A stretch of 64,000 nucleotides of DNA. It comes from Candidatus Phycocordibacter aenigmaticus (GTDB taxonomy: Bacteria; Patescibacteriota; Minisyncoccia; Phycocordibacterales; Phycocordibacteraceae). Shown here piece by piece: positions 1 to 64,000 of this stretch (positions within the stretch are counted from its first letter, which is position 1; every line of letters starts with the position of its first letter). The DNA lies in NCBI GenBank assembly GCA_045401115.1, contig CP174359.1:122288-186287 (forward strand), read 5' to 3'. A program made the translations under genes and the position numbers. The notes beneath the pieces are model-generated. The model was not told where the DNA came from. It ran no database searches and saw nothing but the letters and a program-made list of their open reading frames with translations.

Positions 1-2913
1 AAACACATATTCGGCGATAAACGGCGTGAAAGGTGCTAATAATTTTGCGGTTTCTCTAAGAACAAAACGTACCGTACTCAATGCAGCTGCGCAGTCCTCG
101 CTTTCTTCTTTAAAACGATCACGAGAACGTCGTGCATACCACGTAGAAAGGTCATCAATAAAACTCATAAGGGGTCGCGATGCACGATCCAACTCATAGC
201 GGTCCATATTGTGCCGTACCTCTGTTTCAGTTTCAGCAAGACGTGCCACAATCCATTGGTCTAACACATGCTGTGTATGTGGCACTGCATCATGCATACT
301 CTTTTCTCGGTACAATTCATACAGTGAAAGCACGTTTGTAAAACGACCAATGAGTTTTGAGGCAACTTCTGCGACACTCTTTTCGGTAAAACTAAAATCT
401 TCTGCTCGCACTGCCGGAGACGAAAGTAAGTAGTACCGGACGGCGTCAGCGCCGTACTGATCAACAATCTCCATAGGATCAGGATAATTCTTTAATTTCT
501 TCGACATCTTCTGCCCGTCCTCAGCCAGTACCGTGCCATTTACAATGACATTTTTATATGGCGCACGACCAAAGAGCCCGGTTCCTAACACTAAAAGCGA
601 GTAAAACCATCCACGTGTTTGATCCAACCCTTCGGCAATAAAGTCAGCTGGATATCCCTTCGTCTTTTTAAACCACCCTGTTTTCGGTTCAAATGTATCG
701 GTATTTTCAAATGGGTAATGCTGTTGCGCCAATGGCATCGAGCCTGACTCAAACCAACAGTCGAACACATCAGAAACACGTTCAAGCGACTCACCGGTTT
801 CATCAACAAGTTGCACCTCGTCAATATATGGCCGATGGAAATCAAGTTCGTAGTCGCGGTTATGCGGCAACGGCACAAAATCAATCTCTTTTGGCTCTCC
901 TTTTACTGGATAGCACGCCTCCCAATGAGCGACTGTTTCTTTTTTATCCAGCCCTTGCGTCACTGCCGCCAAAAGCGCCAACGGGTCGCCATGTGAAATG
1001 ATAAGTATTTTTTTGTTCTCATACTTTCCCTCAAGTTCATACAACACCTCCCCCATACGGCGCCGTACATCGTTCCAATTTTCACCACCCTCTGGAGCAT
1101 GTTCAAAACGGTCAAGACTGATCGGATATTTCGCAGCAAACTCCTTATACGGTGTTCCTTCCGCTACACCATGTTCCAATTCACGCACTCGCTCATCAAA
1201 CACCACCTGCTCTTTTGAAAGCCCAAGCTCTTTGGCAACCAGCTCCGCAGTCTGCCGGGCACGCAACACCGGCGACGCAATAATCAGATCCACACCGTTC
1301 AATTTCTCCTGTGCCGCACGACGCACGTCCTCTTCTCCTTTTGACGTCAGTGGGTACGGCGCGTCAAACGCATCAGTCACGATGCTTGGGGAAACATTTT
1401 TTTCACTCTCTCCATGCCGCATCACCATATATGTGTTTCCGGAACGTTTGGTATGTTTTTTTAAGTCATCCAAAGAACCGACAACCTTCATATCACCGGC
1501 AGTGTTTTTCCATACAGGAATTGGAGCGCCCCAATAACGCGCACGTGAGATAGACCAGTCACGCACATTCTCAAGCCAATTACCAAAACGCTTCTCTCCC
1601 ACCTCGGGCGGCACCCAATTAATTTTTTTATTTTCTGAAACGAGTGCGTCTTTTATTTTCTTTGTCTCAACAAACCATGAAGTGGTTGCGTAATTCAGTA
1701 GCGGTGTATCACAGCGCCAACAATGCGGGTATGAATGTGTAATTTTTTCCTTTTTAAAAAGTATCCCTGCATGCGCAAGATGTTTAATAATCTCAATATC
1801 AGTTGCCTGATGATCATCACGCGGTTTTACCTGCATACCCGCAAAATCAGAAACCGCTGATACGAACACACCTTCTTTATCTACATGATGTACGATCGGG
1901 ATGTTTTTTTCTTGTGCAAGCGCAAGGTCATCAGCACCAAACGCCGGGGCAAGATGCACAATACCGGTACCATCCTCAACAGTGACATAATCTGCATGAT
2001 ATATCTGCCACGCATGCTCTTTATGTTCAAGCGCATTATCTGTGTAGTAATTAAATGGTGGAATGTATTTTTTACCCACCAAGAAACTTCCTGCAACCTC
2101 ACGCTCAATCGTAGCGTCTTCAAAAAAGTCTTCGACGCGCTCTTTTGCCACATAAAAAATACCCTCGTCAGTTTTTACCGCAGCATATGTTATTTCGTTA
2201 TTAACCGCTGCAGCCATGTTCCCTGGGAGCGTCCATGGCGTTGTGGTCCACGCCAACACATAACTACCTGGTTCATCCACTAATTCAAGTTTTACGGTAA
2301 CAGAAAAATCTTTTATATCCTTATACCCCTGTGCTACCTCAAAGTTTGAGAGCGTCGTGCCACACCGTGGACACAGATGCATTGATTTAAACCCCTCATA
2401 CACCAATCCTTTACTGCGTAATTGTGCAAAAATCCACCAAATCGATTCCGTATATGTCCAATCCATAGTGCGGTAATCATTCTCCATATCAACCCACCGA
2501 CCAAAGCGCGGTACTACTTTTTTCCACTCATCTGCATAACGCAACACGGCACTCCGCGCAGCTTCATTAAATGTTTCAATTCCTAACTCTTCAATATCCT
2601 TCTTATTTTTAAGGCCAAGTTCTTTTTCTATCTGATTTTCCAATGGCAAGCCGTGTGTGTCCCACCCCCACCGACGCCGCACATGGTACCCACGCATAGT
2701 TTTATACCGCGGGATAGCGTCTTTAATGGTGCCTGCAAGTAAATGCCCATAGTGTGGCAACCCCGTAGCAAACGGTGGTCCATCATAAAATACAAATTCC
2801 TTCCCTCCTTCTGTTTGCGTGAGCGTTTGTTCAAAAATATTCTGTTCATTCCAAAACGCGAGCATCTCTTCCTCGCGCTTTGCGGTCTCCGATTTCTTTT
2901 GTTCGTCTGCCAT
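1..2913 (-). CDS. ileS: Isoleucyl-tRNA synthetase, N-terminal ~970 aa; the gene continues past the left edge of the window. Start ATG at 2913. Carries a ~200-aa histidine-phosphatase-like domain inserted in the catalytic core.
   Basis: Manual translation of the minus strand from 2913 gives MADEQKK...PPFATGLPHYGHLLAG (HIGH motif), GWDTHGLP, WTTTPWTLPGN, DWSISRARYWGAPIP and QKMSKKLKNYPDP (KMSKS motif) in one uninterrupted frame. The ORF track omits it because it has no in-window stop. RHGESEKN ... ILIISHGDP lies between PIPVW and FHRPYIDEV. Confidence 0.85.
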   Translation of the reverse strand, partial: MADEQKKSETAKREEEMLAFWNEQNIFEQTLTQTEGGKEFVFYDGPPFATGLPHYGHLLAGTIKDAIPRYKTMRGYHVRRRWGWDTHGLPLENQIEKELGLKNKKDIEELGIETFNEAARSAVLRYADEWKKVVPRFGRWVDMENDYRTMDWTYTESIWWIFAQLRSKGLVYEGFKSMHLCPRCGTTLSNFEVAQGYKDIKDFSVTVKLELVDEPGSYVLAWTTTPWTLPGNMAAAVNNEITYAAVKTDEGIFYVAKERVEDFFEDATIEREVAGSFLVGKKYIPPFNYYTDNALEHKEHAWQIYHADYVTVEDGTGIVHLAPAFGADDLALAQEKNIPIVHHVDKEGVFVSAVSDFAGMQVKPRDDHQATDIEIIKHLAHAGILFKKEKITHSYPHCWRCDTPLLNYATTSWFVETKKIKDALVSENKKINWVPPEVGEKRFGNWLENVRDWSISRARYWGAPIPVWKNTAGDMKVVGSLDDLKKHTKRSGNTYMVMRHGESEKNVSPSIVTDAFDAPYPLTSKGEEDVRRAAQEKLNGVDLIIASPVLRARQTAELVAKELGLSKEQVVFDERVRELEHGVAEGTPYKEFAAKYPISLDRFEHAPEGGENWNDVRRRMGEVLYELEGKYENKKILIISHGDPLALLAAVTQGLDKKETVAHWEACYPVKGEPKEIDFVPLPHNRDYELDFHRPYIDEVQLVDETGESLERVSDVFDCWFESGSMPLAQQHYPFENTDTFEPKTGWFKKTKGYPADFIAEGLDQTRGWFYSLLVLGTGLFGRAPYKNVIVNGTVLAEDGQKMSKKLKNYPDPMEIVDQYGADAVRYYLLSSPAVRAEDFSFTEKSVAEVASKLIGRFTNVLSLYELYREKSMHDAVPHTQHVLDQWIVARLAETETEVRHNMDRYELDRASRPLMSFIDDLSTWYARRSRDRFKEESEDCAAALSTVRFVLRETAKLLAPFTPFIAEYVF

Positions 2914-3166
2914 ATAGCCTTCTTATAATATCACTTACCTATCTTGAGTAATAAAAAACCTCCCGCGTTGCAGAAGGTTGGTGGTGCACAATCATTACCT
3001 CCCGCGTTGCGGCTAGATAATAATTGCGATGATAGCGCGTGCTGTCATAAACCCTCTTATCATACGTGTGCTCACTAAGCTGTCAAACGCCTCTTCTGTT
3101 CAATACTTGGTACTACAATCCGCTTGTGTGGTAGATCCAAAAAGGAGTTCTAAAACCAGACAAGGT

Positions 3167-3447
3167 TCGAGATGCTAAGGTTTTTTACCATGAGCCGTAC
3201 TTTGTAGATACGGTGAGTAGTATACAAACCAAAAGCAATGAAGAAATTCACGTGTTTAAGGATTTTTTAAACGCGATGAAATGCAAGGCATCAACAAAAG
3301 CAGTCCACGTGTTGCGCAATGCTCAGGAGATATAAAACAAGATGAAGTTCGAGACGCTAAGGTTTTTTACCATGAGCCGTACTGTTAGCTACGGCGAATG
3401 GTAAAAAGACCGAAAGCAACGAAGAAATTCGCTTGTTTTATATCTCC
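3167..3447. repeat. Two tandem ~100-bp imperfect direct repeats (3167-3268 and 3346-3447) in the argS-ileS intergenic region. The second copy is bracketed by a perfect 16-bp inverted repeat (3326-3341 ggagatataaaacaag / 3432-3447 cttgttttatatctcc) immediately after the argS stop.
   Basis: Shared 37-bp core gttcgagaYgctaaggttttttaccatgagccgtact, then ~80% identity. Copy B contains a hairpin ACCATgaGCCGTA...TACGGCgaATGGT flanked by a T-run and an A-run. Confidence 0.6.
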
Positions 3448-3449
3448 GC

Positions 3450-5144
3450 CTACATCCGCTCAGGCGCTTCAATACCCAACAACCACAACCCATTCTCCAT
3501 CGTATGCGCAAACGCACGCACTACAGAAAGGTAGTACGCTTCGTGCTCACTGCCGATAATACGGTTCGCGGTATACCAACTATTAAATGCGCTCGCCAAC
3601 TCAGTCAAATAGTTTGTAACATAGTGTGGTTCATACTCGCGCGCGGCACGCTCAACCATATCAGGGAAACGCAACAACAAGCGCTCCATTTCACTTATGT
3701 CCTCAGGTCCCGACGCCGCATCGTCTAGAGCACCATCCTTACCGTCCGCTTTTTCAAGTACACTCTGCGCGCGCACGTAGCTGTACTGCAGGTATGGCCC
3801 CGAATCCCCGTCAAACGAAAGCGCTTTCTCAGGGTCAAATGTAATATTCTTACTTTTTGCTTGTTTTAAAATACCGTACTTAATAGCTGCTACCGCAACC
3901 GCATTCACTATCGCATCTTTTTCACTTCCTAAATCTCGCTCGGCAGTCTGCTCCTCGACTGCACTACGCATATCAGTAATGAGCCCTTCTCCTGAAATAA
4001 TATTTCCCTTCCGAGAAGACATTTTTCCTGAAACCAACTGCATCATCCCGAATGTTGCATGTGTATATACTCCCTCCATTTCGGGCCACAGTTCATACAA
4101 TGCACCACGCACTACTTTGAAAAACGTATCCTGCTCTACCGCAACTGTTGTGATATTCAAATCGTACGGCACAATATCGTACTTCACTTTCGCCAACCCT
4201 AATTCTTTAGTCTCATATGTTGGCAGACCCTTACTGGTTATAAACACGCGCGTATGCGCTCCCACCTTTTCTCCTTTGTATACGGTTGCACCATCGCTTT
4301 CTTCAAACACACCCGTCGAAAGCCCCTTCTGCACCATATCCAATCCAACCGATGCGGTTTCAGTTTCAAACGCATAGTGGTCATACCGTGTCCCCAGCGC
4401 GTTATAAATACCTTCAAACGCATCGAGGGATGCTTTGCGTCCCTTTTGATACACCTCGTTCTGTGTAAGATCCTCCTCGTACAATTTTTTATTCAAAGCA
4501 TCAATCTCTTCTTTTGCGTCGGGGTCATTCTCATACGCTTCGTTCCCTGCGACATATGCCGCACCAAGCGCGGTAACATCTTCTGGAGAACCACCAATCT
4601 TAACAAGCCCCCAAACACCTTTGGCAACATGCAGTCCAATATCTCCTTGATAATTAAAACGCACCACATGCGCACCTGAATATTCAATCAAACGCGAGAT
4701 AGCTTCACCAACTGAAATCGACATTAAATGTCCGATATGGAATGGTTTAAATATATTCGGCTGCCCATACTCAACCACCACCTGTTTGTTTTTAAACACC
4801 TCATTCTTCCCAAACTCCGCATCAACACCATGGACCACTTGAGCAATATACTCCCGGCTCAAGGTGAAATTAATAAAACCGGGCCCTGCCGGCTCTATCT
4901 TTGACACTCCCTCTATAGTACCCAGTTCAGCAATAATGTTCTCCGCCAACACACGTGGGTTCTCTCCTGCCTTTTTCGCCGCAACCATGGCCGCATTCGT
5001 CGCAAAGTCACCATGCGCCATGTCCGCTGGATATTCAAGTTCCACCGCAACTCCTTCTAAATCAAGCGCATTGAGTGCTTGATGTATCTTTTCTTTAAGT
5101 ACCTCTTGCATCTTTTGCATTATACAAGGATACAGTGTCGGCAC
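3450..5144 (-). CDS. argS: Arginyl-tRNA synthetase
   Basis: 564-aa ORF with PFHIGHLMS (HIGH) and class I ArgRS-like architecture; the true start may be the internal MQKMQEV. Confidence 0.9.
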   Translation of the reverse strand: MPTLYPCIMQKMQEVLKEKIHQALNALDLEGVAVELEYPADMAHGDFATNAAMVAAKKAGENPRVLAENIIAELGTIEGVSKIEPAGPGFINFTLSREYIAQVVHGVDAEFGKNEVFKNKQVVVEYGQPNIFKPFHIGHLMSISVGEAISRLIEYSGAHVVRFNYQGDIGLHVAKGVWGLVKIGGSPEDVTALGAAYVAGNEAYENDPDAKEEIDALNKKLYEEDLTQNEVYQKGRKASLDAFEGIYNALGTRYDHYAFETETASVGLDMVQKGLSTGVFEESDGATVYKGEKVGAHTRVFITSKGLPTYETKELGLAKVKYDIVPYDLNITTVAVEQDTFFKVVRGALYELWPEMEGVYTHATFGMMQLVSGKMSSRKGNIISGEGLITDMRSAVEEQTAERDLGSEKDAIVNAVAVAAIKYGILKQAKSKNITFDPEKALSFDGDSGPYLQYSYVRAQSVLEKADGKDGALDDAASGPEDISEMERLLLRFPDMVERAAREYEPHYVTNYLTELASAFNSWYTANRIIGSEHEAYYLSVVRAFAHTMENGLWLLGIEAPERM

Positions 5145-5189
5145 CAGTAACGTTTGACAAACACACTAAAAAAATACATTCTAATCACC

Positions 5190-5420
5190 ATGAATAAAGA
5201 ATCTATAAGTGTCTGGAGAGGGTTGGAAGCTTTTGCTGGCATAGTTGGTGTTTTTACCACCCTGCTTCTTCTCGACAGCGTTGGTGATGCCGAAGAGTGG
5301 TACGATCTTCTTGAAGACCACGATTCTGCAGAAAGCTTACCCGAGCTTCTCTTTGCTGAAGCAGGCATTCTTGGGGTCATGGCTCTCTCAGAGGTAATGC
5401 ATAGAATCACCCGCAACTAG
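5190..5420 (+). CDS. Small hypothetical protein (~76 aa), acidic C-terminal half
   Basis: ORF 5154..5420; plausible start MNKESISVWRG. Followed by the bidirectional terminator-like hairpin aaaaaccaccgcactgcggtggttttt at 5437-5463. Confidence 0.35.
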   Translation: MNKESISVWRGLEAFAGIVGVFTTLLLLDSVGDAEEWYDLLEDHDSAESLPELLFAEAGILGVMALSEVMHRITRN

Positions 5421-5487
5421 TGCCCATCCTAAACAAAAACCACCGCACTGCGGTGGTTTTTAAATATAAAGGACTGTCCTTTATATT

Positions 5488-6747
5488 TTATACAAACGTA
5501 TCAGGAATCGGGAATTTCCCGGCAAGGGTACGGATCTCATCACGTACACGCTCTTTGACTGATGCATCATCTTTATTTTTAAGCACTTCGAGCATCAACT
5601 CGGCCACACGTGTACACTCTGCTTCACCAAACCCACGCGTGGTAATAGCAGGGGTACCAAAGCGAATGCCTGACGGATCAAGTGGTTTACGCGGATCATC
5701 AGCAATCACGTTCTTATTAAGCGTGATACCCACCTCGTCCAACACATGCTCCGCGTCCGCGCCGGTGATTCCGAGTGAACCGTACACATCCGCCAAAATA
5801 AGATGGTTACTGGTTCCCCCACCGAGCATACGTACACCAGCTTTCTCAAACACACCTGCCATAGCGTGTGCATTCTGAATGACTTGACCGGCATAAACTT
5901 CAAAGCTGGGCTGCAGCGCCTCACCAAAAGCAACCGCTTTAGCAGCAATCACATTCATGTGTGGACCACCTTGGAGACCTGGAAATACTGCCTTATCTAT
6001 TTTCTTTGCGATATCAGCATCCTCACGCACGAGTACCATGCCACCACGTGGACCGCGCAGTGTTTTATGCGTCGTGGTCGTCATCACATCAAAACCTGCA
6101 TCAAATGGGTTGCGCAGTGCCTTGCCGGCGATAAGTCCGGCAATATGCGCGATGTCGAACACCGCCAACGCTCCCACTTCCCGCGCGATGGATACAAACG
6201 CGTCATAATCCAGTTCACGTGAGTACGCAGAAAAACCAGCAAGCACCATCTTCGGTTTTTCCCGTTTCGCCACTTCACGCATCTCGTCATAATCAATCTC
6301 CCCTGTTTCAGGATCTTTCATTTTATAGCGGACGAAATTATAAATCTTTGCCGGCAGTGTTACCGGGTGCCCATGCGTTAAGTGTCCGCCATGCGACAGG
6401 TCCATGCCCAACACTGTGTCCCCTGGTTCGAGAAGCGCCGCGTACATGGCAAGATTTGCGGGCGCACCCGAGAGCGGCTGCACATTTGCATAGCTACAGT
6501 TAAATAATTCTTTCGCGCGATCGCGTGCAAGGTTCTCTACGACGTCGGTATATTCCTGCCCGCCATAGTACCGAGCGCCCGGGTACCCTTCCGAGTATTT
6601 GTTGGTCATCACGCTTCCCAGCGCTTCGCGCACAGGTCGTGATACATAATTTTCAGAAGGAATAAGTTCGAGCCCTTCCGCTTGACGCTTTTCTTCGTTG
6701 GTAATTGCGCCTGCTACTGCTTCATCTTGTGTGTTCAGAAAATCCAT
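5488..6747 (-). CDS. glyA: Serine hydroxymethyltransferase
   Basis: 419 aa; TTTTHKTLRGPRGG PLP-lysine motif; SHMT N-terminal YSEGYPGARYYGG. Confidence 0.93.
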   Translation of the reverse strand: MDFLNTQDEAVAGAITNEEKRQAEGLELIPSENYVSRPVREALGSVMTNKYSEGYPGARYYGGQEYTDVVENLARDRAKELFNCSYANVQPLSGAPANLAMYAALLEPGDTVLGMDLSHGGHLTHGHPVTLPAKIYNFVRYKMKDPETGEIDYDEMREVAKREKPKMVLAGFSAYSRELDYDAFVSIAREVGALAVFDIAHIAGLIAGKALRNPFDAGFDVMTTTTHKTLRGPRGGMVLVREDADIAKKIDKAVFPGLQGGPHMNVIAAKAVAFGEALQPSFEVYAGQVIQNAHAMAGVFEKAGVRMLGGGTSNHLILADVYGSLGITGADAEHVLDEVGITLNKNVIADDPRKPLDPSGIRFGTPAITTRGFGEAECTRVAELMLEVLKNKDDASVKERVRDEIRTLAGKFPIPDTFV

Positions 6748-6805
6748 ATCTTTATATAAGGTTAAGAGAAAATAATAAAAAGATGTGGAGGTGTTATGTC
6801 ATACG

Positions 6806-7444
6806 TCACTGTATTTCTTTCATAATAACGTGCTTAACTGCCTCACGCACTTCATCTTGTGTCTGCCCAGCATCAATAATTGTGTGTGGACGCTCAGCTA
6901 AGTACTCTTTCATACCAATGCGCACATTTTGATGAAACTCAAGCTTCTTATCATCAAAAACATTATTATCCTCTGCCGCTCCATTCCTGCGTGCAATCCC
7001 TATTTCAGGGTCAACATCAAGTAAAATCGTATGGTCAGGTATTGCACCATCGACCGCCAGTGCATCAACACGAAGAAAGAAATCTTTATACGCATCACTT
7101 CCTCCCGCAATTATTTGATAGGCATATGTTGAAGCAGAAAAACGATCACAAATAACATGGGTCCCCTCTTTAAGGGCAGGAATCACTTTATTTAAAACAT
7201 GTTCACGACGCGCTGCTTCAAAAAGTAAAATCTGTGTGAGCGAGTCTAAATCATCATCCCGATGTTTTAAAATAACTTCACGAATTTCTTCTGCATTAAA
7301 TGTTCCACCTGGTTCGCGAGTGAAAAGTATATGCTCTGCGCTCAGTTCATCCTTCAACCACGAAATAGCACTTGATTTTCCTGCCCCTTCACCGCCTTCA
7401 AGTACTATAAATTTTCCTTTCATATTATCGATTGTCTCCTTCAC
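6806..7444 (-). CDS. tmk: Thymidylate kinase
   Basis: 212 aa; P-loop LEGGEGAGKSS. Confidence 0.88.
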   Translation of the reverse strand: MKETIDNMKGKFIVLEGGEGAGKSSAISWLKDELSAEHILFTREPGGTFNAEEIREVILKHRDDDLDSLTQILLFEAARREHVLNKVIPALKEGTHVICDRFSASTYAYQIIAGGSDAYKDFFLRVDALAVDGAIPDHTILLDVDPEIGIARRNGAAEDNNVFDDKKLEFHQNVRIGMKEYLAERPHTIIDAGQTQDEVREAVKHVIMKEIQ

Positions 7445-7778
7445 TTTTTATAACATCACGCTTTGCACGGTCGGCAAGTTTGGCAATATTCGCTTCTGCA
7501 ACATCATCAAAAGAAATACCGAGAGCATCCGCAAACTGCGAAAGATACCACAGCACATCACCAAGTTCTTTTTTAAGATCTTCGCGCTTCTCGTCCGTAA
7601 CCACACCATCATCATTGCGCACCACCTTTTTTAATTTTTCCACAACCTCTCCTGATTCACCGGCAAGCCCCATCGAAAGATACATCAACATAAATTGTGC
7701 CCCTTTCTCTGTTTGAGTGTTCGTGCTCGACGCTTTGGTTTGATAGTCGTTAAAATCCATATTCAATCTCTGATACAC
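7425..7778 (-). CDS. MazG-like all-alpha nucleoside triphosphate pyrophosphohydrolase (paralog 1)
   Basis: 117 aa; [16 protein letters not shown] ... ELGDVLWYL, typical of the MazG/NTP-PPase fold. Confidence 0.7.
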
Positions 7779-7787
7779 TATACCCTG

Positions 7788-8621
7788 ATGGAACAGCAGT
7801 ATCTAGACCTTCTCCAAAATATCCTTACAAATGGGTCCGATCGCATGGACAGAACCGGTGTGGGTACCCGCGCCTTGTTTGGACACCAAATGCGCTTTGA
7901 TCTAGCACGTAGTTTCCCTGCAGTTACTACCAAAAAACTCGCTTTTAAGGCAGTAAAGAGTGAGTTGTTATGGTTTTTAGAAGGGTCACGTGATGATAAC
8001 CGCTTGAAAGAATTAAACGGGAGCGAAAAAACAATTTGGACAGCCAACGGTGAAGCTGACTACTGGAAACCAAAAGCGCAGTTCCCGGGCGATCTGGGGC
8101 GTGTGTATGGGGTGCAGTGGAGAAGCTGGCAAAAACCGGACGGTGGCACCGTCGATCAAATTGCAGAAGTGATTGAGAAAATTAAAACCAACCCGACCGA
8201 CCGACGACTTATCGTCACCGCCTGGAACCCCGGAGAACTTGATCAAATGGCACTACCGCCGTGCCACATGTTCTTCCAATTTTTTGTTGCTGATGGCAAA
8301 CTTTCGCTCTTTATGCACCAAAGAAGTTGTGACATGTTCCTTGGGGTACCGTTTAATATTGCCTCGTATTCACTCCTCCTCGCGATGGTGGCACAGGTCA
8401 CCGGCCTTGAAGCTGGGGAATTTGTGCACTCACTTGGCGATGCACATATCTATAACAACCATTTTGATCAAGTGAAAGAGCAGCTCACCCGTGAACCACT
8501 TACGCCGCCAACACTCTGGCTTAACCCTGAAGTGAAAGATATCGACGGCTTTACCATGGACGATATCAAGCTTGAAAACTACGAACACCATCCGCCTATT
8601 AAAGCCGAGATGGCAGTATAA
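7788..8621 (+). CDS. thyA: Thymidylate synthase (ThyA type)
   Basis: [13 protein letters not shown]...[10 protein letters not shown]...[11 protein letters not shown]...; in-frame ATG at 7788 within ORF 7695..8621. Confidence 0.93.
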
Positions 8622-8651
8622 AAAACAAAAGCGCATAACTGCGCTTTTGTT

Positions 8652-8972
8652 TTAAGGATCGTCACGTGTTGGCACGCGCACTACTGCACCGTTGTCGAGC
8701 TTCTTATACTCGCGTTTCTCATTTATTTCAATTTTACGTTTTATCTCCTCCTCTAAATCAAAATCAAGTATTTCTGAAACACCAAGCAAGAAGATAGCGA
8801 CATCCGCCAACTCTTCAGCAACACCATCTTCTTTAAGGTTATATTTTTTAAATGCTTCAGAAAGTTCTTCATGCGCACGACAAAACTCCATTGCCACATC
8901 AGTTGTATTAAACCCTTTTTGCACTTTGTTTGCGTAGACACGCTTCTGTAATTTTTTTAAATCAACAGTCAT
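8652..8972 (-). CDS. MazG-like nucleotide pyrophosphohydrolase (paralog 2)
   Basis: 106 aa; EELADVAIFLLGVSE motif of the all-alpha NTP-PPase family. Confidence 0.6.
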   Translation of the reverse strand: MTVDLKKLQKRVYANKVQKGFNTTDVAMEFCRAHEELSEAFKKYNLKEDGVAEELADVAIFLLGVSEILDFDLEEEIKRKIEINEKREYKKLDNGAVVRVPTRDDP

Positions 8973-8974
8973 AG

Positions 8975-9451
8975 TTACTGGTTTTCGTACTGTTCCACTT
9001 TGTTATCAATAATTTCAAGTGCCACTCCAGCTTCAGTAAACACTTCTTTTGAACGGGCGGCTGCATGATAGTCTTTCTGCGCAACCACACGCACAATACC
9101 CGCGTTAATAATCATTTTTGCGCAGGTGTAACACGGTGTCATGTTGCAGTATAACGTCGCACCATCAAGCGCCACCCCGTCACGCGCAGCGAGTGCAATG
9201 GCATTTTGTTCTGCATGTGTTGTACGAATACAATGTTGTGACTCATGTCCATCGTCATGCACTACCGTATGCATTTCATGCCCTACTTCGTCACAGTCCT
9301 TACACCTCATCGGCGCACCAACATAACCACTTGAAAGAATGCGCCGGTCGCGTACTATCACCGATCCTGAACGTCCCCGATCACACGTTGCTCGTCCAGC
9401 AATCGCTTTGATCATTTCAAGAAAATATTCATCCCATGTTGGTCGACTCAT
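8975..9451 (-). CDS. dCMP deaminase (cytidine/deoxycytidylate deaminase zinc-binding family)
   Basis: 158 aa; HAEQNAI ... PCYTCAKMI zinc-ligand motifs (dCMP-deaminase type, not TadA type). Confidence 0.85.
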   Translation of the reverse strand: MSRPTWDEYFLEMIKAIAGRATCDRGRSGSVIVRDRRILSSGYVGAPMRCKDCDEVGHEMHTVVHDDGHESQHCIRTTHAEQNAIALAARDGVALDGATLYCNMTPCYTCAKMIINAGIVRVVAQKDYHAAARSKEVFTEAGVALEIIDNKVEQYENQ

Positions 9452-9473
9452 TTACTTGGTATTATAACGTAGT

Positions 9474-9968
9474 ATGAGTAGACCGCCCATTACCCTCGTT
9501 GCAGCCATCGGAAAAAACCGGGAAATCGGAAAAGGTCCTGATTTGCTGTGGCGCCTCAAAGGCGACCTTCAGCGTTTTAAAGCCGTTACCACCGGCGCGC
9601 CTATCATTATGGGCCGTAAAACATATGAATCTATCGGTAGACCACTCCCAAAGCGAGTAAACATTGTCATCACTCGCGATACCTCATTCAAAAAAGACGG
9701 TGTGGTGACGGTACACTCAGTTGAACGCGCCCTTGAAGTAGCGACAAATCTCAACCCTGAACAAATATTTGTGATCGGCGGCGGCGAGATATACCGCCAC
9801 ACACTCCCTTATGCCGACACACTCGACCTCACCCGCATTGATGCTGAGGACCCCGATGCGGATGTGTTCTTTCCACCATTTGAAGACAAGTTCATCAAAA
9901 AATCCGAAGAGGAACCCCAAGAAGAAAACGGCATCTCTTACCAGTGGGTAACCTACGTACGAAATTAA
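9474..9968 (+). CDS. folA: Dihydrofolate reductase
   Basis: 164 aa; VAAIGKNREIGKGPDLLWRLKGDLQRFKAVTTGAPIIMGRKTYESIG. Confidence 0.9.
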   Translation: MSRPPITLVAAIGKNREIGKGPDLLWRLKGDLQRFKAVTTGAPIIMGRKTYESIGRPLPKRVNIVITRDTSFKKDGVVTVHSVERALEVATNLNPEQIFVIGGGEIYRHTLPYADTLDLTRIDAEDPDADVFFPPFEDKFIKKSEEEPQEENGISYQWVTYVRN

Positions 9969-9992
9969 AAAAGCCATCGTTAGATGGCTTTT

Positions 9993-10280
9993 TTAATTAT
10001 CCGAAAAATCTCCTATCAGTGTGGTACACGATCCTACCCCCATCAATAAAAGAAGTGTGGCGAGTGTTTTAAAGGCGCGGGTTTGCCAAAACTCTTTTTC
10101 CTCAAGAGATTGCGCGTTATTGGCACGTGCAGTGAACGTTTCAAACATGTCGAGAAACCTTCTTCTTATGTGCCCCTCGTGATATTTCTTAGGGAGGTTA
10201 TCATTCGCTGCTCCCTCCTTACTCATACCGGCCTCTTTAACCTTTGATTTCAATTCCCATCGAACGCGCGGTTCCTTCAA
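9993..10280 (-). CDS. Hypothetical small protein with a C-terminal hydrophobic segment
   Basis: 95-aa ORF; no recognisable motif; the start is uncertain. Confidence 0.3.
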   Translation of the reverse strand: MKEPRVRWELKSKVKEAGMSKEGAANDNLPKKYHEGHIRRRFLDMFETFTARANNAQSLEEKEFWQTRAFKTLATLLLLMGVGSCTTLIGDFSDN

Positions 10281-10662
10281 GAATTTTCATCCCCTCCTCT
10301 ACATCATCAGTATTGAGGTCAGGTAGTTTCATCTCTACTGCCTCTTTCAACTGAGCGCGAGTAAGTGAACCTGCTTTCTGAGTTGGCGTCTTTCCTGATC
10401 CTTTATCTTTACCAAGCAGTTTAAGAAGAATACGTGAAGCCGGTGGCTGTTTGAGAATAAAATCAAATGTACGGTCTTCATATACCGTAATGATTGCAGG
10501 AATAATATTCCCCCGCATCTCTTGAGTCTGAGAGTTAAACTGGTTAATGAATTCACCAATGTTAATGCCAGCAGGACCCAGCACGGTACCAAGAGGAGGA
10601 GCTGGTGTTGCGGCGCCTGCAGGTGCCTGAATCTTAATTACTTTTGTTACTTTTTTAGCCAT
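10237..10662 (-). CDS. rplK: Ribosomal protein L11
   Basis: 141 aa; MAKKVTKVIKIQAPAG...PPLGTVLGPAGINI. Confidence 0.93.
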   Translation of the reverse strand: MAKKVTKVIKIQAPAGAATPAPPLGTVLGPAGINIGEFINQFNSQTQEMRGNIIPAIITVYEDRTFDFILKQPPASRILLKLLGKDKGSGKTPTQKAGSLTRAQLKEAVEMKLPDLNTDDVEEGMKILEGTARSMGIEIKG

Positions 10663-10682
10663 AGTTAGTGTTCGTATATTAC

Positions 10683-11225
10683 CTAAATTTTCCGTACTTG
10701 CAAGAAATCGAGCTCAACGGGAGTCTCCCTACCAAACATAGAGACCAATACTTGAATCTTACCCTTATCCTCATCAATCTCACCAATGCGTCCTTCAAGA
10801 TCTTTAAACGGTCCATCAGTGACGGTTACCGGCTCACCAACCACAAAATCAATCTTATGTTTTGCGGTATCTGTCTGCATGCGCTTGAAGAGCGAATCAA
10901 GCTCTTCTTGTGAAAGAGGTACGGGGGTTGTACCAGCGCCAACGAAGCCGGTTACCCGTGGCGTGTTACGCACCACAAACCAGCTCTCATCGTCTACCGC
11001 CATATCAACAAGAATATATCCAGGGTAGATTTTTTCTTCAACCGTCTGACGCTTTCCTCCAACCACTTTAATTTTCTTCTCGGTAGGAATAACGACATCA
11101 AAAATCTTGTCCTGCATACCAAGTGAATCAATACGCTGCTTCAGGTTACGCATCACCGCATTTTCATACCCTGAATAGGTGTGCACTGCGTACCATCCTC
11201 GTTCTCCTTGTATTTGTTTAGCCAT
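10683..11225 (-). CDS. nusG: Transcription antitermination factor NusG
   Basis: [14 protein letters not shown]...; KOW region [22 protein letters not shown]; start at MAKQIQ. Confidence 0.9.
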
Positions 11226-11238
11226 ACCAATATTCTCC

Positions 11239-11421
11239 TTAGCGAATAATCCACTCAGTAGCGAGCGTAAATACATAATCAAGTGCACCAAGCATACCCG
11301 CTACGAAAAGCGAGATCGCGATTACTAACGCGGTGTACCCAACTGCCTGTGGCACTGTCGGCCATTTCACGTGGGTCATTTCTGCACGTACTCCTGAAAG
11401 ATAGTCTAGGAAACTTTTCAT
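11239..11421 (-). CDS. secE: Preprotein translocase subunit SecE
   Basis: 60 aa with a single TM segment; conserved position upstream of nusG-rplK. Confidence 0.8.
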
Positions 11422-11525
11422 ATAGTGTTCTATTTAAAAAGGCCCTTCCCGGGCCTTTTTAGATACTACCGTATGTTAAAGCACTCGTCAAACATACCCC
11501 TTTTAAGAGGCTGTGTGACCATGCT

Positions 11526-12314
11526 TTACCGAATTTCGTAGGTAATTGAAACGTTCACTCTTATTTCATCTTCACCTACCGGCAAACTTGGCGCTGCACC
11601 ACCTTTACCGTCAGCGCTACTCATGAATGCACGCTCTTCCATAGCATAGTATGTTGGTGAACCACCACTATTCTCCCAGAAGCCGGTTACACGGACCAAG
11701 CGTACACGAAGATCACTGGCCAGCTCTTTTGCTTTAGCGCGCGCGTCGTCAATCGCCATTTCACGTGCTTCAGCAAGCAGTGCATCAGGATCATCCACAG
11801 TGAAGGATGGACCTGAAAGGTTTGACACTCCTGCACCACCGAGCGCACTTAACACTTCCCCAGCTTTTTCAGTATCACGCACTTTTACTGCAACCGTTTG
11901 ACTGGTGCGATACCCAATCACCCGACGTTCATACTCCGGACATACACCACCGAAACAAGGCTGTGCCTGGTTGTATTTTGGTGAAACATTATATGATGTT
12001 GTTTTGACATCGCGCTCTTCAATACCGAGTTCCTCAACAAGCGCCAACGCAGTGTTTGTTTTTTGCGTTGCTTTCTCCTGAGCCTGTGCAACCGTGTCAC
12101 CCTCTTCAGTAACAGTAAACGTAATACGTGCAATATCAGGAACAGTAAGTACAGTTCCTTCACCTTCTACGGTAATCACGTTACTTTGATGCGCAGGTCG
12201 TGGTTCAAATAAATCGCGCACAGTACCTATCGCCTGCAACCCAAGAAGGAGTGATGCGGCTAACAGTAATACAGCGACGAGTTTTTCAATACGAGTACTT
12301 TCAAATAGTTTCAT
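11526..12314 (-). CDS. SIMPL-domain (DUF541-like) secreted/periplasmic protein
   Basis: Signal/TM at the N-terminus (MKLFESTRIEKLVAVLLLAASLLL); TVEGEGTVLTVPDIARITFTV...; overall SIMPL-like pattern. Confidence 0.55.
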   Translation of the reverse strand: MKLFESTRIEKLVAVLLLAASLLLGLQAIGTVRDLFEPRPAHQSNVITVEGEGTVLTVPDIARITFTVTEEGDTVAQAQEKATQKTNTALALVEELGIEERDVKTTSYNVSPKYNQAQPCFGGVCPEYERRVIGYRTSQTVAVKVRDTEKAGEVLSALGGAGVSNLSGPSFTVDDPDALLAEAREMAIDDARAKAKELASDLRVRLVRVTGFWENSGGSPTYYAMEERAFMSSADGKGGAAPSLPVGEDEIRVNVSITYEIR

Positions 12315-12458
12315 TGTCTTTGATTTTTTAATATAGGCTAATACCGAAAGTGTAGCATGAGGCACGAGTCTGCTCCACGTTATACTCTATCCACAGATTA
12401 GTAAAAACCGGCAACATGCCGGTTTTTATAGAAAAACAAATCCTATTTCAGAGACATA

Positions 12459-12863
12459 TTACCCATGGTAATGCTCGTCGTCAGCATCCGCCTCTGCTTT
12501 TGTAGCGTGCACTACCCCTTCGGCGTGCTCCGGTGGAGTGTAAATAGTGTAGAGTTTCAGCTCTGTCGTCGTTGATGTATTAACGATGTTGTGATTAGTA
12601 CCTTTCGGTACAATCACCACACTGCCATCGCCCAGTGTAAATTCTTGATCATCAAGAATCGCTTTCCCTTCCCCTGCTTCAATGCGCACGAACTGGTCGA
12701 GCTCATTATGAACTTCCATACCAATCTCTTCACCAGGCTTAAGACTCATTACCACTAATTGCAGTCGCGGGTCAGTGTAGAGCACTGTTCTAAAATTTTC
12801 ATTTTCGATCGCTGTCTTTTCTATATTTTCGTTGTAGTACATAGAGCTTAGTATAACAAACAC
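12459..12863 (-). CDS. Cupin-domain protein
   Basis: 134 aa; cupin motifs G(x)5HxH-like (GMEVHNELDQFVRIEAG ... VIVPKGTNHNIVN). Confidence 0.6.
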   Translation of the reverse strand: MFVILSSMYYNENIEKTAIENENFRTVLYTDPRLQLVVMSLKPGEEIGMEVHNELDQFVRIEAGEGKAILDDQEFTLGDGSVVIVPKGTNHNIVNTSTTTELKLYTIYTPPEHAEGVVHATKAEADADDEHYHG

Positions 12864-12880
12864 TCTTAAACACGTACTGT

Positions 12881-13111
12881 TTAATGACGATGCAAAAGAT
12901 GACGAACAAATGCCCTTGGGTTATCAATTTCGTGGCGCAGAAAAAACCACAGCATATGTGCTATCAACAAAATAGCGTGAAGCATCAATGAAAGACCGGT
13001 TGCTGTTAACAGCGAGCCGGTGTTAATCCATAAAAAGATATTGGTAATAACAAAGGCAATAATACGCCATTCAAGTGATGCATAGAAAGAATGGAGTATT
13101 TTGTTTCGCAT
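12881..13111 (-). CDS. Small hypothetical membrane protein (2 TM)
   Basis: 76 aa, hydrophobic. Confidence 0.35.
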   Translation of the reverse strand: MRNKILHSFYASLEWRIIAFVITNIFLWINTGSLLTATGLSLMLHAILLIAHMLWFFLRHEIDNPRAFVRHLLHRH

Positions 13112-13182
13112 AATGTACCTAAATAGTAGAAGTTACTCTTACCGTAACGCATACTACGCGCGCTGCAACCGCTTATGCACAC

Positions 13183-14271
13183 TTATTGCAATGTCGTGGT
13201 CTTTGTAACAGCCGACGTATCTGTCTGTACAATGTTTAGACGAGCACGCCCTATCACTTTCCCACTCGTTGTTTCAACCGACACACGCCAGACTCCTGGC
13301 GCCGGCTGTGTGGTAAATGAGTACCCACGATACCCGCCACTCCTTCCGCCTACAATAGGAAAATGGACCGTATTTTTTGTTACCCACGTCTTTGTCTTGG
13401 TGTTGTAATATTCCCACCGATGCACTACGTCGGTATTAATTTTTGTTGGTGCAAAAACCGCCGTATACACATACGCCGCCTCTCCTGTTGCCAGGCGTAA
13501 CTCATCTCCGGTAAAGTCAAAATATCGTGCTAAGAAGCCGTCTTTTTCCTCTCGTACATGGTAGGTATCACCCACCCGACTCACTTCATAGTAAAAATCA
13601 ATATCTTTAAGCGCCAATGGAATCGGCGGTATCAGATTCGTAACGTACAGCGCCACCATAACGGTCAATACCGCAATACCGGCACGTTTTATCCCCGTTT
13701 GATGCTCCTCGTAAGATTCTTTTGCCACCAAACGCAGTGCGGTGCGAAACAAAGCAAAAACTGCTACGGCGACAATCATGCTAATAACAAACGTGAACGT
13801 GTTAATAGACCCAAACAGAATCGGCAACAGCAACGCCGTATACAACATCAGGTTAAGAAAAAAGAGTGTCGTTTGAAACAATAAACGATACCGCTTCAAT
13901 TTCAGTGCTTCGTTTCCAATGGCAGCCAACGCAACCAACACCAAAAACGGCCAGCTCTGTGCAATAGAACCACTTGCTGAATACAAAATTAAAAATGCCG
14001 AGAGCAGGTTACCCATTGAGTATTGTTGAAGCACCGGTAACCATGACCGTACTTTGGTGAAAAAACTATCCCGCTCCTCAAAAGGAGCAGAAAGTACAAT
14101 AATCGTTCCCGCCACGATACAGATATGGACCGAGAGAATAATGAGCGCGATACTCAGGTTAAGACTGCGGAACGTTATCAGATCAACAAAGAATCCAAAG
14201 ACCAACGCGACCGTCGCGAGGCGATGTTTGTATCGTTGAATGCCGTTTATGAGTTGTTTCATCTGTATCAA
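13183..14271 (-). CDS. Hypothetical polytopic membrane protein with a C-terminal soluble beta-rich domain
   Basis: 362-aa ORF; ~5 TM helices in the N-terminal 210 aa. Confidence 0.5.
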   Translation of the reverse strand: MIQMKQLINGIQRYKHRLATVALVFGFFVDLITFRSLNLSIALIILSVHICIVAGTIIVLSAPFEERDSFFTKVRSWLPVLQQYSMGNLLSAFLILYSASGSIAQSWPFLVLVALAAIGNEALKLKRYRLLFQTTLFFLNLMLYTALLLPILFGSINTFTFVISMIVAVAVFALFRTALRLVAKESYEEHQTGIKRAGIAVLTVMVALYVTNLIPPIPLALKDIDFYYEVSRVGDTYHVREEKDGFLARYFDFTGDELRLATGEAAYVYTAVFAPTKINTDVVHRWEYYNTKTKTWVTKNTVHFPIVGGRSGGYRGYSFTTQPAPGVWRVSVETTSGKVIGRARLNIVQTDTSAVTKTTTLQ

Positions 14272-14511
14272 CTATACCGCTTATTTCACTCCCATAAAAA
14301 TAACTCGCCTGAAGCGAGTTATGTATGGGGTGGGAACGGGATTCGGCGTCAGTGGACTGATGGGAATCTCACTGCTCGGCGTATTCTCGCCTGCGCTCAC
14401 GAAACCCACGGTTTCGTGGACTTCCTCCACGGGGGAACACCCAGTTCCCCCGACCCCCTTTCTGGTTCGAATCCCATCGAACACCGCAGCATTCACTGCG
14501 TTCATGTCTTG

Positions 14512-14586
14512 GGGTGGTCGATGGGATTCGAACCCACAACCGCTGGCACCACAAACCAGAGCTCTACCGTTGAGCTACGACCACCA
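14512..14586 (-). tRNA. tRNA-His (anticodon GTG), with encoded G-1
   Basis: Revcomp GGTGGTCGTAGCTCAACGGTAGAGCTCTGGTTTGTGGTGCCAGCGGTTGTGGGTTCGAATCCCATCGACCACCC. Cloverleaf with 8-bp acceptor, anticodon loop TTGTGGT, T-loop TTCGAAT. Confidence 0.85.
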
Positions 14587-14624
14587 TGAACGGTGCTTAA
14601 TCAAACCTGACCAAGCAAACCGTG

Positions 14625-14708
14625 TGCGCAAGAGAGGACTCGAACCTCCACGACCTAATGGTCACAGGCCCCTCAAGCCTGCGCGTCTACCAATTCCGCC
14701 ACTTGCGC
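14625..14708 (-). tRNA. tRNA-Leu (anticodon GAG), long variable arm
   Basis: Revcomp GCGCAAGTGGCGGAATTGGTAGACGCGCAGGCTTGAGGGGCCTG + variable arm TGACCATTAGGTCGT + T-arm GGAGGTTCGAGTCCTCT + CTTGCGCA. Confidence 0.85.
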
Positions 14709-14724
14709 GTTTTTGTATTCTTAT

Positions 14725-15381
14725 CTATTTTAACTTGTTTTGCAAGGACAGACACAAAAAAAGAGGCCTATGCCTCTTTTTCTCTTCTTCCTCTGAAGGT
14801 TTTTCTTCTTCAGGTTCCTGTTCCTCGCTTTCTTTTTCTGCTTCTTCTGCGGGAGCGGGAGTTTCTTCTGGTGCCTCCTCAGCTTGTGTTGCTTCCTCTG
14901 CTGCCTTTTCTGCTGCTTCCTTCTCAGCGGCTTCAGCGGCAGCTTTTTCTTCAGCGTCTTTCGCTTCCTGCTCCTTACGCTCTCCTAGTTCACGTTCAGA
15001 TTCAGTGGTCAGCGTCACGAGTTTCATGTTACGCAACTGACGGCGAATCTCACGAGCAACCTTGTCTCGAATATAATAGAGTTTTGCACGACGTACCTTA
15101 GAACGACGGATTACTTCAATTTTATCAATAAGTGGAGAAAAAAGTGGAAACACCTTTTCAACGCCAACACCGGACATGGTCGCGCGTACGGTAAACGTCC
15201 CCCCTGGCTCATTGCCGTGTTTACGGGTAAGAACCAATCCTTCAAAGACCTGGATACGTGTCTTTCCTTTTTCTTGAATTTTCTGGTGCACGCGCACTGT
15301 GTCTCCAGCGCGGAGTCCCAAATTCTTACGCCCCTCCACGTCTACGGGAGAGATTTGTGTTGCTTCTAGTTGAACGGTCAT
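14725..15381 (-). CDS. rplS: Ribosomal protein L19 with a ~100-aa acidic low-complexity C-terminal extension
   Basis: N-terminal 115 aa include [10 protein letters not shown] and TFTVR (L19). The C-terminus is E/A/K-rich ([17 protein letters not shown]...). Confidence 0.85.
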
Positions 15382-15411
15382 GTAGCAGCAAAAATACCAC
15401 GCATCCTGATT

Positions 15412-16161
15412 TTAGGCAATATCCGCTATACGACGCTCTGCCTCAATAAAATCTTTCGGCAGTGGTGCGGTAAACGTTTCTTGAGGTCCTGAAGGCAAGG
15501 TAAGCGTGATCGCGCTCGCGTGAAGCGCCAATCGTTCAAACCCCAGTGCGCTCTTTTTCTTAGGCGCATACAACCCATCACACACAATAGGGTTCCCCAC
15601 TGCTTTCAAGTGCACACGCAACTGGTGCATACGTCCGGTTTTAGGGGTAAGGGTAAGGTACGTATGTTCATTACCACGGGCAATGACCGCGTAGCGTGTT
15701 TCAGCATCCCGCAGTGGTGGCTTGGCGCCAAACTCAGCAGAGCGTTTACGAAAATCACCTCGGGAACGCCCAATCGGTTTATCAATAACTCCGGAATCAT
15801 CTTTCATGCGTCCCCACACGAACGCGCGGTACTCTTTTTCAACCAGTCGGTCTTGAAATTGTGCTTTCAGATGTGTAAACGCCTCTTGGTTTCTTGCGAG
15901 CACCAACACACCACTCGTTCCTTTATCCAAACGATGCACGATGCCGGGGCGGTCAATCACGGTGCCGTTAGTAAGGGTCAACGGCTCCCCCACACCCTGT
16001 GCATCGGGGTAGTGTTCAACAAACCAATCAGCAAGTGTGTATTCGTCTCGCTTCCCATCCTTGTGAGTCGTCATACCCGATGGCTTTGCCACCACGCACA
16101 CATCCTCATCTTCAAAAATGATTGAAACGCTACGCGCCGTATCGTCGGTTTCTTTTTCCAT
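15412..16161 (-). CDS. RluA-family pseudouridine synthase
   Basis: 249 aa; catalytic HRLDKGTSGVLVLARN motif. Confidence 0.85.
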   Translation of the reverse strand: MEKETDDTARSVSIIFEDEDVCVVAKPSGMTTHKDGKRDEYTLADWFVEHYPDAQGVGEPLTLTNGTVIDRPGIVHRLDKGTSGVLVLARNQEAFTHLKAQFQDRLVEKEYRAFVWGRMKDDSGVIDKPIGRSRGDFRKRSAEFGAKPPLRDAETRYAVIARGNEHTYLTLTPKTGRMHQLRVHLKAVGNPIVCDGLYAPKKKSALGFERLALHASAITLTLPSGPQETFTAPLPKDFIEAERRIADIA

Positions 16162-16810
16162 ATGCCTTTAGAATATCCTGAAATTCCTCTTGAGAGAACT
16201 CCGGCCAAAATGTATCGGTAAAAAACAACTCACTGTAGGCCGCCTGCCACGGCAAAAAATTAGAAAGGCGTTTCTCGCCACCAGTGCGAATAATAATATC
16301 CGGATCAGGCGCATGACTCGTCCACAAAAGCTCAGCGAACTCCTCTTCACTCACTGACACCCCTCGCGCTATCGCCTGGTTAGTCGCCGCAACGATTTCT
16401 GCGCGCCCTCCATACGGCGCAGCGATGGTAAATGAGTACTCTTTATGATGTGCTGTTTCGTTTTCTAAATCAGTCACTGCCTCGGCAAGATCTTTAGGAA
16501 GCCGCGCACGGTCGCCAGCAAATACTACCCGTACCGGAAACTCCTTAAGGCGCGCGCGAATATCTTTCACTGCCCGACGAAATAAATCAAAAAGATACGT
16601 TACCTCTTCTTCTGATCGTTTTAAATTCTCAGTTGAAAGCGCGTACGCGGTCACATGTTTCACCTCCGCATCGCGCGCCCATTGAAGGAGTTCAAGGAGT
16701 TTTTTATACCCACGCGTGTGCCCCTCATAGCTGGCCAATCCCTGCTCCCGTGCCCAGCGTCGATTGCCATCCATAATAACGCCGATAGATTGTGGTGCAG
16801 TACTATTCAT
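16130..16810 (-). CDS. uppS: Undecaprenyl diphosphate synthase (cis-prenyltransferase)
   Basis: 226 aa; GVIMDGNRRWAREQGL motif. Confidence 0.9.
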   Translation of the reverse strand: MNSTAPQSIGVIMDGNRRWAREQGLASYEGHTRGYKKLLELLQWARDAEVKHVTAYALSTENLKRSEEEVTYLFDLFRRAVKDIRARLKEFPVRVVFAGDRARLPKDLAEAVTDLENETAHHKEYSFTIAAPYGGRAEIVAATNQAIARGVSVSEEEFAELLWTSHAPDPDIIIRTGGEKRLSNFLPWQAAYSELFFTDTFWPEFSQEEFQDILKAYGKRNRRYGA

Positions 16811-17091
16811 GAATAACGAATTATAAAATCAGTATGTATACCTGTTGCTAAACCCCACTCACTCTCTACTGTATGTACAACTGCCTGGGATGAGCCTTCT
16901 TCCAAGTGACCAAGAAGTGTTTGAAGTCGGTCGCGATCACTTTCGGCATACACAAACACACTCCCGTCTTCTTTATTCATTACTTCTCCCACGACACCAA
17001 GGTTACGCGCCTCTCGTTGTACAAAATCGCGAAAAAATACTCCTTGCACCTCTCCAACAACTGTCGCGGAAAGCGAAACACCCTTCGCCAT
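16807..17091 (-). CDS. acyP: Acylphosphatase
   Basis: 94 aa; VVGEVQGVFFRDFV motif. Confidence 0.8.
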   Translation of the reverse strand: MAKGVSLSATVVGEVQGVFFRDFVQREARNLGVVGEVMNKEDGSVFVYAESDRDRLQTLLGHLEEGSSQAVVHTVESEWGLATGIHTDFIIRYS

Positions 17092-17094
17092 AGA

Positions 17095-17424
17095 CTACTC
17101 AATCTCGCTCTTAAGTCGCGTGAGCCATTTATCATCAAGCGCTTTTTCAATATCAATACCTTCACTATCGGCAAACAAAAGAAGAAATCCAAGCACGTCC
17201 GCAAATTCTTTCTCAAATTCTGTACGAATCTCTTCGTCAGAAAGTCCTTTCTTTCGTCCACGCCCGGTATACATTAAGTACGCTTGCAAACACTCTCCCC
17301 ACTCTTCCGTCATCTTAAACGGATAGTAGTCACGGTCTACTTGCACATCAGGAAAATCCTGTTGATAGCGATGCATCACTTTTTTTACCTGCGCGGTCAG
17401 TTCACTGAGTGATTTATTTGACAT
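17095..17424 (-). CDS. MazG-like nucleotide pyrophosphohydrolase (paralog 3)
   Basis: 109 aa; EFADVLGFLLLFADSEGIDIEKAL motif of the all-alpha NTP-PPase fold. Confidence 0.55.
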   Translation of the reverse strand: MSNKSLSELTAQVKKVMHRYQQDFPDVQVDRDYYPFKMTEEWGECLQAYLMYTGRGRKKGLSDEEIRTEFEKEFADVLGFLLLFADSEGIDIEKALDDKWLTRLKSEIE

Positions 17425-17447
17425 AGTTTTTTATAGTATTCACCGTA

Positions 17448-17828
17448 TTAAAATAAACGACTGCCATTGGGCACCGGCTTCTCGGGTGAAGTTAACACAA
17501 TATCACCTTGTTCGTCGGCAAAGCCAGTCACCAGACACTCTGACATAAAGGGACCGACCTGTTTAGGGGGAAAGTTGATCACGGCAAGTACCTGCCTACC
17601 CACCAAATCTTCTTTTGAATAGTGCTTCGTTATTTGTGCGCTCGATTTTTTAGTACCAATCTCTTCACCGAAATCTATTTCGAGCTTATACGCCGGTTTC
17701 CGTGCTTCAGGAAAATCCTGTACATCAACGACAGTCCCCACGCGCAGATCCACCTTCTCAAAGTCGCCCCAGCTTATTTCGTTCATACTCATATATGGAT
17801 TGTAACAAAGCCGATGCTCCTCCACCAT
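17448..17828 (-). CDS. tRNA-binding domain protein (CsaA/Trbp111-like, Myf/EMAP fold)
   Basis: FEKVDLRVGTVVDVQDFPEARKPAYKLEIDFGEE...VLAVINFPPKQVG. Confidence 0.7.
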   Translation of the reverse strand: MVEEHRLCYNPYMSMNEISWGDFEKVDLRVGTVVDVQDFPEARKPAYKLEIDFGEEIGTKKSSAQITKHYSKEDLVGRQVLAVINFPPKQVGPFMSECLVTGFADEQGDIVLTSPEKPVPNGSRLF

Positions 17829-17929
17829 AAACGGCTCACCCTATTGAGCCGTTTATGGGACTTCACCTTTTCACTACTTTGTAGTATTCTCTTTACACAC
17901 TCAGCTTAGTGGTTTTCATGAGCTGAGAG

Positions 17930-18052
17930 GTGAATTGAAAATAGAATATAGATATGCGCGATTAGCTCAGTTGGTAGAGGTGAAGAAGGTCTGGGAGACC
18001 TTCGAACCGTTTACACCTGTAAACGAGCTGCGTGACATAGTGGTAAAAAGTA
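17930..18052 (+). pseudogene. Rearranged partial tRNA-Val copy: 24-bp upstream context plus the first 24 nt of tRNA-Val, followed by two hairpins that include the reverse complement of the anticodon arm
   Basis: A ~48-bp direct repeat (gaattgRaaatagaatatagatatgcgcgattagctcagttggtagag) at 17930-17980 and 18053-18101. Between them lie GAAGGTCtgggaGACCTTC and cgtttacacctgtaaacgagctgcg. Confidence 0.5.
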
Positions 18053-18077
18053 AGAATTGGAAATAGAATATAGATAT

Positions 18078-18150
18078 GCGCGATTAGCTCAGTTGGTAGA
18101 GCAGCTCGTTTACACCGAGAAGGTCGGGAGTTCAAGTCTCTCATCGCGCA
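18078..18150 (+). tRNA. tRNA-Val (anticodon TAC)
   Basis: GCGCGATTAGCTCAGTTGGTAGAGCAGCTCGTTTACACCGAGAAGGTCGGGAGTTCAAGTCTCTCATCGCGCA; anticodon loop TTTACAC. Followed by the terminator aaaaagagtccctgcggactcttttt (18159-18186). Confidence 0.85.
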
Positions 18151-18211
18151 CCTGAAACAAAAAGAGTCCCTGCGGACTCTTTTTGTTTACAGGTGCGAGG
18201 CGCAGGCATAT

Positions 18212-18273
18212 TTCATTTTTGTTGTAATTCGTGACAAAAATGAAAAGCCGAGCCTAGACCAAGCACACTTAGT
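18212..18273 (+). repeat. tRNA-associated mosaic repeat, locus 1 (modules U1 hairpin + U2)
   Basis: ttcatttttgttgtaattcgtgacaaaaatgaa (10-bp stem palindrome) + aagccgagcctagaccaagcacacttagt. Homologous copies at 23818-23972, 31897-32003 (inverted), 19116-19162 and 32117-32230. Confidence 0.7.
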
Positions 18274-18385
18274 TCGCGCAGTGTTGCGAAGCAACACGAG
18301 TAGACTTAGTGATGGATGGTCCACGAAAAAAAGCTGCCAGCCTCATCACCAAAAAACAGCATCTCTCGATGCTGTTTTTTCTTAC

Positions 18386-18865
18386 CTATTCCTCCTCTTC
18401 TATCTGCACCTTTTCAAACTCCAGTGCACCACCGCGATTGAGATAAATAAGCACTAATCGCTCTCGGGTGAGTTCTGTAATCGCAAAGTACAGCGGACCT
18501 GAATCATCCTGCATTTCAAGATATACCATTCCAGCTTCTGTTGGATACGGAAATTCCTCAGGTGCATTTTCTGCAGTAAAAATTACCCAAGGACCGTTTG
18601 CTTGTTCTTCCCCTTCATAGCTATCCATATAACCACCGTTCTCATACATAGTTCGGACAAAATTAGGGTCTTCAGTTGACTGCCACACTCCGGCAAGCGA
18701 ACCAATAGAAAGTGGTGAGTCCATCGCTGTCTCATCATTTTCAGACGTTGTTTGTTGTACTTGTTGGTTTTCCTCATCAGAAACCTCTGATGGATTGTTT
18801 GCAAACAAATAGAAACCACCGGCAACAACAATAATTGCGATGATTGGAATAAGTATATTTTTCAT
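18386..18865 (-). CDS. Hypothetical secreted/membrane-anchored acidic protein
   Basis: 159 aa; N-terminal TM/signal MKNILIPIIAIIVVAGGFYLFA; sits between tRNA-associated repeats. Confidence 0.45.
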   Translation of the reverse strand: MKNILIPIIAIIVVAGGFYLFANNPSEVSDEENQQVQQTTSENDETAMDSPLSIGSLAGVWQSTEDPNFVRTMYENGGYMDSYEGEEQANGPWVIFTAENAPEEFPYPTEAGMVYLEMQDDSGPLYFAITELTRERLVLIYLNRGGALEFEKVQIEEEE

Positions 18866-18965
18866 AAAAATAATATTAATGTATATAAAACCAGTGTACC
18901 ACTATAGGAGAAAGGCGGGATGAGGGGTGTATAAAACGAAAGATCCATGTCTCGGAGGGAATGTT

Positions 18966-19062
18966 ACTGCTCAGTTTTGTGTCCTCTGTAGGATCGTCCC
19001 GGAATAGCGGACTTTTTACTGCACCCTGCGGGCACAGAAAAAGCTCTCGCTTTCCTGGATTT
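18966..19062. repeat. ~90-bp direct repeat copy 2 containing a degenerate tRNA-Arg(TCT) 3'-end-like segment (att-like)
   Basis: ttgtgtcctctgtaggatcgtcccggaatagcggactttt...aaaaagctctcgctttcctgga; ~85% identical to 19201-19295. Confidence 0.6.
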
Positions 19063-19115
19063 ACCCACACCTATTTTAAAAATTATTGTAGGAAATCTCA
19101 GTTGGTTTAAAATCA

Positions 19116-19162
19116 TGGTCACCCGTCACTAAGTATAATTGTTCGCCTGCGGCTCCAATTCT
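19116..19162. repeat. tRNA-associated mosaic repeat, locus 2 (inverted U4 + U5)
   Basis: ggtcacccgtcactaagtataattgttcgcctgcggctccaattcta; matches 32117-32165 and the inverse of 23956-23972. Confidence 0.65.
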
Positions 19163-19200
19163 ACAAAACAAAGTTTTGTTTCTTGTAGGAAATCTCACTG

Positions 19201-19295
19201 CTCTGCCTCCTGTTAGGATCGTCCCGGAATAGCGGACTTTTGTAGGCACGCTTCGCGCACCTAAAAAGCTCTCGCTTTCCTGGACGCGGCCTCGA
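19201..19295. repeat. ~90-bp direct repeat copy 1 with a tRNA-Arg(TCT) 3'-end-like segment (att-like)
   Basis: tctgcctcctgttaggatcgtcccggaatagcgg... The first 18 bp match the tRNA-Arg 3' end (tgcctcctgtaggaatcg at 19431-19448) with 1 indel. Confidence 0.6.
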
Positions 19296-19430
19296 ATGTT
19301 TTGCTCCGTGAATTCTCCGCAAAACATATACTCCGGCCGTTCGATTCCTAACGCAAACCAAGAAATTGGTCTGCTCAAAGGCACCTTTAAAGAAAAAATC
19401 GCCAACTGCTTGGCGATTTGTATCTTTGGG

Positions 19431-19502
19431 TGCCTCCTGTAGGAATCGAACCCACATCGAGTGGATAGAAGCCACTTGTTTTATCCATTAAACTAAGGAG
19501 GC
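19431..19502 (-). tRNA. tRNA-Arg (anticodon TCT)
   Basis: Revcomp GCCTCCTTAGTTTAATGGATAAAACAAGTGGCTTCTATCCACTCGATGTGGGTTCGATTCCTACAGGAGGCA; anticodon loop CTTCTAT. A downstream terminator-like hairpin aaaaaatcgccaactgcttggcgattt lies at 19394-19420. Confidence 0.85.
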
Positions 19503-19533
19503 TTTTATAGACTACCCCTTCCACGACAAAGGT

Positions 19534-19839
19534 TCAAGACGGGTCATTCATCTCAGGGCGTTGCACATTACCCGCTTCGTAGTTAGTCTCTCTTCGCTCA
19601 TACGTCTCTAACACTTCTTGCAGCTCAGTGCGCGGCATACGCGGCGTTGGTGCAGCGTCTCCTGAAAGCACATCATTCACTCCGTCTGCTTTAAAAGTAA
19701 AAAAGAAATTTACTGCAATAAGCGAAACGATAAGCACCAACACGACAACAATTCCAAGCAAACCATACCAATCACGAATCGGCGAAGGGGTGCCAAACTC
19801 AAGAATTGTGTTCCATATATTAATTATTTTTTTCATCAT
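19534..19839 (-). CDS. Hypothetical single-TM membrane protein, first gene of the pilM-N-O operon direction
   Basis: 101 aa; TM LLGIVVVLVLIVSLIAVNFFF. Confidence 0.4.
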   Translation of the reverse strand: MMKKIINIWNTILEFGTPSPIRDWYGLLGIVVVLVLIVSLIAVNFFFTFKADGVNDVLSGDAAPTPRMPRTELQEVLETYERRETNYEAGNVQRPEMNDPS

Positions 19840-19841
19840 AT

Positions 19842-20360
19842 CTATTCAAGCGGTTTTGCTTTAATAAAACGTGCAGTGAACGAACCAAACCACGCGCGCG
19901 CACCCGCATCTTCTAAAATACTTTGGTCAATACGCGTCGCTTGTGGTAATTTCTCTAATACTGCAATAAAGCCAATAATATTTTCGAAACGTCCTTCGAG
20001 CGAAAATGCAACATCAACACGTTCGTGATGTTTCCAGTCAGCTGACGCAATTAATACTTCAGAAATATTAATAGCCACTCCTTCTTCTACAGCCAGCCGT
20101 TCTAATGTTTCAATCACTGACACAACGTCATTTTCACCAATAACAAAATTATCGAGCCGGCTTCGTTCTTCTGTAACGTCATCTAAAAAAGTGCGGATTG
20201 AAGTTGCAGTTGCGTCCTGCCGCATTAACATTTGTGCATCTTCGGTCGCTACTTGTATCTGCTCTATCGAGCGAGAAACTCCACTATACAAAAAACCATA
20301 CCCTACAAAAAATATAACGGTCACAATACTCACAACAATAAGTGGGATAATATTTTTCAT
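19842..20360 (-). CDS. pilO: Type IV pilus assembly protein PilO-like
   Basis: 172 aa; N-terminal TM then coiled-coil/ferredoxin-like region; position after pilM-pilN. Confidence 0.6.
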   Translation of the reverse strand: MKNIIPLIVVSIVTVIFFVGYGFLYSGVSRSIEQIQVATEDAQMLMRQDATATSIRTFLDDVTEERSRLDNFVIGENDVVSVIETLERLAVEEGVAINISEVLIASADWKHHERVDVAFSLEGRFENIIGFIAVLEKLPQATRIDQSILEDAGARAWFGSFTARFIKAKPLE

Positions 20361-20362
20361 AA

Positions 20363-20899
20363 TTACTTTTTATATCTCATTTCTAGTGAAAACTCGGTGT
20401 TACTTTCACTGACTAACTGTGACACCGGTAGTGTCACACCACTTAAACGAGGACTTTCTCGTAAAGACTCTACAAACACCAAAAGATTTTGGCGCGTATT
20501 TGCGCTCCCTTTTAAAGCAACGGTCACTTCATCATTCTTATGAACCAAAGAAATATATGAAACAGCGATACCGCCGGTAATACGTTCATTAAACACATCG
20601 AAAAAATCTGCCATGACAGTGTCTGTGTGGTAGCTATTTAAAATAGTCACCCGTTCTTTTAATTCAGACAGTAGTGTCGTGGCATTTGTTCCTTCTTGTA
20701 AACCAACTGTCCCTTTAAGGGCATCACGATACCGTTCCACCGAAAGCGCTGTGTTCTGTGCAGAAAAAAAACTTGGCACTAACAGCACATTGCCAATAAA
20801 AAGCGCGACACTCATACCAGATAAAAGCAATATTCCGAAACGGATATAATACTGACGCATGAGTCGTTTCTTGTTTTTTTGCGGCAATAAATTAATCAT
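20363..20899 (-). CDS. pilN: Type IV pilus assembly protein PilN
   Basis: Begins MINLLPQKNKKRL, the canonical PilN N-terminus, followed by a TM. Confidence 0.75.
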   Translation of the reverse strand: MINLLPQKNKKRLMRQYYIRFGILLLSGMSVALFIGNVLLVPSFFSAQNTALSVERYRDALKGTVGLQEGTNATTLLSELKERVTILNSYHTDTVMADFFDVFNERITGGIAVSYISLVHKNDEVTVALKGSANTRQNLLVFVESLRESPRLSGVTLPVSQLVSESNTEFSLEMRYKK

Positions 20900-21987
20900 A
20901 GAAAATTCTTGTTATTACACGAACGCAGCGCAAGTCCTACGGTTGCCGCGTACTCTAAAGAAGTAGTATGAGGTAGTGCTGGAACATAACGGTCAAAAGA
21001 AAAAGCATTCGTCCATACATTACCAACCCGTACCGGCACATTAAGGCTCCGAGAAAGATATTCAGGCAGTCCTTTTAAATTAGCATTACCACCGACAAGA
21101 ATAATACTTTCCACTGGATGTGAAGTGAACTCTTTTTCATATGAAGAATCCCAATATGTCACATGTCGTTCCACTTCATCTTTAAATACGGAAATGGTAG
21201 CCATTAACGTTTCATACAGTTCTCGATTTTCCCCGCCTTCTAAAAAACCACGTGTATTTTTTATTTTTTCAGCTTCGTCCGCGTCAACATTAAAATGCTT
21301 CATAACCGCAGTGGTTAATGTTTCACCCCCTACATCAACGGTTACTGTAAAACCAACAACACCGTGTTCAAATATTGCAATACGTGTTGTCTTTTTTCCA
21401 AAATCAACCACCATCGTGGTGTGCTTCTTATCTTCTGGAGACAGCACCGCGCGTCCCAATGCTTGTGACTCCACTTCAAGTGAACGCAATGTGATCCCGG
21501 CATCATTAAAAACTTGCTGATACAACTCAATAACGCGTTTTGCATATGCCGTTACACTCACATGGGTCCCCTCTCCGTCACGTTGCACAACTTCAAAATC
21601 AAACACTACATCGTTCGGCGGAATCGGCACATGTGACTCGAGAGAAAATTCAACCGCTGCGCGCAAATTACGTTCACTACTTGGTACCCACGTTTGATAT
21701 AAATATGCTTTTCGTTCAGAAAGTGATGCGTGCGCAAAACGAATTCTTTCTCGTAGACGTAATGAACGGAGTAACTCAACCATTTTATCTGGTTGCTCAA
21801 TATCACCGTCAACAACCACTCCTTCGGCAAGCGGTGTCTCGCGATACGACTGAAGTACGCACCCTGCTCTCTGTTGTGCCAACACCATTGACTTAACTGA
21901 GTGTGAACCAATATCAATCCCCGCACCACTCATTGCAAGGTATTGTGGCGGTGGAAACATTCTTGCGGTACGCGAAAAGAATTGCAT
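20896..21987 (-). CDS. pilM: Type IV pilus assembly protein PilM (actin-like ATPase fold)
   Basis: 363 aa; GIDIGSHSVKSMVL ... VVDFGKKTTRIAIFEHG ... IILVGGNANLKGLPEYL. Confidence 0.8.
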   Translation of the reverse strand: MQFFSRTARMFPPPQYLAMSGAGIDIGSHSVKSMVLAQQRAGCVLQSYRETPLAEGVVVDGDIEQPDKMVELLRSLRLRERIRFAHASLSERKAYLYQTWVPSSERNLRAAVEFSLESHVPIPPNDVVFDFEVVQRDGEGTHVSVTAYAKRVIELYQQVFNDAGITLRSLEVESQALGRAVLSPEDKKHTTMVVDFGKKTTRIAIFEHGVVGFTVTVDVGGETLTTAVMKHFNVDADEAEKIKNTRGFLEGGENRELYETLMATISVFKDEVERHVTYWDSSYEKEFTSHPVESIILVGGNANLKGLPEYLSRSLNVPVRVGNVWTNAFSFDRYVPALPHTTSLEYAATVGLALRSCNNKNFL

Positions 21988-22051
21988 GTATACGTATTAT
22001 ACAGTTCTCTGTGCATTCACTACATACTTTGAATACACACTCCGTATTTTC

Positions 22052-22702
22052 TTACATGCGCAATAAAAGAAATACATTAAACGCGGCTAAAGCAATAACG
22101 CCGCTCATCAACGCAGTAACAATAGTCGTACGTGTAGCAATGCGTCCAAGACGTGGCAACACTGCAATACCAAACATATGTGTAATAGTCGCCACAATAC
22201 CGTAGCGAAGTGTGCGTCCAATAATAGAAGCGAGTATAAAAACAAAGAAATCAACGCGTAATATACCTGCCGCTAAAATAACAGGAGTATACGGTATTGG
22301 TGAAAACGCACCGACAAAAACTCCAACAAATGCATACCCTGCCAAAGCGATTTGGGCATGCGCGAGCGCTTCGCTCCACCCCAGCATCGCAATGAGCGGC
22401 GCAAACACTGTGTCGTACATCGCTATAATTGCTACATACAATGCCGCCGCACCAATGACACTAGTCGTAACTGCAACGAACACTAAGTAAGGGACCCGGC
22501 GTGGGTTAGCTAACACTAACAGTGCCAAGAAAATATCAGTGGGTACCGGCAAAATAACCGATTCAAAAAAAGAATACACACCGAGCCACCATACAGCGAC
22601 TTTTTTCTGTGCCAAACGACGGAACCACTCCCATGAATCACGCACATACAGCGTAATATCAATATCTGTTTTTTTGTTACCTGGATCGGTGTGCTGCATC
22701 AT
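22052..22702 (-). CDS. DedA/YqaA-family (SNARE-associated) membrane protein
   Basis: 216 aa; FFESVILPVPTDIFL motif; multiple TMs. Confidence 0.65.
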   Translation of the reverse strand: MMQHTDPGNKKTDIDITLYVRDSWEWFRRLAQKKVAVWWLGVYSFFESVILPVPTDIFLALLVLANPRRVPYLVFVAVTTSVIGAAALYVAIIAMYDTVFAPLIAMLGWSEALAHAQIALAGYAFVGVFVGAFSPIPYTPVILAAGILRVDFFVFILASIIGRTLRYGIVATITHMFGIAVLPRLGRIATRTTIVTALMSGVIALAAFNVFLLLRM

Positions 22703-23028
22703 TAATGAATTATACTTCCCGGCGGCACTGTTTGTGACACAGTAGGAATAGTCAACGATTCTCCTTCTCCGGTTACCAAAAGCATGCCTTGTGAGGTCAA
22801 CCCACGCAACACACGTGGCGCTAAGTTAGTTACAAACATAAACTGCCGCTCTACCAACTCTTTTGGATCGCAGTACTCAGCAATACCTGAAAGGATTTGA
22901 CGTGGTGTCTCTTCGCCAAGATCAACTTCGAGTCGTAGTAATTTATCGGCACTCGGCACGCGTTCAGCAACCAACACGGTTCCTACACGCAGCTCAACTT
23001 TTGCAAAATCATCAATTGAAATATTCAT
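22702..23028 (-). CDS. tRNA-binding domain protein (CsaA-like), second paralog
   Basis: FAKVELRVGTVLVAERVPSADKLLRLEVDLGEE...FMFVTNLAPR. Confidence 0.7.
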   Translation of the reverse strand: MNISIDDFAKVELRVGTVLVAERVPSADKLLRLEVDLGEETPRQILSGIAEYCDPKELVERQFMFVTNLAPRVLRGLTSQGMLLVTGEGESLTIPTVSQTVPPGSIIH

Positions 23029-23423
23029 ATATCACTCCTATTTAAGTAACTGTTAAGTATTATGGCGGCGGCATGCGCATCAACAACACCATCCCCTTTC
23101 CCTCGCACCCCTTCACTTGCTAAACGACGCGCCTCATGAGAAGTATAAAACTCCGGTTCAAAAAACACCGGGATAGCTGCTTTTTTTTGCAATGACGCAG
23201 CAAAAGCACGGATAGCATCCATCAATTCATTTTCCTCTCCGGTAAGTTTTTTTGACTCACCAATAACTACCCCTTCTACCTCCTCAGCTTCAATCAACGC
23301 AAGCACCTCATCAACAAGAGATGACGTATTGGACAACACAGTTTTAGGAAACGCCATCGTCCCGCGCGCATCGGAAACTGCTACGCCGACACGCTTCGTT
23401 CCATAATCTATACCAAGAAGTTT
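23025..23423 (-). CDS. ruvX: Holliday-junction resolvase-like YqgF/RuvX
   Basis: MKLLGIDYGTKRVGVAVSD motif. Confidence 0.85.
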   Translation of the reverse strand, partial: KLLGIDYGTKRVGVAVSDARGTMAFPKTVLSNTSSLVDEVLALIEAEEVEGVVIGESKKLTGEENELMDAIRAFAASLQKKAAIPVFFEPEFYTSHEARRLASEGVRGKGDGVVDAHAAAIILNSYLNRSDI

Positions 23424-23685
23424 CATTCCTTTGGGTGTCTGTATGTCGTGCTCAAACATAATTAAGATGCTTTCGTTCTTCAGTATACCGCAGGCAGAGT
23501 TACGGTATAAAAACTACCATTGGCTTTTCCTTAGGGGCGCTCTGTGGTAATCTCGTGGTACCCCGCTCCCGTAAGCAGAGCTTGCGTGAGCGTGTGGTAA
23601 GGCACTATGCTCCCGTAAGAAAATCTTTCGGGAGCTGCACTCGAAGGTCATGTGAGAGCACGCTCTCCCGCGACCCTTCTCGTTT

Positions 23686-23757
23686 GCTCCCGTAGTTTAA
23701 TGGATAAAATATCGGTTTGCGGTACCGACGCTCCAGGTTCGACTCCTGGCGGGAGCA
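23686..23757 (+). tRNA. tRNA-Arg with an unusual GCG anticodon
   Basis: GCTCCCGTAGTTTAATGGATAAAATATCGGTTTGCGGTACCGACGCTCCAGGTTCGACTCCTGGCGGGAGCA; anticodon stem TCGGT/ACCGA, loop TTGCGGT. The D-arm is shared with tRNA-Arg(TCT). Confidence 0.65.
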
Positions 23758-23817
23758 CAAAGACAAAAATCACCAACTGCTTGGTGATTTTTCGCTTTGT
23801 GCTAGGCGGAGGCATGT

Positions 23818-23972
23818 TTCATTTTTGTTGTAATTCGTGACAAAAATAAAAAGCCTTGAGTGTATTCGCTTCGCTCTCACGGGTAAAAGCTACCTGCTGT
23901 CGCTTTTACCGGGTCGAGCGCACTTAGTATTTTTAGAACGTAGTGAATAAAAATAGTTAGTGACGGGTGACC
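23818..23972 (+). repeat. tRNA-associated mosaic repeat, locus 3 (U1-U2-U3-U4, with a ~60-bp insertion in U2)
   Basis: ttcatttttgttgtaattcgtgacaaaaataaa...gagcgcacttagtatttttagaacgtagtgaataaaaatagttagtgacgggtgacc; reverse-complement homolog at 31897-32003. Confidence 0.7.
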
Positions 23973-24101
23973 ACAAAATTAAAACTGCCTGAAGAGGTGG
24001 TTTTTTAATAGTGATCCCGTCAGGAGTCGAACGGGAAAGGGATCGGGAAAACACGTTGTTTCCCCGTGGAGGAAGTGGTGACGATTGAGTAAATCAAAGA
24101 A

Positions 24102-24878
24102 TCAAGCTGTCTTTGCTGTACTCATTAAGTCACTAAGTCTTATTTCCTTTTGTTTCAAACGACCGTCTTGATGAAAACCAGTAATTGCATTTATGGTTTC
24201 ATTTTGATCAATCTGTTCAAGATATTCTTTTGCGTACAAATTAAGTGCTGTAAGAAGTCCGTCGCCCATATCATGAGAAGTAACTTCTACAACAATCTTA
24301 TTCTGGCCATTTATTCTCTCTTGTTGGAAATATTTAACTGTTCGTAGTGAATCAAGTCTTTCAAAAAACAAATGTATGGTTCCATTTCTTGTTGTTAACA
24401 AAGGGGTTTCATTATGATGACACAAATTGCGTATATCCATTTCGATTTTAAACCAATCCTCATTTTCAATATATCTAGTACATAAAGTGCCAGTAATCCT
24501 ATCATCAATTACTTTGAGCAAATCGTAAATACTATGAACAGTATTTAAGTACGCCTCCATAGAGGCCATCCATCTATGCTCAAAACGATAAGGGTTTATA
24601 TTACGTCTCATGTTCTGATTAAGTACTTTCCTTTCTAGTTTCTGCATCTCACCAACCTGGTATCTCATTTGTTCGACTCTTTTATTTAAGTCTTGCATGA
24701 TGTATTTCATATCTTCGTTACCACCACGACGACGGTTAGTAACTAAATTTTGACCAAAATAATAAAAGAGGTCTAGAAATGTAAACTGGTCTTTTTTTAT
24801 AAAACTATAAATACTAATATCAGGAACTAAAACAACTAGTCTTTGCCCATCTGTGGTTGTTCCAATTATTTTTTTCAT
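24102..24878 (-). CDS. Hypothetical cytoplasmic protein (258 aa) on a low-GC islet
   Basis: Long ORF in an AT-rich (~30% GC) segment; no recognisable motif. Confidence 0.5.
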   Translation of the reverse strand: MKKIIGTTTDGQRLVVLVPDISIYSFIKKDQFTFLDLFYYFGQNLVTNRRRGGNEDMKYIMQDLNKRVEQMRYQVGEMQKLERKVLNQNMRRNINPYRFEHRWMASMEAYLNTVHSIYDLLKVIDDRITGTLCTRYIENEDWFKIEMDIRNLCHHNETPLLTTRNGTIHLFFERLDSLRTVKYFQQERINGQNKIVVEVTSHDMGDGLLTALNLYAKEYLEQIDQNETINAITGFHQDGRLKQKEIRLSDLMSTAKTA

Positions 24879-24962
24879 ATCTATATTCTATAATAAATAA
24901 CCTCAGCAACAGCCCGACATGGGGGGGGTAGGAATCCCGCTTCCCGAGGCTGGCGCCTAATT

Positions 24963-25538
24963 TTAAAAACAGACCAGAGAGCCAAGTAGTGAAAATGTAC
25001 CTAAAATCATCAAGATATAAACTATCTGAGAATAAATTTGAGGTGCTTTTCGGTCACTGTCATTTTTAAAAAGATTGATGGACTTTTTATCAGTTTCATT
25101 AAGGTTAATAAAATCCTGTTTACTAATTTTTTTAGTCTCAAGCCAATTATTATATAGAATTAAAAACTTCTCATTTCTTGTGTTGTAAAAGTCGGAATAT
25201 TTTTTACGCTCTGCCTCAATATCATTAAATTCAGCTTGGTATTTCTGTTGCACCCACCACAACCCATAGAATAGCCCTCCGAGAAGCAAGACTTCCCCCG
25301 CCATGAATAAAGACATAGTTTTTACAAAGTCTAAGGCTGTAAAACCAAAACCCGCAATTAAACCAATTACCCCAATCACGGTTGTGGCAAATCCTATTGA
25401 TTTGAAATAGACATCTAACTGCTTCGTGCCTAAATCGCCAAATATTTCACTTTGTAATCGAAAATTACTTGAACCAAACGATTCATAAAATTCTTTAAAT
25501 TCTTCATCATTTAGACTAATTTTATCTTCTGTGTTCAT
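24963..25538 (-). CDS. Hypothetical membrane protein (191 aa, ~3 TM) on a low-GC islet
   Basis: TM segments TTVIGVIGLIAGFGFTAL, MSLFMAGEVLLLGGLFYGLWW and a C-terminal IVYILMILGTFSLLGSLVCF. Confidence 0.45.
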   Translation of the reverse strand: MNTEDKISLNDEEFKEFYESFGSSNFRLQSEIFGDLGTKQLDVYFKSIGFATTVIGVIGLIAGFGFTALDFVKTMSLFMAGEVLLLGGLFYGLWWVQQKYQAEFNDIEAERKKYSDFYNTRNEKFLILYNNWLETKKISKQDFINLNETDKKSINLFKNDSDRKAPQIYSQIVYILMILGTFSLLGSLVCF

Positions 25539-25600
25539 AATCTAATTCTACCGCAACACAAGAAAATATCTGCCAACAAGCTCCCTCGAGCCAACTCTAT

Positions 25601-25627
25601 GTGACGGAGGGAGTGGGATTCACTGCA
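25601..25627. repeat. Direct repeat of the tRNA-Ser 3' end (att-like)
   Basis: gacggagggagtgggattcactgcacc versus tRNA 25749-25771 tgcggagggagtgggattcgaaccc. A more degenerate copy ccgtggaggaagtggtgacgatt lies at ~24057-24079. Confidence 0.6.
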
Positions 25628-25748
25628 CCGCTACATTTTCTAATCGCTTCACTCAAGAAAATCTACGCTCCCAGCACCTTGCTTCTCATCCCACTGCTCC
25701 TTATATAAAACAAAAGAACTGGCGCGAAGCCAGTTCTTTTGTTTAATG

Positions 25749-25835
25749 CGGAGGGAGTGGGATTCGAACCCACGGACCCCGTTAAGGGTCTCTGGTTTTC
25801 AAGACCAGCGCCTTCGACCACTCAGCCATCCCTCC
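25749..25835 (-). tRNA. tRNA-Ser (anticodon TGA), long variable arm
   Basis: Revcomp GGAGGGATGGCTGAGTGGTCGAAGGCGCTGGTCTTGAAAACCAGAGACCCTTAACGGGGTCCGTGGGTTCGAATCCCACTCCCTCCG. Confidence 0.85.
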
Positions 25836-25846
25836 TTTCGTAAACC

Positions 25847-26119
25847 TTATTCAGGTTTGGTCTCTTCTGTGCCAACATCCTCTTTAAGAGCAGGTCGGCC
25901 TACTGCAAAGATATAGATTATTTCAAGAATTGCAACCGTGTTTAAAACTAGAATGGCAACGAACCACCATTTGTGACGATTCCGCGCCGCAACCCATAAC
26001 GCATATCCTTTCCATGGCAATGTCCATAGCGCAATAAAAAGAAGGGTCCACATTGTTTCAGTTCCAAACATGTGGGGCTGATTATAGCACCAAGCACCAA
26101 AGGGTACCAGAGAAATCAC
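25847..26119 (-). CDS. Small hypothetical membrane protein (2 TM)
   Basis: 90-aa ORF; hydrophobic W-rich helices. Confidence 0.35.
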   Translation of the reverse strand: MISLVPFGAWCYNQPHMFGTETMWTLLFIALWTLPWKGYALWVAARNRHKWWFVAILVLNTVAILEIIYIFAVGRPALKEDVGTEETKPE

Positions 26120-26127
26120 TCTCTATT

Positions 26128-26625
26128 TTACAAACCAATAGCGCGGGCAATATTGTCGGTAATAGTTTCAAGTGAATCAATCTCGTCAATACTTCTATTC
26201 TTTAGTTCAGTGCGTATTAGACGATAATCCACATCTTTCAGAGGAATAGATGTAGTTCCTAATAACGTATCGGTGGCAATCACTAAAGCAGGCACCGGCT
26301 CATCTTCTTCGTGAATAGCAAACGCGCGTATTTTATTCCATGGAATAATTTGAGCATCAATATGTACTCCCGCATCACTCAACGCATAGCTGTGCATCCT
26401 ATCCGGTCGTGTACCCGCAAGCATAATGGTAAAGCCGCCAAGTACGATCAGCACTCCTAAAAGAGTGTTACCTAAAATAATACTCGATAACGCAGCTCCC
26501 ACAGAAATAATACCGACTGTCCAGTACCAGTTAGAAGTCTTTGGTGCACATCCATCTTCCTTTGCTCGCCACGCTACGTTTTTTTCCATACGTATATTGT
26601 AACGTGTGTTTTTCTCTTGCACCAT
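26128..26625 (-). CDS. Hypothetical membrane protein (2 TM near the N-terminus)
   Basis: 165-aa ORF. Confidence 0.4.
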   Translation of the reverse strand: MVQEKNTRYNIRMEKNVAWRAKEDGCAPKTSNWYWTVGIISVGAALSSIILGNTLLGVLIVLGGFTIMLAGTRPDRMHSYALSDAGVHIDAQIIPWNKIRAFAIHEEDEPVPALVIATDTLLGTTSIPLKDVDYRLIRTELKNRSIDEIDSLETITDNIARAIGL

Positions 26626-26655
26626 TAAAAAACCCGACAGTCGTCGGGTTTTTTA

Positions 26656-26919
26656 TTATGCTGCTGATTTTTTAAGTTGTGCTGAAAGGCGAGATTTTTT
26701 TCGAGAACCGGTGTTCTTTTTGATAATGCCGCGTTTTACTGCTTTATCGATTGCCTTCTGAGCGGTAGATAGTGCAGCATTTTGTGTCGCACGATCTTTG
26801 CCAAGAGCTGCTGTAGCCTCTTTTACCGCTGACGCCATAGCACGTCGTACGCGTAGATTAAAAACACGCTTCCGTTCCTGAGAGCGAATTGCTTTCTGTG
26901 CGCTTTTGATAGTAGCCAT
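26656..26919 (-). CDS. rpsT: Ribosomal protein S20
   Basis: MATIKSAQKAIRSQERKRVFNLRVRRAM... Confidence 0.85.
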   Translation of the reverse strand: MATIKSAQKAIRSQERKRVFNLRVRRAMASAVKEATAALGKDRATQNAALSTAQKAIDKAVKRGIIKKNTGSRKKSRLSAQLKKSAA

Positions 26920-27001
26920 ATGTAGAGACTAGACTAGCGCATTATTCCCCTATAATCAAGCATATATAGAGGGACTCATATGATGCTGATACAATGGGTC
27001 C

Positions 27002-27580
27002 ATGATTGGCTCACTCAACGGAACTATAAAGGGTATTATCCGCGACACCGTTATTGTAGAGGTGAACGGTATTGGCTACGGCGTATACTGCCCTACCTCG
27101 ACCCTCGCCCGCGTGAGCGACGGCGACCCACTCTCCCTGTGGACCTATCTTGCTGTACGTGAAAATGCCCAAGACCTCTTCGGTTTTGAGACCCGTGATG
27201 AACTCCAATGGTTTGAACTACTCCTCACTGTTTCAGGTATTGGTCCGCGTTCAGCACTTTCTATTTTAAACAGCGCTGATATCGCCACCCTTGAATCAGC
27301 AATTGCCCATAACGACCCGGGCGTGTTAGCGGGCGCATTTGGTGTAGGCAAAAAAACATCTGAAAAAATTGTACTCGAATTACGTGAAAAAGTTGAGATT
27401 AAAAATACCGATAGCGCAGGTAAAGAGGTCGGCGGTGACGGCGATGTATTCGAAGCGTTAGTTGCCCTGGGCTACTCAGCAAAAGAAGCACGTGACACCA
27501 CACGCGCGCTTCCTAAAAATATTGAAGGTACTGAGGCACGCTTGCGTGAAGCATTGCGTATTGCCTCGCGTGGTAAGTAA
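27002..27580 (+). CDS. ruvA: Holliday junction DNA helicase RuvA
   Basis: MIGSLNGTIKG...VNGIGYGVYCP; helix-hairpin-helix LLTVSGIGPRSALSIL. Confidence 0.9.
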   Translation: MIGSLNGTIKGIIRDTVIVEVNGIGYGVYCPTSTLARVSDGDPLSLWTYLAVRENAQDLFGFETRDELQWFELLLTVSGIGPRSALSILNSADIATLESAIAHNDPGVLAGAFGVGKKTSEKIVLELREKVEIKNTDSAGKEVGGDGDVFEALVALGYSAKEARDTTRALPKNIEGTEARLREALRIASRGK

Positions 27581-27592
27581 TTTACATTATAT

Positions 27593-28870
27593 ATGTATCG
27601 TTTTGTTTCATTCATTGTTGAGATCCTCAAAAAAATCCTGCCGGCGCCAATCGTGCGACCGTTCCTCAAGCCGTACCATTTCATAATGGCGCTTTCCTTT
27701 GCGATTATCCACGGTTTCCCCGCAAAACGCATGGTCGTACTTGGTGTCACCGGCACTAAAGGGAAATCGACAGTTTCTGAGATGCTGTTTGCCATACTAC
27801 GCGCAGCAGGTCACACTACGGCACTCGCCTCTACTATCCGCTTTGCCGTTAACGATGAATCAAAGCCAAACCAATTTAAAATGACCATGCAAGGACGTGG
27901 ACACCTTCAAGACTTTTTAGGTTCTGCACGTCGGCGTGGCGCAACGCACGCCGTAGTTGAAATCACCTCTGAAGGTACACGTGAATTTAGAAATGCATTT
28001 TTATTTCTTAATGGACTCATTGTCACCAATATTGCCCGAGAACATATTGAGTCACATGGTTCATTTGAAAATTATGTTGCGGCAAAACGCAGTATCGTCA
28101 ACACGCTTGAACAATCACCTAAACAAGATCGAGTGCTGGTTGCCAATGGCGCTAATGAACACACAAAACCATTTTTAGATGCGAATGTACCACATACCTT
28201 CCCTTTTTCACTCTCTGAACTCGATGATGTACATGCTACTGAAACCAGTGTTTCTTTTTCATACAAAAACACAGCGTTTACACTTCCTCTTCCAGGACTC
28301 TTCAACGCAGAAAACGCACTCGCTGCTATTAAAATCACTGAACAATTTGGTGTTGACCTTGAAACTGCACAAAAAGCATTAGCGCACCTCGAACCTGTTC
28401 GCGGTCGTGTTGAACGTGTTGAAGCAGGACAATCATTCGGTGTCATTGTCGACTATGCACATACCCCTGACTCACTTGAAGCGCTATATGGCGCATTCCC
28501 TGATAGACGAAAAGTATGTGTACTCGGTAACACTGGTGGTGGGCGCGATACATGGAAACGTCCACTTATGGGTAGTATTGCCGACAAAGCCTGTGATGTA
28601 GTCATCCTCACCAATGAAGACCCCTACGATGAGGATCCAATGAAAATCGTTCAAGAAATGGCAGAAGGCATGGCGCGTCCTCCAATTATTGAAATGGATC
28701 GACGCACAGCGATACGACGTGCTTATGCTGAAGCAAAAGAAGGTGATGTCGTGCTCATCTCTGGAAAAGGTACTGACCCGTATATTATGGGAGCAGACGG
28801 CACAAAAACACCATGGAGTGATGCAAGAGTTGCTCATGAAGAACTTACCGAGTTCTTAAAGCAAAATTAA
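27593..28870 (+). CDS. murE: Mur ligase family protein (UDP-N-acetylmuramoyl-tripeptide synthetase, MurE-like)
   Basis: VLGVTGTKGKST P-loop; DYAHTPDSLEAL; ...VRGRVERVE. Confidence 0.7.
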   Translation: MYRFVSFIVEILKKILPAPIVRPFLKPYHFIMALSFAIIHGFPAKRMVVLGVTGTKGKSTVSEMLFAILRAAGHTTALASTIRFAVNDESKPNQFKMTMQGRGHLQDFLGSARRRGATHAVVEITSEGTREFRNAFLFLNGLIVTNIAREHIESHGSFENYVAAKRSIVNTLEQSPKQDRVLVANGANEHTKPFLDANVPHTFPFSLSELDDVHATETSVSFSYKNTAFTLPLPGLFNAENALAAIKITEQFGVDLETAQKALAHLEPVRGRVERVEAGQSFGVIVDYAHTPDSLEALYGAFPDRRKVCVLGNTGGGRDTWKRPLMGSIADKACDVVILTNEDPYDEDPMKIVQEMAEGMARPPIIEMDRRTAIRRAYAEAKEGDVVLISGKGTDPYIMGADGTKTPWSDARVAHEELTEFLKQN

Positions 28871-28901
28871 CTTACATACTGAGTAACTTTTATACACACT
28901 T

Positions 28902-29924
28902 TTGAAAATGCTAAAATCAATGCATATGTTTAAACGCACTCGACACGCACGCGGCGCAGCCGGAGCTGACCTTATATTTTTTATTTTCTTTCTCATCGTC
29001 CTCGGTATCGTCTGGGCGCTCACGGGAGGTCCTGGAAGAGACATCTCTCGTGAAGGCGCTTTTATCAACCCCCCTTTCCCTCTTGGGAGCGGTGACGCAT
29101 ATAGTGTGCCAGGAGTTTCAATACCACGCGTGAACACTGAACGTGACACACACACCACTACAAATAATGATGTGAAAAAAGAAACAAATACACTCCAAGA
29201 TATTATTGCGCGTATCCGCGGAGAACAGACCGGCATTTCACCAGCAGGCATATCTCCTTATGCAGGACTCGTTACCTTTGAAAGGGGACGTCCTAAAAAC
29301 AGCAGTGCCGAGACCGAGTATTTAAAAATCGAAACACAAAGCGCTGTCGAGGGTCGCATTGTTATTTCCGACTGGCGCGTTGAATCAGCGATTTCCCTCC
29401 GCGGCACCACACTCGGCGACGCTGCACACCTTCCCTATTCAGGACAAGTGAACACAGAATCACCGGTCGCGCTTGGTCCTGACATAACCATATTTATAGT
29501 ATCCGGCCGTTCACCCATCGGCGCATCATTCCGTGTAAATACCTGTACTGGGTACTTTGCGCAATTCCAAGAATTTACCCCCGACCTACGTGAAGAGTGC
29601 CCTCATCCTGAGGACGAACTTAAACGCATCGCGAATGTTGACTTCATTCCCAATGACGCATGTATCAACTTTGTAGAGACCCGCGGTCGTTGTACCTTCA
29701 CCACCGGCAGTATTCCTCAACAAGTCGGCAGTGCATGTCAAAGTTTTATTCTGAACGATTTAACCTACAACGGCTGTGTCGACGCGCATAAAAACGAAAC
29801 TGATTTCTATAAAAATGAATGGTACATCTATCTCGATCGCGACGAAGAGTTGTGGAACAATTCAAATGACCGTATCCGTTTACTGGATGAAAACGGTCTC
29901 ATAGTAGACGAACTCAGTTATTAA
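28902..29924 (+). CDS. Hypothetical secreted protein with a Cys-rich C-terminal region
   Basis: 340 aa; N-terminal TM LIFFIFFLIVLGIVWALTG; eight Cys in the last 120 aa. Confidence 0.45.
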   Translation: MKMLKSMHMFKRTRHARGAAGADLIFFIFFLIVLGIVWALTGGPGRDISREGAFINPPFPLGSGDAYSVPGVSIPRVNTERDTHTTTNNDVKKETNTLQDIIARIRGEQTGISPAGISPYAGLVTFERGRPKNSSAETEYLKIETQSAVEGRIVISDWRVESAISLRGTTLGDAAHLPYSGQVNTESPVALGPDITIFIVSGRSPIGASFRVNTCTGYFAQFQEFTPDLREECPHPEDELKRIANVDFIPNDACINFVETRGRCTFTTGSIPQQVGSACQSFILNDLTYNGCVDAHKNETDFYKNEWYIYLDRDEELWNNSNDRIRLLDENGLIVDELSY

Positions 29925-29941
29925 AGTACGAACGCAGTACG

Positions 29942-30415
29942 TTAACTTCTATTTGAAAAATGGAAGAGTGCAATCGCGCCAGCGTTTGAAACATTAAGCG
30001 ACTCTTTTTTTCCTTTCATCGGAATCTCCACGACAGCATCGGCGAGTGCACATACTGTCTCTGAGACACCATCTATTTCATTTCCCACAATAAGAGCAGT
30101 ATCTCCTGCGGCAGTATACGCAGCAAGAGACACCGCGCCTGGCGTCTGCTCAAGCGCAACCACAGTGACTCCTTCTTCTTTAAGAGAAGTGATAACGGTG
30201 TCTATATCGCCCGACTCCCACGCAAGGGACTCCTCGGCACCGAGCGCCACTTTAGCAATACGCATATCTTTTCTCCCAAATCGATCAACAGGGTGTGGAG
30301 TATAACCGGTCAAAAATACTTTCTTCACTCCCATCCCGTCGGCTGTGCGAAACAATGAACCTACATTATGGGTACTGCGTACATCATTAATAATTAAATA
30401 GAGCGTGTTATCCAT
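29942..30415 (-). CDS. SpoU/TrmH-family RNA 2'-O-methyltransferase
   Basis: 157 aa; VGSLFRTADGMG...GNEIDGVS...ESLNVSNAGAIALF motifs. Confidence 0.8.
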   Translation of the reverse strand: MDNTLYLIINDVRSTHNVGSLFRTADGMGVKKVFLTGYTPHPVDRFGRKDMRIAKVALGAEESLAWESGDIDTVITSLKEEGVTVVALEQTPGAVSLAAYTAAGDTALIVGNEIDGVSETVCALADAVVEIPMKGKKESLNVSNAGAIALFHFSNRS

Positions 30416-30447
30416 ACAACGTTTTCATTTTCAGTCTCTCAATTTCC

Positions 30448-30834
30448 ATGTATAAGGGTTATAATACCTGTATGGAAAGTATTTTCCCAGACATTCTCTT
30501 TTTAGGACCATATTTCGGTCCTATGATTTTACGTACTGCCGTTGCGGCATACTTCTTACTATACGCGTACAGTTTCTTGCGACAAAAAACTGCGCGAAGT
30601 AGCATGCTCGCCTTTAATGAGGCAGTTATCGGTATCCTTCTTATGTTGGGTATACTCACTCAATTGGTCACACTCGTGGGAATATTCGCTCTCGTTATGA
30701 GAAAAGTGATACTTGGCGCTCAAGCACCAAAACAAGGATGGGCGGAGACCATTCTCGTTATTGGCGTTCTGCTGGCACTCGTCATCACCGGCGCCGGTTT
30801 CTCGCCATTCCCTTTCTCAGACCTGCCATATTAA
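30448..30834 (+). CDS. Small hypothetical membrane protein (DoxX-like topology, 3-4 TM)
   Basis: 128-aa ORF. Confidence 0.35.
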   Translation: MYKGYNTCMESIFPDILFLGPYFGPMILRTAVAAYFLLYAYSFLRQKTARSSMLAFNEAVIGILLMLGILTQLVTLVGIFALVMRKVILGAQAPKQGWAETILVIGVLLALVITGAGFSPFPFSDLPY

Positions 30835-30903
30835 ATAACCCAAACAAAAAACAGCCCTGGTAATAGGGCTGTTTTTTGTTGATATGTGGTAACTATCGAT
30901 ATA

Positions 30904-31449
30904 TCACTCGCCTCGAACAAAACATTCCCGGCATCGCGCTTCATAGTGATACGTTCCATCGTCAGGCACCACTGATGGAAGTCCGACGCGCACAGGCCCC
31001 TCTCCATTGAGAATTTGTGTAAATCGCGCGTCATAGGCATGACACACTTCGCACACTGAGTTTTTCATGATGACTGTATCGGGACGATATTCAAAAAGCC
31101 GCTTAACCATCGGCATCATATGTCCCTGATAATCAAGATCCAATCCACTAATGAATACATCTTTTCCAGCGCGCACCCACTGCTCAATAACCGCCACATC
31201 CGCTTCTTCAAACATATGCACCTCATCAACACCAAGCACATCAAATGTATCCGACACATCACCAAGCGAGTCGACTACGAGTGCTTCAGCATCAACACCG
31301 GCACGCGAAGAAATAGATGACTCGCGTACATTCCGCCGCGGTTGAATATACGCAATCTTTTTTTGCGCAAACTTAAACGGCTCAACGCGAGCAATAAGCT
31401 CAAGCGACTTTCCGCTTTTCATAGGTCCAGTGATGAGTACAAAAGTCAT
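30904..31449 (-). CDS. tdk: Thymidine kinase
   Basis: MTFVLITGPMKSGKSLELI P-loop; C-terminal zinc ribbon CEVCH...CRECF. Confidence 0.88.
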   Translation of the reverse strand: MTFVLITGPMKSGKSLELIARVEPFKFAQKKIAYIQPRRNVRESSISSRAGVDAEALVVDSLGDVSDTFDVLGVDEVHMFEEADVAVIEQWVRAGKDVFISGLDLDYQGHMMPMVKRLFEYRPDTVIMKNSVCEVCHAYDARFTQILNGEGPVRVGLPSVVPDDGTYHYEARCRECFVRGE

Positions 31450-31535
31450 GTCTCCTACAGAATAACACTCACTTCTTGCGGTGTTCCTAATAGAAAAACC
31501 CACCGAACTGGTGGGTTTTAAGTGAACTTTAATCC

Positions 31536-31799
31536 CTATTTAACCCTTTTGAGGAATGCATACATCCCTTTCCCCACTCCAAATACAAGCATTGCAATAA
31601 GTGCACCATCTACCATATCGTCGATTATAGGAAATTCAGAATCAAGAATGAAATTATCATGCTCTGTCCGAACAAGTTCACCAAGCACCGGCTCTGTTTC
31701 ATCAAGCACATTTAGAGCGGTTTGATGTTTTGAATGCCCAATAGCACCAAGAGCGGCGCCGGCAATACCAACGTGAACAAAGTCTTTAAGTTTTTCCAT
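31536..31799 (-). CDS. Hypothetical small protein
   Basis: 87-aa ORF adjacent to tRNA-associated repeat locus 4. Confidence 0.3.
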   Translation of the reverse strand: MEKLKDFVHVGIAGAALGAIGHSKHQTALNVLDETEPVLGELVRTEHDNFILDSEFPIIDDMVDGALIAMLVFGVGKGMYAFLKRVK

Positions 31800-31896
31800 A
31801 GGTGAAGATTAAAACATATATGCATATTATTGTCAATACACCCTACCCCCCTCTTTATTAAACGGCTCAAGGGGTGAGCCGTTTAATTTTGTCATA

Positions 31897-32003
31897 TCGT
31901 CACCCGTCACTAAGTATTTTTATTCACTACGTTCTAAAAATACTAAGTGCGCTTGACCACGGCTCGGCTTTTCATTTTTGCCATAAACTACAGCAAAAAT
32001 GAA
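31897..32003 (-). repeat. tRNA-associated mosaic repeat, locus 4 (U1-U2-U3-U4 in minus orientation)
   Basis: Revcomp reads ttcatttttgctgtagtttatggcaaaaatgaaaagccgagccgtggtcaagcgcacttagtatttttagaacgtagtgaataaaaatacttagtgacgggtgac. Confidence 0.7.
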
Positions 32004-32116
32004 ACATGCATTCGACATTGTTTTGTTACGACTGAAAGGAGTTAGAAAACAAGAAGTGCCCTTGTGTTGCGCCTCGGACAAAGCGAAAAATCGCAAAGCA
32101 GTTTGCGATTATCGTG

Positions 32117-32230
32117 TCGTCACAAGTTACTAAGCATAATTGTTCACCTTCGGTTCCAATTCTGCTAAGTACTCGCGACCCCGGCTCGGCTTTATTTTGC
32201 AGCCAGGAACTGGCAGCTGCAAAACAATAT
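32117..32230. repeat. tRNA-associated mosaic repeat, locus 5 (U4-like + U5 + U2-like + alternative hairpin)
   Basis: tcgtcacaagttactaagcataattgttcaccttcggttccaattct...gaccccggctcggcttt + attttgcagcc...gctgcaaaac. Confidence 0.6.
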
Positions 32231-32287
32231 GCCTCCGCCTCGGACATGTAAACAAAAACAGTGCAAACGCACTGTTTTTGAATCATG

Positions 32288-32360
32288 TCCGCCCACTAGG
32301 ACTCGAACCTAGGACCCGCGGCTTAAGAGGCCGTTGCTCTACCAGCTGAGCTATAGGCGG
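32288..32360 (-). tRNA. tRNA-Lys (anticodon CTT)
   Basis: Revcomp CCGCCTATAGCTCAGCTGGTAGAGCAACGGCCTCTTAAGCCGCGGGTCCTAGGTTCGAGTCCTAGTGGGCGGA; terminator caaaaacagtgcaaacgcactgtttttg at 32254-32281. Partial 5'-end copy cttataggcgg at ~32550. Confidence 0.8.
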
Positions 32361-32648
32361 TAGTGCTTCACGATAATGCGCGTCTTTTGCGAACAAGACA
32401 AGAAAGGAAGCTTGTTTACTTTCAAGAAGAGTGAGGAGTATAAAATATTTTTTATACTCGAACCTTCGCCGAAAGAAAGTTTTACTTACTTTCTTGTTGC
32501 TGTGAAGCAAAAGGATGAGCGCATTATGTTACCACGCCCCGCCTACAAGCTATGCTTATAGGCGGAAACGGAAGCTGTCTACTATTAGGTAGACCTCACC
32601 GATTATGCCTTATTTCTTATTGTTTTTCCAGAACATACGCACGCACTA

Positions 32649-33443
32649 TTACCGAACTTCCCTACTTGTATCCGCTAAACACGTACGTCCATCGGCTACT
32701 AATTCAATCGGAACCTCTTTTAAACCTGATACACCCTGTTTTGAAAAAGTAATCTCAAGTAAAAGCCCGCTGCGCACCTCGGCATTAAAGTATTGATCAA
32801 AAATAAAGTTCCCAAGTGAGTAATAAATAACCGCACCGTTATAGTACTCACTTTTTTGCACCACATGCGGATGTGCGCCTACCACCACATGAGCACCTGC
32901 ATCCGCAAAATCGCGTGCCAGCTGTTTTACTCGATCCGGAGTCGACACATATTCATCTCCCCAATGCGCAAATACTACGACAACCCTGCCTTTTCTTTTC
33001 GCATCGGCAATATCAGCGGTCACACGTGCACTTTTATCTCCACCAAACTCGTTATAAGAAACAAACGTCAAAGGTACGTCTTTAATCTTCGTTTCTAAAG
33101 TATCCTTTGTCACACCAAAATATTGCACACCGGCATCTTTCAAATACATATGGGTCTCGCGTATACCTTCCATACCGAAATTACCAATATGATTATTACC
33201 AATATGCACAATGCCTATGTTGTGATACTGCAATAACTCGGCTGTATACGAAGGAAATGTAAAAATAAAATTCTCAGGACTCCCAATAACACTCCCTGAA
33301 CTTACTGATGGGTTATTCGTAATAGGGCCTTCAAGATTGGCAACCACCATATCTGCCTCGCTTAGCGTAGGTGTAATACAAGAAAACAAATATTCCGCTC
33401 CATACATCTCAAGGATCCGTCGGATATAACGATCAAACATCAT
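32649..33443 (-). CDS. capA: CapA/PgsA-family metallophosphatase (poly-gamma-glutamate synthesis protein-like). A probable N-terminal TM anchor is encoded in another frame upstream (33444-33610), so there is a possible frameshift.
   Basis: IIFGGDMMFDRY...GAHPHVVQ...YSLGNFIFDQ. Upstream alternate frame gives VKYILLTLGIGISIGLLGFFIEF... overlapping an A5 run. Confidence 0.7.
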   Translation of the reverse strand: MMFDRYIRRILEMYGAEYLFSCITPTLSEADMVVANLEGPITNNPSVSSGSVIGSPENFIFTFPSYTAELLQYHNIGIVHIGNNHIGNFGMEGIRETHMYLKDAGVQYFGVTKDTLETKIKDVPLTFVSYNEFGGDKSARVTADIADAKRKGRVVVVFAHWGDEYVSTPDRVKQLARDFADAGAHVVVGAHPHVVQKSEYYNGAVIYYSLGNFIFDQYFNAEVRSGLLLEITFSKQGVSGLKEVPIELVADGRTCLADTSREVR

Positions 33444-33623
33444 ATCGCCACCAAATATAATCCGCGCTTCTTTCTCAAGCGCTTCTTTTTAGAATCATTC
33501 GACATATCAGGTAATCTGTCGAGGGTGTGCGAAGAAAATTCGATAAAAAAACCCAACAACCCTATACTAATGCCAATACCAAGTGTTAACAGAATATACT
33601 TCACAGAATTTTAAATTGGCGCA

Positions 33624-34319
33624 CTATACTTTTTCAAGAAGAAATTTTTCAAGATTAAGCTCAAGTGTCCCTTCACCACTACGCGCCTTATGATACGCAG
33701 CTATCAGTTCTCGAGACCACGCTTCAACACGCGCCACCCCTAGCGTGTCAGCAAATCGTTTTGATTTTGAAAACACGAATGGCTTCAGTCCAGCCTCGTC
33801 AGGCGATTGGGTTTTTGCCGCAAGCAGCGCCGAACGCACTGCCCACAACAATGCGCCGTGTATCTCCTCGGCAGCACTACCACCGACAAGTAACGTGTGG
33901 TACCCAAGCCACGCATTCTTTTTATCGGCACGCATTACTGCGTTGGTAAACGCAAATACATTCGGTCGAGGTGCTGGTTTTACTTCTTTTGCATCATATC
34001 GCTCCTCGGTAATACCTTTTGGAAAAAGTTTCTTTTCTGTAGCTGAAAGTGTAGGCACCACCACAAACACTGCTACCTCGCTTGTGTTTAATGGGTGCGC
34101 ATACTCTTCCAAAACACGTTTCCCCGCACCATCATCTAATGGACGATCAAGGAGAAGGGTAACTTTTTCAGAAAATAGACCGCGCGAAGCAAGATAGCTT
34201 GGTACTCGTTCAAAAGACTCAGCGCCCTCACCAAATACTACGAGCTCGGTACCTTCGGCACGTCCCCGCACATCACTTTTTATTTTTTTTGTATCAAGTC
34301 CGACGCAAAGAGTTATCAT
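33624..34319 (-). CDS. Hypothetical protein, possibly DNA polymerase III delta-subunit-like
   Basis: 231 aa; weak resemblance only (…LLWAVRSALLAAK…). Confidence 0.3.
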   Translation of the reverse strand: MITLCVGLDTKKIKSDVRGRAEGTELVVFGEGAESFERVPSYLASRGLFSEKVTLLLDRPLDDGAGKRVLEEYAHPLNTSEVAVFVVVPTLSATEKKLFPKGITEERYDAKEVKPAPRPNVFAFTNAVMRADKKNAWLGYHTLLVGGSAAEEIHGALLWAVRSALLAAKTQSPDEAGLKPFVFSKSKRFADTLGVARVEAWSRELIAAYHKARSGEGTLELNLEKFLLEKV

Positions 34320-34340
34320 AGATTGTATTGTACCGCCTGC

Positions 34341-36737
34341 TTATCCATCAACAATATCGGTAAGTTCTGCCCACGATGGCCCCGCTTCCGCAGACACCGA
34401 AAGGCGTATACCGTCTATTTTATCTGGTGGCAACACCGATTCCATAAGTGTGCGTATTTTTTGCGCAAACTCATCAAGCACTGCTTCTTCTACCTCAAAC
34501 ATAAGTTCGTCATGAATTTGTAGCACCAATCCCGCTTTATCTTTAAAAGATTTTTTAATAAGTGCATCTGCTTGCACCATAGCCATTTTCACAATATCTG
34601 CTTGTGTGCCTTGAATTGGTGCGTTAATCGCCATACGTTCTGCCGACGCTCGCACAAATGGTAAGTGCGATTTAATTCCCGGGAAATACCGCTTCCTTCC
34701 AAAAAGTGTTTTTGTATATCCAAGCTGTGCAGCACTCGCCTTAGTGCGTGTTAAGTATGACGCGAGTCCTGTAAAACGTTCAAAATAGCGGTTCAAGTAA
34801 TCCTGCGCTTCGGCACGTTCAGTGCCAAGCTGTTCTTTCAGTGCGTTCACGCCCATGCCGTACAAAATACCGAAGTTAATCACCTTTGCCCGGCGACGCA
34901 TTTCTTTTTCAACCTGCTCTGGCGGCACTCCAAACACCTCAGCAGCAACTGCCGTGTGTACATCTTCTTCGTTTATAAAAATAGTTTTTAATTTTTCGTC
35001 ACCCGAAAGAAACGCCGCAAGCTTCAACTCAATTTGTGAGTAGTCAAATGTCACCAATACCTTCCCTTTTGATGCAACAAACCCTTTGCGAATACGCCGC
35101 CCCGACTCACTTTTGATAGGAATGTTCTGCAGGTTTGGGTCACGTGAAGAAAGTCGACCGGTGGTCGTTCCCGTCTGCACAAATGTGGTACGCAGGCGCC
35201 CATCGTCACTCAACAATGGCGGAATAGCATCAATGTAGGTAGAGAGTAATTTTTGAAGACCACGGTATTCCAGTATGTCTTTTACGATCGGATGTTCATC
35301 TTGCAGTTTGACGAGCACGCTTTCACTTGTTGACGCCTGACCGGTTGCTGTTTTTTTTGTACGCGCTTGTTTAATCTCTAATCGTTCAAACAACACCTCC
35401 CCGAGTTGCTTAGGAGAGTTTAAATTAAACTCCACGCCGGCTTGTTTAAAAATACGTTTCGCAAGTGCATCGAGTGTTTTGTGATACTGCTTTGAAAGGT
35501 CAGCGAGATACGCCGTATCTACACGAATGCCGCGCGCGTTCAACTCGTGAATCACCTTAATCAGGGGTTGCTCAATATCAGTAAACACCGAATACAGGTC
35601 TTCTTCTTTGAGCTGTTTGGTAAGCGCTTGGTGAGCCTTAATTGGCGTATCAGCACCCGCGGCAGAAAACACGTCCTCGTCGGACGGATTTGTGGTGTCC
35701 GAGTGTAGCAACCACACCATCACTTTTGCTTCAGCAAGTAATTGCTGCTCCTCAGATGAGTACTCCGGAGTTTGGTTTTCTTCTACCTCCTCTTCTGGCT
35801 CAGTTGAGTCAGCGGCAACACCTTCGCCAAGTCGTCCCACACGATCGGTAAGCGAGCGGAACCCAAGGTCGCTCATTAACTCCTTAGCCTCAGCGGCTGA
35901 AAAGTTTTCTTTCCAATGAGCCCCCTCGGCATCAAAAGAAACTGGCGTGTCAACGCGCACCGTGGCAAGCACTTTAGAAAACTCAGCCTCTTCCTGTCCG
36001 TCTTTCAAAAGATTAAATACACGCTCTGAAACACCTGCTTTTTCTTTAAATGCATCTGCGTTTTTATGAAGCGCCTTATAAATTGCCTCCATACTGCCAT
36101 ATGCCTGAATAAGTTTAGTTGCTGTTTTAGCGCCCACACCACTAATACCGATAATATTGTCTGAAGAGTCACCGGCGAACCCTTTATAGTCGGGGATATA
36201 TTGAGGAGCAAATCCAAACCGATCCTGTACCGCGTCCTCATCATAGAGCACAGTGTCTGAAAGCCCTTTGCGTGCAGTAAACACCTTTACTGACTTTTTA
36301 TCGACCAACTGAAGTGTATCCATATCACCTGAAGCGATAACAATGTCATAGTCCTTTTTCAATGAATCAGCGAAGGTACCAATCACATCGTCAGCTTCAA
36401 AGCCCGGCGCCTCGTATATAGGGATATTGAATGCTTTAAAAATATCTCGTGAACGGTTCAGTTGATCGATAAGCGCTTCATCTATTTCAGCACGCTCACC
36501 TTTATACGCTTCATACACCTCATGTCGGTGTGTTGGCTCTGGTAAGTCATATGCTGCCACCACATAATCCGGCGATAAATCATTCAGCAGTTTCACCAAC
36601 ATAGATGCAAGTCCATACAACGCACCAGCCGGCTCACCTTCTTTATCAGTGAAATCAGGCAACGCATGGTATGCACGATGAATATACGCGTGTGCATCAA
36701 TCAGTATTAGTGTCGGTTTTTTTGTTTTTTTAGGCAT
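34341..36737 (-). CDS. polA: DNA polymerase I (5'-3' exonuclease + polymerase domains)
   Basis: MPKKTKKPTLILIDAHAYIHRAYHALP...; polymerase motifs RRRAKVINFGILYG and QIHDELMFE. Confidence 0.92.
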   Translation of the reverse strand: MPKKTKKPTLILIDAHAYIHRAYHALPDFTDKEGEPAGALYGLASMLVKLLNDLSPDYVVAAYDLPEPTHRHEVYEAYKGERAEIDEALIDQLNRSRDIFKAFNIPIYEAPGFEADDVIGTFADSLKKDYDIVIASGDMDTLQLVDKKSVKVFTARKGLSDTVLYDEDAVQDRFGFAPQYIPDYKGFAGDSSDNIIGISGVGAKTATKLIQAYGSMEAIYKALHKNADAFKEKAGVSERVFNLLKDGQEEAEFSKVLATVRVDTPVSFDAEGAHWKENFSAAEAKELMSDLGFRSLTDRVGRLGEGVAADSTEPEEEVEENQTPEYSSEEQQLLAEAKVMVWLLHSDTTNPSDEDVFSAAGADTPIKAHQALTKQLKEEDLYSVFTDIEQPLIKVIHELNARGIRVDTAYLADLSKQYHKTLDALAKRIFKQAGVEFNLNSPKQLGEVLFERLEIKQARTKKTATGQASTSESVLVKLQDEHPIVKDILEYRGLQKLLSTYIDAIPPLLSDDGRLRTTFVQTGTTTGRLSSRDPNLQNIPIKSESGRRIRKGFVASKGKVLVTFDYSQIELKLAAFLSGDEKLKTIFINEEDVHTAVAAEVFGVPPEQVEKEMRRRAKVINFGILYGMGVNALKEQLGTERAEAQDYLNRYFERFTGLASYLTRTKASAAQLGYTKTLFGRKRYFPGIKSHLPFVRASAERMAINAPIQGTQADIVKMAMVQADALIKKSFKDKAGLVLQIHDELMFEVEEAVLDEFAQKIRTLMESVLPPDKIDGIRLSVSAEAGPSWAELTDIVDG

Positions 36738-37161
36738 AGCTGATATCTCGAGTAGTGGAATCAATAGTTCTAAAATTAAGTATTGGCATCTCCTGCTTAA
36801 CGGTAAGAGTGTCGGGAAGGTTATCGGGCCATTCAATAAGCATCAGTGTGTGGGGGCTACGGTAGTGGTCAACAAACCCAATAGTATCGCTCTCTTCGGA
36901 AGAAAGTCGGTACGCATCAATATGCACCAACGTTGTAAAAAGTGGATGTGCTGTTGTATACACCTGCGCGATAACAAATGTGGGGCTACTCACATTTTCT
37001 CGAACCCCCAACACATGTGCAACCTCCTGCACAAACGCCGTCTTACCGGCACCTAAATCACCCCGAAGCCCCACCGCGTAGGCATGCTCCCCCGCTTCAC
37101 TTGGGAGCTGCGCCACAAACTGTTTGGCAAATTCATTAAGCTCTTCTTTGGATACGTTCAC
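36730..37161 (-). CDS. tsaE: tRNA t6A biosynthesis ATPase TsaE (YjeE)
   Basis: 143 aa; GLRGDLGAGKTAF P-loop. Confidence 0.75.
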   Translation of the reverse strand: MNVSKEELNEFAKQFVAQLPSEAGEHAYAVGLRGDLGAGKTAFVQEVAHVLGVRENVSSPTFVIAQVYTTAHPLFTTLVHIDAYRLSSEESDTIGFVDHYRSPHTLMLIEWPDNLPDTLTVKQEMPILNFRTIDSTTRDISYA

Positions 37162-37245
37162 TCTCTATACTATACCGCTCCAGCTAGTCGGACACCACTC
37201 CGGTAAATATGGGTAAGGTGCCACTCTCGTGCTACCATTTGAGGT

Positions 37246-38907
37246 ATGCAAAATGGGTCAGACGAAGCTGAGGCACACCTTGAAGACCTCCGTGCTAAAG
37301 AGGAGGAAGAGTTAGCGCGTATACTCTCCCAAAAGTATGGCGTGGGGTATCAAGATCTCACTCGCATTTCAATAAACACTGAGGCACTGCGCCTGGTTCC
37401 AGAAAAAGAGGCACGAGAAGCTGAAGCGGCAGCATTTGATATTGTCGGTAAAAAAGTATCGCTTGCAGTACGCTCACCGCAAAACAATAAAGTTGCCGCT
37501 ATTGTCGCAGCACTCGAAAAAAATAACTACACCGTGGATTTATTCATGGTAAGCCAGGTATCACTAAAACGCGCGTGGGAGCGCTACAAAGATCTTTCGT
37601 TTGCTATCGAAACACGCGGTGGGGTTTTTGATATCTCATCAGCAGAACTCGATGAGACAATGAAATCATTCAAAACAAAAGATGATGTTGTCGCCGCCAT
37701 TGATGAGGTGCGCGGTATGAAAAAAGCGTATCGTGTGTCGCGCATCCTTGAGGTTGTGCTTGCCGGCGCGCTCTCTATTCATGCCTCAGACATTCATATT
37801 GAACCAGAAGATGAGCAAGTACGACTCCGTTACCGCCTCGACGGTGTGCTTAACAAAGTCACCGACTTTGACGCTGAAACGTATAAACTCCTCCTGTCAC
37901 GCATTAAGCTACTCAGTGGCCTCAAACTCAACATCCACGACGAAGCGCAGGACGGCCGTTTCTCTATCGAACTCCATAATACTGAAATTGAAATCAGGAC
38001 CAGTGTCATTCCTGGGGCATACGGTGAATCTATCGTATTGCGTGTACTCGACCCAGAAGCTATCGCTGTTCCTTTTGAAGAATTAGGTATGGAACCTGCA
38101 CTTCGTGACTTGGTTAAAGAAGAAATTCGCAAACCAAACGGTATGCTCCTCACCACTGGTCCTACCGGCTCAGGTAAAACAACCACACTCTATGCGTGTC
38201 TCAAAAGCATTCACACACCAAATATTAAAATAATCACCATTGAAGACCCTATTGAATACCACCTTAATGGTATCGTCCAAACGCAGGTAGATAAAAACTA
38301 TACTTTTATGGGTGGTCTACGTAGTGCACTGCGCCAAGACCCTGATGTCATTATGATTGGTGAAATCCGTGATGCAGATGTGGCACGCACTGCCATTGAT
38401 TCGGCACTCACCGGACATTTTGTGTTTTCAACCCTTCACACCAACAATGCCGCTGGTGCATTCCCCCGTCTTGCTGATTTTGACATTGACCTTAAAGTTG
38501 CCGGTTCAGCTATTTCCGTAGTACTCGCCCAACGTCTCGTGCGTGTGCTTTGTCCAGAATGTAAAAAAGAGGTCGCGCTCCCAAGTCCTCTAAAAGAAAA
38601 AGTAGACGCCGTGCTTGCGGGAATCACCGACAAGAGCATAATCCCAGAAAACACCGAGATGGTGTATGAGCCGGTTGGCTGTGAGAAGTGTAATAACACC
38701 GGATACAAAGGCCGTATTGGTATCTTTGAAGGTATTGTAGTTGATAAAGAAGTGGCTGACTTCGTTCGTGAAAATCCGTCCGAAGGCGATATTCAACACA
38801 TTCAAAATAAACGTAACCTCCTTACTATGCCTGAAGACGGTGTACTCAAGGTGTTGCGTGGCACTACCTCACTTGATGAACTGAGCCGCGTCGTTTCTAT
38901 CGGGTAA
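37246..38907 (+). CDS. pilB: Type IV pilus assembly ATPase PilB / GspE family
   Basis: LLTTGPTGSGKTTTLYA Walker A; IMIGEIRD; tetracysteine CPECKK...CEKC. Confidence 0.88.
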   Translation: MQNGSDEAEAHLEDLRAKEEEELARILSQKYGVGYQDLTRISINTEALRLVPEKEAREAEAAAFDIVGKKVSLAVRSPQNNKVAAIVAALEKNNYTVDLFMVSQVSLKRAWERYKDLSFAIETRGGVFDISSAELDETMKSFKTKDDVVAAIDEVRGMKKAYRVSRILEVVLAGALSIHASDIHIEPEDEQVRLRYRLDGVLNKVTDFDAETYKLLLSRIKLLSGLKLNIHDEAQDGRFSIELHNTEIEIRTSVIPGAYGESIVLRVLDPEAIAVPFEELGMEPALRDLVKEEIRKPNGMLLTTGPTGSGKTTTLYACLKSIHTPNIKIITIEDPIEYHLNGIVQTQVDKNYTFMGGLRSALRQDPDVIMIGEIRDADVARTAIDSALTGHFVFSTLHTNNAAGAFPRLADFDIDLKVAGSAISVVLAQRLVRVLCPECKKEVALPSPLKEKVDAVLAGITDKSIIPENTEMVYEPVGCEKCNNTGYKGRIGIFEGIVVDKEVADFVRENPSEGDIQHIQNKRNLLTMPEDGVLKVLRGTTSLDELSRVVSIG

Positions 38908-38944
38908 TAACAAAAAACACACTCAAAAAAGAGTGTGTTAGAAT

Positions 38945-39100
38945 AAAGAAAAGCCCAACCACTCTAAGCAACACGCTGCATGAGAAATGTGGAACACGGC
39001 TAAGGAGAGGACCAGCACGTTACCGTACAAAGCAGTAACACCAGTCCATCCTCGTCGTGAAGCCACCGAGTTGCTTAGAGGGGTTGAGCTTTTTTTGTAA
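38945..39100 (+). ncRNA. Candidate structured small RNA: long imperfect rod-like hairpin closed by a ~20-bp stem, ending in a U-run
   Basis: gcccaaccactctaagcaac (38955-38974) pairs with gttgcttagaggggttgagc (39071-39090), 18/20. Internal sub-helices ggacc.../...gtcc and gttac/gtaac; followed by tttttttg. Confidence 0.35.
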
Positions 39101-39354
39101 AAGAACGACGTTATATAACGTCGTGTGAAAACATTAACACGCATAAAGCATTATGTCAACCCCTTTTATGGGGTTTTTGTCGTATATCCCTTTTTGGATA
39201 TAATTTAGAAAAACCCATCCATTTTAGAAATTCTCTAAAACCCTTAAAATAAGCGGCTATTTTTCTACTTATCCACACATTTTTGCTTGACCATTGCAAT
39301 CACACCATGCTTCTGGTACGTTGAAAAGAGACTATTAGCCTAATTCTTAGATAT

Positions 39355-39903
39355 ATGGCATTTGAATCACTCCCCGATATCATTGACGCGTTCACTGAAT
39401 CCAACATTGTTGATGAAGTTAAAGGTGGAGGAGGTGCAGCAGAGGCACTTGTAGCCCCAGTAGACCGACTTGAACACCTTGCAGATCAAATTGAAGAACT
39501 AGCCTCTGTGGATACTGTACCTAATCGTGCAGAACTTCAAAACTATAGCGATGCGTATAATTACCACTATGCCCTAATGGATGAAACCGATGAAGCGCTA
39601 TATTTCTTAGACAGTCAAATTGGTAGTACAATTAGGCCACTTGTCGAAGGGGGGTACATAACTGAAAGTCAATTTCAAGATTTAGTTCATCGACTCAATG
39701 GTCCTTTTAGAGACGCAGCTGCAGAGATTGATAATTCGCTTGTTGTTTGGGATTCATACAACGCCGAATATACTACTAACCCTCAAACACCATATGAAGT
39801 GGCTCAAGAGCTATACCGGGTCCATCAAACAGCCCATCAACACCTGCACACCATTGCTAATGAATTGCGCGATATCCAAATAAGACAACGGCCAGGGTTT
39901 TAA
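39355..39903 (+). CDS. Hypothetical acidic protein
   Basis: 182-aa ORF; no motif recognised. Confidence 0.4.
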   Translation: MAFESLPDIIDAFTESNIVDEVKGGGGAAEALVAPVDRLEHLADQIEELASVDTVPNRAELQNYSDAYNYHYALMDETDEALYFLDSQIGSTIRPLVEGGYITESQFQDLVHRLNGPFRDAAAEIDNSLVVWDSYNAEYTTNPQTPYEVAQELYRVHQTAHQHLHTIANELRDIQIRQRPGF

Positions 39904-39905
39904 CA

Positions 39906-40697
39906 CTACTCCGCTCTAGTTCCACAAAAGGCATACTCACGTTCTGTTCCGGACACCCATTCAACGACCCTGCCATCAAATAAATTGTTTCTACCATCCG
40001 CCCCGAAACACGTCCCTCTCCGTACATTTCTAATAGTGTCTATAACAGAACCATCAGACTCTGATGTAATTCTACAGTCACGTTGCTGCCAGGTAAAATA
40101 TCGTTTCCCTGAGCTTCGGCATACCCTTCTTAACTCTTGTTTTTCGCGATCACTTATTTCAGTCATTTCAAGTATAGTACCTTCGAACTCATTAAATTCA
40201 CTGTCGCTATATAGAGAGCGTTCGTAAATATCTCCCTTACCTTCAACAAAATCGTGCAGACGGTCTGCGCGCGCCCTACGCTCCGCTTCGGTTTCCACCG
40301 CAGCATCTTCCTCGGCCTGACTTGATGCAAGAGATTGGAAATTAAGTGCAGATAGATTGAGTATCTGAGGGTTAATAGTATTAAGTATCAACCAACTTCC
40401 TCCAAGAAGAATGAGTCCAAGTACCGCATTCTGAATAGTAAGGCGTGCCTCTCCTTTTGCAGTCACCGCCTCAGTGGTCATGTATTGAAAACCGCCCATA
40501 ATCACCCGAAGCACTGCCAGCATAGCGGCAAAAGTGATGATGATATTAAAAACAGCGTTGACGTAGTCACTTAACGACCCTTCACCTCCTTCATACCCAA
40601 CTCCAGGGAGAGTAACAAGTGGCTCAAAATCGCCCGCAGCTGCAAAAAGAGCTGTGGGTATCAGTAAAAGTAAGGATGCAAGAGCGAAGGCGCGCAT
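39906..40697 (-). CDS. Secreted protein with a pilin-like (TrbC/VirB2-type) N-terminus: signal peptide plus two hydrophobic helices, and a Cys-containing C-terminal domain
   Basis: MRAFALASLLLLIPTALFAAAGDFEP... then NAVFNIIITFAAMLAVLRVIMGGF and AVLGLILLGGSWLILNTI. Confidence 0.4.
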   Translation of the reverse strand: MRAFALASLLLLIPTALFAAAGDFEPLVTLPGVGYEGGEGSLSDYVNAVFNIIITFAAMLAVLRVIMGGFQYMTTEAVTAKGEARLTIQNAVLGLILLGGSWLILNTINPQILNLSALNFQSLASSQAEEDAAVETEAERRARADRLHDFVEGKGDIYERSLYSDSEFNEFEGTILEMTEISDREKQELRRVCRSSGKRYFTWQQRDCRITSESDGSVIDTIRNVRRGTCFGADGRNNLFDGRVVEWVSGTEREYAFCGTRAE

Positions 40698-40808
40698 AAG
40701 GATATTGTAGCAGAAATAGGTCGTACCACAGGAACTATATAAACACGTTTAGCGTATCGCCTAAACAACCCTCATCTACTAAAAACAAGGCAATGCTACA
40801 CTAAGGGT

Positions 40809-41837
40809 ATGGAAGAAGAACGTGTCGAACCTGAAGGTGCTGCCACTGGTAATGTGGGTGCAAACCTTGACCAAACCCTCCGTCCTACACTGTGGAGTGA
40901 ATACGTAGGGCAAGAAAGCGTGAAAGAGAACCTTCGTGTACTTATCACTGCCGCCAAAGAACGCAATCATGCGCCAGAACACACCCTCCTCTACGGCCCT
41001 CCGGGCCTCGGTAAAACAACACTCGCACACCTTGTCGCGCGTGAACTTGAGGCACAAGTACGTGTTACTGCCGGACCGGTTATAGAAAAAGTTGGTGACC
41101 TTGCCGCGATACTCACTAACCTCGAAAACGGGGACATTCTTTTTATAGACGAAATTCATCGGCTTCATAAATCAGTTGAGGAAGTACTCTACCCGGCAAT
41201 GGAAAGCGGTAAACTTGATATTATCGTCGGGAAAGGGCCTTCGGCGCGCACTATTGAGCTGGCACTCCCCGCGTTCACGTTAATTGGTGCCACCACTCGT
41301 ATCGCGCTTATCTCTTCTCCCCTTCGTTCTCGCTTCTCAGGTGGTGTGTATCAACTTGAATTTTACTCAGACGACGAAATTTCCACCATACTTAAACGCT
41401 CAGCCGACATACTCGGTATAGAGATACTTCCTGAAGCAGTGGCAGAAATTGCACGGCGTGCACGACGCACCCCACGCACCGCAAACTACCTCCTTAAACG
41501 TTGCCGAGACGTTGCTCAATTAGAACGCTCAACACTCACTAAAGAAGTCGCAGAAAAAGCACTCAATATGATTGGTGTTGATGAAATCGGCCTTACCGCT
41601 TCAGACAGGAGAATCCTCTCAACACTTATAGAGAAATTTGGCGGAGGACCAATTGGACTTAAAACTCTTGCCGCAGCATCAATGGAAGAAGAAGAGACCA
41701 TCGAAGGAGTATACGAACCTTATCTCATGCAAGAAGGACTCCTTGAACGCACCCCACGCGGCCGGGTCGCTACTCCACAGGCATACACCCACCTTGGTAA
41801 GGTACATCCGCAAAAAAAGCAGGAAGAGCTCCTTTGA
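40809..41837 (+). CDS. ruvB: Holliday junction DNA helicase RuvB
   Basis: LLYGPPGLGKTTLAHLVARELE Walker A; DEIHRL. Confidence 0.93.
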   Translation: MEEERVEPEGAATGNVGANLDQTLRPTLWSEYVGQESVKENLRVLITAAKERNHAPEHTLLYGPPGLGKTTLAHLVARELEAQVRVTAGPVIEKVGDLAAILTNLENGDILFIDEIHRLHKSVEEVLYPAMESGKLDIIVGKGPSARTIELALPAFTLIGATTRIALISSPLRSRFSGGVYQLEFYSDDEISTILKRSADILGIEILPEAVAEIARRARRTPRTANYLLKRCRDVAQLERSTLTKEVAEKALNMIGVDEIGLTASDRRILSTLIEKFGGGPIGLKTLAAASMEEEETIEGVYEPYLMQEGLLERTPRGRVATPQAYTHLGKVHPQKKQEELL

Positions 41838-41841
41838 TCCT

Positions 41842-42327
41842 ATGCCTGAAATAGAGAAAAGTGTTATTGCTATCGACCCCGGGTATGACCGTGTTGGTAT
41901 TGCTATCTTTTCAAATACCAAAGAACTTCTCCACTCAGAATGCCTCATCCCTGAAACAAAAGTATTCACTGAGCGGCTTTTAGTTATAAAAGCCCATCTA
42001 CAAACCCTGATAGAAAAACACCGACCGTCAGCGTTAGCACTGGAAACACTCTTTTTCAGCAAGAACCAAAAAACCGCGCTTAAAGTTGCCGAAGCACGTG
42101 GGGTTATTACCATTGCTGCGGTCGAGCTCTCACTCCCCGTCTATGAATATTCGCCACAATCAGTTAAGATCGCGGTCACTGGTTCAGGTAACGCTGATAA
42201 AATTAGTGTCACTAAAATGGTTGAGCAATTAGTTCCGCTTTCCAAGAAGAAAAGAATTGATGATGAAATTGACGCTATAGCGCTCGGTATCGCTCACCAA
42301 GCCTCTATTCTGAGTCGTCAGTTTTAG
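41842..42327 (+). CDS. ruvC: Holliday junction resolvase RuvC
   Basis: MPEIEKSVIAIDPGYDRVGIAIF...ALETLFF...DEIDAIALGIAH. Confidence 0.85.
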   Translation: MPEIEKSVIAIDPGYDRVGIAIFSNTKELLHSECLIPETKVFTERLLVIKAHLQTLIEKHRPSALALETLFFSKNQKTALKVAEARGVITIAAVELSLPVYEYSPQSVKIAVTGSGNADKISVTKMVEQLVPLSKKKRIDDEIDAIALGIAHQASILSRQF

Positions 42328-42547
42328 GTCCAAGATCCTCCGGGATCTTATTTAGTGAGTATGCAGCTCGCCATGAAACATAGGCACCAGATGCTCCAAT
42401 AACGGTATTACTAATGGGGTCGGACGATAAATCAGTCCAATCCATGAACAGCATTAATGCAAGAGCCATTGCGGCCGAGCCACATACTAACTCAGTACTA
42501 TTATGTAATACTTTCCCTGTTACACGCAGACTCTCTCTCTTATTCAT
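42305..42547 (-). CDS. Hypothetical small protein
   Basis: 80-aa ORF. Confidence 0.3.
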   Translation of the reverse strand: MNKRESLRVTGKVLHNSTELVCGSAAMALALMLFMDWTDLSSDPISNTVIGASGAYVSWRAAYSLNKIPEDLGPKTDDSE

Positions 42548-42661
42548 ATACTTTATACAGTTTAGATATAATGTGTTGTAGTATAGAGTGTTGCACTGAA
42601 AAACAGCACGAAAATTGAAAAGAACAAAATACCTTTATTTTTCATACTGTTTTATAGCTCT

Positions 42662-42690
42662 ATTGACAAATATTTTGTCAATATATATTG
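42662..42690 (+). promoter_or_regulatory. Promoter-like TTGACA...tatata region containing the perfect 19-bp palindrome TTGACAAATATTTTGTCAA; candidate autoregulatory operator for the downstream HTH regulator
   Basis: tattgacaaatattttgtcaatatatattg immediately upstream of the ATG at 42699. Confidence 0.5.
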
Positions 42691-42698
42691 TACAAGTC

Positions 42699-43406
42699 AT
42701 GATTCTACTTGATGAACTGGACAACAAAATACTTTCTCTTATTAGTAAACAGGAGCTTCACCCGTCTGAAATGGCGCGTCAGCTTGGAATATTAAGAACT
42801 ACCGTTCAGTATCGTCTTAAGAAAATCGAAGAATTTGGACTTGCTCAAAAAAGAATATCGGGGAGAAAAACATTATGGTCAGTAGCAGTTCGCACAGAAC
42901 ATAACAAAAGTCATTTTAAAGTCTACAGAGGCGCCGACTTCGTTCAATCATATAAACAGCTCCTTTCTCTGCCGGCTCATGCAACAATTTTTGCAATACA
43001 AGGAAGCAAGGCGGCAAAGGGCGAACTCAATACACTTCCAGCTGAATTTATTAAAGAATCTCATAAAATTCTCAAAAGGAAAAAGATTATTTTAAAAGGC
43101 GTTACTAATGAAAAAACACTTCGCGTGTTCACCGGCACCAATAAATCGCTCATGCAATCGCATATTGGGAGGACGCTTGGTATTAAGCTTTTTCAAGACA
43201 ATCATTTTTTAGGAGCCGGCGAAATTCTCTCTACAAAGAAGCTACTACTCCTATCAAATCCAGTTGCTAAGCAGGCGATAGTTATTAAAGACAAAGGAAT
43301 TGCCGAAATTATACATGACACGTTGGATTTAATATTTGAAGTGCTTGATGGAAAAAATACTTTTGATCTCAATAGTTATTTACGTAATAAAATTACATCA
43401 AAATAA
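42699..43406 (+). CDS. Lrp/AsnC-type winged-helix HTH transcription regulator with a C-terminal domain of unknown function (low-GC)
   Basis: MILLDELDNKILSLISKQELHPSEMARQLGILRTTVQYRLKKIEEFGL. Confidence 0.55.
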   Translation: MILLDELDNKILSLISKQELHPSEMARQLGILRTTVQYRLKKIEEFGLAQKRISGRKTLWSVAVRTEHNKSHFKVYRGADFVQSYKQLLSLPAHATIFAIQGSKAAKGELNTLPAEFIKESHKILKRKKIILKGVTNEKTLRVFTGTNKSLMQSHIGRTLGIKLFQDNHFLGAGEILSTKKLLLLSNPVAKQAIVIKDKGIAEIIHDTLDLIFEVLDGKNTFDLNSYLRNKITSK

Positions 43407-43565
43407 GGAAAATATGTTATCCCCAGTACTGTCCACAAGCTAAAAATAGGGGGCTTGCCAAAATGGCAACTTTCTAATAAAAATAGAGCGTCTCGTACAC
43501 TCTCTTTTAGGAGAGTCACAAAGCTTAGATCTTTGGGAGACACACCTTAGTCATTAACAAATACA

Positions 43566-43760
43566 ATGCATATGCAAACATTAACTGACCTTGATCTTCT
43601 TCTTGAGCTCGACGAAGAGGAAATGGAAGATGAAGATGGGGATGAGGAACTAGATACTGACCTTGCTCCTGAAATGGACATGGATGAAGATGACGACACT
43701 GATGAAGACGGTGACGACTCAGACGATGAGGACGACACTGACAGCGACGACTGGAACTAG
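43566..43760 (+). CDS. Hyper-acidic 64-aa protein (D/E ~55%), followed by a strong terminator
   Basis: MHMQTLTDLDLLLELDEEEMEDEDGDEELDTDLAPEMDMDEDDDTDEDGDDSDDEDDTDSDDWN; terminator aaaaaacccgcgccaagcgcgggtttttta at 43780-43809. Confidence 0.45.
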   Translation: MHMQTLTDLDLLLELDEEEMEDEDGDEELDTDLAPEMDMDEDDDTDEDGDDSDDEDDTDSDDWN

Positions 43761-43807
43761 TCAGCTGTATCTCACTTAATAAAAAACCCGCGCCAAGCGC
43801 GGGTTTT

Positions 43808-45007
43808 TTATTTCCGTACTATTTTTACAAATACACGTTTACCGAGTCGCAGCACTGTACCATCAGCAACACTGTCAATATCCTCTTTAGTGAGCTTTTG
43901 TCCGCCATCTGCTACTTTAACTCCCCCACCTTCAAGAAGGCGACGGAATTCGCTTTTTGAGGCAACGACCCCACACTCACTCAAAGCGTCGGCAATAGCT
44001 GTGTCGTGCCCCACAACACATTCAGGAACATCTTGAGGTACCTCTTTTTGAGCAAATGTTTTTTCAAAATACTCTTTTGCTTCATCCGCTGCTCGCTGTG
44101 AGTGATACATTCGGACCACTTCATACGCCAACTCTTTTTTTGCGTCTCTCGGGTGACCGCCTATTAACTCAGAAACTCGAGAAAGTGGTACACGAGTGCA
44201 GTGTACAAAATATGATTCGATAAGTGTGTCGGGAATGGACATTATTTTTCCATACATATCATCAGCAACATCAGTGAGGTTGATAGTATTACCCCAACTA
44301 GAACTCATCTTTCTTCCGTCTGTACCTAAAATAAGTTCAGTGGTTAAAATGTGCTGCGGCTCTTGGCCATAACGAGACTGCAGCGTACGTCCCGCAAGAA
44401 GATTAAAACGTTGATCTGTGCCCCCAAGTTCAACATCAGCATTTACCGCAACCGAGTCATACCCCTGCATAAGGGGGTACATCACCTCACGCAATGACAC
44501 CCGCTTCCCTTCATCAAGTCGACGTTTAATATTATCGCGAGCAATAAAATCAGAAACTGAAAACTGATCGGCATGTTCTCCAATTTCCTGATAAGTGAGT
44601 TTGGAAAGCCACTCGGCATTACTTTTCCTTTCAACTAGGTTGAGGTTGAGAACCTTACCTGCTTGTTCAAAATACGTTTTTTTATTTTTCAAAATTGTCT
44701 CTCGGTCCAACATAGGACGCTCCGCACTCTTATCAGACGTATCGCCAATCACCGCAGTGAAATCACCGACAATCAAAACCACTTCGTGACCAAGCTCTTG
44801 AAAGTCACGAAGTTTCAGCAGTGTCACCGCGCGCCCAAGATGAATATGAGGGCTGGTAGGATCAATTCCAAGTTTTATACGAAGCCGCTTCCCACTCATA
44901 AGAAGTTCTTTAAAAGAATCTTCCCCAGGAATAAGTTCCGTAACACTCCGAGAAAGCAGCTCGTCTATCTTCTTTTCATCAGTAATCACTTTTCTGGCAC
45001 CAAACAT
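43808..45007 (-). CDS. tyrS: Tyrosyl-tRNA synthetase
   Basis: 399 aa; KMSSS variant of KMSKS; C-terminal S4-like domain. Confidence 0.88.
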   Translation of the reverse strand: MFGARKVITDEKKIDELLSRSVTELIPGEDSFKELLMSGKRLRIKLGIDPTSPHIHLGRAVTLLKLRDFQELGHEVVLIVGDFTAVIGDTSDKSAERPMLDRETILKNKKTYFEQAGKVLNLNLVERKSNAEWLSKLTYQEIGEHADQFSVSDFIARDNIKRRLDEGKRVSLREVMYPLMQGYDSVAVNADVELGGTDQRFNLLAGRTLQSRYGQEPQHILTTELILGTDGRKMSSSWGNTINLTDVADDMYGKIMSIPDTLIESYFVHCTRVPLSRVSELIGGHPRDAKKELAYEVVRMYHSQRAADEAKEYFEKTFAQKEVPQDVPECVVGHDTAIADALSECGVVASKSEFRRLLEGGGVKVADGGQKLTKEDIDSVADGTVLRLGKRVFVKIVRK

Positions 45008-45122
45008 ACCCTTTATGCTACCACGACACCTACCTCAATGGCGCGCACACACGACCATACAAGAAACCGTCCTATATAATAAATAAAGTAGCTTCGCAGA
45101 CGGTTTCTGGTACGATACACCT

Positions 45123-47255
45123 ATGTTTGGTAACGCACTTAAAACAGTATTTCTTATCGCCCTCTCGATTGGATTTTTTATCGGGGGTGCCCTTTTTGTA
45201 TGGGCGGCTAGTTTTAAAATCCCTGATATAGATTCTCTTAAAAACCGTAAGGTCTCACAGTCGGCAAAAATTTATGACCGATCTGGCGAAATCCTACTCT
45301 TTGACCTTCACGAAGACATTGACCGTACCGTAGTTCCTATCGATGATATCTCTCCGCATATCCGTAACGCAACAGTAGCTATTGAGGATTCAACATTTTA
45401 TGAACATATTGGAATCCGGCCCATAGCAACACTGCGCGCGGTATTTATTCAACCACTTCGTGGTCACCGCGTACAAGGTGGCTCAACCATTACCCAACAA
45501 GTGGTAAAAAACTCAGTACTCACTAGTGAACGACAGATATCACGAAAAATCATTGAGTGGGTGGTGGCGCTACGCCTTGAACGTGAAATAGGAAAAGAAG
45601 ATATTTTAGAAATTTACCTCAACGAGTCTCCATATGGCGGTACTATTTATGGCGTTGAAGAAGCATCCCAAGCTTTCTTTGGGAAACCGGCTGCTGAAGT
45701 CACTATTGCCGAAGCCGCATACCTCGCTGCTCTTCCTCAAGCACCTACATACTTCTCGCCATACGGTAATAACCGTGATGAACTTGAAACACGAAAAAAC
45801 GTTGTTCTCTCTCGTATGCGCGAGATTGATTTTATTACACAAGAACAGTACGACACTGCGCGAGCAGAAGAAGTTGAGTTTCAGTCACAAGCATTATCAG
45901 GGGTACGGGCACCACACTTCGTTTTCTATGTACGCGAACAACTCGAACAAGAATACGGGCGACGAACACTTGAAGAATCTGGTTGGCGTATCATCACCAC
46001 ACTCGATATGGAACTGCAAGAAGCTGGGCAGCGAATTGTAGAAAAATTTGCGAAAGAAAACACTGAAAAGTTTAATGCAGAGAACGGGGCGATTGTCGCT
46101 GTTGATCCTAAAAACGGCGATATTCTCACTATGGTTGGTTCTCGTGATTATTTTGATGAAGATATTGATGGAAACTTCAATATCGCCCTTGCAAAGCGCC
46201 AACCTGGTTCAGCGTTTAAACCATTTGTGTATGCGCAGGCGTTTCGTGAAGGGTACGCCCCAGAAACAGTCGTTTTTGACCTCAGAACTCAGTTCTCAAC
46301 GTCGTGTGAGCAGGATAATCATGAACTAAACGAAGGCGATTGTTACTCACCACGAAACTATGATAATGAATATCGTGGACCAATGTCGTTACGCGACGCA
46401 TTGGCGCAGTCAGTTAATGTTCCCGCAGTAAAAGCACTCTACCTTGTCGGTATTTCTGACGCACTTCAACTAGCTCGTGCTATGGGTATTAGCACTCTTA
46501 AAAATGCAGGGCAATATGGCCTCACTCTTGTGCTTGGCGGTGGTGAAGTAACACTACTTGATATCGTCTCCGCATATGGAGTATTTGCAAACGAGGGAGT
46601 AAAAAACGAACACCGAAGCATCCTACGTATCGAAGATACTAATAAAAACACAGTAAAAGATTACACAACAAACTCAGAACGTGTTCTCGAGAGTGCTGTT
46701 GCGCTTAATGTATCTGACGTGCTCTCTGACAATGAGGCACGTACCCCCGCTTTTGGGGCCAACTCACCACTCTACTTCCCCGGCTACCATGTAGCAGCAA
46801 AAACCGGTACCACTAATGACTCACGTGATGCGTGGATTGTAGGATACACTCCAAACATCGCGGTTGGCGCATGGGCAGGTAACAATGATAATAGTCCAAT
46901 GGTAAAAGAGGTTGCTGGTTTCATTGTGGCACCTATGTGGCGCGAGTTTATGAATATAGCACTCGAAAAAACAACTCAACCACCATTCCCAAGTGCACCA
47001 CAACTCGTTTCAGAAAACGACAAACCGATATTACAAGGAATTTGGGAAGGGGTGGATATTCAAGACGATCCATCGGGGAAACTCCGTATTACCGCCAACA
47101 TTCATTCTATTTTATATTGGGTAGATAAAGAAAACCCACAAGGACCACGACCAGAAAACCCACAAGAAGATTCACAGTTTTCTCGATGGGAATACAGCGT
47201 ACGTGCATGGGTGAACGAAAATAACCTTCACGACGGCACACTTCTTTTTCGATAA
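45123..47255 (+). CDS. Penicillin-binding protein 1A (bifunctional glycosyltransferase/transpeptidase)
   Basis: 710 aa; GT51 motifs AIEDSTFYEHIGI and GGSTITQQ; transpeptidase SAFKP (SxxK), SVN, KTGT. Confidence 0.9.
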   Translation: MFGNALKTVFLIALSIGFFIGGALFVWAASFKIPDIDSLKNRKVSQSAKIYDRSGEILLFDLHEDIDRTVVPIDDISPHIRNATVAIEDSTFYEHIGIRPIATLRAVFIQPLRGHRVQGGSTITQQVVKNSVLTSERQISRKIIEWVVALRLEREIGKEDILEIYLNESPYGGTIYGVEEASQAFFGKPAAEVTIAEAAYLAALPQAPTYFSPYGNNRDELETRKNVVLSRMREIDFITQEQYDTARAEEVEFQSQALSGVRAPHFVFYVREQLEQEYGRRTLEESGWRIITTLDMELQEAGQRIVEKFAKENTEKFNAENGAIVAVDPKNGDILTMVGSRDYFDEDIDGNFNIALAKRQPGSAFKPFVYAQAFREGYAPETVVFDLRTQFSTSCEQDNHELNEGDCYSPRNYDNEYRGPMSLRDALAQSVNVPAVKALYLVGISDALQLARAMGISTLKNAGQYGLTLVLGGGEVTLLDIVSAYGVFANEGVKNEHRSILRIEDTNKNTVKDYTTNSERVLESAVALNVSDVLSDNEARTPAFGANSPLYFPGYHVAAKTGTTNDSRDAWIVGYTPNIAVGAWAGNNDNSPMVKEVAGFIVAPMWREFMNIALEKTTQPPFPSAPQLVSENDKPILQGIWEGVDIQDDPSGKLRITANIHSILYWVDKENPQGPRPENPQEDSQFSRWEYSVRAWVNENNLHDGTLLFR

Positions 47256-47260
47256 ACACC

Positions 47261-47557
47261 TTAACGAATCTCCCTAACCACCTCCTTTGCACGTGGAAGA
47301 CGTTCGAAAAGATTTTCAAAAACCAATGCACGGTTAACGTGTATAACATTACGTACTACCGAAGAAACATTAATATACGCAACTCCATTTGAAATAGTAA
47401 TTTGTTTCTTTGAACAAGAAACATCAACAGTCTCTTTTAAAGCTGCAATTAACTCCACCTTCACCGAATCATTTGGTGGGGCGAGGTTTTGAAACCGGTC
47501 TAGAAAATCACCAATTAACTTCATATATCTATTATTATAAAGGTTTTTAAAAATCAA
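47261..47557 (-). CDS. dciA: DUF721/DciA-like protein (replicative helicase loader candidate)
   Basis: 98-aa ORF immediately downstream of dnaN in the conserved dnaA-dnaN-(dciA) arrangement. Confidence 0.5.
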   Translation of the reverse strand: MIFKNLYNNRYMKLIGDFLDRFQNLAPPNDSVKVELIAALKETVDVSCSKKQITISNGVAYINVSSVVRNVIHVNRALVFENLFERLPRAKEVVREIR

Positions 47558-47671
47558 TGAGATGCGCGGCGTCGAGGAGCTAGGGTGCGAGTCGTACTTT
47601 CTTGTACGATGAAGTAGCCGCGCGACGAAGACAACAAAGCAGGTCGTGGTTTTTAGAAACCTCTCTTTAAC

Positions 47672-48772
47672 CTACTTGTTCATTGGCATTACAAGGTAAG
47701 TAAACCCCTTATCAGGAACCTCACTAATAATAAGCGGCTTCCCAACTCCGGAGAATTTAAACACCAAACTATCAGTCACCACTGTACTTAATGCATCAAG
47801 AATATACCGTATATTAAAATTAACTTGGATAGGTTCACCTTCAAGTGCAGCATCAACAGACTCTCTACTTTCACCAACTTGTGTATTAACACCATTTACT
47901 GAAAGCAGTTTACTTGAAGGGTCTAAGTTAAACGCCACCTGCCCCGCCTGGTCGGTTACCACAGCAACCTTTTTTAAAGCCCGTTGCAGGTCTTCAGTAA
48001 GTAATGTCGCTGTGGTGGTGAAATCTTTTGGGATAATTGCAGTGTACTCAGGAAAAGCACCGTCGATCACCCGTGATGTTATAAAATTCCCATCACTCAT
48101 ATAGGTAACCTGGTTTTCACCAACACGAACCTCAACAGTATCAGTCCTCTCAATAACCCGTAAAATATCCGGTATATTACGGGCCGGAAGAAGGATCGAA
48201 TCAATATTATTCTTCACTTTTATATCAGCTTTTATTTCAGATAGACGAAAAGAGTCTGTTGCGGCGGTTATCAACATCCCATCTTGGACTGTAAGAAAAA
48301 CACTCGCTAACTCAGGACGCATACCTGAGGTTGCTGCCGCAAAAACAACACCCTTAAGGGAACGAGAAAATTCCTTCACAGGAAGTGTCAAAGATACCCC
48401 CTCTCCTTCTTTTACACAGGGTAAGGTGGGGAAATCACTCACATCAATAGTGTTTAGTTTTACCTCACCGTGACCAGTAATAATTTTTAATATCCCCTCA
48501 TCACTTTCGAGGGTTATTTTTTCATCCGAAATAGCATTAACTGCCTGACTAAATACATGCGCCGGGACAGCGACATCCCCTTCTTTAACAACCTTTGACT
48601 TTAGAGCAATTTCAACACTCACATCAAGATTGGTTGCTCTTAGTGTTGTTTTATTTTGTGTTGCCGATATAACCACACACCCCAATACTGGTAATGATAA
48701 ATTTTTATTACTCACTCGAGAAACTATTTGAGTTGCGTCTTCTAAATGTTTTTTTAATAATTCTAATTTCAT
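47672..48772 (-). CDS. dnaN: DNA polymerase III beta sliding clamp
   Basis: 366 aa; three-domain clamp pattern. Confidence 0.9.
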   Translation of the reverse strand: MKLELLKKHLEDATQIVSRVSNKNLSLPVLGCVVISATQNKTTLRATNLDVSVEIALKSKVVKEGDVAVPAHVFSQAVNAISDEKITLESDEGILKIITGHGEVKLNTIDVSDFPTLPCVKEGEGVSLTLPVKEFSRSLKGVVFAAATSGMRPELASVFLTVQDGMLITAATDSFRLSEIKADIKVKNNIDSILLPARNIPDILRVIERTDTVEVRVGENQVTYMSDGNFITSRVIDGAFPEYTAIIPKDFTTTATLLTEDLQRALKKVAVVTDQAGQVAFNLDPSSKLLSVNGVNTQVGESRESVDAALEGEPIQVNFNIRYILDALSTVVTDSLVFKFSGVGKPLIISEVPDKGFTYLVMPMNK

Positions 48773-48979
48773 ATACTTTTTATTTTTATACTCTGTGAGA
48801 TGTGTGGATTACAGTTTATATCTTTAAAGTTAAGGCTGTATTCACAAAGGTGTGCTGGGTAACGGTGTGTGTAAGTCTTGTGAATAACAAACCAGTAAAA
48901 CAGAAAAAGTTGTACACAAAACAATTAACATATTTTTTAGATTGGTTATACCGATAGTTATTCATATACTCTTCCACAG

Positions 48980-50327
48980 TTATTTCAACATGCTACGCAC
49001 TTCTCCAATTTCATTTTTGAAATCTTCGTTACCACTAAGGTCTGTTTTTATTTTTTCACAGGCATGAATAACAGTAGTGTGGTCGCGCCCACCAAAGACA
49101 GAACCAATTGCAGGGTATGAGAGATGAAAATCTTCTCGAAGTATGTACATAATTATTTGCCGAGGGCGAACTATTTCGCGTTTTCGTGTTTTTGCATACA
49201 TAGATGCCTCTTCAACACCATAAAACTCAGCAACTTTTCCTATAATGTTTTTCACAGAAACAGAGCGCTTTGGTTTAGTGGTTGATTTAATAACATCTTT
49301 TATGGCGGTATCATTTAACTCACTATTGAGTTGAGTTTGTATAAGGATGGTGTTGAGCATCCCTTCAATCTCTCTAATATTACCGGTAATTGCCAAAGAA
49401 AGGTGTTCAATAATTTCGTCGCTTAAATTAAGGCCAATTGAGTTTGCTTTGGTTTTAATAATAGCCATACGTGACTCATGGTCGGGTTCTTGTATTGCAA
49501 CAGTCATGCCAGAGACAAAACGTGACTGGAGGCGGTCAGTAAGATCAGGAATAAGATTAGGGTGTTCGATCTGATGAACACACAATTTGTTTGTTACAGT
49601 CATGTAGTGTGTTGAAGAGATGGAAAAACTCTTCCTGAAGCGTCCCTTTTTTCGAGAAAAACTGTATATCATCCATAATTAATACATCATAGGCACGATA
49701 CTTCTCTTTAAAAGTGGGGATGGTGCGATTATTAATCGCATTCATAAATTCAAAACCAAACCGTTCTGCGGTAAGGTAGTACACTTTTTTTTGAGCGACT
49801 GTTTTTTTAATATGATTCCCCACACTTTGTATTAAGTGTGTTTTTCCACGCCCTGTTTCTCCATAAATAAAGAGTGGGTTATATGAAATGCCTGGGTTTT
49901 TTGCTACTGCACTTGCCCCAGCGAATGCAATTTCATTAAATGGACCAACCACAAAAGTATCAAATGTATATCGCGGGTTAAGGTTATCTGATCGATTAAC
50001 ATAATAATCAGCTAACGGGAGTTCAGAACCACTCTTTTCTTCAGTAGGAACTTTTTCAGGCACTCGTTTCGGTTCTTGTTTTGAAACAACATATTCAATA
50101 CCGCGCACTGTATCTACAAACCCTCTGATGGTTTTTAAAATAAGCTTTCCGAAACGCTCGGAAAGCCATTCTTTAGTAAGTTGATTCGGTACACCAACGT
50201 ATACCACTCCCCCTTCTATACGGATAATATGTGTTTCGCCAAACCACATTTTAAAACTTGCTGGGGAAATTGAGAGTTCAATGTTGGTCAAAGTGTTTTC
50301 CCAAAGCTGTTTTGTATCAAGTTCCAT
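48980..50327 (-). CDS. dnaA: Chromosomal replication initiator DnaA, interrupted by an apparent +1 frameshift at a CCC run near 49557-49560 (ORFs 49557..50327 and 48980..49672 overlap)
   Basis: N-terminal ORF has GETGRGKTHL and MDDIQFF...KQIVCSSDRTP*; the other frame continues PNLIPDLTDRLQSRF...and the C-terminal DNA-binding domain. Removing one C restores canonical SDRTP-NLIPDLT-DRLQSRF spacing. Confidence 0.85.
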
Positions 50328-50546
50328 AATAAAACGTAGAGTGAATGAGTTTCCCTATTATACCTGTGTGGAAAAGAAAATAAACATGAGGAAAAACCAA
50401 GTATATGTTAGTAACCTGTGTACAACCTGTGCACAACCTAATTTCAGTAAAAAATAGTAGAATACAGCTTTGACAATTCCACCTCACATGGTAATATCGC
50501 GCATACGTACTCTCATTAGAGACAGAGACGATATAATACATATTGT
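50328..50546. promoter_or_regulatory. Probable oriC / dnaA-rpmH divergent control region with DnaA-box-like motifs
   Basis: TGTGGAAAA (50366-50374), TGTGTACAA and TGTGCACAA (~50424-50448) resembling TGTGGATAA; an AT-rich stretch; flanked by dnaA and rpmH. Confidence 0.6.
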
Positions 50547-50684
50547 ATGCCAAAGAGAACCTATCAACCTAAAAAAAGAAAACGTGCTAAAACTCACGGT
50601 TTTTTATCTCGCTCAAAAACTCCTTCAGGCCGTCGCGTACTTGCTCGTAGGCGTCAAAAAGGTCGCGCAAAGCTCGCTGTATAG
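50547..50684 (+). CDS. rpmH: Ribosomal protein L34
   Basis: [45 protein letters not shown] (45 aa; below the ORF-track length cutoff). Confidence 0.9.
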
Positions 50685-50693
50685 TCAGACACT

Positions 50694-51014
50694 ATGTTGT
50701 CTAAAAAGGCGCGACTTTCTCGAGATGATTTCCCTAAAAAGCGCGCAACAAAGCGGTACCCTCTCTCGTGGGGTGCTGTTTTAGTTTACCCACACAATCA
50801 TTTTAAGGCAGCAGTAGTGGTTTCAAAAAAAACACTTAAAAAAGCGCACGAAAGGAATAGGCTCAAACGTCGTGTTTATGCAGCTCTCGAGTCTTTATCA
50901 ACAGAAGTACTACTGGTAAAAGTGGTAGTACTTCCCCGCTCAGAGGCGCTTACTGTACCTTTAGGTGCACTAAAAACTGACCTTGAACACGTGTTAGGCA
51001 AAGAAATGCACTAA
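50694..51014 (+). CDS. rnpA: RNase P protein component
   Basis: 106 aa; basic; position after rpmH. Confidence 0.8.
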   Translation: MLSKKARLSRDDFPKKRATKRYPLSWGAVLVYPHNHFKAAVVVSKKTLKKAHERNRLKRRVYAALESLSTEVLLVKVVVLPRSEALTVPLGALKTDLEHVLGKEMH

Positions 51015-51057
51015 AAACATTTTAGTTATCGTATTTCTGGGTTAGAATGCACTCAAT

Positions 51058-51798
51058 ATGATTGGACTTTTTGACACATTTATTTACGAGCCTATTTACA
51101 ATGCGCTCGCGTTCATTATTAACATTACCCCGGGTGCAGATATTGGAATCGCGATCATTGTCCTTACGTTAATTATTAAATTCATTCTTTTTCCGCTCTC
51201 GCTTAAGGCAGTCCGCACTCAAGCAGCAATGCGTGAAATTGATCCCGAGTTAAAAAAAATCAAAGAAGAGTTTAAAGAGAACAGAGAAGAGCAGGCGCGG
51301 CGGACCATGGCGCTTCTTAAGGACAAAAAAATCAACCCGTTTGCGAGTTTCCTCCTCATTCTGATACAGCTCCCTGTCATTATTGGACTCTATTTTGTCT
51401 TTTTAGGTAATGGTGGCGGCATAGGTTTTGACCCAGCTGTCCTTTACTCTTTTATTTCTGTTCCAGAGAATGTGTCCTTTAACTTTCTTGGGATTATTGA
51501 CCTTTCAGGGCGCAGTATTGCCCTTGCTGCACTTGTAGCGGCGACACAGTTTGTGAACGCACGCCTTATGATGCCGAACGCTCCAGACGCCGAAGCAGGT
51601 ACCCTTAAGGGTGACTTAGCAAAGAGTATGCATATGCAGATGCGTTGGGTGTTCCCTATTGTTATGGGAGTGGTGGCGTATGTTATTTCAGCAGCCATTG
51701 CACTATACTTTCTTATATCGAACCTCTTCCAACTTTTCCAAGAACTCTACGTAAAACATAATCAAAGCACTGATGCCAATGGAGAAAGTCAACATTAA
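51058..51798 (+). CDS. yidC: Membrane protein insertase YidC (short form)
   Basis: 246 aa; multi-TM; conserved position after rnpA. Confidence 0.8.
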   Translation: MIGLFDTFIYEPIYNALAFIINITPGADIGIAIIVLTLIIKFILFPLSLKAVRTQAAMREIDPELKKIKEEFKENREEQARRTMALLKDKKINPFASFLLILIQLPVIIGLYFVFLGNGGGIGFDPAVLYSFISVPENVSFNFLGIIDLSGRSIALAALVAATQFVNARLMMPNAPDAEAGTLKGDLAKSMHMQMRWVFPIVMGVVAYVISAAIALYFLISNLFQLFQELYVKHNQSTDANGESQH

Positions 51799-52237
51799 AG
51801 AATATATAACCACTCTTGTTCAAAAACTTGGAGCGACCGTCGCTGAAGTAGATGTTTTTGAGGATGCGCGCGGCACAGTGGTTAATCTTACTGTTACTGA
51901 TAATGCACATGCACTCATTGGTCCTCATAAAGAAACACTACGCGCCCTCAATCATATTGTTCGGCGTGTTACTGAAGGGCAGTCTGAGGATGAGGTACCT
52001 ATACGAGTGGATATCAATAACCATGAAACCAACCACCTTCGTTTTTTGGAGAACCAAGCACAACAGCTTGCCGAGAGGGTCGTAACCTTAAAACAAGAGG
52101 TTGAAATGACGCCAATGAACCCATACGACCGCATGATCGTACATGAAACCATACGTGACATAGAAGGAGTAAGCACTCAGTCTGTCGGCGAGGGGCGACT
52201 CCGTCATGTTGTTATCCAACCGGATACAGATCAATAG
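51773..52237 (+). CDS. jag: Jag/KhpB-like RNA-binding protein (KH + R3H domains)
   Basis: 154 aa; R3H-like NPYDRMIVHETI. Confidence 0.7.
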   Translation: MPMEKVNIKEYITTLVQKLGATVAEVDVFEDARGTVVNLTVTDNAHALIGPHKETLRALNHIVRRVTEGQSEDEVPIRVDINNHETNHLRFLENQAQQLAERVVTLKQEVEMTPMNPYDRMIVHETIRDIEGVSTQSVGEGRLRHVVIQPDTDQ

Positions 52238-52241
52238 TATA

Positions 52242-53225
52242 TTAAAAATTTAGTCGGAAACTCGTTTCTGCCTGTTCAAATATTTGTTGCAGGTTTTTTA
52301 ATTCAAATGAAATAGGCGCACTTCCTCCTCCGTCTCCTGAGCGGCGAAGCGTGAGCTCCCGTTCAGTGCGCCCGGTATTTTTAGTTACCTCGCCATTAAC
52401 ACGCCATTCGTATTCAGGTGTAGTAATATCTTGCACAAACAAAGGAAAAGCCTGGAAGGTCACTTCGTCTTCATTTAGATTTTTTATATTTGTAATAGCG
52501 CGGTCAAATCGAAGCCCAAGAAGCGGCATATATTCATATACGACTATCTCCGGACGAACAGGGGTCACTGTGACGGTATGAGTTGCTTGTTGAACACCGT
52601 CCGGACTCTGAACAGTCACTGATACGTCAAAATTATTCTCAAATTGCGGTGAATCGATTGAGATTGAGTGTACCCCTACCCCAGTGCGTACTGGGCGTGG
52701 AGACCCGTTTATAAACCAACTATATATAAGATTGTCTGGATTTAGGCGACTCCCATTTTGTATAAAGTAAGGGATCGCTGAAAGTATCGTCCTACTGCTC
52801 CCAGTGGGTAGTGGACGCCCTTCATAAAAAGGAGGAGTATAGGTATCTCCTTCCCATTCAATAGAAACTAATGCTGGACGAAGACGGAGCTGTTTTTCTG
52901 CCACCGGCGCACCATCTTGTGAAAGTGTAAGGTTTATTGTCGTTACTGACCCACTTTCACCCAACTGAACTTGAATAGCATCACGTCCAACTCCTTGGTC
53001 AACAATACTGCCGTTGACGCGCCATATAAAAAGAGCGCTTCCAAGTGTGGACGATATATTTTGCGCTCGCACTGTTATCACAGACCCCGGTTCTGGGTTT
53101 CTAGGAATCGTTTCCAAACTTAACCCGGTCTCTAAATTGGGAACAAAAACCGCATATACTAAAAGGGGTGCCATGAAAATGGTTACAGCAAGTGTGGCAA
53201 GGAGTAAGCGCATGGTTGATTTCAT
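52242..53225 (-). CDS. Hypothetical secreted beta-rich protein, last gene of the T4SS-like cluster
   Basis: 327 aa; signal/TM MRLLLATLAVTIFMAPLLVYAV. Confidence 0.45.
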   Translation of the reverse strand: MKSTMRLLLATLAVTIFMAPLLVYAVFVPNLETGLSLETIPRNPEPGSVITVRAQNISSTLGSALFIWRVNGSIVDQGVGRDAIQVQLGESGSVTTINLTLSQDGAPVAEKQLRLRPALVSIEWEGDTYTPPFYEGRPLPTGSSRTILSAIPYFIQNGSRLNPDNLIYSWFINGSPRPVRTGVGVHSISIDSPQFENNFDVSVTVQSPDGVQQATHTVTVTPVRPEIVVYEYMPLLGLRFDRAITNIKNLNEDEVTFQAFPLFVQDITTPEYEWRVNGEVTKNTGRTERELTLRRSGDGGGSAPISFELKNLQQIFEQAETSFRLNF

Positions 53226-53279
53226 ACCTCTGTACCCATTATAGAGGCAAAACTGCTCCTCGGGCAGCAGGTGTGGGGA

Positions 53280-55088
53280 CTATTCTTCATTATCTTTATT
53301 TCTTCGTCCAATAGCCAAGAGTTGTGACGGGTCTGATGTGATTATTTGATCTTCAGTGTATGATGCAATGATTTTAATCGCTACATGTTTTAGGCCCGCA
53401 AAGAATATCCCCTCACCTACAGTGGACTCAAGTAGTAAGTATTTTTCTTCTTCAGTGAGGTTAAAGGTTTTTTGTACTGCATCAATAGATGACGGTGATT
53501 GTTTAAGAAGAAGCTGGATAGATGAGTTGGTAATCATTGGCATACCATAGGGTGAGCGGAGGAAGTCTTCTACGTCTTGGGTAATAGTAGCGAGCCCTAA
53601 GTAGTATTTACGTCCTCGTTTTGCCATAGAGTAAAGGAAAGAGGCGGTATCTTCTGACTTCATCATCCACCACGCCTCGTCGATCACCAGGAGACGTTTA
53701 CGCAACTCTTTACGTACTGCATTCCAGATATAGTGCATCACGATATACATAGCAACAGGTTTGAGCTCATCCTCCATGTCACGTACCGAGAACGCCACAA
53801 ACTTTTTATTAATGTCCACGTTAGTAGGGCGGTTGATGAACCCTGACCAGGTGCCTTTTGTATATTTTGAGAGGCGTTGCACTAACGACTCTGACCCTTC
53901 CATACCCGCAAGCACGAGTTCAAAATCAGAGAGTAGTGGCGGCTCCATACCAGTGAAATCTGCGTCACCAGTAATATCTTTCAATGCATAGGTTTCAGTA
54001 ATGGCGCGGTCAATAATCGCGTCTTCTTCAGGTGAAAGTCCACCAAGCATGATACGAAAGAGTCCCACCAATGTCACAATGTTTGACCGCAGTACGTCTG
54101 CCGGCGCTTCATCTTCTCGAGGAGCTGGAAGATCAAAAGGGTTAATATGATTCTCTGAAGAGAGTGAAATATCAAAGAAACGCCCACCCACTGCATTCGC
54201 GAGGTACTCGTACTCACTTTCCGGATCAATCACCAGCACCTCGGTGTCGAACATGAGGGAACGCAGGATCTCAAGTTTAGTGGCATAACTTTTACCAGAA
54301 CCTGATTTTGCGAACGTTACCGAGTTATAGTTTTCAAGTGAGAAGCGGTCAAATAAAATAAGTGATGCGTTATGACGGTTAATACCATAGAGAATGCCGC
54401 GGTCTGAAGTGAGGTCAAATGAAATGAATGGAAAAAGACTGGAAAGTGGTGAAGAATTGAGTTTTGAGTGTACTCTCAGCTCATCTTTCCCGGTAGGAAT
54501 AACACTTTTGAATCCTTGTTCTTGCTGGAAGAGCGCCGGCTTTACATACACGAGCTTAGCGTCAAGAATTGAGCGTATTTCTGACTCAGTTTTATCAAGA
54601 TCCTCCGAATTATTACCATAGATGGTTATATACACTCCCACATCAAAAATACGCTCCTGCGCCTGCTGTAGCTTGTCACGCAACGCCTCAATGTCGCGGT
54701 AGGCAGTGTCAAGCACCGGATCGCGCACCAACCCTTTCTCTTCCCTACTCATTACCTGGCTTTGAATTTCTGCTACTTTCTTTTGAAATTTACGCAGTAC
54801 TGCCGCGGTATCAATAGGGTGTACGTAAATTGATACATCGAACACCTTATCAAGGTTAATAATAGGAGAGAACCAACTCTCAGAGAGAAAACGCGGGTAT
54901 GAGATTACATAGAATGTACGCGCGAGTTTATCACCTAAGTTCATCTCACGCGGCGTTATCTTGAGCGCACTTGGCGCGATGATGTCGGCAAAATCCAGCT
55001 TTGCAGCTTCATAAATATCTTTTGGTAAAAACGGCGTAATATCGTCATCACCTTTCTTTTTCCCCGGCAAAAAATCAAAAATTCCCAT
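53280..55088 (-). CDS. virB4: VirB4/TraC/TrbE-family type IV secretion ATPase, C-terminal ATPase part (602 aa). In frame with the upstream 224-aa ORF and separated from it by a single TAA.
   Basis: Walker A AKSGSGKSYATK; Walker B LLVIDEAWWMM; overall VirB4 pattern. 55095 and 55088 ends share the same reading frame. Confidence 0.8.
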   Translation of the reverse strand: MGIFDFLPGKKKGDDDITPFLPKDIYEAAKLDFADIIAPSALKITPREMNLGDKLARTFYVISYPRFLSESWFSPIINLDKVFDVSIYVHPIDTAAVLRKFQKKVAEIQSQVMSREEKGLVRDPVLDTAYRDIEALRDKLQQAQERIFDVGVYITIYGNNSEDLDKTESEIRSILDAKLVYVKPALFQQEQGFKSVIPTGKDELRVHSKLNSSPLSSLFPFISFDLTSDRGILYGINRHNASLILFDRFSLENYNSVTFAKSGSGKSYATKLEILRSLMFDTEVLVIDPESEYEYLANAVGGRFFDISLSSENHINPFDLPAPREDEAPADVLRSNIVTLVGLFRIMLGGLSPEEDAIIDRAITETYALKDITGDADFTGMEPPLLSDFELVLAGMEGSESLVQRLSKYTKGTWSGFINRPTNVDINKKFVAFSVRDMEDELKPVAMYIVMHYIWNAVRKELRKRLLVIDEAWWMMKSEDTASFLYSMAKRGRKYYLGLATITQDVEDFLRSPYGMPMITNSSIQLLLKQSPSSIDAVQKTFNLTEEEKYLLLESTVGEGIFFAGLKHVAIKIIASYTEDQIITSDPSQLLAIGRRNKDNEE

Positions 55089-55094
55089 ATATGC

Positions 55095-55769
55095 TTATTG
55101 ATTGTTAAGTGAAATCGGCTTTTCCAGTTCCCCTGGGTTGAATTCCTTATATAAAAGTTCTATCACCTCCTCGGTGCCCAGTGGCGCTAGACGTACCCCT
55201 GTACGCGCCAACCCTTGTTCAACAACCGACATGCGTTGCTCAAGTTGGGTACGGTACTCTTCAAAACCTACATCTTTCTCCTCAGCAGAAAGTTTACTAT
55301 TACCAAAAAAGGTACTCGCAATATTTTTCTTTACGTCCAAAATAGGTGGATTATACGGAATTACAATAAAGAATCGCTTCTCCATGATATTTACCCGTTC
55401 AGTGATAGAGCGAATAAACTCAATATATTCACGTACTTGAATCTTCATCAACTCTTCTGTTTGTTCGCGTAGACGCTCTTCAAGGAGTGCGATATACGGC
55501 CGTATGTCGAGCCGGCGTGATTGCACAAAAAGTTGTACTGAGAAATCAAGCGAATTGAGGAAGTTTTGGAATTGAGACAGAATCGCCATTTGTTCATCTT
55601 GGCTCTTTAAAGCAAAGTTAAGGCTCGATGCCAGCATAACCCCCACCAAGGTGTCATCCTTCAGTACCATTAAGCCACCGCGCACCTCTTTAATAGGTAC
55701 AAAGTCTTGAGCGGCTTTTGTTTTTTTTGTATTCTGCGCCACAGCTTTTATTGTAACGTATAAAAACAC
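55095..55769 (-). CDS. VirB4 N-terminal domain-like protein (224 aa), in frame with the downstream VirB4 ATPase ORF
   Basis: N-terminal VirB4-like region; the two ORFs together give ~828 aa, the usual VirB4 length. Confidence 0.55.
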   Translation of the reverse strand: MFLYVTIKAVAQNTKKTKAAQDFVPIKEVRGGLMVLKDDTLVGVMLASSLNFALKSQDEQMAILSQFQNFLNSLDFSVQLFVQSRRLDIRPYIALLEERLREQTEELMKIQVREYIEFIRSITERVNIMEKRFFIVIPYNPPILDVKKNIASTFFGNSKLSAEEKDVGFEEYRTQLEQRMSVVEQGLARTGVRLAPLGTEEVIELLYKEFNPGELEKPISLNNQ

Positions 55770-55879
55770 ACCGACGGTGTTTTTTACGATACGTAATCAC
55801 AGTATGTCTGTATTGGTATTAAAACACCGACAGCCTTGCATGACTATCGGTGTACTCATCAACCTCTTTTTTATAGAAT

Positions 55880-56263
55880 CTAAACCTTTCCTCCTTGGGT
55901 GGCTTGCTGTTTGGCGTTATTGTATACACCCTGTATTCCCTTGTACACTGCCCACGCTAAGAAAAGCTCAAACATGCCGGCACGTATTAATTCTCCAACA
56001 TCACCTGAGCTCACCTGTACAGTGTCATAAGAAAAAAAAGACGCATCCTCCCCTTCAATATCAGCTCCATTTTTTAAATGCTCAATCCGTCCTGGATCGT
56101 TTTCTGGGTCATAGGTGTTACGCAGTCTATGGTCATCAAAAGTGCCATCAAACGCGTCTGCAGCAACAGGTCCAATAGCCATGGGGTAAAAAATAGCTCC
56201 AATCATGGTCCCTCCCATTATTGATTGGTTGAAAGTTAGATTTTTACTTTTCTCTGCTCCCAT
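55880..56263 (-). CDS. Hypothetical small protein with a C-terminal hydrophobic helix
   Basis: 127-aa ORF upstream of virB4 on the same strand. Confidence 0.35.
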   Translation of the reverse strand: MGAEKSKNLTFNQSIMGGTMIGAIFYPMAIGPVAADAFDGTFDDHRLRNTYDPENDPGRIEHLKNGADIEGEDASFFSYDTVQVSSGDVGELIRAGMFELFLAWAVYKGIQGVYNNAKQQATQGGKV

Positions 56264-56359
56264 AATGAATATAATATACTACATTTTGTATATATTGTCA
56301 ATACTCTCTCGAATAGGAATTATTGACATTAACATATATTACTGTATTATCACAAAAGT

Positions 56360-56746
56360 ATGAGATTAGGACGATTACGTTTTTTTGCTCCCCTTTCTAA
56401 CTCGGTTATTGAAGGAGTTAGTAAGAGCGCTGCCCCTGGTGGAATACTTAATAAGGGTGGACAAAAACTACGAGAAGCTGCTCCTTCAATTAAGAATTCA
56501 GGAGACTTACTCGGTCTCACTGTAGGTGGTGCAGCACTGTTAGCTTTATCAAACAAAGACTCACGAGAATTCCTATTTGATTCTAGTGAAGGTGCATACG
56601 ATTTTTTTACTGGAAGCCGAGAAGGGTTTGTGGAAGCGGCTGGTACCACTGAATTATGGACCACCCCTGAGATGGGTGTGATTTATGCGTTTATTGCAAT
56701 AGCTATAGCAGATCGTCTTGGTTTCCAACCTCTAAAGAAAGTTTAA
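56360..56746 (+). CDS. Hypothetical small protein (one TM near the C-terminus), divergent from the T4SS-like cluster
   Basis: 128-aa ORF; the AT-rich divergent promoter region 56264-56359 has TTGACA/TGTCAA palindromic elements. Confidence 0.35.
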   Translation: MRLGRLRFFAPLSNSVIEGVSKSAAPGGILNKGGQKLREAAPSIKNSGDLLGLTVGGAALLALSNKDSREFLFDSSEGAYDFFTGSREGFVEAAGTTELWTTPEMGVIYAFIAIAIADRLGFQPLKKV

Positions 56747-56750
56747 ACTA

Positions 56751-57182
56751 CTAGCGTTGCGATTCATCGGAATAAATACTTTCTTTAATATCTAGGCTCC
56801 ACGCCAAATCCTTGAGTTTATTTGATGTAGCTGCTGGGGCGTATTTCCCTGGATCGTCTTCTTTTTTTAGATCCCCCTGATTTACAATTTTTGGTTTTGT
56901 CGCACGTTCTTTATCCCAAATATATAACTGATCTTTGGTATTAAATTCTACCGCCGCTTGAAGTACCTCAATAAACGGTCGGTCGTTTACCTTATAAAAT
57001 GCGAGCGCCAGACCAAGTATTGCTATTGGCCCTCCTACAAGGATAGCGAGCCACAGTGGCAGTACTATCCACATAGCTACCAAGAAACCAACTCCTCCGG
57101 CAAGGTAGACAAACTGCGTCACCGTGAGCGGTCCGAATATCTTATCTTCTACTTCAATAAACTGTGGTACTTGAAAACGCAT
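56751..57182 (-). CDS. PrgI/VirB3-like small membrane protein (2 TM)
   Basis: MRFQVPQFIEVEDKIFGPLTVTQFVYLAGGVGFLVAMWIVLPLWLAILVGGPIAILGLALAFY. Confidence 0.5.
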   Translation of the reverse strand: MRFQVPQFIEVEDKIFGPLTVTQFVYLAGGVGFLVAMWIVLPLWLAILVGGPIAILGLALAFYKVNDRPFIEVLQAAVEFNTKDQLYIWDKERATKPKIVNQGDLKKEDDPGKYAPAATSNKLKDLAWSLDIKESIYSDESQR

Positions 57183-57226
57183 ATATGTAGGCTATTTCTT
57201 TAGCATACCATTGTGGTATGCGAGTT

Positions 57227-58483
57227 CTATATCCCTTCCCCATTCTCAAGGTCACTCTCGGTTTTTGTGTCATCAGTCGGCTCGTATAATCTGAGGGACC
57301 ACAAAGTTAAATCGTTTTTATTAAGAAACGTTACATAATTTCCATCGTAACTTACCTGCGGACGCCAAACATCAATTTGGGCGTCAACTTCGTCTGACGG
57401 TAGGGCAAGCAACATGCTGACACCATCTGAGATAGTAAATAGCCATAGGTCATCTTCAAAAACCGTTTGTCCTAAAAGCCAATGAACCGTCGCATTGCTA
57501 GAGAGTGTTTCTCGAGGAACTCCACAGGCGAGGTGTTCCTCGTTAGGAGTAAATGCGCATTTTGATGCAATAGTATTAAGCGGTGTTAGGAAGATTTGTT
57601 CTTCTTGGGTGTCGTACACTGAAAGAGACGTGTCGCGTTCTCCGCCACTCATTACTATATATCGTCCACTCGGACTTACCTGTGCTGTTAAGCTTTCTAC
57701 TCCACCGACAATATGAGTGAGATTGCTGTTAGTAATTTGGTACACTGCACCCGCAATTCCTGAGGCAGGGGCGGTGTGTACATACAAAGCGGCATCACTT
57801 TGTAGTGGTATCCATGAACGAATACGAGAAGAAAAGATAGTGCGTTCATTTTCTCCATTCACGTCAGAAAGTGTTATAACACTTCCATCTTCTGTTTCGT
57901 ATACTGCGAGTAGATTTTCTCCTGCTTGATCTATACTTGCGCGTTGCCACTGTGACATAAATGAACCACCGAAAGCGTTTTCCTCGTTCTCTTCGGAGTT
58001 AATAGTAGTGTAGAAGTTTTCTGTATCACCGTCTTCGTTAAAATAACGAATAATAAAATTATTTTCATCTATCCAAGTTACATCATGTATCTCAGGCACA
58101 GTCGTATTTGAGATACGTGTCGCAGTGCGACCTTCAGCAGGCACATCGTATATGTGCCCGGTAGCACGGTCAATATATCGAATAATAGGTTCTTCTTCTG
58201 CATTCTCATATATAAATGCACCCACTGTCGGTTGGTTGCTCACTTGACGAAGCTGTGGCACAGGTCGTGTGTCTTCTGTTTTTGGTACATCTGCACCACC
58301 ACCTGTACCTCCTGAGGGGGTAGTATCTCCTGAGCCAAATGGAAAGAGGCCGCTAAAGAAACCTCCTGAATCTTCCCCGTTTGAATCGAAGGTATTTCTT
58401 GATGAATCTAAATAAAACGCGATAAACGCAGCACCTAACACGAGAACGAGCGCTATAAAAAATAAAATAATAGTCCGTCGCAT
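57227..58483 (-). CDS. Membrane-anchored secreted protein with a predicted beta-propeller-like ectodomain
   Basis: 418 aa; N-terminal TM IILFFIALVLVLGAAFIAFYL, then G/S-rich linker. Confidence 0.45.
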   Translation of the reverse strand: MRRTIILFFIALVLVLGAAFIAFYLDSSRNTFDSNGEDSGGFFSGLFPFGSGDTTPSGGTGGGADVPKTEDTRPVPQLRQVSNQPTVGAFIYENAEEEPIIRYIDRATGHIYDVPAEGRTATRISNTTVPEIHDVTWIDENNFIIRYFNEDGDTENFYTTINSEENEENAFGGSFMSQWQRASIDQAGENLLAVYETEDGSVITLSDVNGENERTIFSSRIRSWIPLQSDAALYVHTAPASGIAGAVYQITNSNLTHIVGGVESLTAQVSPSGRYIVMSGGERDTSLSVYDTQEEQIFLTPLNTIASKCAFTPNEEHLACGVPRETLSSNATVHWLLGQTVFEDDLWLFTISDGVSMLLALPSDEVDAQIDVWRPQVSYDGNYVTFLNKNDLTLWSLRLYEPTDDTKTESDLENGEGI

Positions 58484-58552
58484 ACGTATAGATATTGTAC
58501 CAGGTTTATCCCCTCTCGTTGTTAATACAAACGGAGTTTTGTATTAAATCAA

Positions 58553-59122
58553 CTACTCAATTGGTTCGCGGTACGGGTCAACGGTTTTGTACTGCGTTTT
58601 AGGTTGTGGTGATCCATCTTCTTCACTGAATGCATCCACTTCTACCTCTTCTAGTTTTTCGCGTCGTGAAGTGCCGAGGGTTGGTTCTGTGAAAGTAGAT
58701 ATTTTTTCATCGGCAACTTTCGGCTGTGCTGGTGTATTGTCTTGAGACGGTTCAAGAGGTTGTGCCGGCACTGGCTTTTCTTGTTTTTTCTCTTCAAGTT
58801 GTTTCCTCTTTTCATCAAGATACACCCGGAACGGCTTAAACAGCATGTTATTAACATCATTCAATACCACACTGTAGAGAGCGCTATTTTGCTCAAGTGC
58901 TTCTTGAAGCATCTCTGAAAATCGTGCGGTGGGTACTAGACCTAAGAACACTGCTTCGACAGCGTTGGCAATATTCCCTAGCTCATCAAAATGGAGATTG
59001 TGTTTTGTGCGGAATGCACTAAATGCGTCAATATACTCCTCCGAGTTCATGTACTGCTGAACTAGGGGCGATGTTTTCGAATACGCTTCTTTTATTTGTT
59101 GTGCCGTGGGAATAAGTGCCAT
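58553..59122 (-). CDS. Hypothetical protein
   Basis: 189-aa ORF within the T4SS-like cluster. Confidence 0.4.
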   Translation of the reverse strand: MALIPTAQQIKEAYSKTSPLVQQYMNSEEYIDAFSAFRTKHNLHFDELGNIANAVEAVFLGLVPTARFSEMLQEALEQNSALYSVVLNDVNNMLFKPFRVYLDEKRKQLEEKKQEKPVPAQPLEPSQDNTPAQPKVADEKISTFTEPTLGTSRREKLEEVEVDAFSEEDGSPQPKTQYKTVDPYREPIE

Positions 59123-59139
59123 AGTGCTATATGTTTGTA

Positions 59140-61491
59140 TTAATTTTCATCATCTGGTCCTCGGTCAATGTTTTCCTGGTTTGGTGGTGTATTTGGTGGC
59201 TGAGGTGACGGTTGAGGATCTGTGCGGGTAGTACCCATATCCGCGAGTTCTTCTTGAGCTACAGGTGCTTTGCGTCCACGCTCCACAGCTTGTGTAGATT
59301 CGTTATATTTCTTCACGACCTTAGTTTGAGCGCGCATACTGATATTTTGCATCTGCGCTTCAGAAATTTCTCCCTCGCGTGGTTCTTTTCCTGGTTCAGC
59401 TTGGCGACGGTTTATTGCAGAAAATTCTTCTACATTAAGTAGTTGCGCCATTTCAGGTTGTTCAAGCACCTCAGGTGGGAGCGCTGCAACTTGACTGGTA
59501 CCATCTGGACCATTGGTACGCAGTTTATCTACCAACATCTTTGCAGAACGTCTATCCTGGGCAAGAGCCATAAGATCTCTTTTTTCTTCTGCTCGTTCAG
59601 CTAGTTTTTCTTGTGTAAATTCAACACGATCACGTTGCTTCTCAGTTAACCGACCACGTACCGCTTCTTGGGTCAGTCCTTCAATTGCGGTGACCACTTT
59701 CTGTAGCTGTTGCGTTTGTGTAGCATCAAGTTGTTGTGAATCTTCTGTTGGTGTACCCGAAGCTCCGGTTTTCGTTGGTGGTCTTTGGTTTTGAGTATCT
59801 ACGCGGCGCTTTGCACGCTCAACCTCAGATGGATTTTTAGAAGCACCAACCACTTGTGCAAGCGCTTTACGCTTACCTGTTTTTGTAACTTCTGCTTTTT
59901 TCTCTTCCTGAGTAAGCTCTTCATTTTTACGTTCTTTTTCTCGTTGATCTTCAGAAAGGTTTGAAAAGGCATCAACAGCATGATTATAGGCTGCTTGTTT
60001 TTCTTCTTCAGGAGCGTCATCTTGGCTGAGTACCGCTGCATATTTTGTTCGAGCCTGATCCCACTCATCTTTTTTAGCTTTTTCGTACTCTTTGTCTTGA
60101 CGTCCAGTGCGTGAGAAGGACACTGGGCCCAATTCATCACGAAGTGGTTTAAGGGTAAGCGCGTCCCCAAGGTTTCTTTTCCCTCCGGTAAGCGCCAGAG
60201 GAGTACCCCCCACCCATTTAGCTGCTCCTCCAAGAGTTTTTCCGACTGCCTGAGCAGCGGTTGGTATCACTTTTTTATATGCGCCATAGAACTGACCAGT
60301 GGTTGGTGGTGTGAACTCTTCTTGTCGTGCAATTCCCATTGAAATTTTCATAGCAAAATAAAGAAGGCCAAAACCAAGCGCGTATATTACTACCAGATCA
60401 AGCGCAGCTGACCATCGAGTGCCGCCAGCTGCTGAAATAAATGTTGGATTTGCAATTAGGTCTACCAATGTTCCGTCTCCAAGGGCTACCGCTGAAGCAT
60501 TTTCCAGTACTTTAAGTGCAGCTGCGGCAAACAAGAGAAATACCACAGGGAATACTGCTTGACTGTACAGCGCTGACCACCACGCCTTCCCAAACTTTTG
60601 TATACCAGGAATATCAATGAACGCGAGTATCCCTATAGGAGATGTCATAAGGAGAATTACTATCACAATAAAGCGCTGTATAAAAAGCGCTGCCATTGAA
60701 AAAAATATAAAAAATGTTGCTCCCATGAACACCACTCCGATAAGTCCCATCATGAAAAGCATAGCCCCATCCATTTTACTTAAGTCTTCATCAAGTTCGT
60801 AGATTGATGCAAGTTTTGTGGCATTCATAAATCGCGTCGTTATTGCGCGACCTCCTTGGAGAGCACTTGTGACTTCGTTATCGCCAACACGCTCTTCTGA
60901 GTCAATATCGATAACCAAGGCTTCTTGGTAAATCATACGTGACGTAAAATGTGAGGCGTCTAGTATGGCGCCGGTAAAGAAATAGCTAAAATTCACCAAA
61001 AGAGCAGCAATAATAATAGTCACAATTATCCGCCCTACTTTTTGTGCAGAGCCAAGAATGATATTAATTGATGCCCAAATTAACCCACCAATAAAAACGA
61101 GATTCACAAGATCGCGCAGCACAATCCAAATTGCGCTTATAGAAGATCCAATACCTCCACCTACCGCAAGTCTTTCCGAAGCTTGTATAAGCCATCGGGT
61201 AATTGTCCAATCAAAAAATCCCGCACCAATGCCAAGAAAAACACCGCCCATTTGAAGCATCATGCCGGCGATTCCGGCACTATTGTTACATTGCCCTCCT
61301 CCAACAAGCGGTATATTTCCAACCGCACACGTGAGAAGTGCGGTGAGTATAATTAATATAAAAATACCCACCGTTCCAGCGGCGATGAGCAACAAAATAA
61401 TTGATTTACCTCCTCCTTTTATTGCACCCCACATATTGTTATTGTGACACAGTTTCTTCCTCTTCGGGATCGCAATAGGTTGCTGGGTCAC
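59140..61491 (-). CDS. VirB6/TrbL-like polytopic membrane protein with a long charged coiled-coil C-terminal region
   Basis: 783 aa; ≥8 TM helices in the N-terminal 420 aa, then a K/E/Q-rich tail. Confidence 0.55.
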   Translation of the reverse strand: MTQQPIAIPKRKKLCHNNNMWGAIKGGGKSIILLLIAAGTVGIFILIILTALLTCAVGNIPLVGGGQCNNSAGIAGMMLQMGGVFLGIGAGFFDWTITRWLIQASERLAVGGGIGSSISAIWIVLRDLVNLVFIGGLIWASINIILGSAQKVGRIIVTIIIAALLVNFSYFFTGAILDASHFTSRMIYQEALVIDIDSEERVGDNEVTSALQGGRAITTRFMNATKLASIYELDEDLSKMDGAMLFMMGLIGVVFMGATFFIFFSMAALFIQRFIVIVILLMTSPIGILAFIDIPGIQKFGKAWWSALYSQAVFPVVFLLFAAAALKVLENASAVALGDGTLVDLIANPTFISAAGGTRWSAALDLVVIYALGFGLLYFAMKISMGIARQEEFTPPTTGQFYGAYKKVIPTAAQAVGKTLGGAAKWVGGTPLALTGGKRNLGDALTLKPLRDELGPVSFSRTGRQDKEYEKAKKDEWDQARTKYAAVLSQDDAPEEEKQAAYNHAVDAFSNLSEDQREKERKNEELTQEEKKAEVTKTGKRKALAQVVGASKNPSEVERAKRRVDTQNQRPPTKTGASGTPTEDSQQLDATQTQQLQKVVTAIEGLTQEAVRGRLTEKQRDRVEFTQEKLAERAEEKRDLMALAQDRRSAKMLVDKLRTNGPDGTSQVAALPPEVLEQPEMAQLLNVEEFSAINRRQAEPGKEPREGEISEAQMQNISMRAQTKVVKKYNESTQAVERGRKAPVAQEELADMGTTRTDPQPSPQPPNTPPNQENIDRGPDDEN

Positions 61492-62908
61492 TTATGATGG
61501 TGAGGAGTGTGTCATATTCCTCATCTACTACCGCAATGTCAGTGTCCGTATGAGTAATCCCGGTATCAATAAGTGCACTGAAGTTCGTGGATATGTTACT
61601 TGCTTCATCTATGGTGCGTGCCTGTTCTATTTCGCTACGCAATAGTTGTAAGTCTCTCGTGTTTGATGAAGCGACTGCAAGATTACTTTCGTAATACGGA
61701 ATAAGTCCATCAGCGTTTTCAATGCCGCGACGGGTATTTTGTACGCGGTACGTTTCGTAGTAACAAGTTCGCACTTCTTCATCGGCCTCTTCAAGTGCAG
61801 TAATAATGTTATTCACCGCATTTCGGTACCGCTCTTCAGTAGAAAGACTGTCACGTGCTTGGATACGTGCACTTTCCCGGATACGTTCAGTAAGAGCGTT
61901 ATCAGATTCATTAGTGAGCGCCTCAACATACGAGCCTTGAATCAGACGGTTTTCATTATCAACATATGTACGCGCCGATGAACCCGAACGACTTGAAAGG
62001 CCACGCAACCCACTAAGGCTAGTAAGTGCTTCTTGAGCGAGTTGTGCGATCAGTGCATTAACGATTTCATTAATCTCATCGGCAAGTTCAAGTGATTCGA
62101 AACCTGACCCAAGCACTTCCCCTAGCTGTTGGTTGATCTGTGTACCAGGTGTGACAATTTCATGTACCAAACATTCAGGCTCCTCACCTTCTTTAACAGG
62201 CTCCTCACTATATTTTATACATTCGCGTTTTGAGAAAAACCCTTCACCGAAATTAAGGTAGGCAAGTTCTTCATCTTGTCGCGCATTAATCCGTGCTTCG
62301 AGTTCTCCTAGAGATTGTCCATATGCACCATATGGGTTGTTTTGGCTTTCTGCATGAAGCCGAAACCATGTTTCCCAGCCGCCTTGACTAAAATCATTGA
62401 AAAACCCGTCGATATTATCGGCAACATCACCAAGCGAGCAGCGAATACGCTCACGGAACGGTTGCCGTTGTAACGCAAGACTAAGACGAATTTCTAATTC
62501 AAATGGACTACAAATAAACCCAAGGTCGGTGCCTTCAATGAAATCAAGCGCTGTGTGATCAGCCACCTCCCCTAAGAATTGATTTAGGTTACTTACAAAC
62601 GATGGTCCCCCTTCAAACCCACTATTTATCCAGTCGATAATACTCTGCGTCATCGCTGCGATCATCGCTTCCTTTAAGGCAAACGTCACTGCGTCTAGGA
62701 CTGTCTCCTTTGTGGTTAGTGTGGCAGTGACTCCAGCGGTAGTAGCGCTTGATGCTGCAGTTGCTGCTATGAATCCAGCAGAAGGCCCCACTAATACTAC
62801 TGGTAACGCGGCAGCATGTGACGTATTAATCGGTAAAACGAATGATGAAAAAGATGTCGCCAGAAGAAGGGCTACGGCTACGATTTTTTTTGAAAAAGAT
62901 GACTTCAT
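61439..62908 (-). CDS. Secreted hypothetical protein (489 aa), possible pilus/adhesin-associated component
   Basis: Signal peptide MKSSFSKKIVAVALLLATSFSSFVLP; A/T/S-rich then acidic regions. Confidence 0.45.
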   Translation of the reverse strand: MKSSFSKKIVAVALLLATSFSSFVLPINTSHAAALPVVLVGPSAGFIAATAASSATTAGVTATLTTKETVLDAVTFALKEAMIAAMTQSIIDWINSGFEGGPSFVSNLNQFLGEVADHTALDFIEGTDLGFICSPFELEIRLSLALQRQPFRERIRCSLGDVADNIDGFFNDFSQGGWETWFRLHAESQNNPYGAYGQSLGELEARINARQDEELAYLNFGEGFFSKRECIKYSEEPVKEGEEPECLVHEIVTPGTQINQQLGEVLGSGFESLELADEINEIVNALIAQLAQEALTSLSGLRGLSSRSGSSARTYVDNENRLIQGSYVEALTNESDNALTERIRESARIQARDSLSTEERYRNAVNNIITALEEADEEVRTCYYETYRVQNTRRGIENADGLIPYYESNLAVASSNTRDLQLLRSEIEQARTIDEASNISTNFSALIDTGITHTDTDIAVVDEEYDTLLTIISDPATYCDPEEEETVSQ

Positions 62909-63840
62909 GATGATGTGGTTATAGTAGTAAATATTTGGTGTGCTTCAGCAAAACGATCTTCGGCAGCAATAAATGCATCAAGTGCAAGTAGTGTTCGGTA
63001 CGGATCTTCGTAGTGCGTGCTCATAAGCGTAATTGCATATGTAGCGGCGCTAATGGAATTAATCATTTCAAGATGAGTTCCAGAGACTGTAGTAGGAGTA
63101 GGAATTGCGAGGAGATCATTAATAATCTCAGCATAGAGCGCAATATTGGTTGTAAACTGTCGAAGGTGTATTAAGTCGCCTGTGTCGAGTAGTTTATAAA
63201 GGGTCACTGTTTCATGTTCAGGCACCGCCTCTGCTTTAGTTAATACTTTTTGTACTTCACTCGCGTATGTTGCTATTGCATCGCCGCTTTCATTATTATT
63301 CACCTGTATATCCTCAAAAGTATATTGCGGCGGTTCGATGTCCAACACATTTCGCTCTACAACTGATTCAATAGCTGTCTGCAACTCTGCTTCGCTTAGT
63401 TCCCCGTTTTCTTTAAAAGAAAGGTACGCGGCAAAAAGTTCTTTCCCGAGTGCTTCAATTGGTTCGGTCCCCTCTGGCGCAACATATGGCTTTTCACTTA
63501 TTGGTTCAGTGCCATGTACGGCCGGGTCAGAACCCTGCGCTACTTCGTCTCCATCCGAGACACCATCCCCGTCCGAGTCAACATTGTTAGGGTCGGTGCC
63601 GAGAAGCACCTCTTTCCAGTTAGGGATACCGTCTCCGTCTGAGTCTGCGCGCGCGGTGATGCTGGTACCTTGTTGGTTGATCGTTAATACTTCGTTGTTT
63701 TCATTCTGCCTTATCTCATCCGTGGCTTGAGGAGCGGCAGTAAAAAAGGCAAGCGCTATCACGCCAATGGCAACTACACCAAACAGCACGAGCATTCCGA
63801 AATTCTTCCGGTTTTTCATAGTACCAGTATACCTGCACAC
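62905..63840 (-). CDS. Membrane-anchored protein with thrombospondin-type-3-like Ca-binding repeats
   Basis: 311 aa; TM MLVLFGVVAIGVIALAFF; DSDGDGIPN ... DSDGDGVSDGDE repeats. Confidence 0.45.
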   Translation of the reverse strand: MCRYTGTMKNRKNFGMLVLFGVVAIGVIALAFFTAAPQATDEIRQNENNEVLTINQQGTSITARADSDGDGIPNWKEVLLGTDPNNVDSDGDGVSDGDEVAQGSDPAVHGTEPISEKPYVAPEGTEPIEALGKELFAAYLSFKENGELSEAELQTAIESVVERNVLDIEPPQYTFEDIQVNNNESGDAIATYASEVQKVLTKAEAVPEHETVTLYKLLDTGDLIHLRQFTTNIALYAEIINDLLAIPTPTTVSGTHLEMINSISAATYAITLMSTHYEDPYRTLLALDAFIAAEDRFAEAHQIFTTITTSS

Positions 63841-64000
63841 GCTTTTTTGTGCTGCAGGTTATTGACGGTAGTATGTGGGTAATAAAACGTTAGTCGTTTT
63901 TAATTATTTCTGCTATAGCAATCCATGTAGTAAGCGGCACATCTTCAGCACGTACGTTTACATCCAAGTTGAGCTGTGCCCATATATCTTCAAGTGTGGC

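What the first reader, a model, noticed from the sequence alone, without database searches (positions are those of the whole stretch)
24000..25745. Low-GC two-gene islet between tRNA-Arg and tRNA-Ser with nested att-like tRNA-Ser repeats
About 1.6 kb of conspicuously AT-rich DNA (~30% GC versus ~45-50% around it) carries a 258-aa soluble protein and a 191-aa three-TM membrane protein with no recognisable motifs. It is bounded by the tRNA-Ser 3' end (25749-25771), an 18/19 direct repeat of it (25604-25622) and a degenerate third copy (~24057-24079). It starts right after the U1-U4 mosaic repeat. The composition, tRNA insertion site, att-like repeats and a soluble-plus-membrane gene pair are typical of a horizontally acquired defence, abortive-infection or toxin-like module whose mobilisation genes have been lost. 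The cargo is a candidate uncharacterised system.
Basis: partly seen in the sequence, partly recalled or inferred. Interest (0 to 1): 0.6.

Follow-up and report, generated by a model that had tools for sequence, protein, structure and literature searches.

The report
Foreign two-gene islet beside tRNA-Ser
A 1.5-kb AT-rich insert next to a serine tRNA gene in a Patescibacteria genome carries two unrelated imported genes, a probable HEPN-type RNA-cutting toxin or anti-phage protein and a membrane protein of unknown role; they are not a paired system, so this is a fairly ordinary genomic islet.

Summary
The low-GC islet is real. ORF-A (24102-24878, 258 aa) and ORF-B (24963-25538, 191 aa, three hydrophobic segments) have 33% GC against 44% for the window. 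They are the two lowest-GC ORFs of 63.

Both genes look horizontally acquired:
- Relatives lack both at this site.
- ORF-A is 84% nucleotide-identical to a gene downstream of tRNA-Ser(UGA) in another organism, whose tRNA is only 79% identical.
- Homologues of both genes sit in low-GC patches of unrelated hosts.
- In relatives, the same tRNA-Ser 3' flank holds large serine recombinases, Fic genes and other variable cargo.

The two genes never co-occur elsewhere (7 ORF-A contexts, 5 ORF-B contexts), so they are not a two-gene system.

ORF-A belongs to a small unannotated family with an invariant D...W...R-N-x-x-x-H (Rx4H) signature. It aligns in register with the AbiF catalytic motif, and its helical bundle resembles HEPN toxins weakly. 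It fails the Abi_2 membership tests. ORF-B's function is unknown.

The 17-nt tRNA-Ser repeat is real. It is one part of a recurrent module (terminator, inverted copy, direct copy) that follows many tRNAs in this lineage. The claimed third copy is a repeat unit shared with the tRNA-His flank, not a tRNA-Ser att site.

The parts
23686..23758 (+). tRNA-Arg(GCG), convergent with tRNA-Ser; left anchor of the variable interval
   Evidence: ARAGORN; Rfam tRNA 62.4 bits
23759..24076 (+). tRNA-Arg 3'-flank mosaic repeat block, native rather than part of the islet. It contains a bidirectional terminator hairpin (23754-23803) and repeat units also found behind tRNA-Val, tRNA-Arg(TCT) and tRNA-Lys. It also holds an inverted 20/22 copy of the tRNA-Arg 3' end (24011-24032) and a unit shared with the tRNA-His flank (24011-24076).
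   Evidence: Inverted repeats I1, I2, I4, I6. Hits 23912-23971 = 31958-31899 at 97% and 23799-23855 = 18193-18249 at 93%. Alignment to 14490-14420 ends at 24076. Homology to L011 7926-8065.
24077..25565 (-). Low-GC islet proper (about 1.5 kb): ORF-A, an 84-bp GC-rich spacer and ORF-B. The left junction is sharp at 24076/24077. The right junction lies between the ORF-B start (25538) and the direct repeat (25605).
   Evidence: GC 0.348, z -3.5; junction; composition profile
24102..24878 (-). ORF-A, 258 aa, soluble; candidate HEPN-like (Rx4H) nuclease of an unannotated family; cargo gene 1
24879..24962 (-). GC-rich (50%) spacer between the two cargo genes; the junction of two separately derived modules. 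Contains a G-rich, tRNA-3'-end-like stretch (24905-24950).
   Evidence: GC. Homology with L001 begins at 24891. 12/17 match on each strand, not significant. The fold is no better than shuffles, z = 0.24.
24963..25538 (-). ORF-B, 191 aa, three hydrophobic segments; long helical-hairpin membrane protein of a conserved Patescibacteria family; function unknown; cargo gene 2
25605..25621 (-). Exact 17-nt direct copy of the tRNA-Ser 3' end (acceptor 3' strand plus T-arm 3' half); the 'direct copy' of the tRNA-Ser flank module
   Evidence: the repeat finder D1; unique in the 128 kb searched
25678..25697 (-). Degenerate inverted copy of the tRNA-Ser 3' end; pairs with the direct copy to close a ~95-nt hairpin
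   Evidence: I19; RNA fold of 25590-25750, z = -3.1; same layout in L034
25705..25747 (-). Strong bidirectional terminator-like hairpin immediately 3' of tRNA-Ser
   Evidence: I3, 19-nt arms 95% complementary; fold
25748..25835 (-). tRNA-Ser(UGA), whose 3' flank is the insertion hot spot
   Evidence: ARAGORN. The DUF5652 gene followed by tRNA-Ser(UGA) is conserved in about 33 related loci, with variable content downstream.

Best explanation
The islet (about 24077-25565) is a recombinase-less remnant of horizontally acquired cargo. It lodged in the variable interval downstream of tRNA-Ser(UGA), between the 3'-flank repeat modules of the convergent tRNA-Ser and tRNA-Arg(GCG) genes. It consists of two independently travelling single-gene modules joined at an 84-bp GC-rich junction.

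ORF-A most likely encodes a stand-alone HEPN-type ribonuclease (catalytic R150/H155), acting as a toxin or abortive-infection effector. Its C-terminal alpha/beta domain (residues ~160-254) would be a candidate sensor or regulatory part. ORF-B is an unrelated three-segment membrane protein with a long cytoplasmic helical hairpin; its role is unknown. There is no evidence that it works with ORF-A.

Shown: foreign composition, patchy distribution, gene-limited DNA homology to another tRNA-Ser island, hot-spot behaviour of the site, and no conserved pairing of the two genes.

Inferred: the HEPN RNase activity, any defence role, and delivery by a serine-recombinase element whose recombinase was later lost.
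For: Composition:
- ORF-A and ORF-B have 32.9% and 32.6% GC against 44.2% for the window. They are the two lowest of 63 ORFs, and the islet is at z = -3.5.

Horizontal transfer:
- ORF-A is 84% nt-identical to L001 over 24112-24891 only. The adjacent tRNA-Ser genes of the two organisms are 79% identical, so the protein gene is more alike than the tRNA.
- In L001 the homologue also lies downstream of tRNA-Ser(UGA).
- ORF-A homologues sit in low-GC patches: L110 30% vs 46%, L111 30% vs 35-37%.
- ORF-B homologues do too: L004 45.5% vs 66.4%, L009 39.7% vs 57.4%.

Hot spot:
- The order DUF5652 gene, tRNA-Ser(UGA), variable DNA, ~150-177-aa conserved gene, tRNA-Arg(GCG) recurs in metagenome relatives. 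The Ser-to-Arg gap ranges from 886 to 4152 bp and its contents are mostly singletons.
- No relative has ORF-A or ORF-B at this site.
- Large serine recombinases abut the tRNA-Ser 3' end in L054 and L055. Fic genes lie there in L034 and L063.
- The recombinase next to ORF-A homologue P0047 in L015 clusters with those of L054 and L055.

No pairing:
- 7 ORF-A contexts and 5 ORF-B contexts share no neighbour.

HEPN reading of ORF-A:
- R150-x4-H155 is invariant across 23 sequences down to 19% identity.
- Pfam Abi_2 hits at E = 0.009, matching the C-terminal motif region of the profile. One family member hits HEPN_Apea at E = 0.023.
- hhalign places R150/H155 on AbiFCd R202/H207. Those residues are aligned there with R210/H215 of PbAbiF, whose double-alanine variant is inactive (PMC12373285).
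- The profile-profile match to 10 Abi proteins has P = 0.006, with D...W...RNxCxH in register.
- Abi2/AbiD/AbiF are classed as HEPN domains (PMC3710099).
Against: - HEPN assignment is weak by every individual measure. Pfam is below the gathering score (16.8 vs 25.6 bits). The hhalign probability is 6% over 41 columns.
- The solved AbiF structure 8vz6 is absent from both top lists.
- No PADLOC, PHROGs or NCBIfam hit. No relatives were found in IMG/VR viral contigs.
- No antitoxin-like partner and no abiF RNA motif were seen.
- No recombinase, and no flanking direct repeats of the islet itself, are present in the window, so the route of arrival is inferred from relatives.
- The closest comparators are distant (RuvX 55-57%, DUF5652 at most 82% identical). 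Recent presence/absence within the species is untested.
Confidence: 0.6

Rival explanations
1. The two genes form one functional two-component system: a soluble effector or sensor plus a membrane partner or effector. It would have been acquired as a unit.
For: The genes are adjacent, on the same strand, and have the same GC. One other ORF-A homologue (L110) is flanked by non-homologous membrane proteins. Membrane-associated HEPN architectures exist (PMC3710099).
Against: No ORF-B homologue lies next to any of 7 ORF-A homologues, and none the other way round. DNA homology to L001 stops 13 nt upstream of ORF-A. A GC-rich junction separates the genes. Membrane neighbours occur in only 2 of 7 ORF-A contexts.
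Confidence: 0.1
2. The cargo is real HGT, but ORF-A is not a nuclease or defence gene. It would be some other accessory protein of mobile elements (for example a regulator or structural protein), and the Rx4H match is coincidental.
For: All HEPN evidence is sub-threshold. No known defence model hits. No antitoxin or immunity partner is seen. 8vz6 is not among the fold hits.
Against: R and H at fixed spacing, with D125 and P159, are the only invariant residues across a family diverged to ~20% identity. That pattern is what an active site looks like. The motif aligns in register with AbiF's catalytic residues. Neighbours include DUF4238, a GajB-like UvrD helicase and recombinases, which are typical variable/defence-island company.
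Confidence: 0.3
3. The islet arrived without a site-specific recombinase. The conserved tRNA genes and the highly repeated tRNA-flank modules would have served as homology anchors, or as folded recombination sites, for cassette capture from related Patescibacteria.
For: There is no recombinase and there are no islet-flanking direct repeats in the window. The islet sits exactly between two flank modules, with a sharp junction at 24076. Module units are 93-97% identical at several loci in the window. The gene order around the tRNAs is rearranged relative to relatives. ORF-B homologue P0005 in L004 is followed by a tRNA-Ser-like 3' fragment.
Against: Large serine recombinases sit precisely at this tRNA-Ser 3' end in L054 and L055, and next to an ORF-A homologue in L015. 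That gives a simpler route. No donor with module-flanked ORF-A or ORF-B was found.
Confidence: 0.3
4. The two genes are native, lineage-specific genes whose low GC reflects function or local mutation bias, not transfer.
For: No mobility gene is present in the window. Patescibacteria genomes are full of unannotated small genes.
Against: The genes are absent from the equivalent interval in all ~33 related loci. ORF-A is more similar to a gene in a foreign organism than the adjacent tRNAs are to each other. Homologues of both genes are compositional outliers in several unrelated hosts.
Confidence: 0.05

Closest known systems
AbiD/AbiD1/AbiF abortive-infection proteins (Pfam Abi_2, PF07751; HEPN superfamily; solved structure 8vz6)
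   Same: Single-protein modules on mobile DNA. They share the signature D...W...R-N-x-C/x-x-H with R-x4-H spacing, aligned in register. The weak Pfam hit is to the motif-bearing C-terminal part of the profile. They occur in variable or mobile contexts (PMC12373285).
Minimal HEPN toxins of HEPN-MNT toxin-antitoxin pairs (e.g. 7ae2, 8xdj, 5yep, 6m6w)
tRNA-associated genomic islands / integrative elements (here driven by large serine recombinases)
   Same: Insertion lies directly 3' of a tRNA gene, with foreign composition and variable cargo at the same site in relatives. Recombinases abut the same tRNA in L054 and L055.
   Different: The window has no recombinase. The only exact tRNA repeat is 126 bp from the tRNA, on the proximal side of the cargo. 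The distal border has no tRNA-Ser copy.
Integron gene cassettes with folded attC sites
   Same: Small, promoter-poor, single-gene units in one orientation lie next to imperfect palindromic modules of about 95-190 nt.
   Different: No IntI-type integrase was seen. No search for attC R/L box motifs was run. The palindromes copy the neighbouring tRNA's 3' end and occur behind tRNAs that have no cassettes. This is an analogy only.

Membership tests
Pfam Abi_2 (AbiD/AbiF) | Score at or above the Pfam gathering threshold (25.6 bits) | tested here: not met
   16.8 bits, E = 0.009 for ORF-A. Only 1 of 23 family members hits at E <= 0.1.
Pfam Abi_2 (AbiD/AbiF) | Conserved catalytic R-N-x-x-x-H (R202/H207 in AbiFCd) | tested here: met
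   R150-N-L-C-H-H155 is invariant in the family and is aligned onto AbiF R202/H207.
Pfam Abi_2 (AbiD/AbiF) | Profile-profile similarity across the domain | tested here: inconclusive
   hhalign A1 vs A3: P = 0.0061, probability 6%, only 41 columns.
Pfam Abi_2 (AbiD/AbiF) | Fold similarity to the solved AbiF structure (8vz6) | tested here: not met
AbiF-type RNA-regulated systems | Associated abiF ncRNA motif (Rfam RF03085) upstream | tested here: not met
   No RF03085 match at E <= 1 in 22000-27000. Upstream spacers in L001 and L015 are only ~40 nt.
HEPN superfamily | Rx4-6H motif conserved in an all-alpha up-down bundle | tested here: inconclusive
HEPN superfamily | Metal-independent RNase activity dependent on R and H | not testable with these tools
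   Needs biochemistry.
HEPN-MNT type II/VII toxin-antitoxin | Adjacent MNT nucleotidyltransferase antitoxin | tested here: not met
   No such neighbour in the window or in the 7 homologue contexts.
Known anti-phage systems (PADLOC-DB v2) | HMM match to a catalogued defence protein | tested here: not met
   No hits for ORF-A, ORF-B, P0002, P0020, P0021, P0044, P0047 or P0049. The only hit among the proteins scanned is the L016 helicase to GajB-type UvrD models.
tRNA-integrated genomic island | Located at the 3' end of a tRNA gene with deviant composition | tested here: met
tRNA-integrated genomic island | Direct repeat of the tRNA 3' end at the distal border of the island | tested here: not met
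   The exact repeat (25605-25621) is proximal. The distal candidate (24057-24079) is a tRNA-His/Arg flank repeat unit.
tRNA-integrated genomic island | Integrase/recombinase gene within the island | tested here: not met
   None in 24000-25745. Present at the same site in L054 and L055, and beside P0047 in L015.
tRNA-integrated genomic island | Presence/absence polymorphism among relatives | tested here: met
   Neither gene is in the Ser-Arg interval, or within 4 kb downstream of tRNA-Ser, in ~33 related loci. Only distant relatives were available.

The most novel reading that the evidence does not exclude
The palindromic modules behind tRNA genes in this lineage (terminator, inverted copy, then direct copy of the tRNA's own 3' end, with shared spacer units) might be folded recombination sites of a cassette-capture or tRNA-targeting mini-element system in Patescibacteria. 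On that reading the islet is a two-cassette array lodged between two such modules. Its first cassette, ORF-A, would found a previously undescribed stand-alone HEPN abortive-infection family found in these ultra-small bacteria and at least one other host.
Probability: 0.12. Interest if true: 0.75.

Novelty: new member of a known kind. Interest (0 to 1): 0.38.

Why it matters
Few catalogued defence systems are found in Patescibacteria/CPR genomes (my own background knowledge, not tested here). An unannotated, horizontally mobile protein family with a HEPN-like active site would add a candidate toxin or abortive-infection gene to that short list, and it can be tested with two point mutants.

The work also shows that tRNA-Ser(UGA) is a recurrent landing site in this lineage, used by serine-recombinase elements. 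It further shows that the 'att-like' repeats near tRNAs here mostly belong to a separate, unexplained family of tRNA-flank modules. That matters for anyone calling islands by tRNA repeats in these genomes.

As an islet, it is otherwise ordinary.

Tried and rejected
- PADLOC, PHROGs and NCBIfam scans of both proteins and of homologues' neighbours gave no informative hits.
- Foldseek against the PDB for ORF-A found nothing below E = 0.19.
- The AFDB50 fold library was unavailable.
- Viral-contig scans for both families found no relatives. The ORF-A alignment was too divergent to seed a scan.
- A profile search of PDB sequences with the ORF-A family gave only a spurious Cag3 hit at E = 0.029.
- Lactococcal plasmid pNP40 (DQ534432) was not in the plasmid collection. 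AbiF was taken from phage phiC2 and plasmid homologues instead.
- I first read the inverted tRNA-Arg-like fragment (24011-24032) and the 24068 11-mer as island borders. I rejected this after the alignment with the tRNA-His flank.
- I considered the GC-rich spacer 24879-24962 as a structured RNA or antitoxin. Its fold is no better than shuffles and it is absent from L001.
- I looked for conserved neighbours of ORF-B homologues and found none.
- Direct repeats of the tRNA-Ser 3' end in L004, L006 and L055 were not found beyond a diverged fragment in L004.
Full report
**1. What is at the coordinates**

The window comes from a Patescibacteria genome. The ORF products are identical to ACJKTH_00745 and ACJKTH_00750 of 'Patescibacteria group bacterium UBA2163', on a 721-kb contig. 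tRNA-Arg(GCG) lies at 23686-23758 (+) and tRNA-Ser(UGA) at 25748-25835 (-), so the two genes converge.

Between them are two minus-strand ORFs: ORF-A (24102-24878, 258 aa) and ORF-B (24963-25538, 191 aa). Their GC is 32.9% and 32.6%, against 44.2% for the window. They are the two lowest-GC ORFs of 63, and the islet is the lowest-GC 1.6-kb stretch of the window at z = -3.5. ORF-B has three hydrophobic segments and ORF-A has none.

The 17-nt repeat 25605-25621 = 25749-25765 is exact and unique in the window. The core observation therefore stands, with somewhat exaggerated GC figures.

**2. The surroundings change how the repeats should be read**

The 126 bp between tRNA-Ser and its repeat contain three things. 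There is a strong terminator hairpin (25705-25747). There is a degenerate inverted copy of the tRNA 3' end (~25678-25697). That inverted copy pairs with the direct copy to close a ~95-nt hairpin.

The same layout (tRNA, terminator, inverted copy of its own 3' end, 55-140 nt, direct copy) follows other tRNAs:
- tRNA-His and tRNA-Arg(TCT) in this window.
- tRNA-Ser in L034.
- tRNA-Arg genes in L011, L053, L074 and L095.

I scored 68 tRNAs with clean flanks for copies of their own 3' 24-mer at alignment score 24 or more. Downstream, 10 had direct copies and 8 had inverted copies. Upstream, none had either. The spacers share units across tRNAs and across genomes.

That unit aligns with the tRNA-His flank (14490-14420), and the homology stops exactly at 24076. 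So the third copy is a flank-repeat unit belonging to the tRNA-Arg side.

This defines a sharp left junction of the islet at 24076/24077. The islet proper (~24077-25565) is sandwiched between the flank modules of the two convergent tRNAs. It has no flanking direct repeats of its own. What the modules are remains unexplained.

**3. The DNA is foreign**

ORF-A has an 86%-identical homologue, P0002, in three metagenome contigs. There it lies downstream of a tRNA-Ser(UGA), between a DUF4238 gene and a 265-aa gene. Nucleotide identity is 84% and is confined to 24112-24891, that is, the gene plus 13 nt upstream. The neighbouring tRNA-Ser genes are only 79% identical. A protein gene more alike than the adjacent tRNA is hard to explain without transfer.

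Other ORF-A relatives sit in low-GC patches of hosts with higher GC: L110 at 30% vs 46%, and L111 at 30% vs 35-37%. The L111 contig encodes sigma-54, a sigma-54 activator, histidine kinases and a response regulator, which I read as a non-CPR host, though its taxonomy was not checked. ORF-B relatives behave the same way: L004 at 45.5% vs 66.4%, and L009 at 39.7% vs 57.4%.

**4. The site is a hot spot**

I used the conserved DUF5652 gene next to tRNA-Ser as a probe. In 80 metagenome loci, ~33 carry DUF5652 followed by tRNA-Ser(UGA). Many continue with variable DNA, then a conserved ~150-177-aa gene, then tRNA-Arg(GCG).

The Ser-to-Arg gap varies from 886 to 4152 bp and its genes are mostly singletons. 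None is an ORF-A or ORF-B homologue. Directly behind tRNA-Ser I found:
- Large serine recombinases in L054 and L055, with the stop codon abutting the tRNA 3' end.
- Fic/DOC proteins in L034 and L063.
- A HAD hydrolase, a DKNYY protein and others.

ORF-A homologue P0047 lies beside a large serine recombinase that clusters with those of L054 and L055. In the two genome relatives found (L010 and L011, RuvX 55-57% identical), tRNA-Ser is followed by other genes. The window's gene order is also rearranged relative to the common arrangement: the 165-aa gene sits upstream of DUF5652, and tRNA-Arg is inverted.

**5. Not a pair**

None of the 7 ORF-A contexts contains an ORF-B homologue. None of the 5 ORF-B contexts contains an ORF-A homologue. 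No other neighbour is shared either. Membrane proteins flank ORF-A homologues only in the window and in L110, and those proteins are unrelated to each other. The 84-bp GC-rich spacer (24879-24962) is the seam between two modules. It does not fold better than shuffles.

**6. ORF-A**

An exhaustive HMMER search found 28 representatives. In an alignment of 23 sequences reaching down to 19% identity, only D125, R150, H155 and P159 are invariant. That gives R-N/x-x-x-x-H, an Rx4H motif.

Sequence evidence for a HEPN relationship:
- Pfam gives a sub-threshold Abi_2 hit (E = 0.009) to the C-terminal part of the profile, which includes the motif region.
- One family member hits HEPN_Apea at E = 0.023.
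- hhalign against AbiF of phage phiC2 aligns only the motif, but places R150/H155 on R202/H207. Those residues correspond to the catalytic pair mutated in PbAbiF (PMC12373285).
- Against a 10-sequence Abi alignment the match extends to 41 columns, with D...W...RNxCxH in register, at P = 0.006.
- Abi2/AbiD/AbiF are recognised HEPN domains (PMC3710099).

Structural evidence:
- The AF2 model is confident (pLDDT 86.9, pTM 0.86). It has a helical core (residues 34-155) followed by an alpha/beta C-terminal domain.
- Foldseek finds nothing significant.
- The solved AbiF structure 8vz6 does not appear in either list.

I conclude that ORF-A probably works like a HEPN RNase (about 60%) but is not a member of Abi_2. 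No MNT antitoxin, no abiF RNA motif and no PADLOC model is associated with it. One homologue precedes a GajB-like UvrD helicase.

**7. ORF-B**

ORF-B belongs to a well-conserved family of 17 homologues, with 59% mean column identity and 30 invariant columns. These include the motifs DxYFKSIGF and IAGFGFT in the first hydrophobic segment. The named members are from Paceibacterota and Harrisonbacteria.

The model is a long helical hairpin whose tip forms two membrane segments, plus a C-terminal third segment. Fold neighbours are generic, and no family library recognises it beyond weak noise.

Its homologues also lie near tRNA-Ser genes, or fragments of them, in L004 and L006 and possibly L009. 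I cannot assign a function. I treat ORF-B as independent cargo.

**8. Verdict**

This is a small, recombinase-less, horizontally acquired islet at a tRNA-Ser hot spot. It carries one plausible HEPN-like toxin or abortive-infection gene from an unannotated family and one unrelated membrane-protein gene.

The 'nested att repeats' and 'two-gene system' interpretations do not. As an islet it is a new member of a known kind. The more unusual item is the family of tRNA-flank modules seen in passing.

Noticed in passing
window 14325-14509, 19080-19428, 23759-24076, 25605-25747; also L011 7775-7925, L034 2084-2293, L053, L074, L095: Many tRNA genes in this lineage are followed by a module: terminator hairpin, an inverted copy of the tRNA's own 3' end (+20 to +80), then a direct copy (+130 to +230). 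Among 68 tRNAs with clean flanks there were 10 direct and 8 inverted copies downstream and none upstream. The copies co-vary with the tRNA, while the spacers share units across tRNAs and genomes. Their nature is unknown.
   Followed up: partly
window 23799-23855 = 18193-18249 (93%); 23912-23971 = 31958-31899 (97%); 23957-23973 = 19132-19116; motif CTTAGTGACGGGTGACC: Mosaic repeat units are shared between the 3' flanks of tRNA-Val, tRNA-Arg(TCT), tRNA-Arg(GCG) and tRNA-Lys. The same block follows tRNA-Arg(TCT) in L011.
   Followed up: partly
window 23565-23591 and 23609-23635: Two copies of the tRNA-Arg(GCG) 5' end (GCTCCCGTAAG) lie upstream of the gene. The second forms an acceptor-stem-like mini-hairpin, GCTCCCG...CGGGAGC.
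   Followed up: no
L022 4802-5065: Four tandem 78-bp repeats lie downstream of tRNA-Arg(GCG). Each ends with the tRNA's last 13 nt (TTACCGGGAGCAC).
   Followed up: no
L054 4659-5788, L055 6502-7997: Large serine recombinase genes have their stop codon abutting the 3' end of tRNA-Ser(UGA). They are followed in L055 by low-GC unannotated genes, so this is likely an intact integrative element at the same site as the islet.
   Followed up: partly
L016 94-2885: An ORF-A family member (P0049) lies directly upstream of a 630-aa UvrD-type helicase that matches PADLOC GajB models (E = 2e-46). This could be a HEPN-like plus helicase pair.
   Followed up: no
L004 6667-6684: A tRNA-Ser-like 3' fragment (GAATCCCTCACCCTCCGC) lies 28 nt after the ORF-B homologue. 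It matches the local tRNA-Ser(GGA) 15/18 and the window's tRNA-Ser(UGA) 16/18. A motif AAAAAGTATCGGA(C)AGACCCGA recurs upstream of the ORF-B homologues in L006 and L009, and in L004 directly after tRNA-Ser, upstream of the intervening Ser_hydrolase gene.
   Followed up: partly
window 26128-26625 versus L010 6951-7409 and 14 metagenome loci: In relatives, the conserved ~150-177-aa membrane protein sits between tRNA-Ser and tRNA-Arg(GCG). In the window it lies upstream of DUF5652 and tRNA-Arg is inverted. This indicates local rearrangement, possibly through the flank repeats.
   Followed up: partly
window 47672-50327: dnaN (47672-48772) and a DnaA-domain ORF (49557-50327) lie in the second-lowest-GC part of the window (~36%). 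This is presumably the replication-origin region, although the cumulative GC skew I ran did not extend this far.
   Followed up: no
window 42615-43406: A 263-aa ORF with 35% GC, the third lowest in the window, has only weak winged-helix/HTH hits. It may be another acquired gene.
   Followed up: no
window 13337-13349: A short plus-strand stretch, CCACTCCTTCCGC, resembles the tRNA-Ser acceptor 3' strand (10/11 of the core 11-mer). It lies in the 13.3-14.3-kb stretch I took from the raw sequence to be a long minus-strand ORF (no ORF call was run there), so it is probably chance.
   Followed up: no

Follow-up and report, generated by a model that had tools for sequence, protein, structure and literature searches.

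The +1 frameshift site of prfB, the gene of release factor 2, consists of CUU UGA C together with an upstream Shine-Dalgarno-like element. From work on CCC-stop sites in E. coli, CCC UAA U is likewise known as a +1-prone motif. Divided genes also arise technically: in complete genomes derived from long-read metagenomes, residual indels are reported to split roughly 0.5% of genes, and a split that is unique to a single genome is classed as technical (bioRxiv 10.64898/2026.04.03.716425). Here, we describe a dnaA gene that is split by one extra nucleotide in a deposited bacterial genome, very probably by an error of the deposited sequence itself, and compare it with these systems.

The gene lies in a stretch of 64,000 nucleotides from Candidatus Phycocordibacter aenigmaticus (contig CP174359.1), referred to as the window in the following. 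On its minus strand, dnaA occupies 48980..50327 and measures 1348 nt, one more than in the strain's intact allele (1347 nt). The original prediction that a change of frame by one nucleotide near 49560 splits the gene holds: the first reading frame ends in SSDRTP followed by TAA, and the protein continues in the +1 frame down to 48980. The parts of the split gene are as follows.

50327..49557, minus strand: upstream reading frame (ORF A), 256 aa, ending in ...KQIVCSSDRTP and then TAA
49557..49559, minus strand: premature stop TAA, which the frame shift makes out of the Pro-Asn codons CC[T AA]T of the intact gene
48980..49558, minus strand: second part of dnaA, open in the +1 frame, with NLIPDLTDRLQSRF (box VII), the remainder of domain III and the helix-turn-helix of domain IV

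ORF A covers domain I and the linker and reaches into the AAA+ domain, of which it contains Walker A, Walker B, and sensor I; its C-terminus reads ...NKQIVCSSDRTP, directly followed by TAA at 49559..49557. The continuation in the +1 frame runs from NLIPDLTDRLQSRF... to ...EVRSMLK and terminates at 48980. The AAA+ module is interrupted after sensor I (SSDR) and ahead of box VII (DRLQSRF). The latter motif had first been taken for domain IV and belongs to the AAA+ domain III, the helix-turn-helix of domain IV being located at residues 359-426 of the joined product. How far the two reading frames overlap depends on the start that is assumed—116 nt from the first ATG at 49672 and 47 nt from the NCBI start at 49603—and the predicted overlap of ~50 nt agrees with the second figure. 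Neither half differs in nucleotide sequence from the intact allele, and no secondary decay is visible.

In the public annotation, the two halves appear as separate proteins. ORF A is XKT74633.1 (256 aa), named by NCBI a "DnaA ATPase domain-containing protein"; XKT74632.1 (48980..49603, 207 aa, start ATG at 49603) is named a "helix-turn-helix domain-containing protein". Both are recorded from one NCBI contig only (locus tags ACJKTH_) and never from Logan assemblies, and the assemblies index, queried for the exact 256-aa sequence, has no record of it. Four other proteins of the window are likewise known from NCBI only, with empty exact look-ups.

If the two frames are joined, a protein of 448 aa results in which all three Pfam families of DnaA are matched in canonical order.

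Residues 7-66 of the joined product: DnaA_N (PF11638), N-terminal domain I, E = 1.4e-12
Residues 116-276: Bac_DnaA (PF00308), AAA+ domain III, profile positions 1-161 of 162, E = 1.8e-63
Residues 359-426: Bac_DnaA_C (PF08299), helix-turn-helix of domain IV, E = 4e-27

The Bac_DnaA match runs unbroken across the junction at residue 256/257 of the joined product. Over its whole length, the repaired product can be aligned with B. subtilis DnaA (PDB 8BTG; E = 1.9e-99), with 0 gaps in the stretch at the junction, SSDRHPNLIPDLTDRLQSRF. The surrounding genes are those of an origin region.

47672..48772, minus strand: dnaN, encoding the beta clamp of DNA polymerase III and following dnaA directly on its downstream side, from gene calls and Pfam on the Logan contig L001 and from the NCBI name
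50547-50684, plus strand: rpmH, divergent from dnaA
50694-51014, plus strand: rnpA, divergent from dnaA
51058-51798, plus strand: yidC, divergent from dnaA
51773-52237, plus strand: jag, divergent from dnaA

With rpmH-rnpA-yidC-jag diverging from dnaA (50547..52237, plus strand) and dnaN following downstream, this context identifies the gene as the chromosomal initiator copy.

Some further observations concern the origin region itself. DnaA-box-like 9-mers with one mismatch to TTATCCACA are found in the dnaA-dnaN spacer (48773-48979), at 48803 and 48879, and in the spacer upstream of dnaA (50328-50546), at 50367. Counted over the whole window, such 9-mers show no excess over chance (24 observed vs 16.8±3.7 expected). 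Between position 1 and ~48 kb, the cumulative GC skew declines steadily, and past ~50 kb it flattens, which fits an origin near dnaA.

The extra base can be located by comparison with an assembly of the same strain. Contig L001 (Logan, run SRR31281916; 10,119 bp), reported in four samples, corresponds in reverse complement to window positions 43533-53652; the 10,120 aligned columns contain a single gap and 0 mismatches. This sole gap falls at 49565/49566, where the window reads GATCGAACACCC and L001 reads GATCGACACCC. In codons, TCA GAT CGA ACA CCC TAA of the window stands against TCA GAT CGA CAC CCT AAT of L001. Two short features of the site are relevant here.

49565..49566, minus strand: AA dinucleotide with one extra A, CGAACAC in the window, from the comparison with L001
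49560..49562, minus strand: CCC run, native (CAC CCT in the intact frame) and in the shifted frame the Pro codon before the stop

L001, otherwise identical to the window, bears dnaA as a single uninterrupted reading frame, which the window lacks. It encodes an intact DnaA of 448 aa that reads SSDRHPNLIP at the site; this sequence (P0001) is the closest database protein to the joined product. The extra A stands in a GAA context, 3-5 nt upstream of the CCC run. The original prediction had placed the indel within that run, at 49558-49560; the run actually spans 49562..49560 and is native, and the additional base is the A at 49565/49566. Deletion of one C, the repair suggested at first, reproduces the correct spacing of SDRTP-NLIP and yields the wrong residue, namely Thr in place of the His in SSDRHPNLIP. 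This repair is ruled out by the native CCC of L001 and by the conservation of His in 118 of the 120 closest homologues.

As for the immediate surroundings, the inserted A is situated 2 nt downstream of a GATC site (49568-49571, minus strand). GATC is scarcer in the window than expected from base composition (132 observed vs ~241), and this depletion may reflect a restriction-modification or methylation system specific for GATC. A methylation-linked basecalling error at the inserted A, should the assembly be based on Nanopore reads, would be a speculative extension of this observation.

The rest of the window allows for an estimate of how accurate the deposited sequence is. Further Logan contigs were reached through window proteins flagged as present in Logan. 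Altogether, six contigs of run SRR31281916 (L001 and L003-L007) cover 36,145 bp of the window and differ from it by one SNP and the dnaA indel only, so that they represent the same strain; the indel rate over the compared stretch amounts to about 3e-5 per base. No paper that names SRR31281916 was found in the literature. The SNP is located at 62820, with C on the minus strand of the window and T in L005, in a hypothetical protein of 489 aa without Pfam match (P0138, P0139). In addition, 20 open reading frames—mainly overlapping or adjacent pairs on the same strand—were scanned against Pfam for further frameshifts, and six of them gave no match. Among the pairs with Pfam matches on both sides no other broken gene was found. 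The matched pairs proved to be separate genes: PolA/TsaE, RuvB/RuvC, Tmk/MazG, NusG/SecE, and an RluA-like pseudouridine synthase/UppS; the arginyl-tRNA synthetase (ArgRS), L11, L19, and a VirB4-like ATPase gave good Pfam matches. The assembly is accurate overall, and the dnaA insertion is an isolated discrepancy.

Several features of the window were noted alongside this survey. A cluster on the minus strand at 53280-63840 contains a VirB4-like/TraG P-loop ATPase (53280-55088, 602 aa), proteins of 224, 418, 189, 783, and 489 aa without Pfam match, and an open reading frame at 62905-63840 with a bacterial TSP3 repeat (311 aa, or 304 aa in the gene call on the Logan contig). In this CPR bacterium, the cluster may encode a cell-surface apparatus or one that resembles type IV secretion. 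The reading frame of ribosomal protein L19 (14725-15381, minus strand) is 218 aa long, of which only residues 23-113 match Pfam L19; this corresponds to a C-terminal extension of ~100 aa, unless the reading frame is over-called, and the region has the highest GC content in the window (0.50). For a SIMPL-domain protein (11526-12365, minus strand), the Logan call has 279 aa with a GTG start, versus 262 aa in NCBI XKT74588.1.

Comparison with the same strain and with relatives, the latter a check to which the original prediction had pointed, bears out an intact gene: the frame is single and intact in L001, the site is unshifted in the relative L002, and all 120 closest homologues are full length. 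These homologues are single proteins of 440-486 aa that cover 98-100% of the query, and SSD[R/K]HP—with His at the affected position—is present in 118 of them. L002, 83% identical, reads GAC CGC CAC CCC AAC at the site. Between the dnaA genes of L001 and L002, 186 nucleotides differ and only nine amino acids, which argues for strong purifying selection on dnaA in this clade. Exact-pattern scans with GTGTGTTCATCAGATCGA N{0,1} CACCCTAATCTTATTCCTGATC for both alleles gave 0 hits each in genome_contigs and metagenome_contigs, so that these collections hold no further independent copy of either allele.

Taken together, the sequence comparisons make an error of consensus calling or assembly in the deposited genome the most likely source of the extra A, and we regard a technical origin as quite probable. 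In an ordinary dnaA of the intact type, CGA-CAC would have been miscalled as CGA-A-CAC, leaving a spurious A at 49565/49566. The native His-Pro-Asn codons CAC CCT AAT would thereby be read as ACA CCC TAA, giving an apparent SDRTP-stop and moving everything after it to the +1 frame. The organism itself almost certainly makes a normal DnaA of 448 aa that reads ...SSDRHPNLIPDLTDRLQSRF..., and the proteins of 256 aa and 207 aa are most likely annotation by-products of the consensus or assembly error.

An error is favored, in the first place, because an independent assembly of the same strain, reported in four samples, lacks the indel and has the intact gene, and because both halves are nucleotide-identical to that gene. 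It is further favored by the homologues, all of them single full-length proteins with His at the affected position in nearly every case, by the strong purifying selection on dnaA in the clade, and by the restriction of the split products to one NCBI record. Moreover, the split parts Walker A/B and sensor I from the arginine finger of box VII, sensor II, and the DNA-binding domain, and isolated indels that split genes are known to remain in complete genomes derived from long-read metagenomes. From what is known of DnaA, the only initiator and an essential one, it is biologically implausible that a frameshift in its gene should be the majority consensus. We do not rate the error reading higher because the extra base stands in an AA dinucleotide—not in a long, error-prone homopolymer—and because the SNP shows that the two assemblies have distinct consensus sequences, which leaves some probability for a true allele in a different sample. 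The cleanness of the window, with no other indel in 36 kb and no other broken gene in the Pfam scan of 20 reading frames, also counts against an error.

Alternatively, the extra A might be genuine, having arisen very recently as a frameshift mutation in the strain that was sampled or in one of its sub-populations, which we consider unlikely. A real insertion would account for the presence of the extra A in a deposited, apparently closed genome of 721 kb that is otherwise accurate (1 SNP and 1 indel in 36 kb), as well as for its position outside any long homopolymer; a lethal or strongly deleterious allele, however, should not be the population consensus, and the allele assembled from four samples is the intact one. 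The one true-looking SNP, by which the two assemblies differ in consensus and possibly in sample, would leave room for a real allele, whereas the split products have no second source and neither half of the gene shows sequence decay. Under a genuine mutation, DnaA function would be lost, supplied by the two fragments jointly, or partly rescued by spontaneous +1 slippage. Joint supply by fragments is hard to reconcile with a break that divides the AAA+ module between sensor I and the arginine finger of box VII, as two separate chains are unlikely to work. Rescue would draw on the shifted frame ending in CCC UAA U: at CCC-UAA, with the stop codon in the A site, tRNA-Pro in the P site would re-pair on CCU and a full-length DnaA would be made, albeit with Thr in place of a His that is kept in 118 of 120 relatives.

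The slippage product would contain ...SSDRTPNLIPDLTDR..., and the truncated product would end in ...SSDRTP. That the insertion is real and that the strain obtains its initiator either as a full-length protein (His257 to Thr) via +1 slippage of tRNA-Pro at CCC-UAA or as two polypeptides is highly improbable, and nothing that we found favors a slippage-rescued initiator or one with a split AAA+ domain. A real insertion would make dnaA a rare example of an essential initiator gene sustained by ribosomal slippage or by an AAA+ domain in two pieces.

That DnaA synthesis is regulated by an evolved, programmed +1 ribosomal frameshift like that of prfB has a very small probability and is effectively excluded: the likeness is local only—a slippery Pro codon, an in-frame stop, and a functional continuation in +1, with CCC UAA U arising solely by shifting the native CAC CCT AAT—whereas the shift site is missing from L001 of the same strain and from L002, the 120 closest homologues are all single reading frames and none is split, the 30 nt upstream of the slippery codon (ATTGTGTGTTCATCAGATCGAACA) hold no Shine-Dalgarno-like stimulator (none of GGAGG, AGGA, or GAGG), RNA folding at the site shows no gain in stability over shuffled sequence (z = -0.08), and slippage at CCC-U would swap the conserved His for Thr. 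A literature search for dnaA together with programmed frameshifting returned nothing relevant to a frameshifted dnaA.

The original prediction, which likewise took a sequencing indel as the most likely cause, is supported by L001, identical over 10.1 kb bar one base and with an intact dnaA of 448 aa. Its reservation in favor of a genuine frameshift formally stands, at a low probability. The value of this result lies in a correction of data quality, as the public record of this apparently closed Patescibacteria genome presents the initiator of replication in the form of two proteins that look unrelated, in place of the correct 448-aa sequence P0001. A split dnaA record of this type would mislead the rotation of genomes by dnaA, counts of single-copy markers, and the inference of a "missing DnaA" in reduced genomes.

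In comparison with known systems, the locus shares with prfB a P-site codon that is able to re-pair in +1 (CCC U), a stop in the 0 frame, and a functional protein in the +1 frame; unlike prfB, it bears no Shine-Dalgarno-like stimulator, is not conserved in relatives, and is absent from a contig of the same strain. Relative to canonical bacterial DnaA, such as that of B. subtilis—to which the repaired product aligns without a gap at the junction—the reading frame of the window is broken by an insertion of one nucleotide between sensor I and box VII, whereas no such break exists in the strain's intact allele. From the residual-indel gene splits of metagenome-derived complete genomes, the locus differs in its sequence context, an AA dinucleotide beside GATC and not a long homopolymer; with them it shares a conserved single-copy gene that appears as two adjacent reading frames of the same family in one assembly.

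Follow-up and report, generated by a model that had tools for sequence, protein, structure and literature searches.

A large part of bacterial diversity belongs to the Patescibacteria, which seem to spend their lives attached to other microbes. According to Quinonero-Coronel et al. 2025 (Microb Genom, PMC12102498), their VirB4 proteins form a clade within the MPF-FATA class of type IV secretion systems (T4SS), together with TrsD, PrgI, VirB6, and VirB2-like pilins and with almost no relaxases: these occur in just 103 of 3,035 Patescibacteria genomes, most genomes of the phylum having VirD4-like genes elsewhere. The same paper reports the proximity of this MPF-FATA-derived T4SS to dnaA, specifically in Paceibacteria. 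Wang et al. (2023, Cell, PMC10633639) showed that Saccharibacteria need the counterpart of this system to grow as epibionts. In Southlakia, the T4SS genes and a pilin array are essential, and this does not depend on competence through comEC (PMC10633639; PMC12857230); essentiality has been demonstrated only in this member of the Saccharimonadia, not in Paceibacteria.

The window analyzed here, a 64-kb stretch of DNA, comes from a Patescibacterium of the class Paceibacteria. It carries T4SS genes on its minus strand at 52242–63819, which encode a split VirB4, a PrgI/VirB3 protein, an extended VirB6-like protein, and five further proteins, conserved but without a known family (K, J, H, G, and A). 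The cluster is almost certainly a Patescibacteria-type chromosomal T4SS, whose lineage falls within the monoderm MPF-FATA class. A cluster of this type, beside the replication genes, is found in almost every ultra-small Patescibacterium. As such systems were already described in 2023 and 2025, it is a rediscovery and no new kind of system. The genes, in order of transcription and including two orphan ORFs of an insert, are as follows:

62905–63819, minus strand: K, with an N-terminal transmembrane (TM) anchor, thrombospondin-type-3 calcium-binding repeats (PF18884), and a helical C-terminal domain
61439–62908, minus strand: J, a secreted, mostly helical protein encoded directly upstream of VirB6
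59140–61434, minus strand: extended VirB6-like polytopic membrane protein with a charged C-terminal tail (hydropathy, orthologues)
58553–59122, minus strand: H, which has a conserved N-terminal domain of ~100 aa, then a Pro-rich linker, and at the C-terminus a conserved DPYREP motif (alignment)
57227–58483, minus strand: G, a membrane-anchored TolB-like (PD40) β-propeller (orthologue profile)
56751–57182, minus strand: PrgI family protein, the VirB3 equivalent, read as two adjacent TM helices (PF12666, 1e-9)
56360–56746, plus strand: ORF128, lineage-specific hypothetical gene in the ~980-bp insert (GenBank ACJKTH_00945)
55880–56263, minus strand: D127, lineage-specific hypothetical gene in the ~980-bp insert, outside the conserved T4SS set
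55095–55769, minus strand: VirB4 N-terminal part (VirB4N), a separate, TrsD-like gene (NF041427)
53280–55088, minus strand: VirB4 ATPase C-terminal part (VirB4C) with the P-loop domain, the signature T4SS motor (NF045971, PF19044)
52242–53225, minus strand: A, in which three tandem Ig-like β-sandwich domains follow an N-terminal TM helix (AF2, Foldseek)

An earlier sequence-only reading of this DNA had placed the cluster genes at these coordinates on the minus strand, which our analysis bears out. It had started K at 63840; the start is more likely at 63819, and an independent contig has the 304-aa form. It had also counted eleven co-directional genes. We find ten, and the eleventh is better read as an ORF on the opposite strand: the minus-strand candidate at 56350–56664 has weak codon usage (0.03) and is absent from the protein collection, and the plus-strand ORF at 56360–56746 is the annotated one.

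The locus shares with the Patescibacteria-clade systems, as PMC12102498 presents them, an MPF-FATA VirB4, a separate TrsD-like gene, PrgI/VirB3, VirB6, a probable VirB2-like pilin in the genome, the absence of a relaxase (here from the 64-kb window), and a chromosomal site beside dnaA, dnaN, rnpA, rpmH, and ksgA. It departs from the Paceibacteria arrangement given there in having its pilin 12 kb away, G displaced, and a 980-bp insert in the cluster. K, J, H, A, and G are not characterized in the portions of its main text considered here. The T4SS of Southlakia epibionticum ML1 (SEML1_0006–0019; PMC10633639) has the same local order, VirB6-like ... PrgI, TrsD-like, VirB4, as well as PF18895 pilins, and no recognizable relaxase or coupling protein in its cluster; its low locus-tag numbers suggest that it, too, probably lies near the chromosome start. 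The differences are a tandem pilin array, an NTF2-like (VirB8-like) protein, and peptidase or lysozyme genes beside virB4, all present in Southlakia and absent from the window cluster.

The assignment is anchored by the ATPase, for which the sequence-only reading had correctly recognized an N- and a C-part. VirB4C matches the NCBIfam model conju_CD1110 (NF045971) at 1.1e-111 and 374 bits, above its cutoff, and the Pfam family P-loop_TraG (PF19044) at 1.6e-24, with Walker A (GSGKS) and Walker B (VIDEAW) readable and intact in the translation. It is 77–93% identical to Patescibacteria proteins of ~600 aa and has at least 592 relatives in species-representative genomes. In the best-matching 80 loci, median identity reaches 79% for VirB4C, as against 50–54% for DnaA, 42% for YidC, and 37% for DnaN, a degree of conservation that points to strong purifying selection. 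By profile match and identity, VirB4C is assigned to what is probably the Patescibacteria clade of MPF-FATA affinity. VirB4N lies 6 nt upstream and matches TrsD/TraD (NF041427) at 4.6e-7; it also matches the VirB4 models CD1110 and Mbov_0397 over their N-terminal regions, and it is a separate gene beside VirB4C in every locus that holds upstream DNA. We considered whether the in-frame TAA between the two parts could be a nonsense mutation or a recoding site, and rejected this: the homologues are all ~600 aa long, and the pair occurs in all three relative reading frames across species. The split TrsD + VirB4 organization is shared with the pGO1 subclass. More broadly, the VirB4 family, PrgI, and a VirB6-type protein are common to the cluster and to the monoderm MPF-FATA systems (pGO1/pSK41 Trs with TrsD+TrsE, CTn2 CD1110, pCF10 Prg/Pcf), from which it differs in having no T4CP, relaxase, oriT, VirB1-like hydrolase, or VirB8-like protein and in not residing on a mobile element.

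The profile matches also bear on an apparatus for DNA import, similar to Helicobacter ComB or archaeal Ced, that would feed nucleotides or genes to a cell unable to make them. Patescibacteria do lack nucleotide synthesis (PMC10633639; PMC12857230), the T4SS of class ABY1 adjoins comF, recG, and radA (PMC12102498), and VirB4C has a weak, partial similarity to the CedB model (E = 1.2e-8). That similarity amounts to 34 bits where the cutoff is 700, and for CedD the score is 13.6 bits where 600 would be needed, compared with the 374 bits of CD1110. Moreover, competence in Southlakia needs comEC and type IV pili, and comEC can be deleted from viable cells whereas the T4SS is essential (PMC12857230); the window has type IV pilus genes of its own, PilM and PilB. 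We regard DNA import as improbable.

Two membrane proteins accompany the ATPase. The PrgI family protein, so named in GenBank, had been read as a two-TM PrgI/VirB3-like protein; this is upheld by the PF12666 match and by a single long hydrophobic stretch (residues 19–49), seen as two overlapping high-hydropathy windows and long enough for two TM helices. The larger VirB6-like protein is polytopic with a charged tail, as had been proposed, although the counts differ: we find ~7–8 hydrophobic segments between residues 12 and 362 and a tail of ~400 aa, instead of at least eight TM helices and 350 aa. The window protein itself gave no Pfam match, and a PDB profile search with its family returned nothing significant, whereas eight of 39 orthologues match PF04610 (TrbL/VirB6; best 6.5e-7). 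The VirB6 assignment is thus supported only transitively, through these orthologues.

The surroundings of the cluster are those of a housekeeping region, with uvrD/ksgA on one side and the following genes on the other, identified, except for dnaA, from the Pfam families of the same genes in the relative L082:

50694–52237, plus strand: rnpA, yidC, jag
~50532–50684: rpmH
48980–50327, minus strand: dnaA, frameshifted in this assembly, a marker of origin proximity (tblastn with an intact orthologue)
47672–48772, minus strand: dnaN

The window stops 160 bp past the cluster, and the sequence beyond was read in a 92%-identical relative; exact-sequence searches with the long form of K and with VirB4C had matched no record. 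The related loci span 20 kb each. In the relatives, across species-level genomes, the order is ksgA-K-J-VirB6-H-PrgI-VirB4N-VirB4C-A-pilin-G-jag-yidC-rnpA-rpmH-dnaA-dnaN, with uvrD beyond ksgA, and it is identical in all 27 loci in which the eight core genes are detectable. dnaA lies 3.6–8.7 kb from VirB4C in 54 of the 56 related loci with enough flank, and 1.9 kb from the cluster in the window. An immediate adjacency to oriC had been claimed; the expected genes (dnaA, dnaN, rpmH, rnpA, yidC, jag) are indeed nearby, and the position of oriC itself is inferred from them. DnaA boxes were not significantly enriched (24 found, 16.8 expected), and the GC skew flattens near 48 kb with no sign change within the window. 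An Rfam search returned no RNA family in the cluster.

The comparative synteny check proposed with the earlier reading shows that the block and its housekeeping flanks recur across dozens of species. Within this common arrangement, the accessory proteins have diverged to about 26–32% identity; it is therefore vertically inherited, and the cluster is a chromosomal core locus rather than a mobile element. An ordinary conjugative element (an ICE or integrated plasmid) with its relaxase and coupling protein beyond the window would fit the closeness of the window end, and the models that match VirB4C best are of conjugation type (CD1110, Mbov_0397 ICE, TraC). Against it stand the ksgA and uvrD genes beyond the cluster in relatives, the jag-to-dnaN block on the other side, the vertical inheritance, and the rarity of relaxases in the phylum (the 103 of 3,035 genomes of PMC12102498). 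The cluster has no integrase next to it, and tRNA genes are absent for ~20 kb around it. The sequence-only reading had seen no relaxase or VirD4 in the cluster, and the 64-kb window holds no candidate for either among its ORFs: those of at least ~400 aa outside the cluster are all housekeeping genes (ArgRS, Mur ligase, PolA, and, assigned by reading translations only, SHMT, TyrS, and a class A PBP) or encode PilB, the ATPase of type IV pili. In the 20-kb loci of relatives, too, no ORF family corresponds to a coupling protein (VirD4/TcpA) or to a relaxase with oriT. A conjugative element is the least credible of the explanations we considered.

In this genome, the conserved cluster has been rearranged relative to all other species, with the pilin and G displaced and the insert added. 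The pilin orthologue of related species, a PF18895 gene, lies inside the cluster between A and G; the window's own cluster has none, and the homologue is found 12 kb away:

39906–40697, minus strand: VirB2-like T4SS pilin (PF18895, E = 0.0018, below cutoff)

GenBank names this protein 'pilin'. It is homologous (1e-22 to 1e-38, 44–52% identity) to cluster-encoded pilins that reach PF18895, with 52% identity to the in-cluster pilin of L082. It is probably the VirB2-like pilin of this T4SS, displaced to its present position. Gram-positive systems lack a VirB2-like pilin, according to PMC12857230 and PMC12102498. Genes of ~125 aa in other species' clusters, considered as VirB2 pilins, proved to encode 23S_rRNA_IVP four-helix bundles (PF05635, 2.8e-40). 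G, in turn, lies between H and PrgI here, whereas all related species have it downstream of A and the pilin; the H–G adjacency was confirmed on the independent contig L001.

The ~980-bp insert splits the cluster between PrgI and VirB4N. ORF128 has gene-like codon usage (0.20, against 0.22–0.23 for real genes), no homologue in L082, and an ORF family with no member in any other locus. D127, also gene-like (0.23), has no match in the other loci, and a search of 1.84 billion representatives yielded just one distant homologue (38% identity, E = 3e-17), making it essentially an orphan. Promoter-like sites scoring 11/12 are seen at 56323–56350 for ORF128 and at 56301–56273 for D127.

The displaced genes, the insert, and the frameshifted dnaA nearby could be taken to mean that the cluster is decaying and non-functional in this genome. 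Yet the nine conserved genes are all full length relative to their orthologues, the Walker motifs of VirB4C are intact, and the pilin homologue is still in the window. In dnaA, the frame is shifted by one extra A, for which an assembly error is the likelier cause, given that cells cannot do without this gene. We consider decay very unlikely.

The earlier reading had taken six proteins of the cluster as secreted or membrane-anchored. An N-terminal hydrophobic segment agrees with this for A, G, J, and K; H and D127 have none. K, the first gene of the conserved block, contains the calcium-binding repeats that had been recognized in it (PF18884 TSP3_bac, 1.9e-14); it lies upstream of J in 36 other species (tblastn), and its ORF family has members in 51 loci, the window and L001 included. 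The β-propeller seen in G is substantiated by its orthologue profile, which matches 12 TolB chains in the PDB (E = 8.6e-5 to 6.5e-4); PD40 and eIF2A propeller matches are weak. H gave no Pfam or PDB match in sequence and profile searches. A is kept after VirB4C in 75 of 80 loci (tblastn). Its predicted structure (AF2, mean pLDDT 81) resembles tandem Ig/FnIII/BIg proteins in the PDB (SiiE, Hoc, GhpA; Foldseek E = 3e-8 to 1e-6), suggesting a surface stalk or adhesin-like component, and a sequence profile of its family found nothing significant there. A was also considered as a VirB8 analogue and rejected, its predicted fold being Ig-like and not NTF2. No VirB8-like (NTF2) protein was found in the cluster, H and K lying outside the fold predictions, and no cluster protein matches lysozyme, CHAP, M23, or SLT families, as a VirB1-like hydrolase would.

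J is a candidate surface or tip adhesin with a putative VirB5-like role: its orthologues bear variable lectin or Ig domains. Neither Foldseek nor a sequence-profile search against the PDB gave a significant match for J. Several orthologue N-termini match DUF4141 (24–33 bits), a family encoded beside traJ in Bacteroidetes MPF-B conjugative transposons, and both genes adjoin a VirB6-type gene. The matching part is only ~50 residues long and takes in the signal peptide, most scores fall below the 30-bit cutoff, and the window J has none, so the likeness may serve as a lead, not as membership.

The sequence-only reading had proposed a minimal, non-conjugative T4SS-like surface apparatus of ultra-small episymbionts. 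The phylum of the organism, the conserved core locus, the T4SS published for this clade, and the window's lack of a relaxase and a coupling protein all agree with it. A pilus-based host-contact apparatus of the Patescibacteria T4SS type is, overall, the probable explanation; for the pilus and contact mechanism itself, we judge the chances even. Following established T4SS biology, the VirB4 ATPase, with its TrsD-like N-part and P-loop C-part, would dock on PrgI/VirB3 and the VirB6-like protein in the cytoplasmic membrane. This platform would extract the VirB2-like pilin from the membrane, and the pilin would be polymerized into a surface filament or conduit. A (Ig-like), G (propeller), K (TSP3), and J (with its lectin- or Ig-bearing orthologues) would supply a wall-spanning and host-contact module; the apparatus as a whole would act in the interaction with a host cell and not in DNA self-transfer. 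The Agrobacterium VirB/D4 system produces its T-pilus with no need for VirD4.

The machine could instead be mainly a translocation channel, delivering effectors into the host bacterium or extracting host molecules, with a minor role or none for the pilin. For Southlakia, the model of Wang et al. assigns 'DNA or protein delivery' to the T4SS (PMC10633639). Most Patescibacteria genomes have VirD4-like T4CP homologues at other sites (PMC12102498), and effector systems without a T4CP are known, such as Ptl and Brucella VirB (PMC12102498; PMC12857230). However, the window contains no candidate effector or coupling protein, and in Southlakia the pilin array is essential and the t4cp homologue is not (the same two sources). 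The channel reading overlaps the pilus-based host-contact apparatus rather than excluding it, and taken as the main function we find it rather unlikely, though less so than DNA import. Tentative, and less likely than not, is the idea that K, J, H, A, and G may be integral Paceibacteria-specific T4SS parts that replace VirB8, VirB1, and adhesin functions. In this scheme, the A stalk, the G propeller, and the calcium-binding K would form the wall-spanning module. J would act at the tip in a VirB5-like manner or in host recognition, and its interchangeable lectin/Ig C-termini would set host range.

No T4SS before that of the Patescibacteria had been shown to be essential to the bacterium carrying it. 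The window offers a clean Paceibacteria example of this system, together with a species-wide view of the accessory genes that always accompany VirB4, and the fold-level hints for A, G, and J could steer experiments on how these cells make contact with their hosts.

All T4SS genes identified lie on the minus strand and are listed here in the order of transcription, with K first and A last; an insert divides the cluster into a K-to-PrgI part and a VirB4N-to-A part.

Features of the T4SS cluster, in order of transcription
62905-63819, minus strand: K, transmembrane anchor and TSP3_bac repeats (1.9e-14)
61439-62908, minus strand: J, secreted, no family
59140-61434, minus strand: VirB6-like protein, N-terminal half polytopic, charged tail of ~400 aa
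58553-59122, minus strand: H, no transmembrane segment
57227-58483, minus strand: G, transmembrane anchor and propeller
56751-57182, minus strand: PrgI (PF12666, 1e-9)
55770-56750, ~980 bp: insert, lineage-specific
55095-55769, minus strand: VirB4N, the TrsD-like N part of VirB4 (4.6e-7)
53280-55088, minus strand: VirB4C, the P-loop C part of VirB4 (conju_CD1110, 1.1e-111, above cutoff)
52242-53225, minus strand: A, transmembrane anchor and beta-rich ectodomain

These matches bear out the sequence-only reading of VirB4 in N and C parts, a PrgI/VirB3-like protein and thrombospondin-type Ca-binding repeats, and its beta-propeller-like domain is recovered in G, whose orthologue profile matches the TolB propeller (E 8.6e-5 to 6.5e-4). 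VirB4C retains both Walker A (GSGKS) and Walker B (VIDEAW). The VirB6-like assignment holds for 8 of 39 orthologues, which match PF04610 (TrbL/VirB6, best 6.5e-7), but the window protein itself has no family match. Six proteins had been described as secreted or membrane-anchored; an N-terminal hydrophobic segment is present in A, G, J, and K only, and absent from H and D127, an orphan ORF of the insert.

The insert between PrgI and VirB4N contains D127 (55880-56263, minus strand) and ORF128, an orphan plus-strand ORF (56360-56746), both in the GenBank annotation. Their codon-usage scores of 0.23 and 0.20 resemble those of confirmed genes, with shadow ORFs scoring about -0.16 to -0.23. The eleventh co-directional gene initially proposed at 56350-56664 (minus strand) has a near-neutral score of 0.03 and is discarded in favor of ORF128. 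D127 and ORF128 diverge from an AT-rich spacer in which the two best sigma-70-like matches of the 12-kb region (11/12) stand back to back. For D127, a search of 1.84 billion representative proteins gave a single distant homologue and the other loci retrieved with VirB4C gave no match, and ORF family clustering placed no member of the ORF128 family in any other locus.

The two parts of VirB4 are separated by TAA and two codons, in frame. We considered a lesion in a once continuous gene and ruled it out, because close homologues of VirB4C are all ~600 aa long and because, across 61 related loci, the genes are spaced by 1–16 nt with all three relative frames represented. A split into TrsD and VirB4 is likewise known among Gram-positive conjugation systems, in the pGO1 subclass (PMC12102498). 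In about a dozen species, genes for the 23S rRNA intervening-sequence protein (PF05635, 2.8e-40) are inserted within the cluster, often exactly between VirB4N and VirB4C or beside PrgI (L007, L008, L009, L013, L014, L018, L024, L043, L069, L074, and others).

Searching species-representative genomes with VirB4C returned at least 592 relatives, of which the best 80 (77–89% identical; named, for example, Kaiser-, Nomura-, Taylor-, Campbell-, Wolfe-, and Adlerbacteria) were used for comparison. ORF family clustering gave a canonical order of uvrD, ksgA, K, J, VirB6, H, PrgI, VirB4N, VirB4C, (small polytopic protein), A, pilin, and G, followed by jag, yidC, rnpA, and rpmH on the other strand and then dnaA and dnaN. 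All eight core genes are detectable in 27 of the 43 loci flanked on both sides, and the order is kept in 27/27; VirB4C lies 3.6–8.7 kb from dnaA in 54 of the 56 loci with enough flank. Median identity to the window proteins is 79% for VirB4C, 60% for VirB4N, and 47% for PrgI, against 50–54% for DnaA, 42% for YidC, 37% for DnaN, and 26–32% for the accessory proteins; choosing loci by VirB4 similarity somewhat inflates the VirB4C value, yet the contrast with housekeeping genes of the same genomes remains large. Fixed order, proximity to dnaA, and VirB4C identity above that of housekeeping genes together mark a core locus that is inherited vertically under strong constraint, and not a mobile element.

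In the window, the cluster is flanked by jag, yidC, rnpA, and rpmH (plus strand) and by dnaA and dnaN (minus strand), with the end of ksgA adjoining K on the far side. The proposed adjacency to oriC is suggested by the nearby dnaA, dnaN, rpmH, rnpA, yidC, and jag, and sequence signals do not demonstrate it: DnaA-box-like nonamers show no enrichment (24 vs 16.8 expected), the dnaN-dnaA spacer (29% GC) has only two one-mismatch boxes, and the GC skew weakens near 48 kb with its sign unchanged. Transcription of the T4SS genes runs towards the rpmH-dnaA region, as in every locus examined (L002-L082), and would meet head-on a fork from an origin at dnaA. The dnaA gene (48980-50327, minus strand) is read as two overlapping ORFs with a frameshift near 49563 caused by a single extra A (cga-A-cac-cct); DnaA is intact, at about 447 aa, in orthologues including that of the relative with 92% identical VirB4, and the frameshift probably reflects a mistake in the assembly and not a pseudogene. 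The remaining large ORFs of the window all encode housekeeping or type IV pilus functions: Pfam identifies ArgRS, a Mur ligase, PolA, RuvB, PilM, and PilB, and reading the translations adds what we take to be SHMT, TyrS, and a class A PBP. PilM (PF11104, 5e-41) and the PilB/GspE ATPase (PF00437, 2e-111) belong to a separate surface machine, with type IV pilus genes within 19842-21987 (minus strand) and 37246-38907 (plus strand); two small ORFs just downstream of PilM are taken to be pilN and pilO by position only.

In this genome, the gene order departs from the canonical one. All related species have G after A and a PF18895 pilin gene; in the window, G sits between H and PrgI, an H-G adjacency repeated on an independent assembly, and the cluster contains no pilin gene. 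A pilin homologue is found 12 kb from the cluster, beside ruvB (39906-40697, minus strand), and is 52% identical to the in-cluster pilin of the close relative; it is a VirB2-like T4SS pilin gene whose orthologue elsewhere lies between A and G. In that relative (L082, VirB4C 92% identical; 7866-9226), PrgI is inverted and separated from H by an orphan gene of 308 aa. Given the displaced G here, and the inverted PrgI and orphan gene there, the H-to-VirB4N interval looks rearrangement-prone in this lineage.

The AlphaFold2 model of A (mean pLDDT 81) has a transmembrane helix and three beta-sandwich domains resembling tandem Ig, FnIII, and BIg proteins in Foldseek (SiiE, Hoc, GhpA; E 3e-8 to 1e-6), ruling out a VirB8-type NTF2 fold. 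The J model (mean pLDDT 71) has a confident helical bundle at residues 300–485, but neither Foldseek nor PDB profile searches gave a match. F5/8-type-C lectin domains occur in 6 of 43 J orthologues and surface Ig domains in 2 of 43; some J N-termini match DUF4141 (24–33 bits), a family whose gene neighbors traJ in Bacteroides conjugative transposons. For J, a role as an adhesin or VirB5-like protein is no more than a lead. The alignment of H shows an N-terminal domain and a C-terminal DPYREP motif that are conserved, with a Pro-rich linker between them; Pfam and PDB searches gave no match for H. Many species also have a small polytopic membrane protein of 115–340 aa between VirB4C and A (L008, L011, L014, L066, and others), from three unrelated-looking families with no Pfam match; neither the window nor its closest relatives have it.

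The cluster is an already known system, and its recovery here is a rediscovery of the Patescibacteria T4SS. Quinonero-Coronel et al. 2025 (PMC12102498) described it from 3,035 Patescibacteria genomes: 2,417 have a VirB4, and these proteins branch as a clade inside MPF-FATA, the monoderm T4SS class; TrsD, PrgI/VirB3, VirB6, and VirB2-like pilins are encoded in the vicinity of virB4; just 103 genomes carry a relaxase; and VirD4-like genes are mostly distant from virB4. The Paceibacteria cluster is close to dnaA, dnaN, rnpA, rpmH, and ksgA, which those authors read as a gene-dosage effect. Wang et al. 2023 (PMC10633639) showed that epibiotic growth of Southlakia requires the T4SS (SEML1_0006-0019) and its pilin array. 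A 2025 review (PMC12857230) describes this T4SS as the first that is essential to the bacterium carrying it, and as independent of comEC competence.

As first read from the sequence, the ORFs of the 64-kb window include no relaxase or VirD4 candidate, and this, with the core-locus pattern, supports the proposed T4SS-like surface apparatus of an episymbiont, one that does not serve conjugation. Apart from the points amended above, the first description of the cluster holds. From the gene identities we infer that VirB4 most likely acts as the motor of a platform built on VirB3 and VirB6, which would assemble the VirB2-like pilin and display envelope and adhesin proteins to make contact with the host. 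What remains novel is the set of five conserved accessory families, together with the local rearrangement.

Follow-up and report, generated by a model that had tools for sequence, protein, structure and literature searches.

An in-frame TAA between a trsD-like gene and virB4 of Candidatus Phycocordibacter aenigmaticus, read as the normal boundary of two adjacent T4SS genes

Background

Does a single in-frame stop codon in front of a VirB4 ATPase mark a broken gene or the boundary between two genes? The question arises in a 64,000-nt stretch of the Candidatus Phycocordibacter aenigmaticus chromosome (contig CP174359.1; the whole stretch is henceforth called the window), where a 224-aa ORF ending in ...SLNNQ-TAA (ORF A) and a 602-aa ATPase ORF (ORF B) lie in the same frame with only the TAA and two sense codons between them. 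This layout had been described in a sequence-only reading and was confirmed by the sequence; the reading regarded it as a ~828-aa VirB4 with one in-frame TAA interrupting it, and offered a genuinely split VirB4, a recent nonsense mutation, a sequencing error, and stop-codon readthrough as explanations. Based on profile searches and a comparison of related loci, we are highly confident that the two ORFs, a trsD-like gene and virB4, are genuine adjacent genes of a chromosomal, origin-proximal Patescibacterium T4SS, with the TAA as their normal boundary. The arrangement has already been published for Patescibacteria, which makes the finding an ordinary one.

Gene pair and surrounding region

The trsD-like gene (55095..55742) and virB4 (53280..55088) are both encoded on the minus strand, where the reverse complement of 55110..55070 reads CTT AAC AAT CAA TAA GCA TAT ATG GGA ATT TTT GAT TTT and is translated as L N N Q * A Y M G I F D F. 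Counted from GTG 55769, where its open frame begins, ORF A has 224 aa and spans 830 codons together with ORF B; its true start is likely GTG 55742 (215 aa), which was favoured because the identical protein starts there in its NCBI record and the homologues agree with it. The stop codon (55095..55097, minus strand) was read directly from the sequence and is followed by a 6-nt spacer, GCATAT (55089..55094, minus strand), and by the virB4 ATG (55088-55086), which is in the same frame as ORF A.

Gene order on the minus strand of the window is PrgI (57182-56751), ORF A (55742-55095), and ORF B (55088-53280). The prgI/virB3-like gene (143 aa; PF12666 PrgI, 1e-9) is the usual upstream neighbour of trsD-virB4, and is separated from trsD here by an extra stretch of ~1 kb that is without homologues in 80 related loci. 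Downstream of virB4 lies a conserved, syntenic gene of 327 aa with an N-terminal signal/TM segment (52242..53225, minus strand). The T4SS cluster is directly adjoined by dnaN, dnaA, rnpA, yidC, and jag. As a separate observation, dnaA in the window is frameshifted at ~49570 by one extra A (CGAACAC instead of CGACAC) relative to an otherwise identical intact DnaA of 448 aa. A programmed +1 frameshift at CCC-TAA was considered for this break (49557-49585) and rejected, since the intact DnaA reads ...SSDRHPNLIP..., which identifies the break as one extra A in the window.

Immediately upstream of the trsD-like gene (55750..55780, minus strand), a terminator-like hairpin (55780-55768; the site is terminator-like on both strands) is followed by a -10-like TACAAT box (55755-55750), which is located 7 nt upstream of GTG 55742. 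Many start codons in the window are likewise closely preceded by TAnAAT boxes, and the TACAAT box is possibly the trsD-virB4 pair's own promoter, from which a leaderless transcript would start.

All three stop codons terminate long ORFs in the window (TAA/TAG/TGA = 40/14/10), and the genetic code is therefore standard. The sequence-only reading had named homologues that are naturally two separate genes with their own ribosome binding site as evidence against an interrupted gene: the separate genes were indeed found (see below), and no Shine-Dalgarno (SD) motif was found in the spacer before ORF B, in a window where such motifs precede only 5 of 64 long ORFs. SD-like 4-mers were present in 2/75 related loci, and even relatives whose spacers are several hundred nt long lack SD motifs. 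With SD motifs this scarce both genome-wide and in these relatives, the test is uninformative, and a missing motif before virB4 says nothing specific about translational coupling.

Homology of ORF A and ORF B

ORF B is a short, monoderm-type (MPF-FATA-like) VirB4 ATPase, with a Walker A motif (AKSGSGKS) at residues ~260-267, a Walker B motif (LLVIDE, within LLVIDEAW in the translation) at residues ~466-471, and Pfam matches to P-loop_TraG (1.6e-24) and AAA_10. Residues 230-585 aligned to residues 9-389 of the 392-residue construct 4AG5 (E 1.4e-43), and a further alignment was obtained to TrwK (7O41; TrwK residues 446-735). Against the NCBIfam profile NF045971 (CD1110 family), ORF B scored 374.4 bits (cut-off 325; E 1.1e-111) over profile positions 181-733 of 752; positions 1-180 are not in the ORF B polypeptide and are supplied by the separate gene A. 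ORF B further matched positions 286-893 of NF045975 and, from its residue 80 onwards, positions 266-726 of TIGR00929. Its homologues in related loci are mostly 599-626 aa long, and purifying selection on it is strong, with 67-91% identity to the listed relatives (best tblastn segment).

ORF A matched the N-terminal parts of the same profiles, i.e., positions 2-118 of 752 in NF045971 (E 2e-5) and positions 84-248 of 894 in NF045975 (E 3.4e-11), while members of its family matched positions ~3-181 of 792 in TIGR00929 as well as TrbE models. These profile coordinates show the products of A and B to be colinear with canonical VirB4, with A corresponding to about the first 180 residues and B to the rest. 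The view that the two together make up a full-size VirB4 is borne out in this respect. A duplication of ORF B's own N-terminal region as the origin of ORF A was rejected, as BLASTP of A against B returned nothing (E > 4).

ORF A matched the NCBIfam TrsD/TraD profile NF041427 with an E-value of 4.6e-7 and 29.9 bits; because this score is far under the curated cut-off of 200 bits, the protein is classified by its sequence as a distant TrsD relative and not as a curated member of NF041427. The same profile was matched by 19/22 members of the ORF A family (best E 2.9e-16). In the source database, the identical 215-aa protein carries a precomputed annotation as PF26593 (TraC-like). A search of the local Pfam library with the 224-aa ORF A and two homologues gave no match even at E<=10, and the PF26593 assignment is taken entirely from precomputed annotations.

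Homologues of ORF A gave more than 8000 matches in Patescibacteria, as stand-alone proteins of ~215 aa; the best 120 of these were all 212-253 aa long and all annotated as PF26593. Among the 150 best cluster representatives at 50% identity, 149 were 102-443 aa long and 0/149 carried an ATPase-sized extension. Purifying selection on ORF A is strong as well (72-88% identity to the listed relatives, best tblastn segment). In an alignment of the family, a hydrophobic N-terminal extension (transmembrane) was present in the four Firmicutes homologues and absent from 18/18 Patescibacterial sequences; such an anchor is common in the TrsD/TraD family but does not strictly define it. Since this segment is missing, the Patescibacterial TrsD-like protein may reach the membrane by a route different from that of the Firmicutes homologues. 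Sequence searches of the PDB, run both with ORF A itself and with a profile of 22 sequences, Firmicutes homologues among them, gave no meaningful match, and an AlphaFold2 model of ORF A (44-sequence alignment, 72-100% identity) was unusable, with a mean pLDDT of 44.8 and a pTM of 0.33.

Comparison across related loci

The junction was compared across 75 informative species loci. The ORF A homologue ended in a stop codon at the homologous position in all 75 (TAA 54, TAG 20, TGA 1), and the sense codon in relatives for which the sequence-only reading had suggested looking was found in 0/75. On the other side of the junction, the ATG of ORF B and the N-terminus M-G/A-I/L-F-D-F were conserved, with the ATG aligned to query residue 1. 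The spacer between the genes ranged from 1 to 565 nt and was not conserved in sequence; in 46/75 loci it did not exceed 10 nt, and in 22/75 it was longer than 40 nt. All three frame offsets between A and B occurred (24/29/22 of the 75 loci). Among the 53 loci with a spacer of 40 nt or less, offsets 0, 1, and 2 were counted 13, 22, and 18 times, respectively, i.e., frame 0 was not enriched. An in-frame pair with a single stop was present here and in about 11 other loci (~15% of related species). For neighbouring genes on one strand, a shared frame is expected by chance in one case out of three. As all three offsets occur and the spacer varies from 1 to 565 nt, the shared frame of trsD and virB4 in the window is a coincidence.

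A protein identical to the 215-aa product was found on another contig, which shares only 85% DNA identity with the window and, on this ground, is assigned to another strain; the stop codon at this position is TAG there. On one short contig (L085), the identical TrsD has no intact virB4 behind it, which was counted against the two-gene reading. The order prgI-trsD-virB4 was found in 75-76 related loci; in 76, the trsD homologue is immediately preceded by one of prgI. The downstream 327-aa gene had homologues in 63 loci; nearly all of the loci inspected have it immediately after virB4, and in one (L009) its homologue was located upstream on the opposite strand. Firmicutes plasmids (Geobacillus, Bacillus, Clostridium, Halobacillus) likewise carry PrgI, an A-like gene, and an ATPase of ~620-636 aa as separate genes, which overlap or lie 12 nt from each other.

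One natural fusion, P0331 (797 aa), was found among the 150 distant cluster representatives. In it, an A-like part is fused to a B-like part with 59% identity to ORF B, and the junction differs from the A-B boundary in the window. As a 'Rosetta stone' sequence, the fusion supports a physical partnership of TrsD and VirB4.

Discussion

The gene structure, conservation, and homology of the pair have been demonstrated by sequence comparison, and they bear on each of the explanations offered for the TAA. If the codon were a recent nonsense mutation that had begun to turn a continuous ~828-aa VirB4 into a pseudogene, the two ORFs would be expected in one frame with little more than the stop between them, and jointly comparable to canonical VirB4 in size and domain order, exactly as observed; the fused relative P0331 would also fit. 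Against this, the stop stands at the same place in every one of the 75 loci while frames and spacers vary, the best 120 homologues of A are all of the stand-alone size, and B has a conserved start, with its ATG and N-terminal motif retained. Moreover, both products are under strong purifying selection, and in a strain whose DNA diverges by 15% the 215-aa protein is identical but ends at TAG in place of TAA. A recent mutation is consequently considered highly improbable. The possibility that the stop was created by a sequencing or assembly error draws on the fact that the assembly has at least one indel-type defect, the 1-nt insertion in dnaA, but it would require a substitution that happened to place a TAA at the very position where ORF A ends in all relatives, which is implausible. 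The NCBI record shows the same lengths and stop position, and so do the closest relatives listed, which are ~88% identical to A, and the 75 species representatives; the chance of such an error is practically negligible. Both of these suggestions of the sequence-only reading thus fall with the conserved stop and the TAG of the 85%-identical strain.

Programmed readthrough or recoding of the stop, by which a TrsD-VirB4 fusion would be made beside the separate proteins, is compatible with the in-frame single-stop layout of the window and its counterparts in other loci, and P0331 shows that a fused form can function. This explanation would be expected to hold the two genes in frame, yet their frame varies among the relatives: frame 0 is found in 24/75 loci, and in 13/53 of those with short spacers. 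In addition, the code is standard with all three stops in use, no conserved downstream structure or context was found, and the sequence of the spacer is not conserved. That TAA terminates translation most efficiently of the bacterial stop codons was also counted against readthrough. Programmed readthrough is therefore regarded as very unlikely, and so is a low-level readthrough of the TAA that would yield a covalent TrsD-VirB4 fusion here and in the ~15% of relatives with an in-frame pair; if it did occur, the product would be equivalent to P0331, and split and fused VirB4 would be mixed in the secretion machine. What holds of the four options is the genuine split, as indicated by the stand-alone homologues and the universal stop, and the description of an interrupted VirB4 gives way to that of two genes with a normal boundary.

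With trsD and virB4 read as two adjacent genes, we infer that they are co-transcribed, possibly on a leaderless mRNA that would begin at the -10 box directly upstream of trsD. Ribosomes would probably stop at the TAA and, 6 nt further on, start anew at the virB4 ATG; re-initiation is proposed because SD motifs are lacking and the spacers are very short in most relatives. That translation of virB4 in such SD-less genomes is strictly dependent on termination and re-initiation after trsD is considered unlikely; if true, it would fix the stoichiometry of the two VirB4 halves. The two products would assemble non-covalently, with TrsD in the role of the extreme N-terminal VirB4 subdomain. In solved Gram-negative systems, the N-terminal domains of VirB4 are in contact with VirB3 and VirB8 and are inserted into the membrane (PMC12857230); by analogy, the partner of TrsD would be the PrgI/VirB3 homologue encoded upstream.

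TrsD has been described as the most abundant T4SS component in Patescibacteria, remotely homologous to the VirB4 N-terminus and mostly adjoining virB4, with 2,272 homologues counted, 1,664 of them associated with virB4 (Quinonero-Coronel et al. 2025, PMC12102498). In the same work, TrsD is reported to be essential in Ca. Southlakia epibionticum, the single species in which this was tested, and the Patescibacterial T4SS is not linked to a relaxase (PMC12102498). TrsD is not mentioned in the main text of Guglielmini et al. 2014 (PMC4027160). To the interpretation of TrsD as a VirB4 N-terminal subdomain that has become detached and works together with the ATPase in a complex, the present analysis adds three small supports, namely the colinearity with VirB4, the fusion P0331, and the tight spacing of the genes (46/75 loci). 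For annotation, the locus calls for caution, as two in-frame ORFs with one stop between them can mimic a broken gene and yet be a conserved split.

Comparison with known systems

Canonical VirB4 (A. tumefaciens VirB4, R388 TrwK, TIGR00929) and the long monoderm forms (NF045971, and NF045975 of the Mbov_0397 family) are colinear with A followed by B. The profile ranges covered by A and B do not overlap in NF045971 and NF045975, and in TIGR00929 the gap between them extrapolates to a few positions. Combined, A and B amount to ~817 aa compared to 823 aa in TrwK, and Walker A and Walker B are conserved; in contrast to canonical VirB4, the protein is made here as two gene products, divided after the first ~180-215 residues. 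Among proteins of solved structure, ORF B is closest to VirB4 of Thermoanaerobacter pseudethanolicus (4AG5/4AG6), whose structure comprises the C-terminal ATPase domain only, and which we take to be ~600 aa long and of the same 'short' type as ORF B.

In the MPF-FATA systems with TrsD (pGO1/pSK41) or TraD (pIP501) and TrsE/TraE, a small VirB4-N-like protein is likewise encoded upstream of an ATPase of ~600-650 aa, and trsD likewise follows a VirB3-like gene (PrgI/TrsC), whereas the Patescibacterial system is chromosomal and near the origin. The split of trsD and virB4 is ancient, common to the pGO1-type MPF-FATA systems of Firmicutes and kept throughout Patescibacteria. The T4SS described for Patescibacteria (Quinonero-Coronel et al. 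2025, PMC12102498) and for Ca. Southlakia epibionticum (Wang et al. 2023) consists of the same parts, with PrgI/VirB3, TrsD, and VirB4 adjacent and near dnaA/oriC. The locus in the window differs from these in nothing substantive, its own particulars being the additional ~1 kb between prgI and trsD and the frame shared by trsD and virB4.

Structure of the trsD-virB4 junction

The sequence 54900-55300 was inspected directly, and every open reading frame (ORF) was listed for 52000-59000. Read as the reverse complement, the junction between the upstream trsD-like ORF (A) and the downstream 602-aa virB4 ATPase ORF (B; 53280-55088, minus strand) is CTT AAC AAT CAA TAA GCA TAT ATG GGA ATT TTT GAT TTT (i.e., L N N Q stop A Y M G I F D F). 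The TAA stop of A lies at 55097-55095 and the ATG of B at 55088-55086 (both minus strand). Translation from 55769 to 53280 in one frame gives 830 codons with this TAA as the sole internal stop, and the sequence-only reading had thus described the junction accurately. The reading frame of A extends upstream to a GTG at 55769 (224 aa), and its start was placed at GTG 55742 (215 aa) according to the public annotation of an identical protein and the alignment of homologues. Since TAA, TAG, and TGA all terminate long ORFs in the window (40, 14, and 10, respectively), the genetic code is standard.

Comparison with related loci

Searching A against 5.8 billion proteins yielded at least 8000 significant matches, the best 120 of which were 72-100% identical, 212-253 aa long, and exclusively from Patescibacteria; the 100% match originated from “Patescibacteria group bacterium UBA2163” (721-kb contig). 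Junctions were analysed by script in 80 species-representative loci from GTDB genomes, 75 of which contained both genes. In all 75, the A homologue was terminated by a stop codon (TAA 54, TAG 20, TGA 1), and the B homologue started with an ATG aligned with residue 1 of B, the conserved start motif being M-[GAS]-[ILF]-[FL]-[DSN]-.-[FIL]. Nearly all complete B homologues were 599-626 aa long. The distance from stop to ATG ranged from 1 to 565 nt (≤ 10 nt in 46 loci, > 40 nt in 22), and frame offsets of 0, 1, and 2 were found in 24, 29, and 22 loci, or, when only the 53 spacers of ≤ 40 nt are counted, in 13, 22, and 18. Frame 0 was not enriched, and the in-frame layout of the window is therefore what is expected for one third of adjacent gene pairs.

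A public contig of 1405 nt (Logan SRR28998482_830883), representing a strain with 85% DNA identity, encodes an identical 215-aa TrsD-like protein, which ends with TAG at the position homologous to the TAA of the window; all trsD differences between the two are synonymous. Past the first ~8 virB4 codons, this contig continues instead with an unrelated, oppositely oriented gene; either that strain has lost or relocated virB4, or the short contig is chimeric.

Judged from these comparisons, the stop of A is not the interruption of VirB4 that the sequence-only reading had proposed, with a genuine split, a recent nonsense mutation, a sequencing error, or readthrough as possible explanations. A recent nonsense mutation is excluded by the stop in every two-gene locus, the conserved ATG of B, and the identical protein ending with TAG in the related strain, and the same loci and contig exclude a sequencing error at the TAA. 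Conserved readthrough is left without support, as the frame relation varies among the loci. The suggested alignment with homologues across the junction resolved two separate genes and a sense codon in none of the 75 loci. Because the genuinely split VirB4 alone holds, the interpretation was partly supported, and the observation itself was confirmed.

Identity of the two products

B is a VirB4-type ATPase, matching P-loop_TraG (1.6e-24) and AAA_10 in Pfam. Its best solved relative was the VirB4 C-terminal domain of Thermoanaerobacter pseudethanolicus (4AG5, E-value 1.4e-43), and residues 446-735 of TrwK, the VirB4 of R388, align with B 255-551. B scored 374 bits against NF045971 (CD1110-family VirB4-like ATPase; curated cut-off 325), with coverage confined to profile positions 181-733 of 752. 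Its match to TIGR00929 begins at profile position 266 (B residue 80), which places residue 1 by extrapolation at about position 186.

A had no match in the local Pfam library and matched the N-terminal part of the long VirB4 models NF045975 (positions 84-248 of 894, E-value 3.4e-11) and NF045971 (positions 2-118 of 752, E-value 2e-5) as well as the stand-alone family NF041427 (TrsD/TraD conjugative transfer protein; E-value 4.6e-7). Among 22 members of the A family, 20 matched NF045975, 19 TrsD, 17 NF045971, and six TIGR00929 (VirB4_CagE), the latter all at profile positions ~3-181 of 792. Based on the profile coordinates in the NCBIfam models, A and B are colinear with canonical single-chain VirB4 without overlap, and the earlier argument that both together have the size of a normal VirB4 was sound. 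Sequence comparison ruled out that A is paralogous to the N-terminal region of B itself. The confidence of the AlphaFold2 model of A was too low for use, and nothing was found with A in PDB sequence searches, so that profile matches and literature, not structure, are the basis for assigning A homology to the N-terminus of VirB4.

Proposed function and expression

The comparisons show two conserved genes, A being a homologue of the VirB4 N-terminus (~180 residues) and B of the remaining protein, ATPase included. According to a 2025 review (PMC12857230), the N-terminal domains of VirB4 are membrane-embedded, connect the protomers, and make contact with VirB3 and VirB8. TrsD-like A may associate non-covalently with B, supplying the extreme N-terminal subdomain of VirB4, and probably aids docking of the ATPase on the PrgI/VirB3-containing membrane complex.

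A terminator-like hairpin (55780-55768) and, 7 nt ahead of GTG 55742, a TACAAT box suggest a separate, possibly leaderless, trsD-virB4 transcript. As the ATG of B follows the TAA by 6 nt and has no Shine-Dalgarno motif, re-initiation after termination would be the simplest route to its translation; this points to re-initiation only weakly, since such motifs are scarce in general (5 of 64 long ORFs of the window; 2 of 75 B homologues, long-spacer loci included). Many start codons in the window are preceded by a TAnAAT-like box at about -7 to -12 (e.g., TACAAT, TATAAT, TAGCAT), which suggests that leaderless or very short-leader mRNAs may be widespread in this organism.

Genomic setting

A survey of T4SS genes in Patescibacteria (Quinonero-Coronel et al. 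2025, PMC12102498) counted 2,272 TrsD homologues, 1,664 of them associated with virB4, noted that Wang et al. 2023 list the one in Ca. Southlakia epibionticum as essential, and reported the T4SS cluster to be often near dnaA. The window fits this description, with the gene set dnaN, dnaA, rnpA, yidC, and R3H/Jag in 47672-52237 directly adjoining the cluster and the PrgI gene upstream of A; the feature is a conserved gene arrangement that has already been described.

dnaA itself (48980-50327, minus strand) is split by a frameshift at ~49557-49585 into two ORFs, one of 256 aa (DnaA_N and most of the ATPase domain) and one of 230 aa covering the remainder. In an independent assembly, DnaA is intact (448 aa); it is identical over the first 256 residues (except two codons at the shift) and the C-terminal ~200, and reads ...SSDRHPNLIP..., where the window has an extra A (CGAACAC vs CGACAC). 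The break most probably stems from an indel in assembly or sequencing, or from a lesion specific to the strain; programmed frameshifting was rejected because the intact gene lacks the extra A.

The prgI-trsD gap (55770-56750) spans ~1 kb (~15 nt to several hundred nt in relatives) and holds ORFs of 127 and 104 aa (minus strand) and 133 and 128 aa (plus strand), all four without homologues in 80 related loci. Ahead of the 127-aa ORF is a good promoter-like site (TTGACA-17-TATATT, 56301-56273), and the gap may be a lineage-specific insertion. Upstream of the cluster, three large ORFs (59140-63840, minus strand; 783, 489, and 311 aa) may encode further envelope or T4SS-associated proteins; the first two had no Pfam match, and the third carries bacterial TSP3 repeats (1.9e-14).

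Wider distribution and comparison with plasmid systems

A full-library HMM search with the A profile retrieved 2882 cluster representatives (E ≤ 0.001). The top-ranked 150 comprised 149 proteins of 102-443 aa and one natural fusion (P0331, 797 aa), in which an A-like part (residues 5-214) is followed by a short 17-residue linker and a B-like part. The latter matches B with 59% identity starting at B residue 35, the linker taking the place of the first ~34 B residues. This fusion argues that the two products would work together physically, and its rarity marks the split form as the norm.

Other variants were seen among the fetched loci of relatives. One VirB4 gene (L074:4632-8423, 1264 aa) contains an intein with LAGLIDADG endonuclease within residues ~303-927, shortly before the P-loop ATPase match (Intein_splicing 1.7e-19, LAGLIDADG_3 3.6e-21). 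Another (L027:2197-4668, 824 aa) has a C-terminal extension of ~220 aa without Pfam match, and the ORFs of L009 and L069 exceed 1100 codons.

Beyond Patescibacteria, tblastn of A against 72,556 plasmids gave 354 records, the majority large plasmids of Bacillus, with Geobacillus, Clostridium, and others also represented. In annotated examples, the gene for a PrgI family protein is followed by that for the A homologue (262-345 aa; annotated as “hypothetical”, “TraC family protein”, or “TrsD”) and by one for an ATPase of 620-636 aa; these separate genes share 11-14 nt or are spaced by 12 nt. On B. thuringiensis pIS56-233 (5800-10600), the gene table (pseudogenes omitted) has no VirB4 entry downstream of the TrsD-like gene, and the sole gene listed at the expected place encodes a group II intron reverse transcriptase/maturase (ltrA); VirB4 may be intron-interrupted there. 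The Firmicutes homologues of A carry an N-terminal hydrophobic segment, whereas the Patescibacterial ones are without it.
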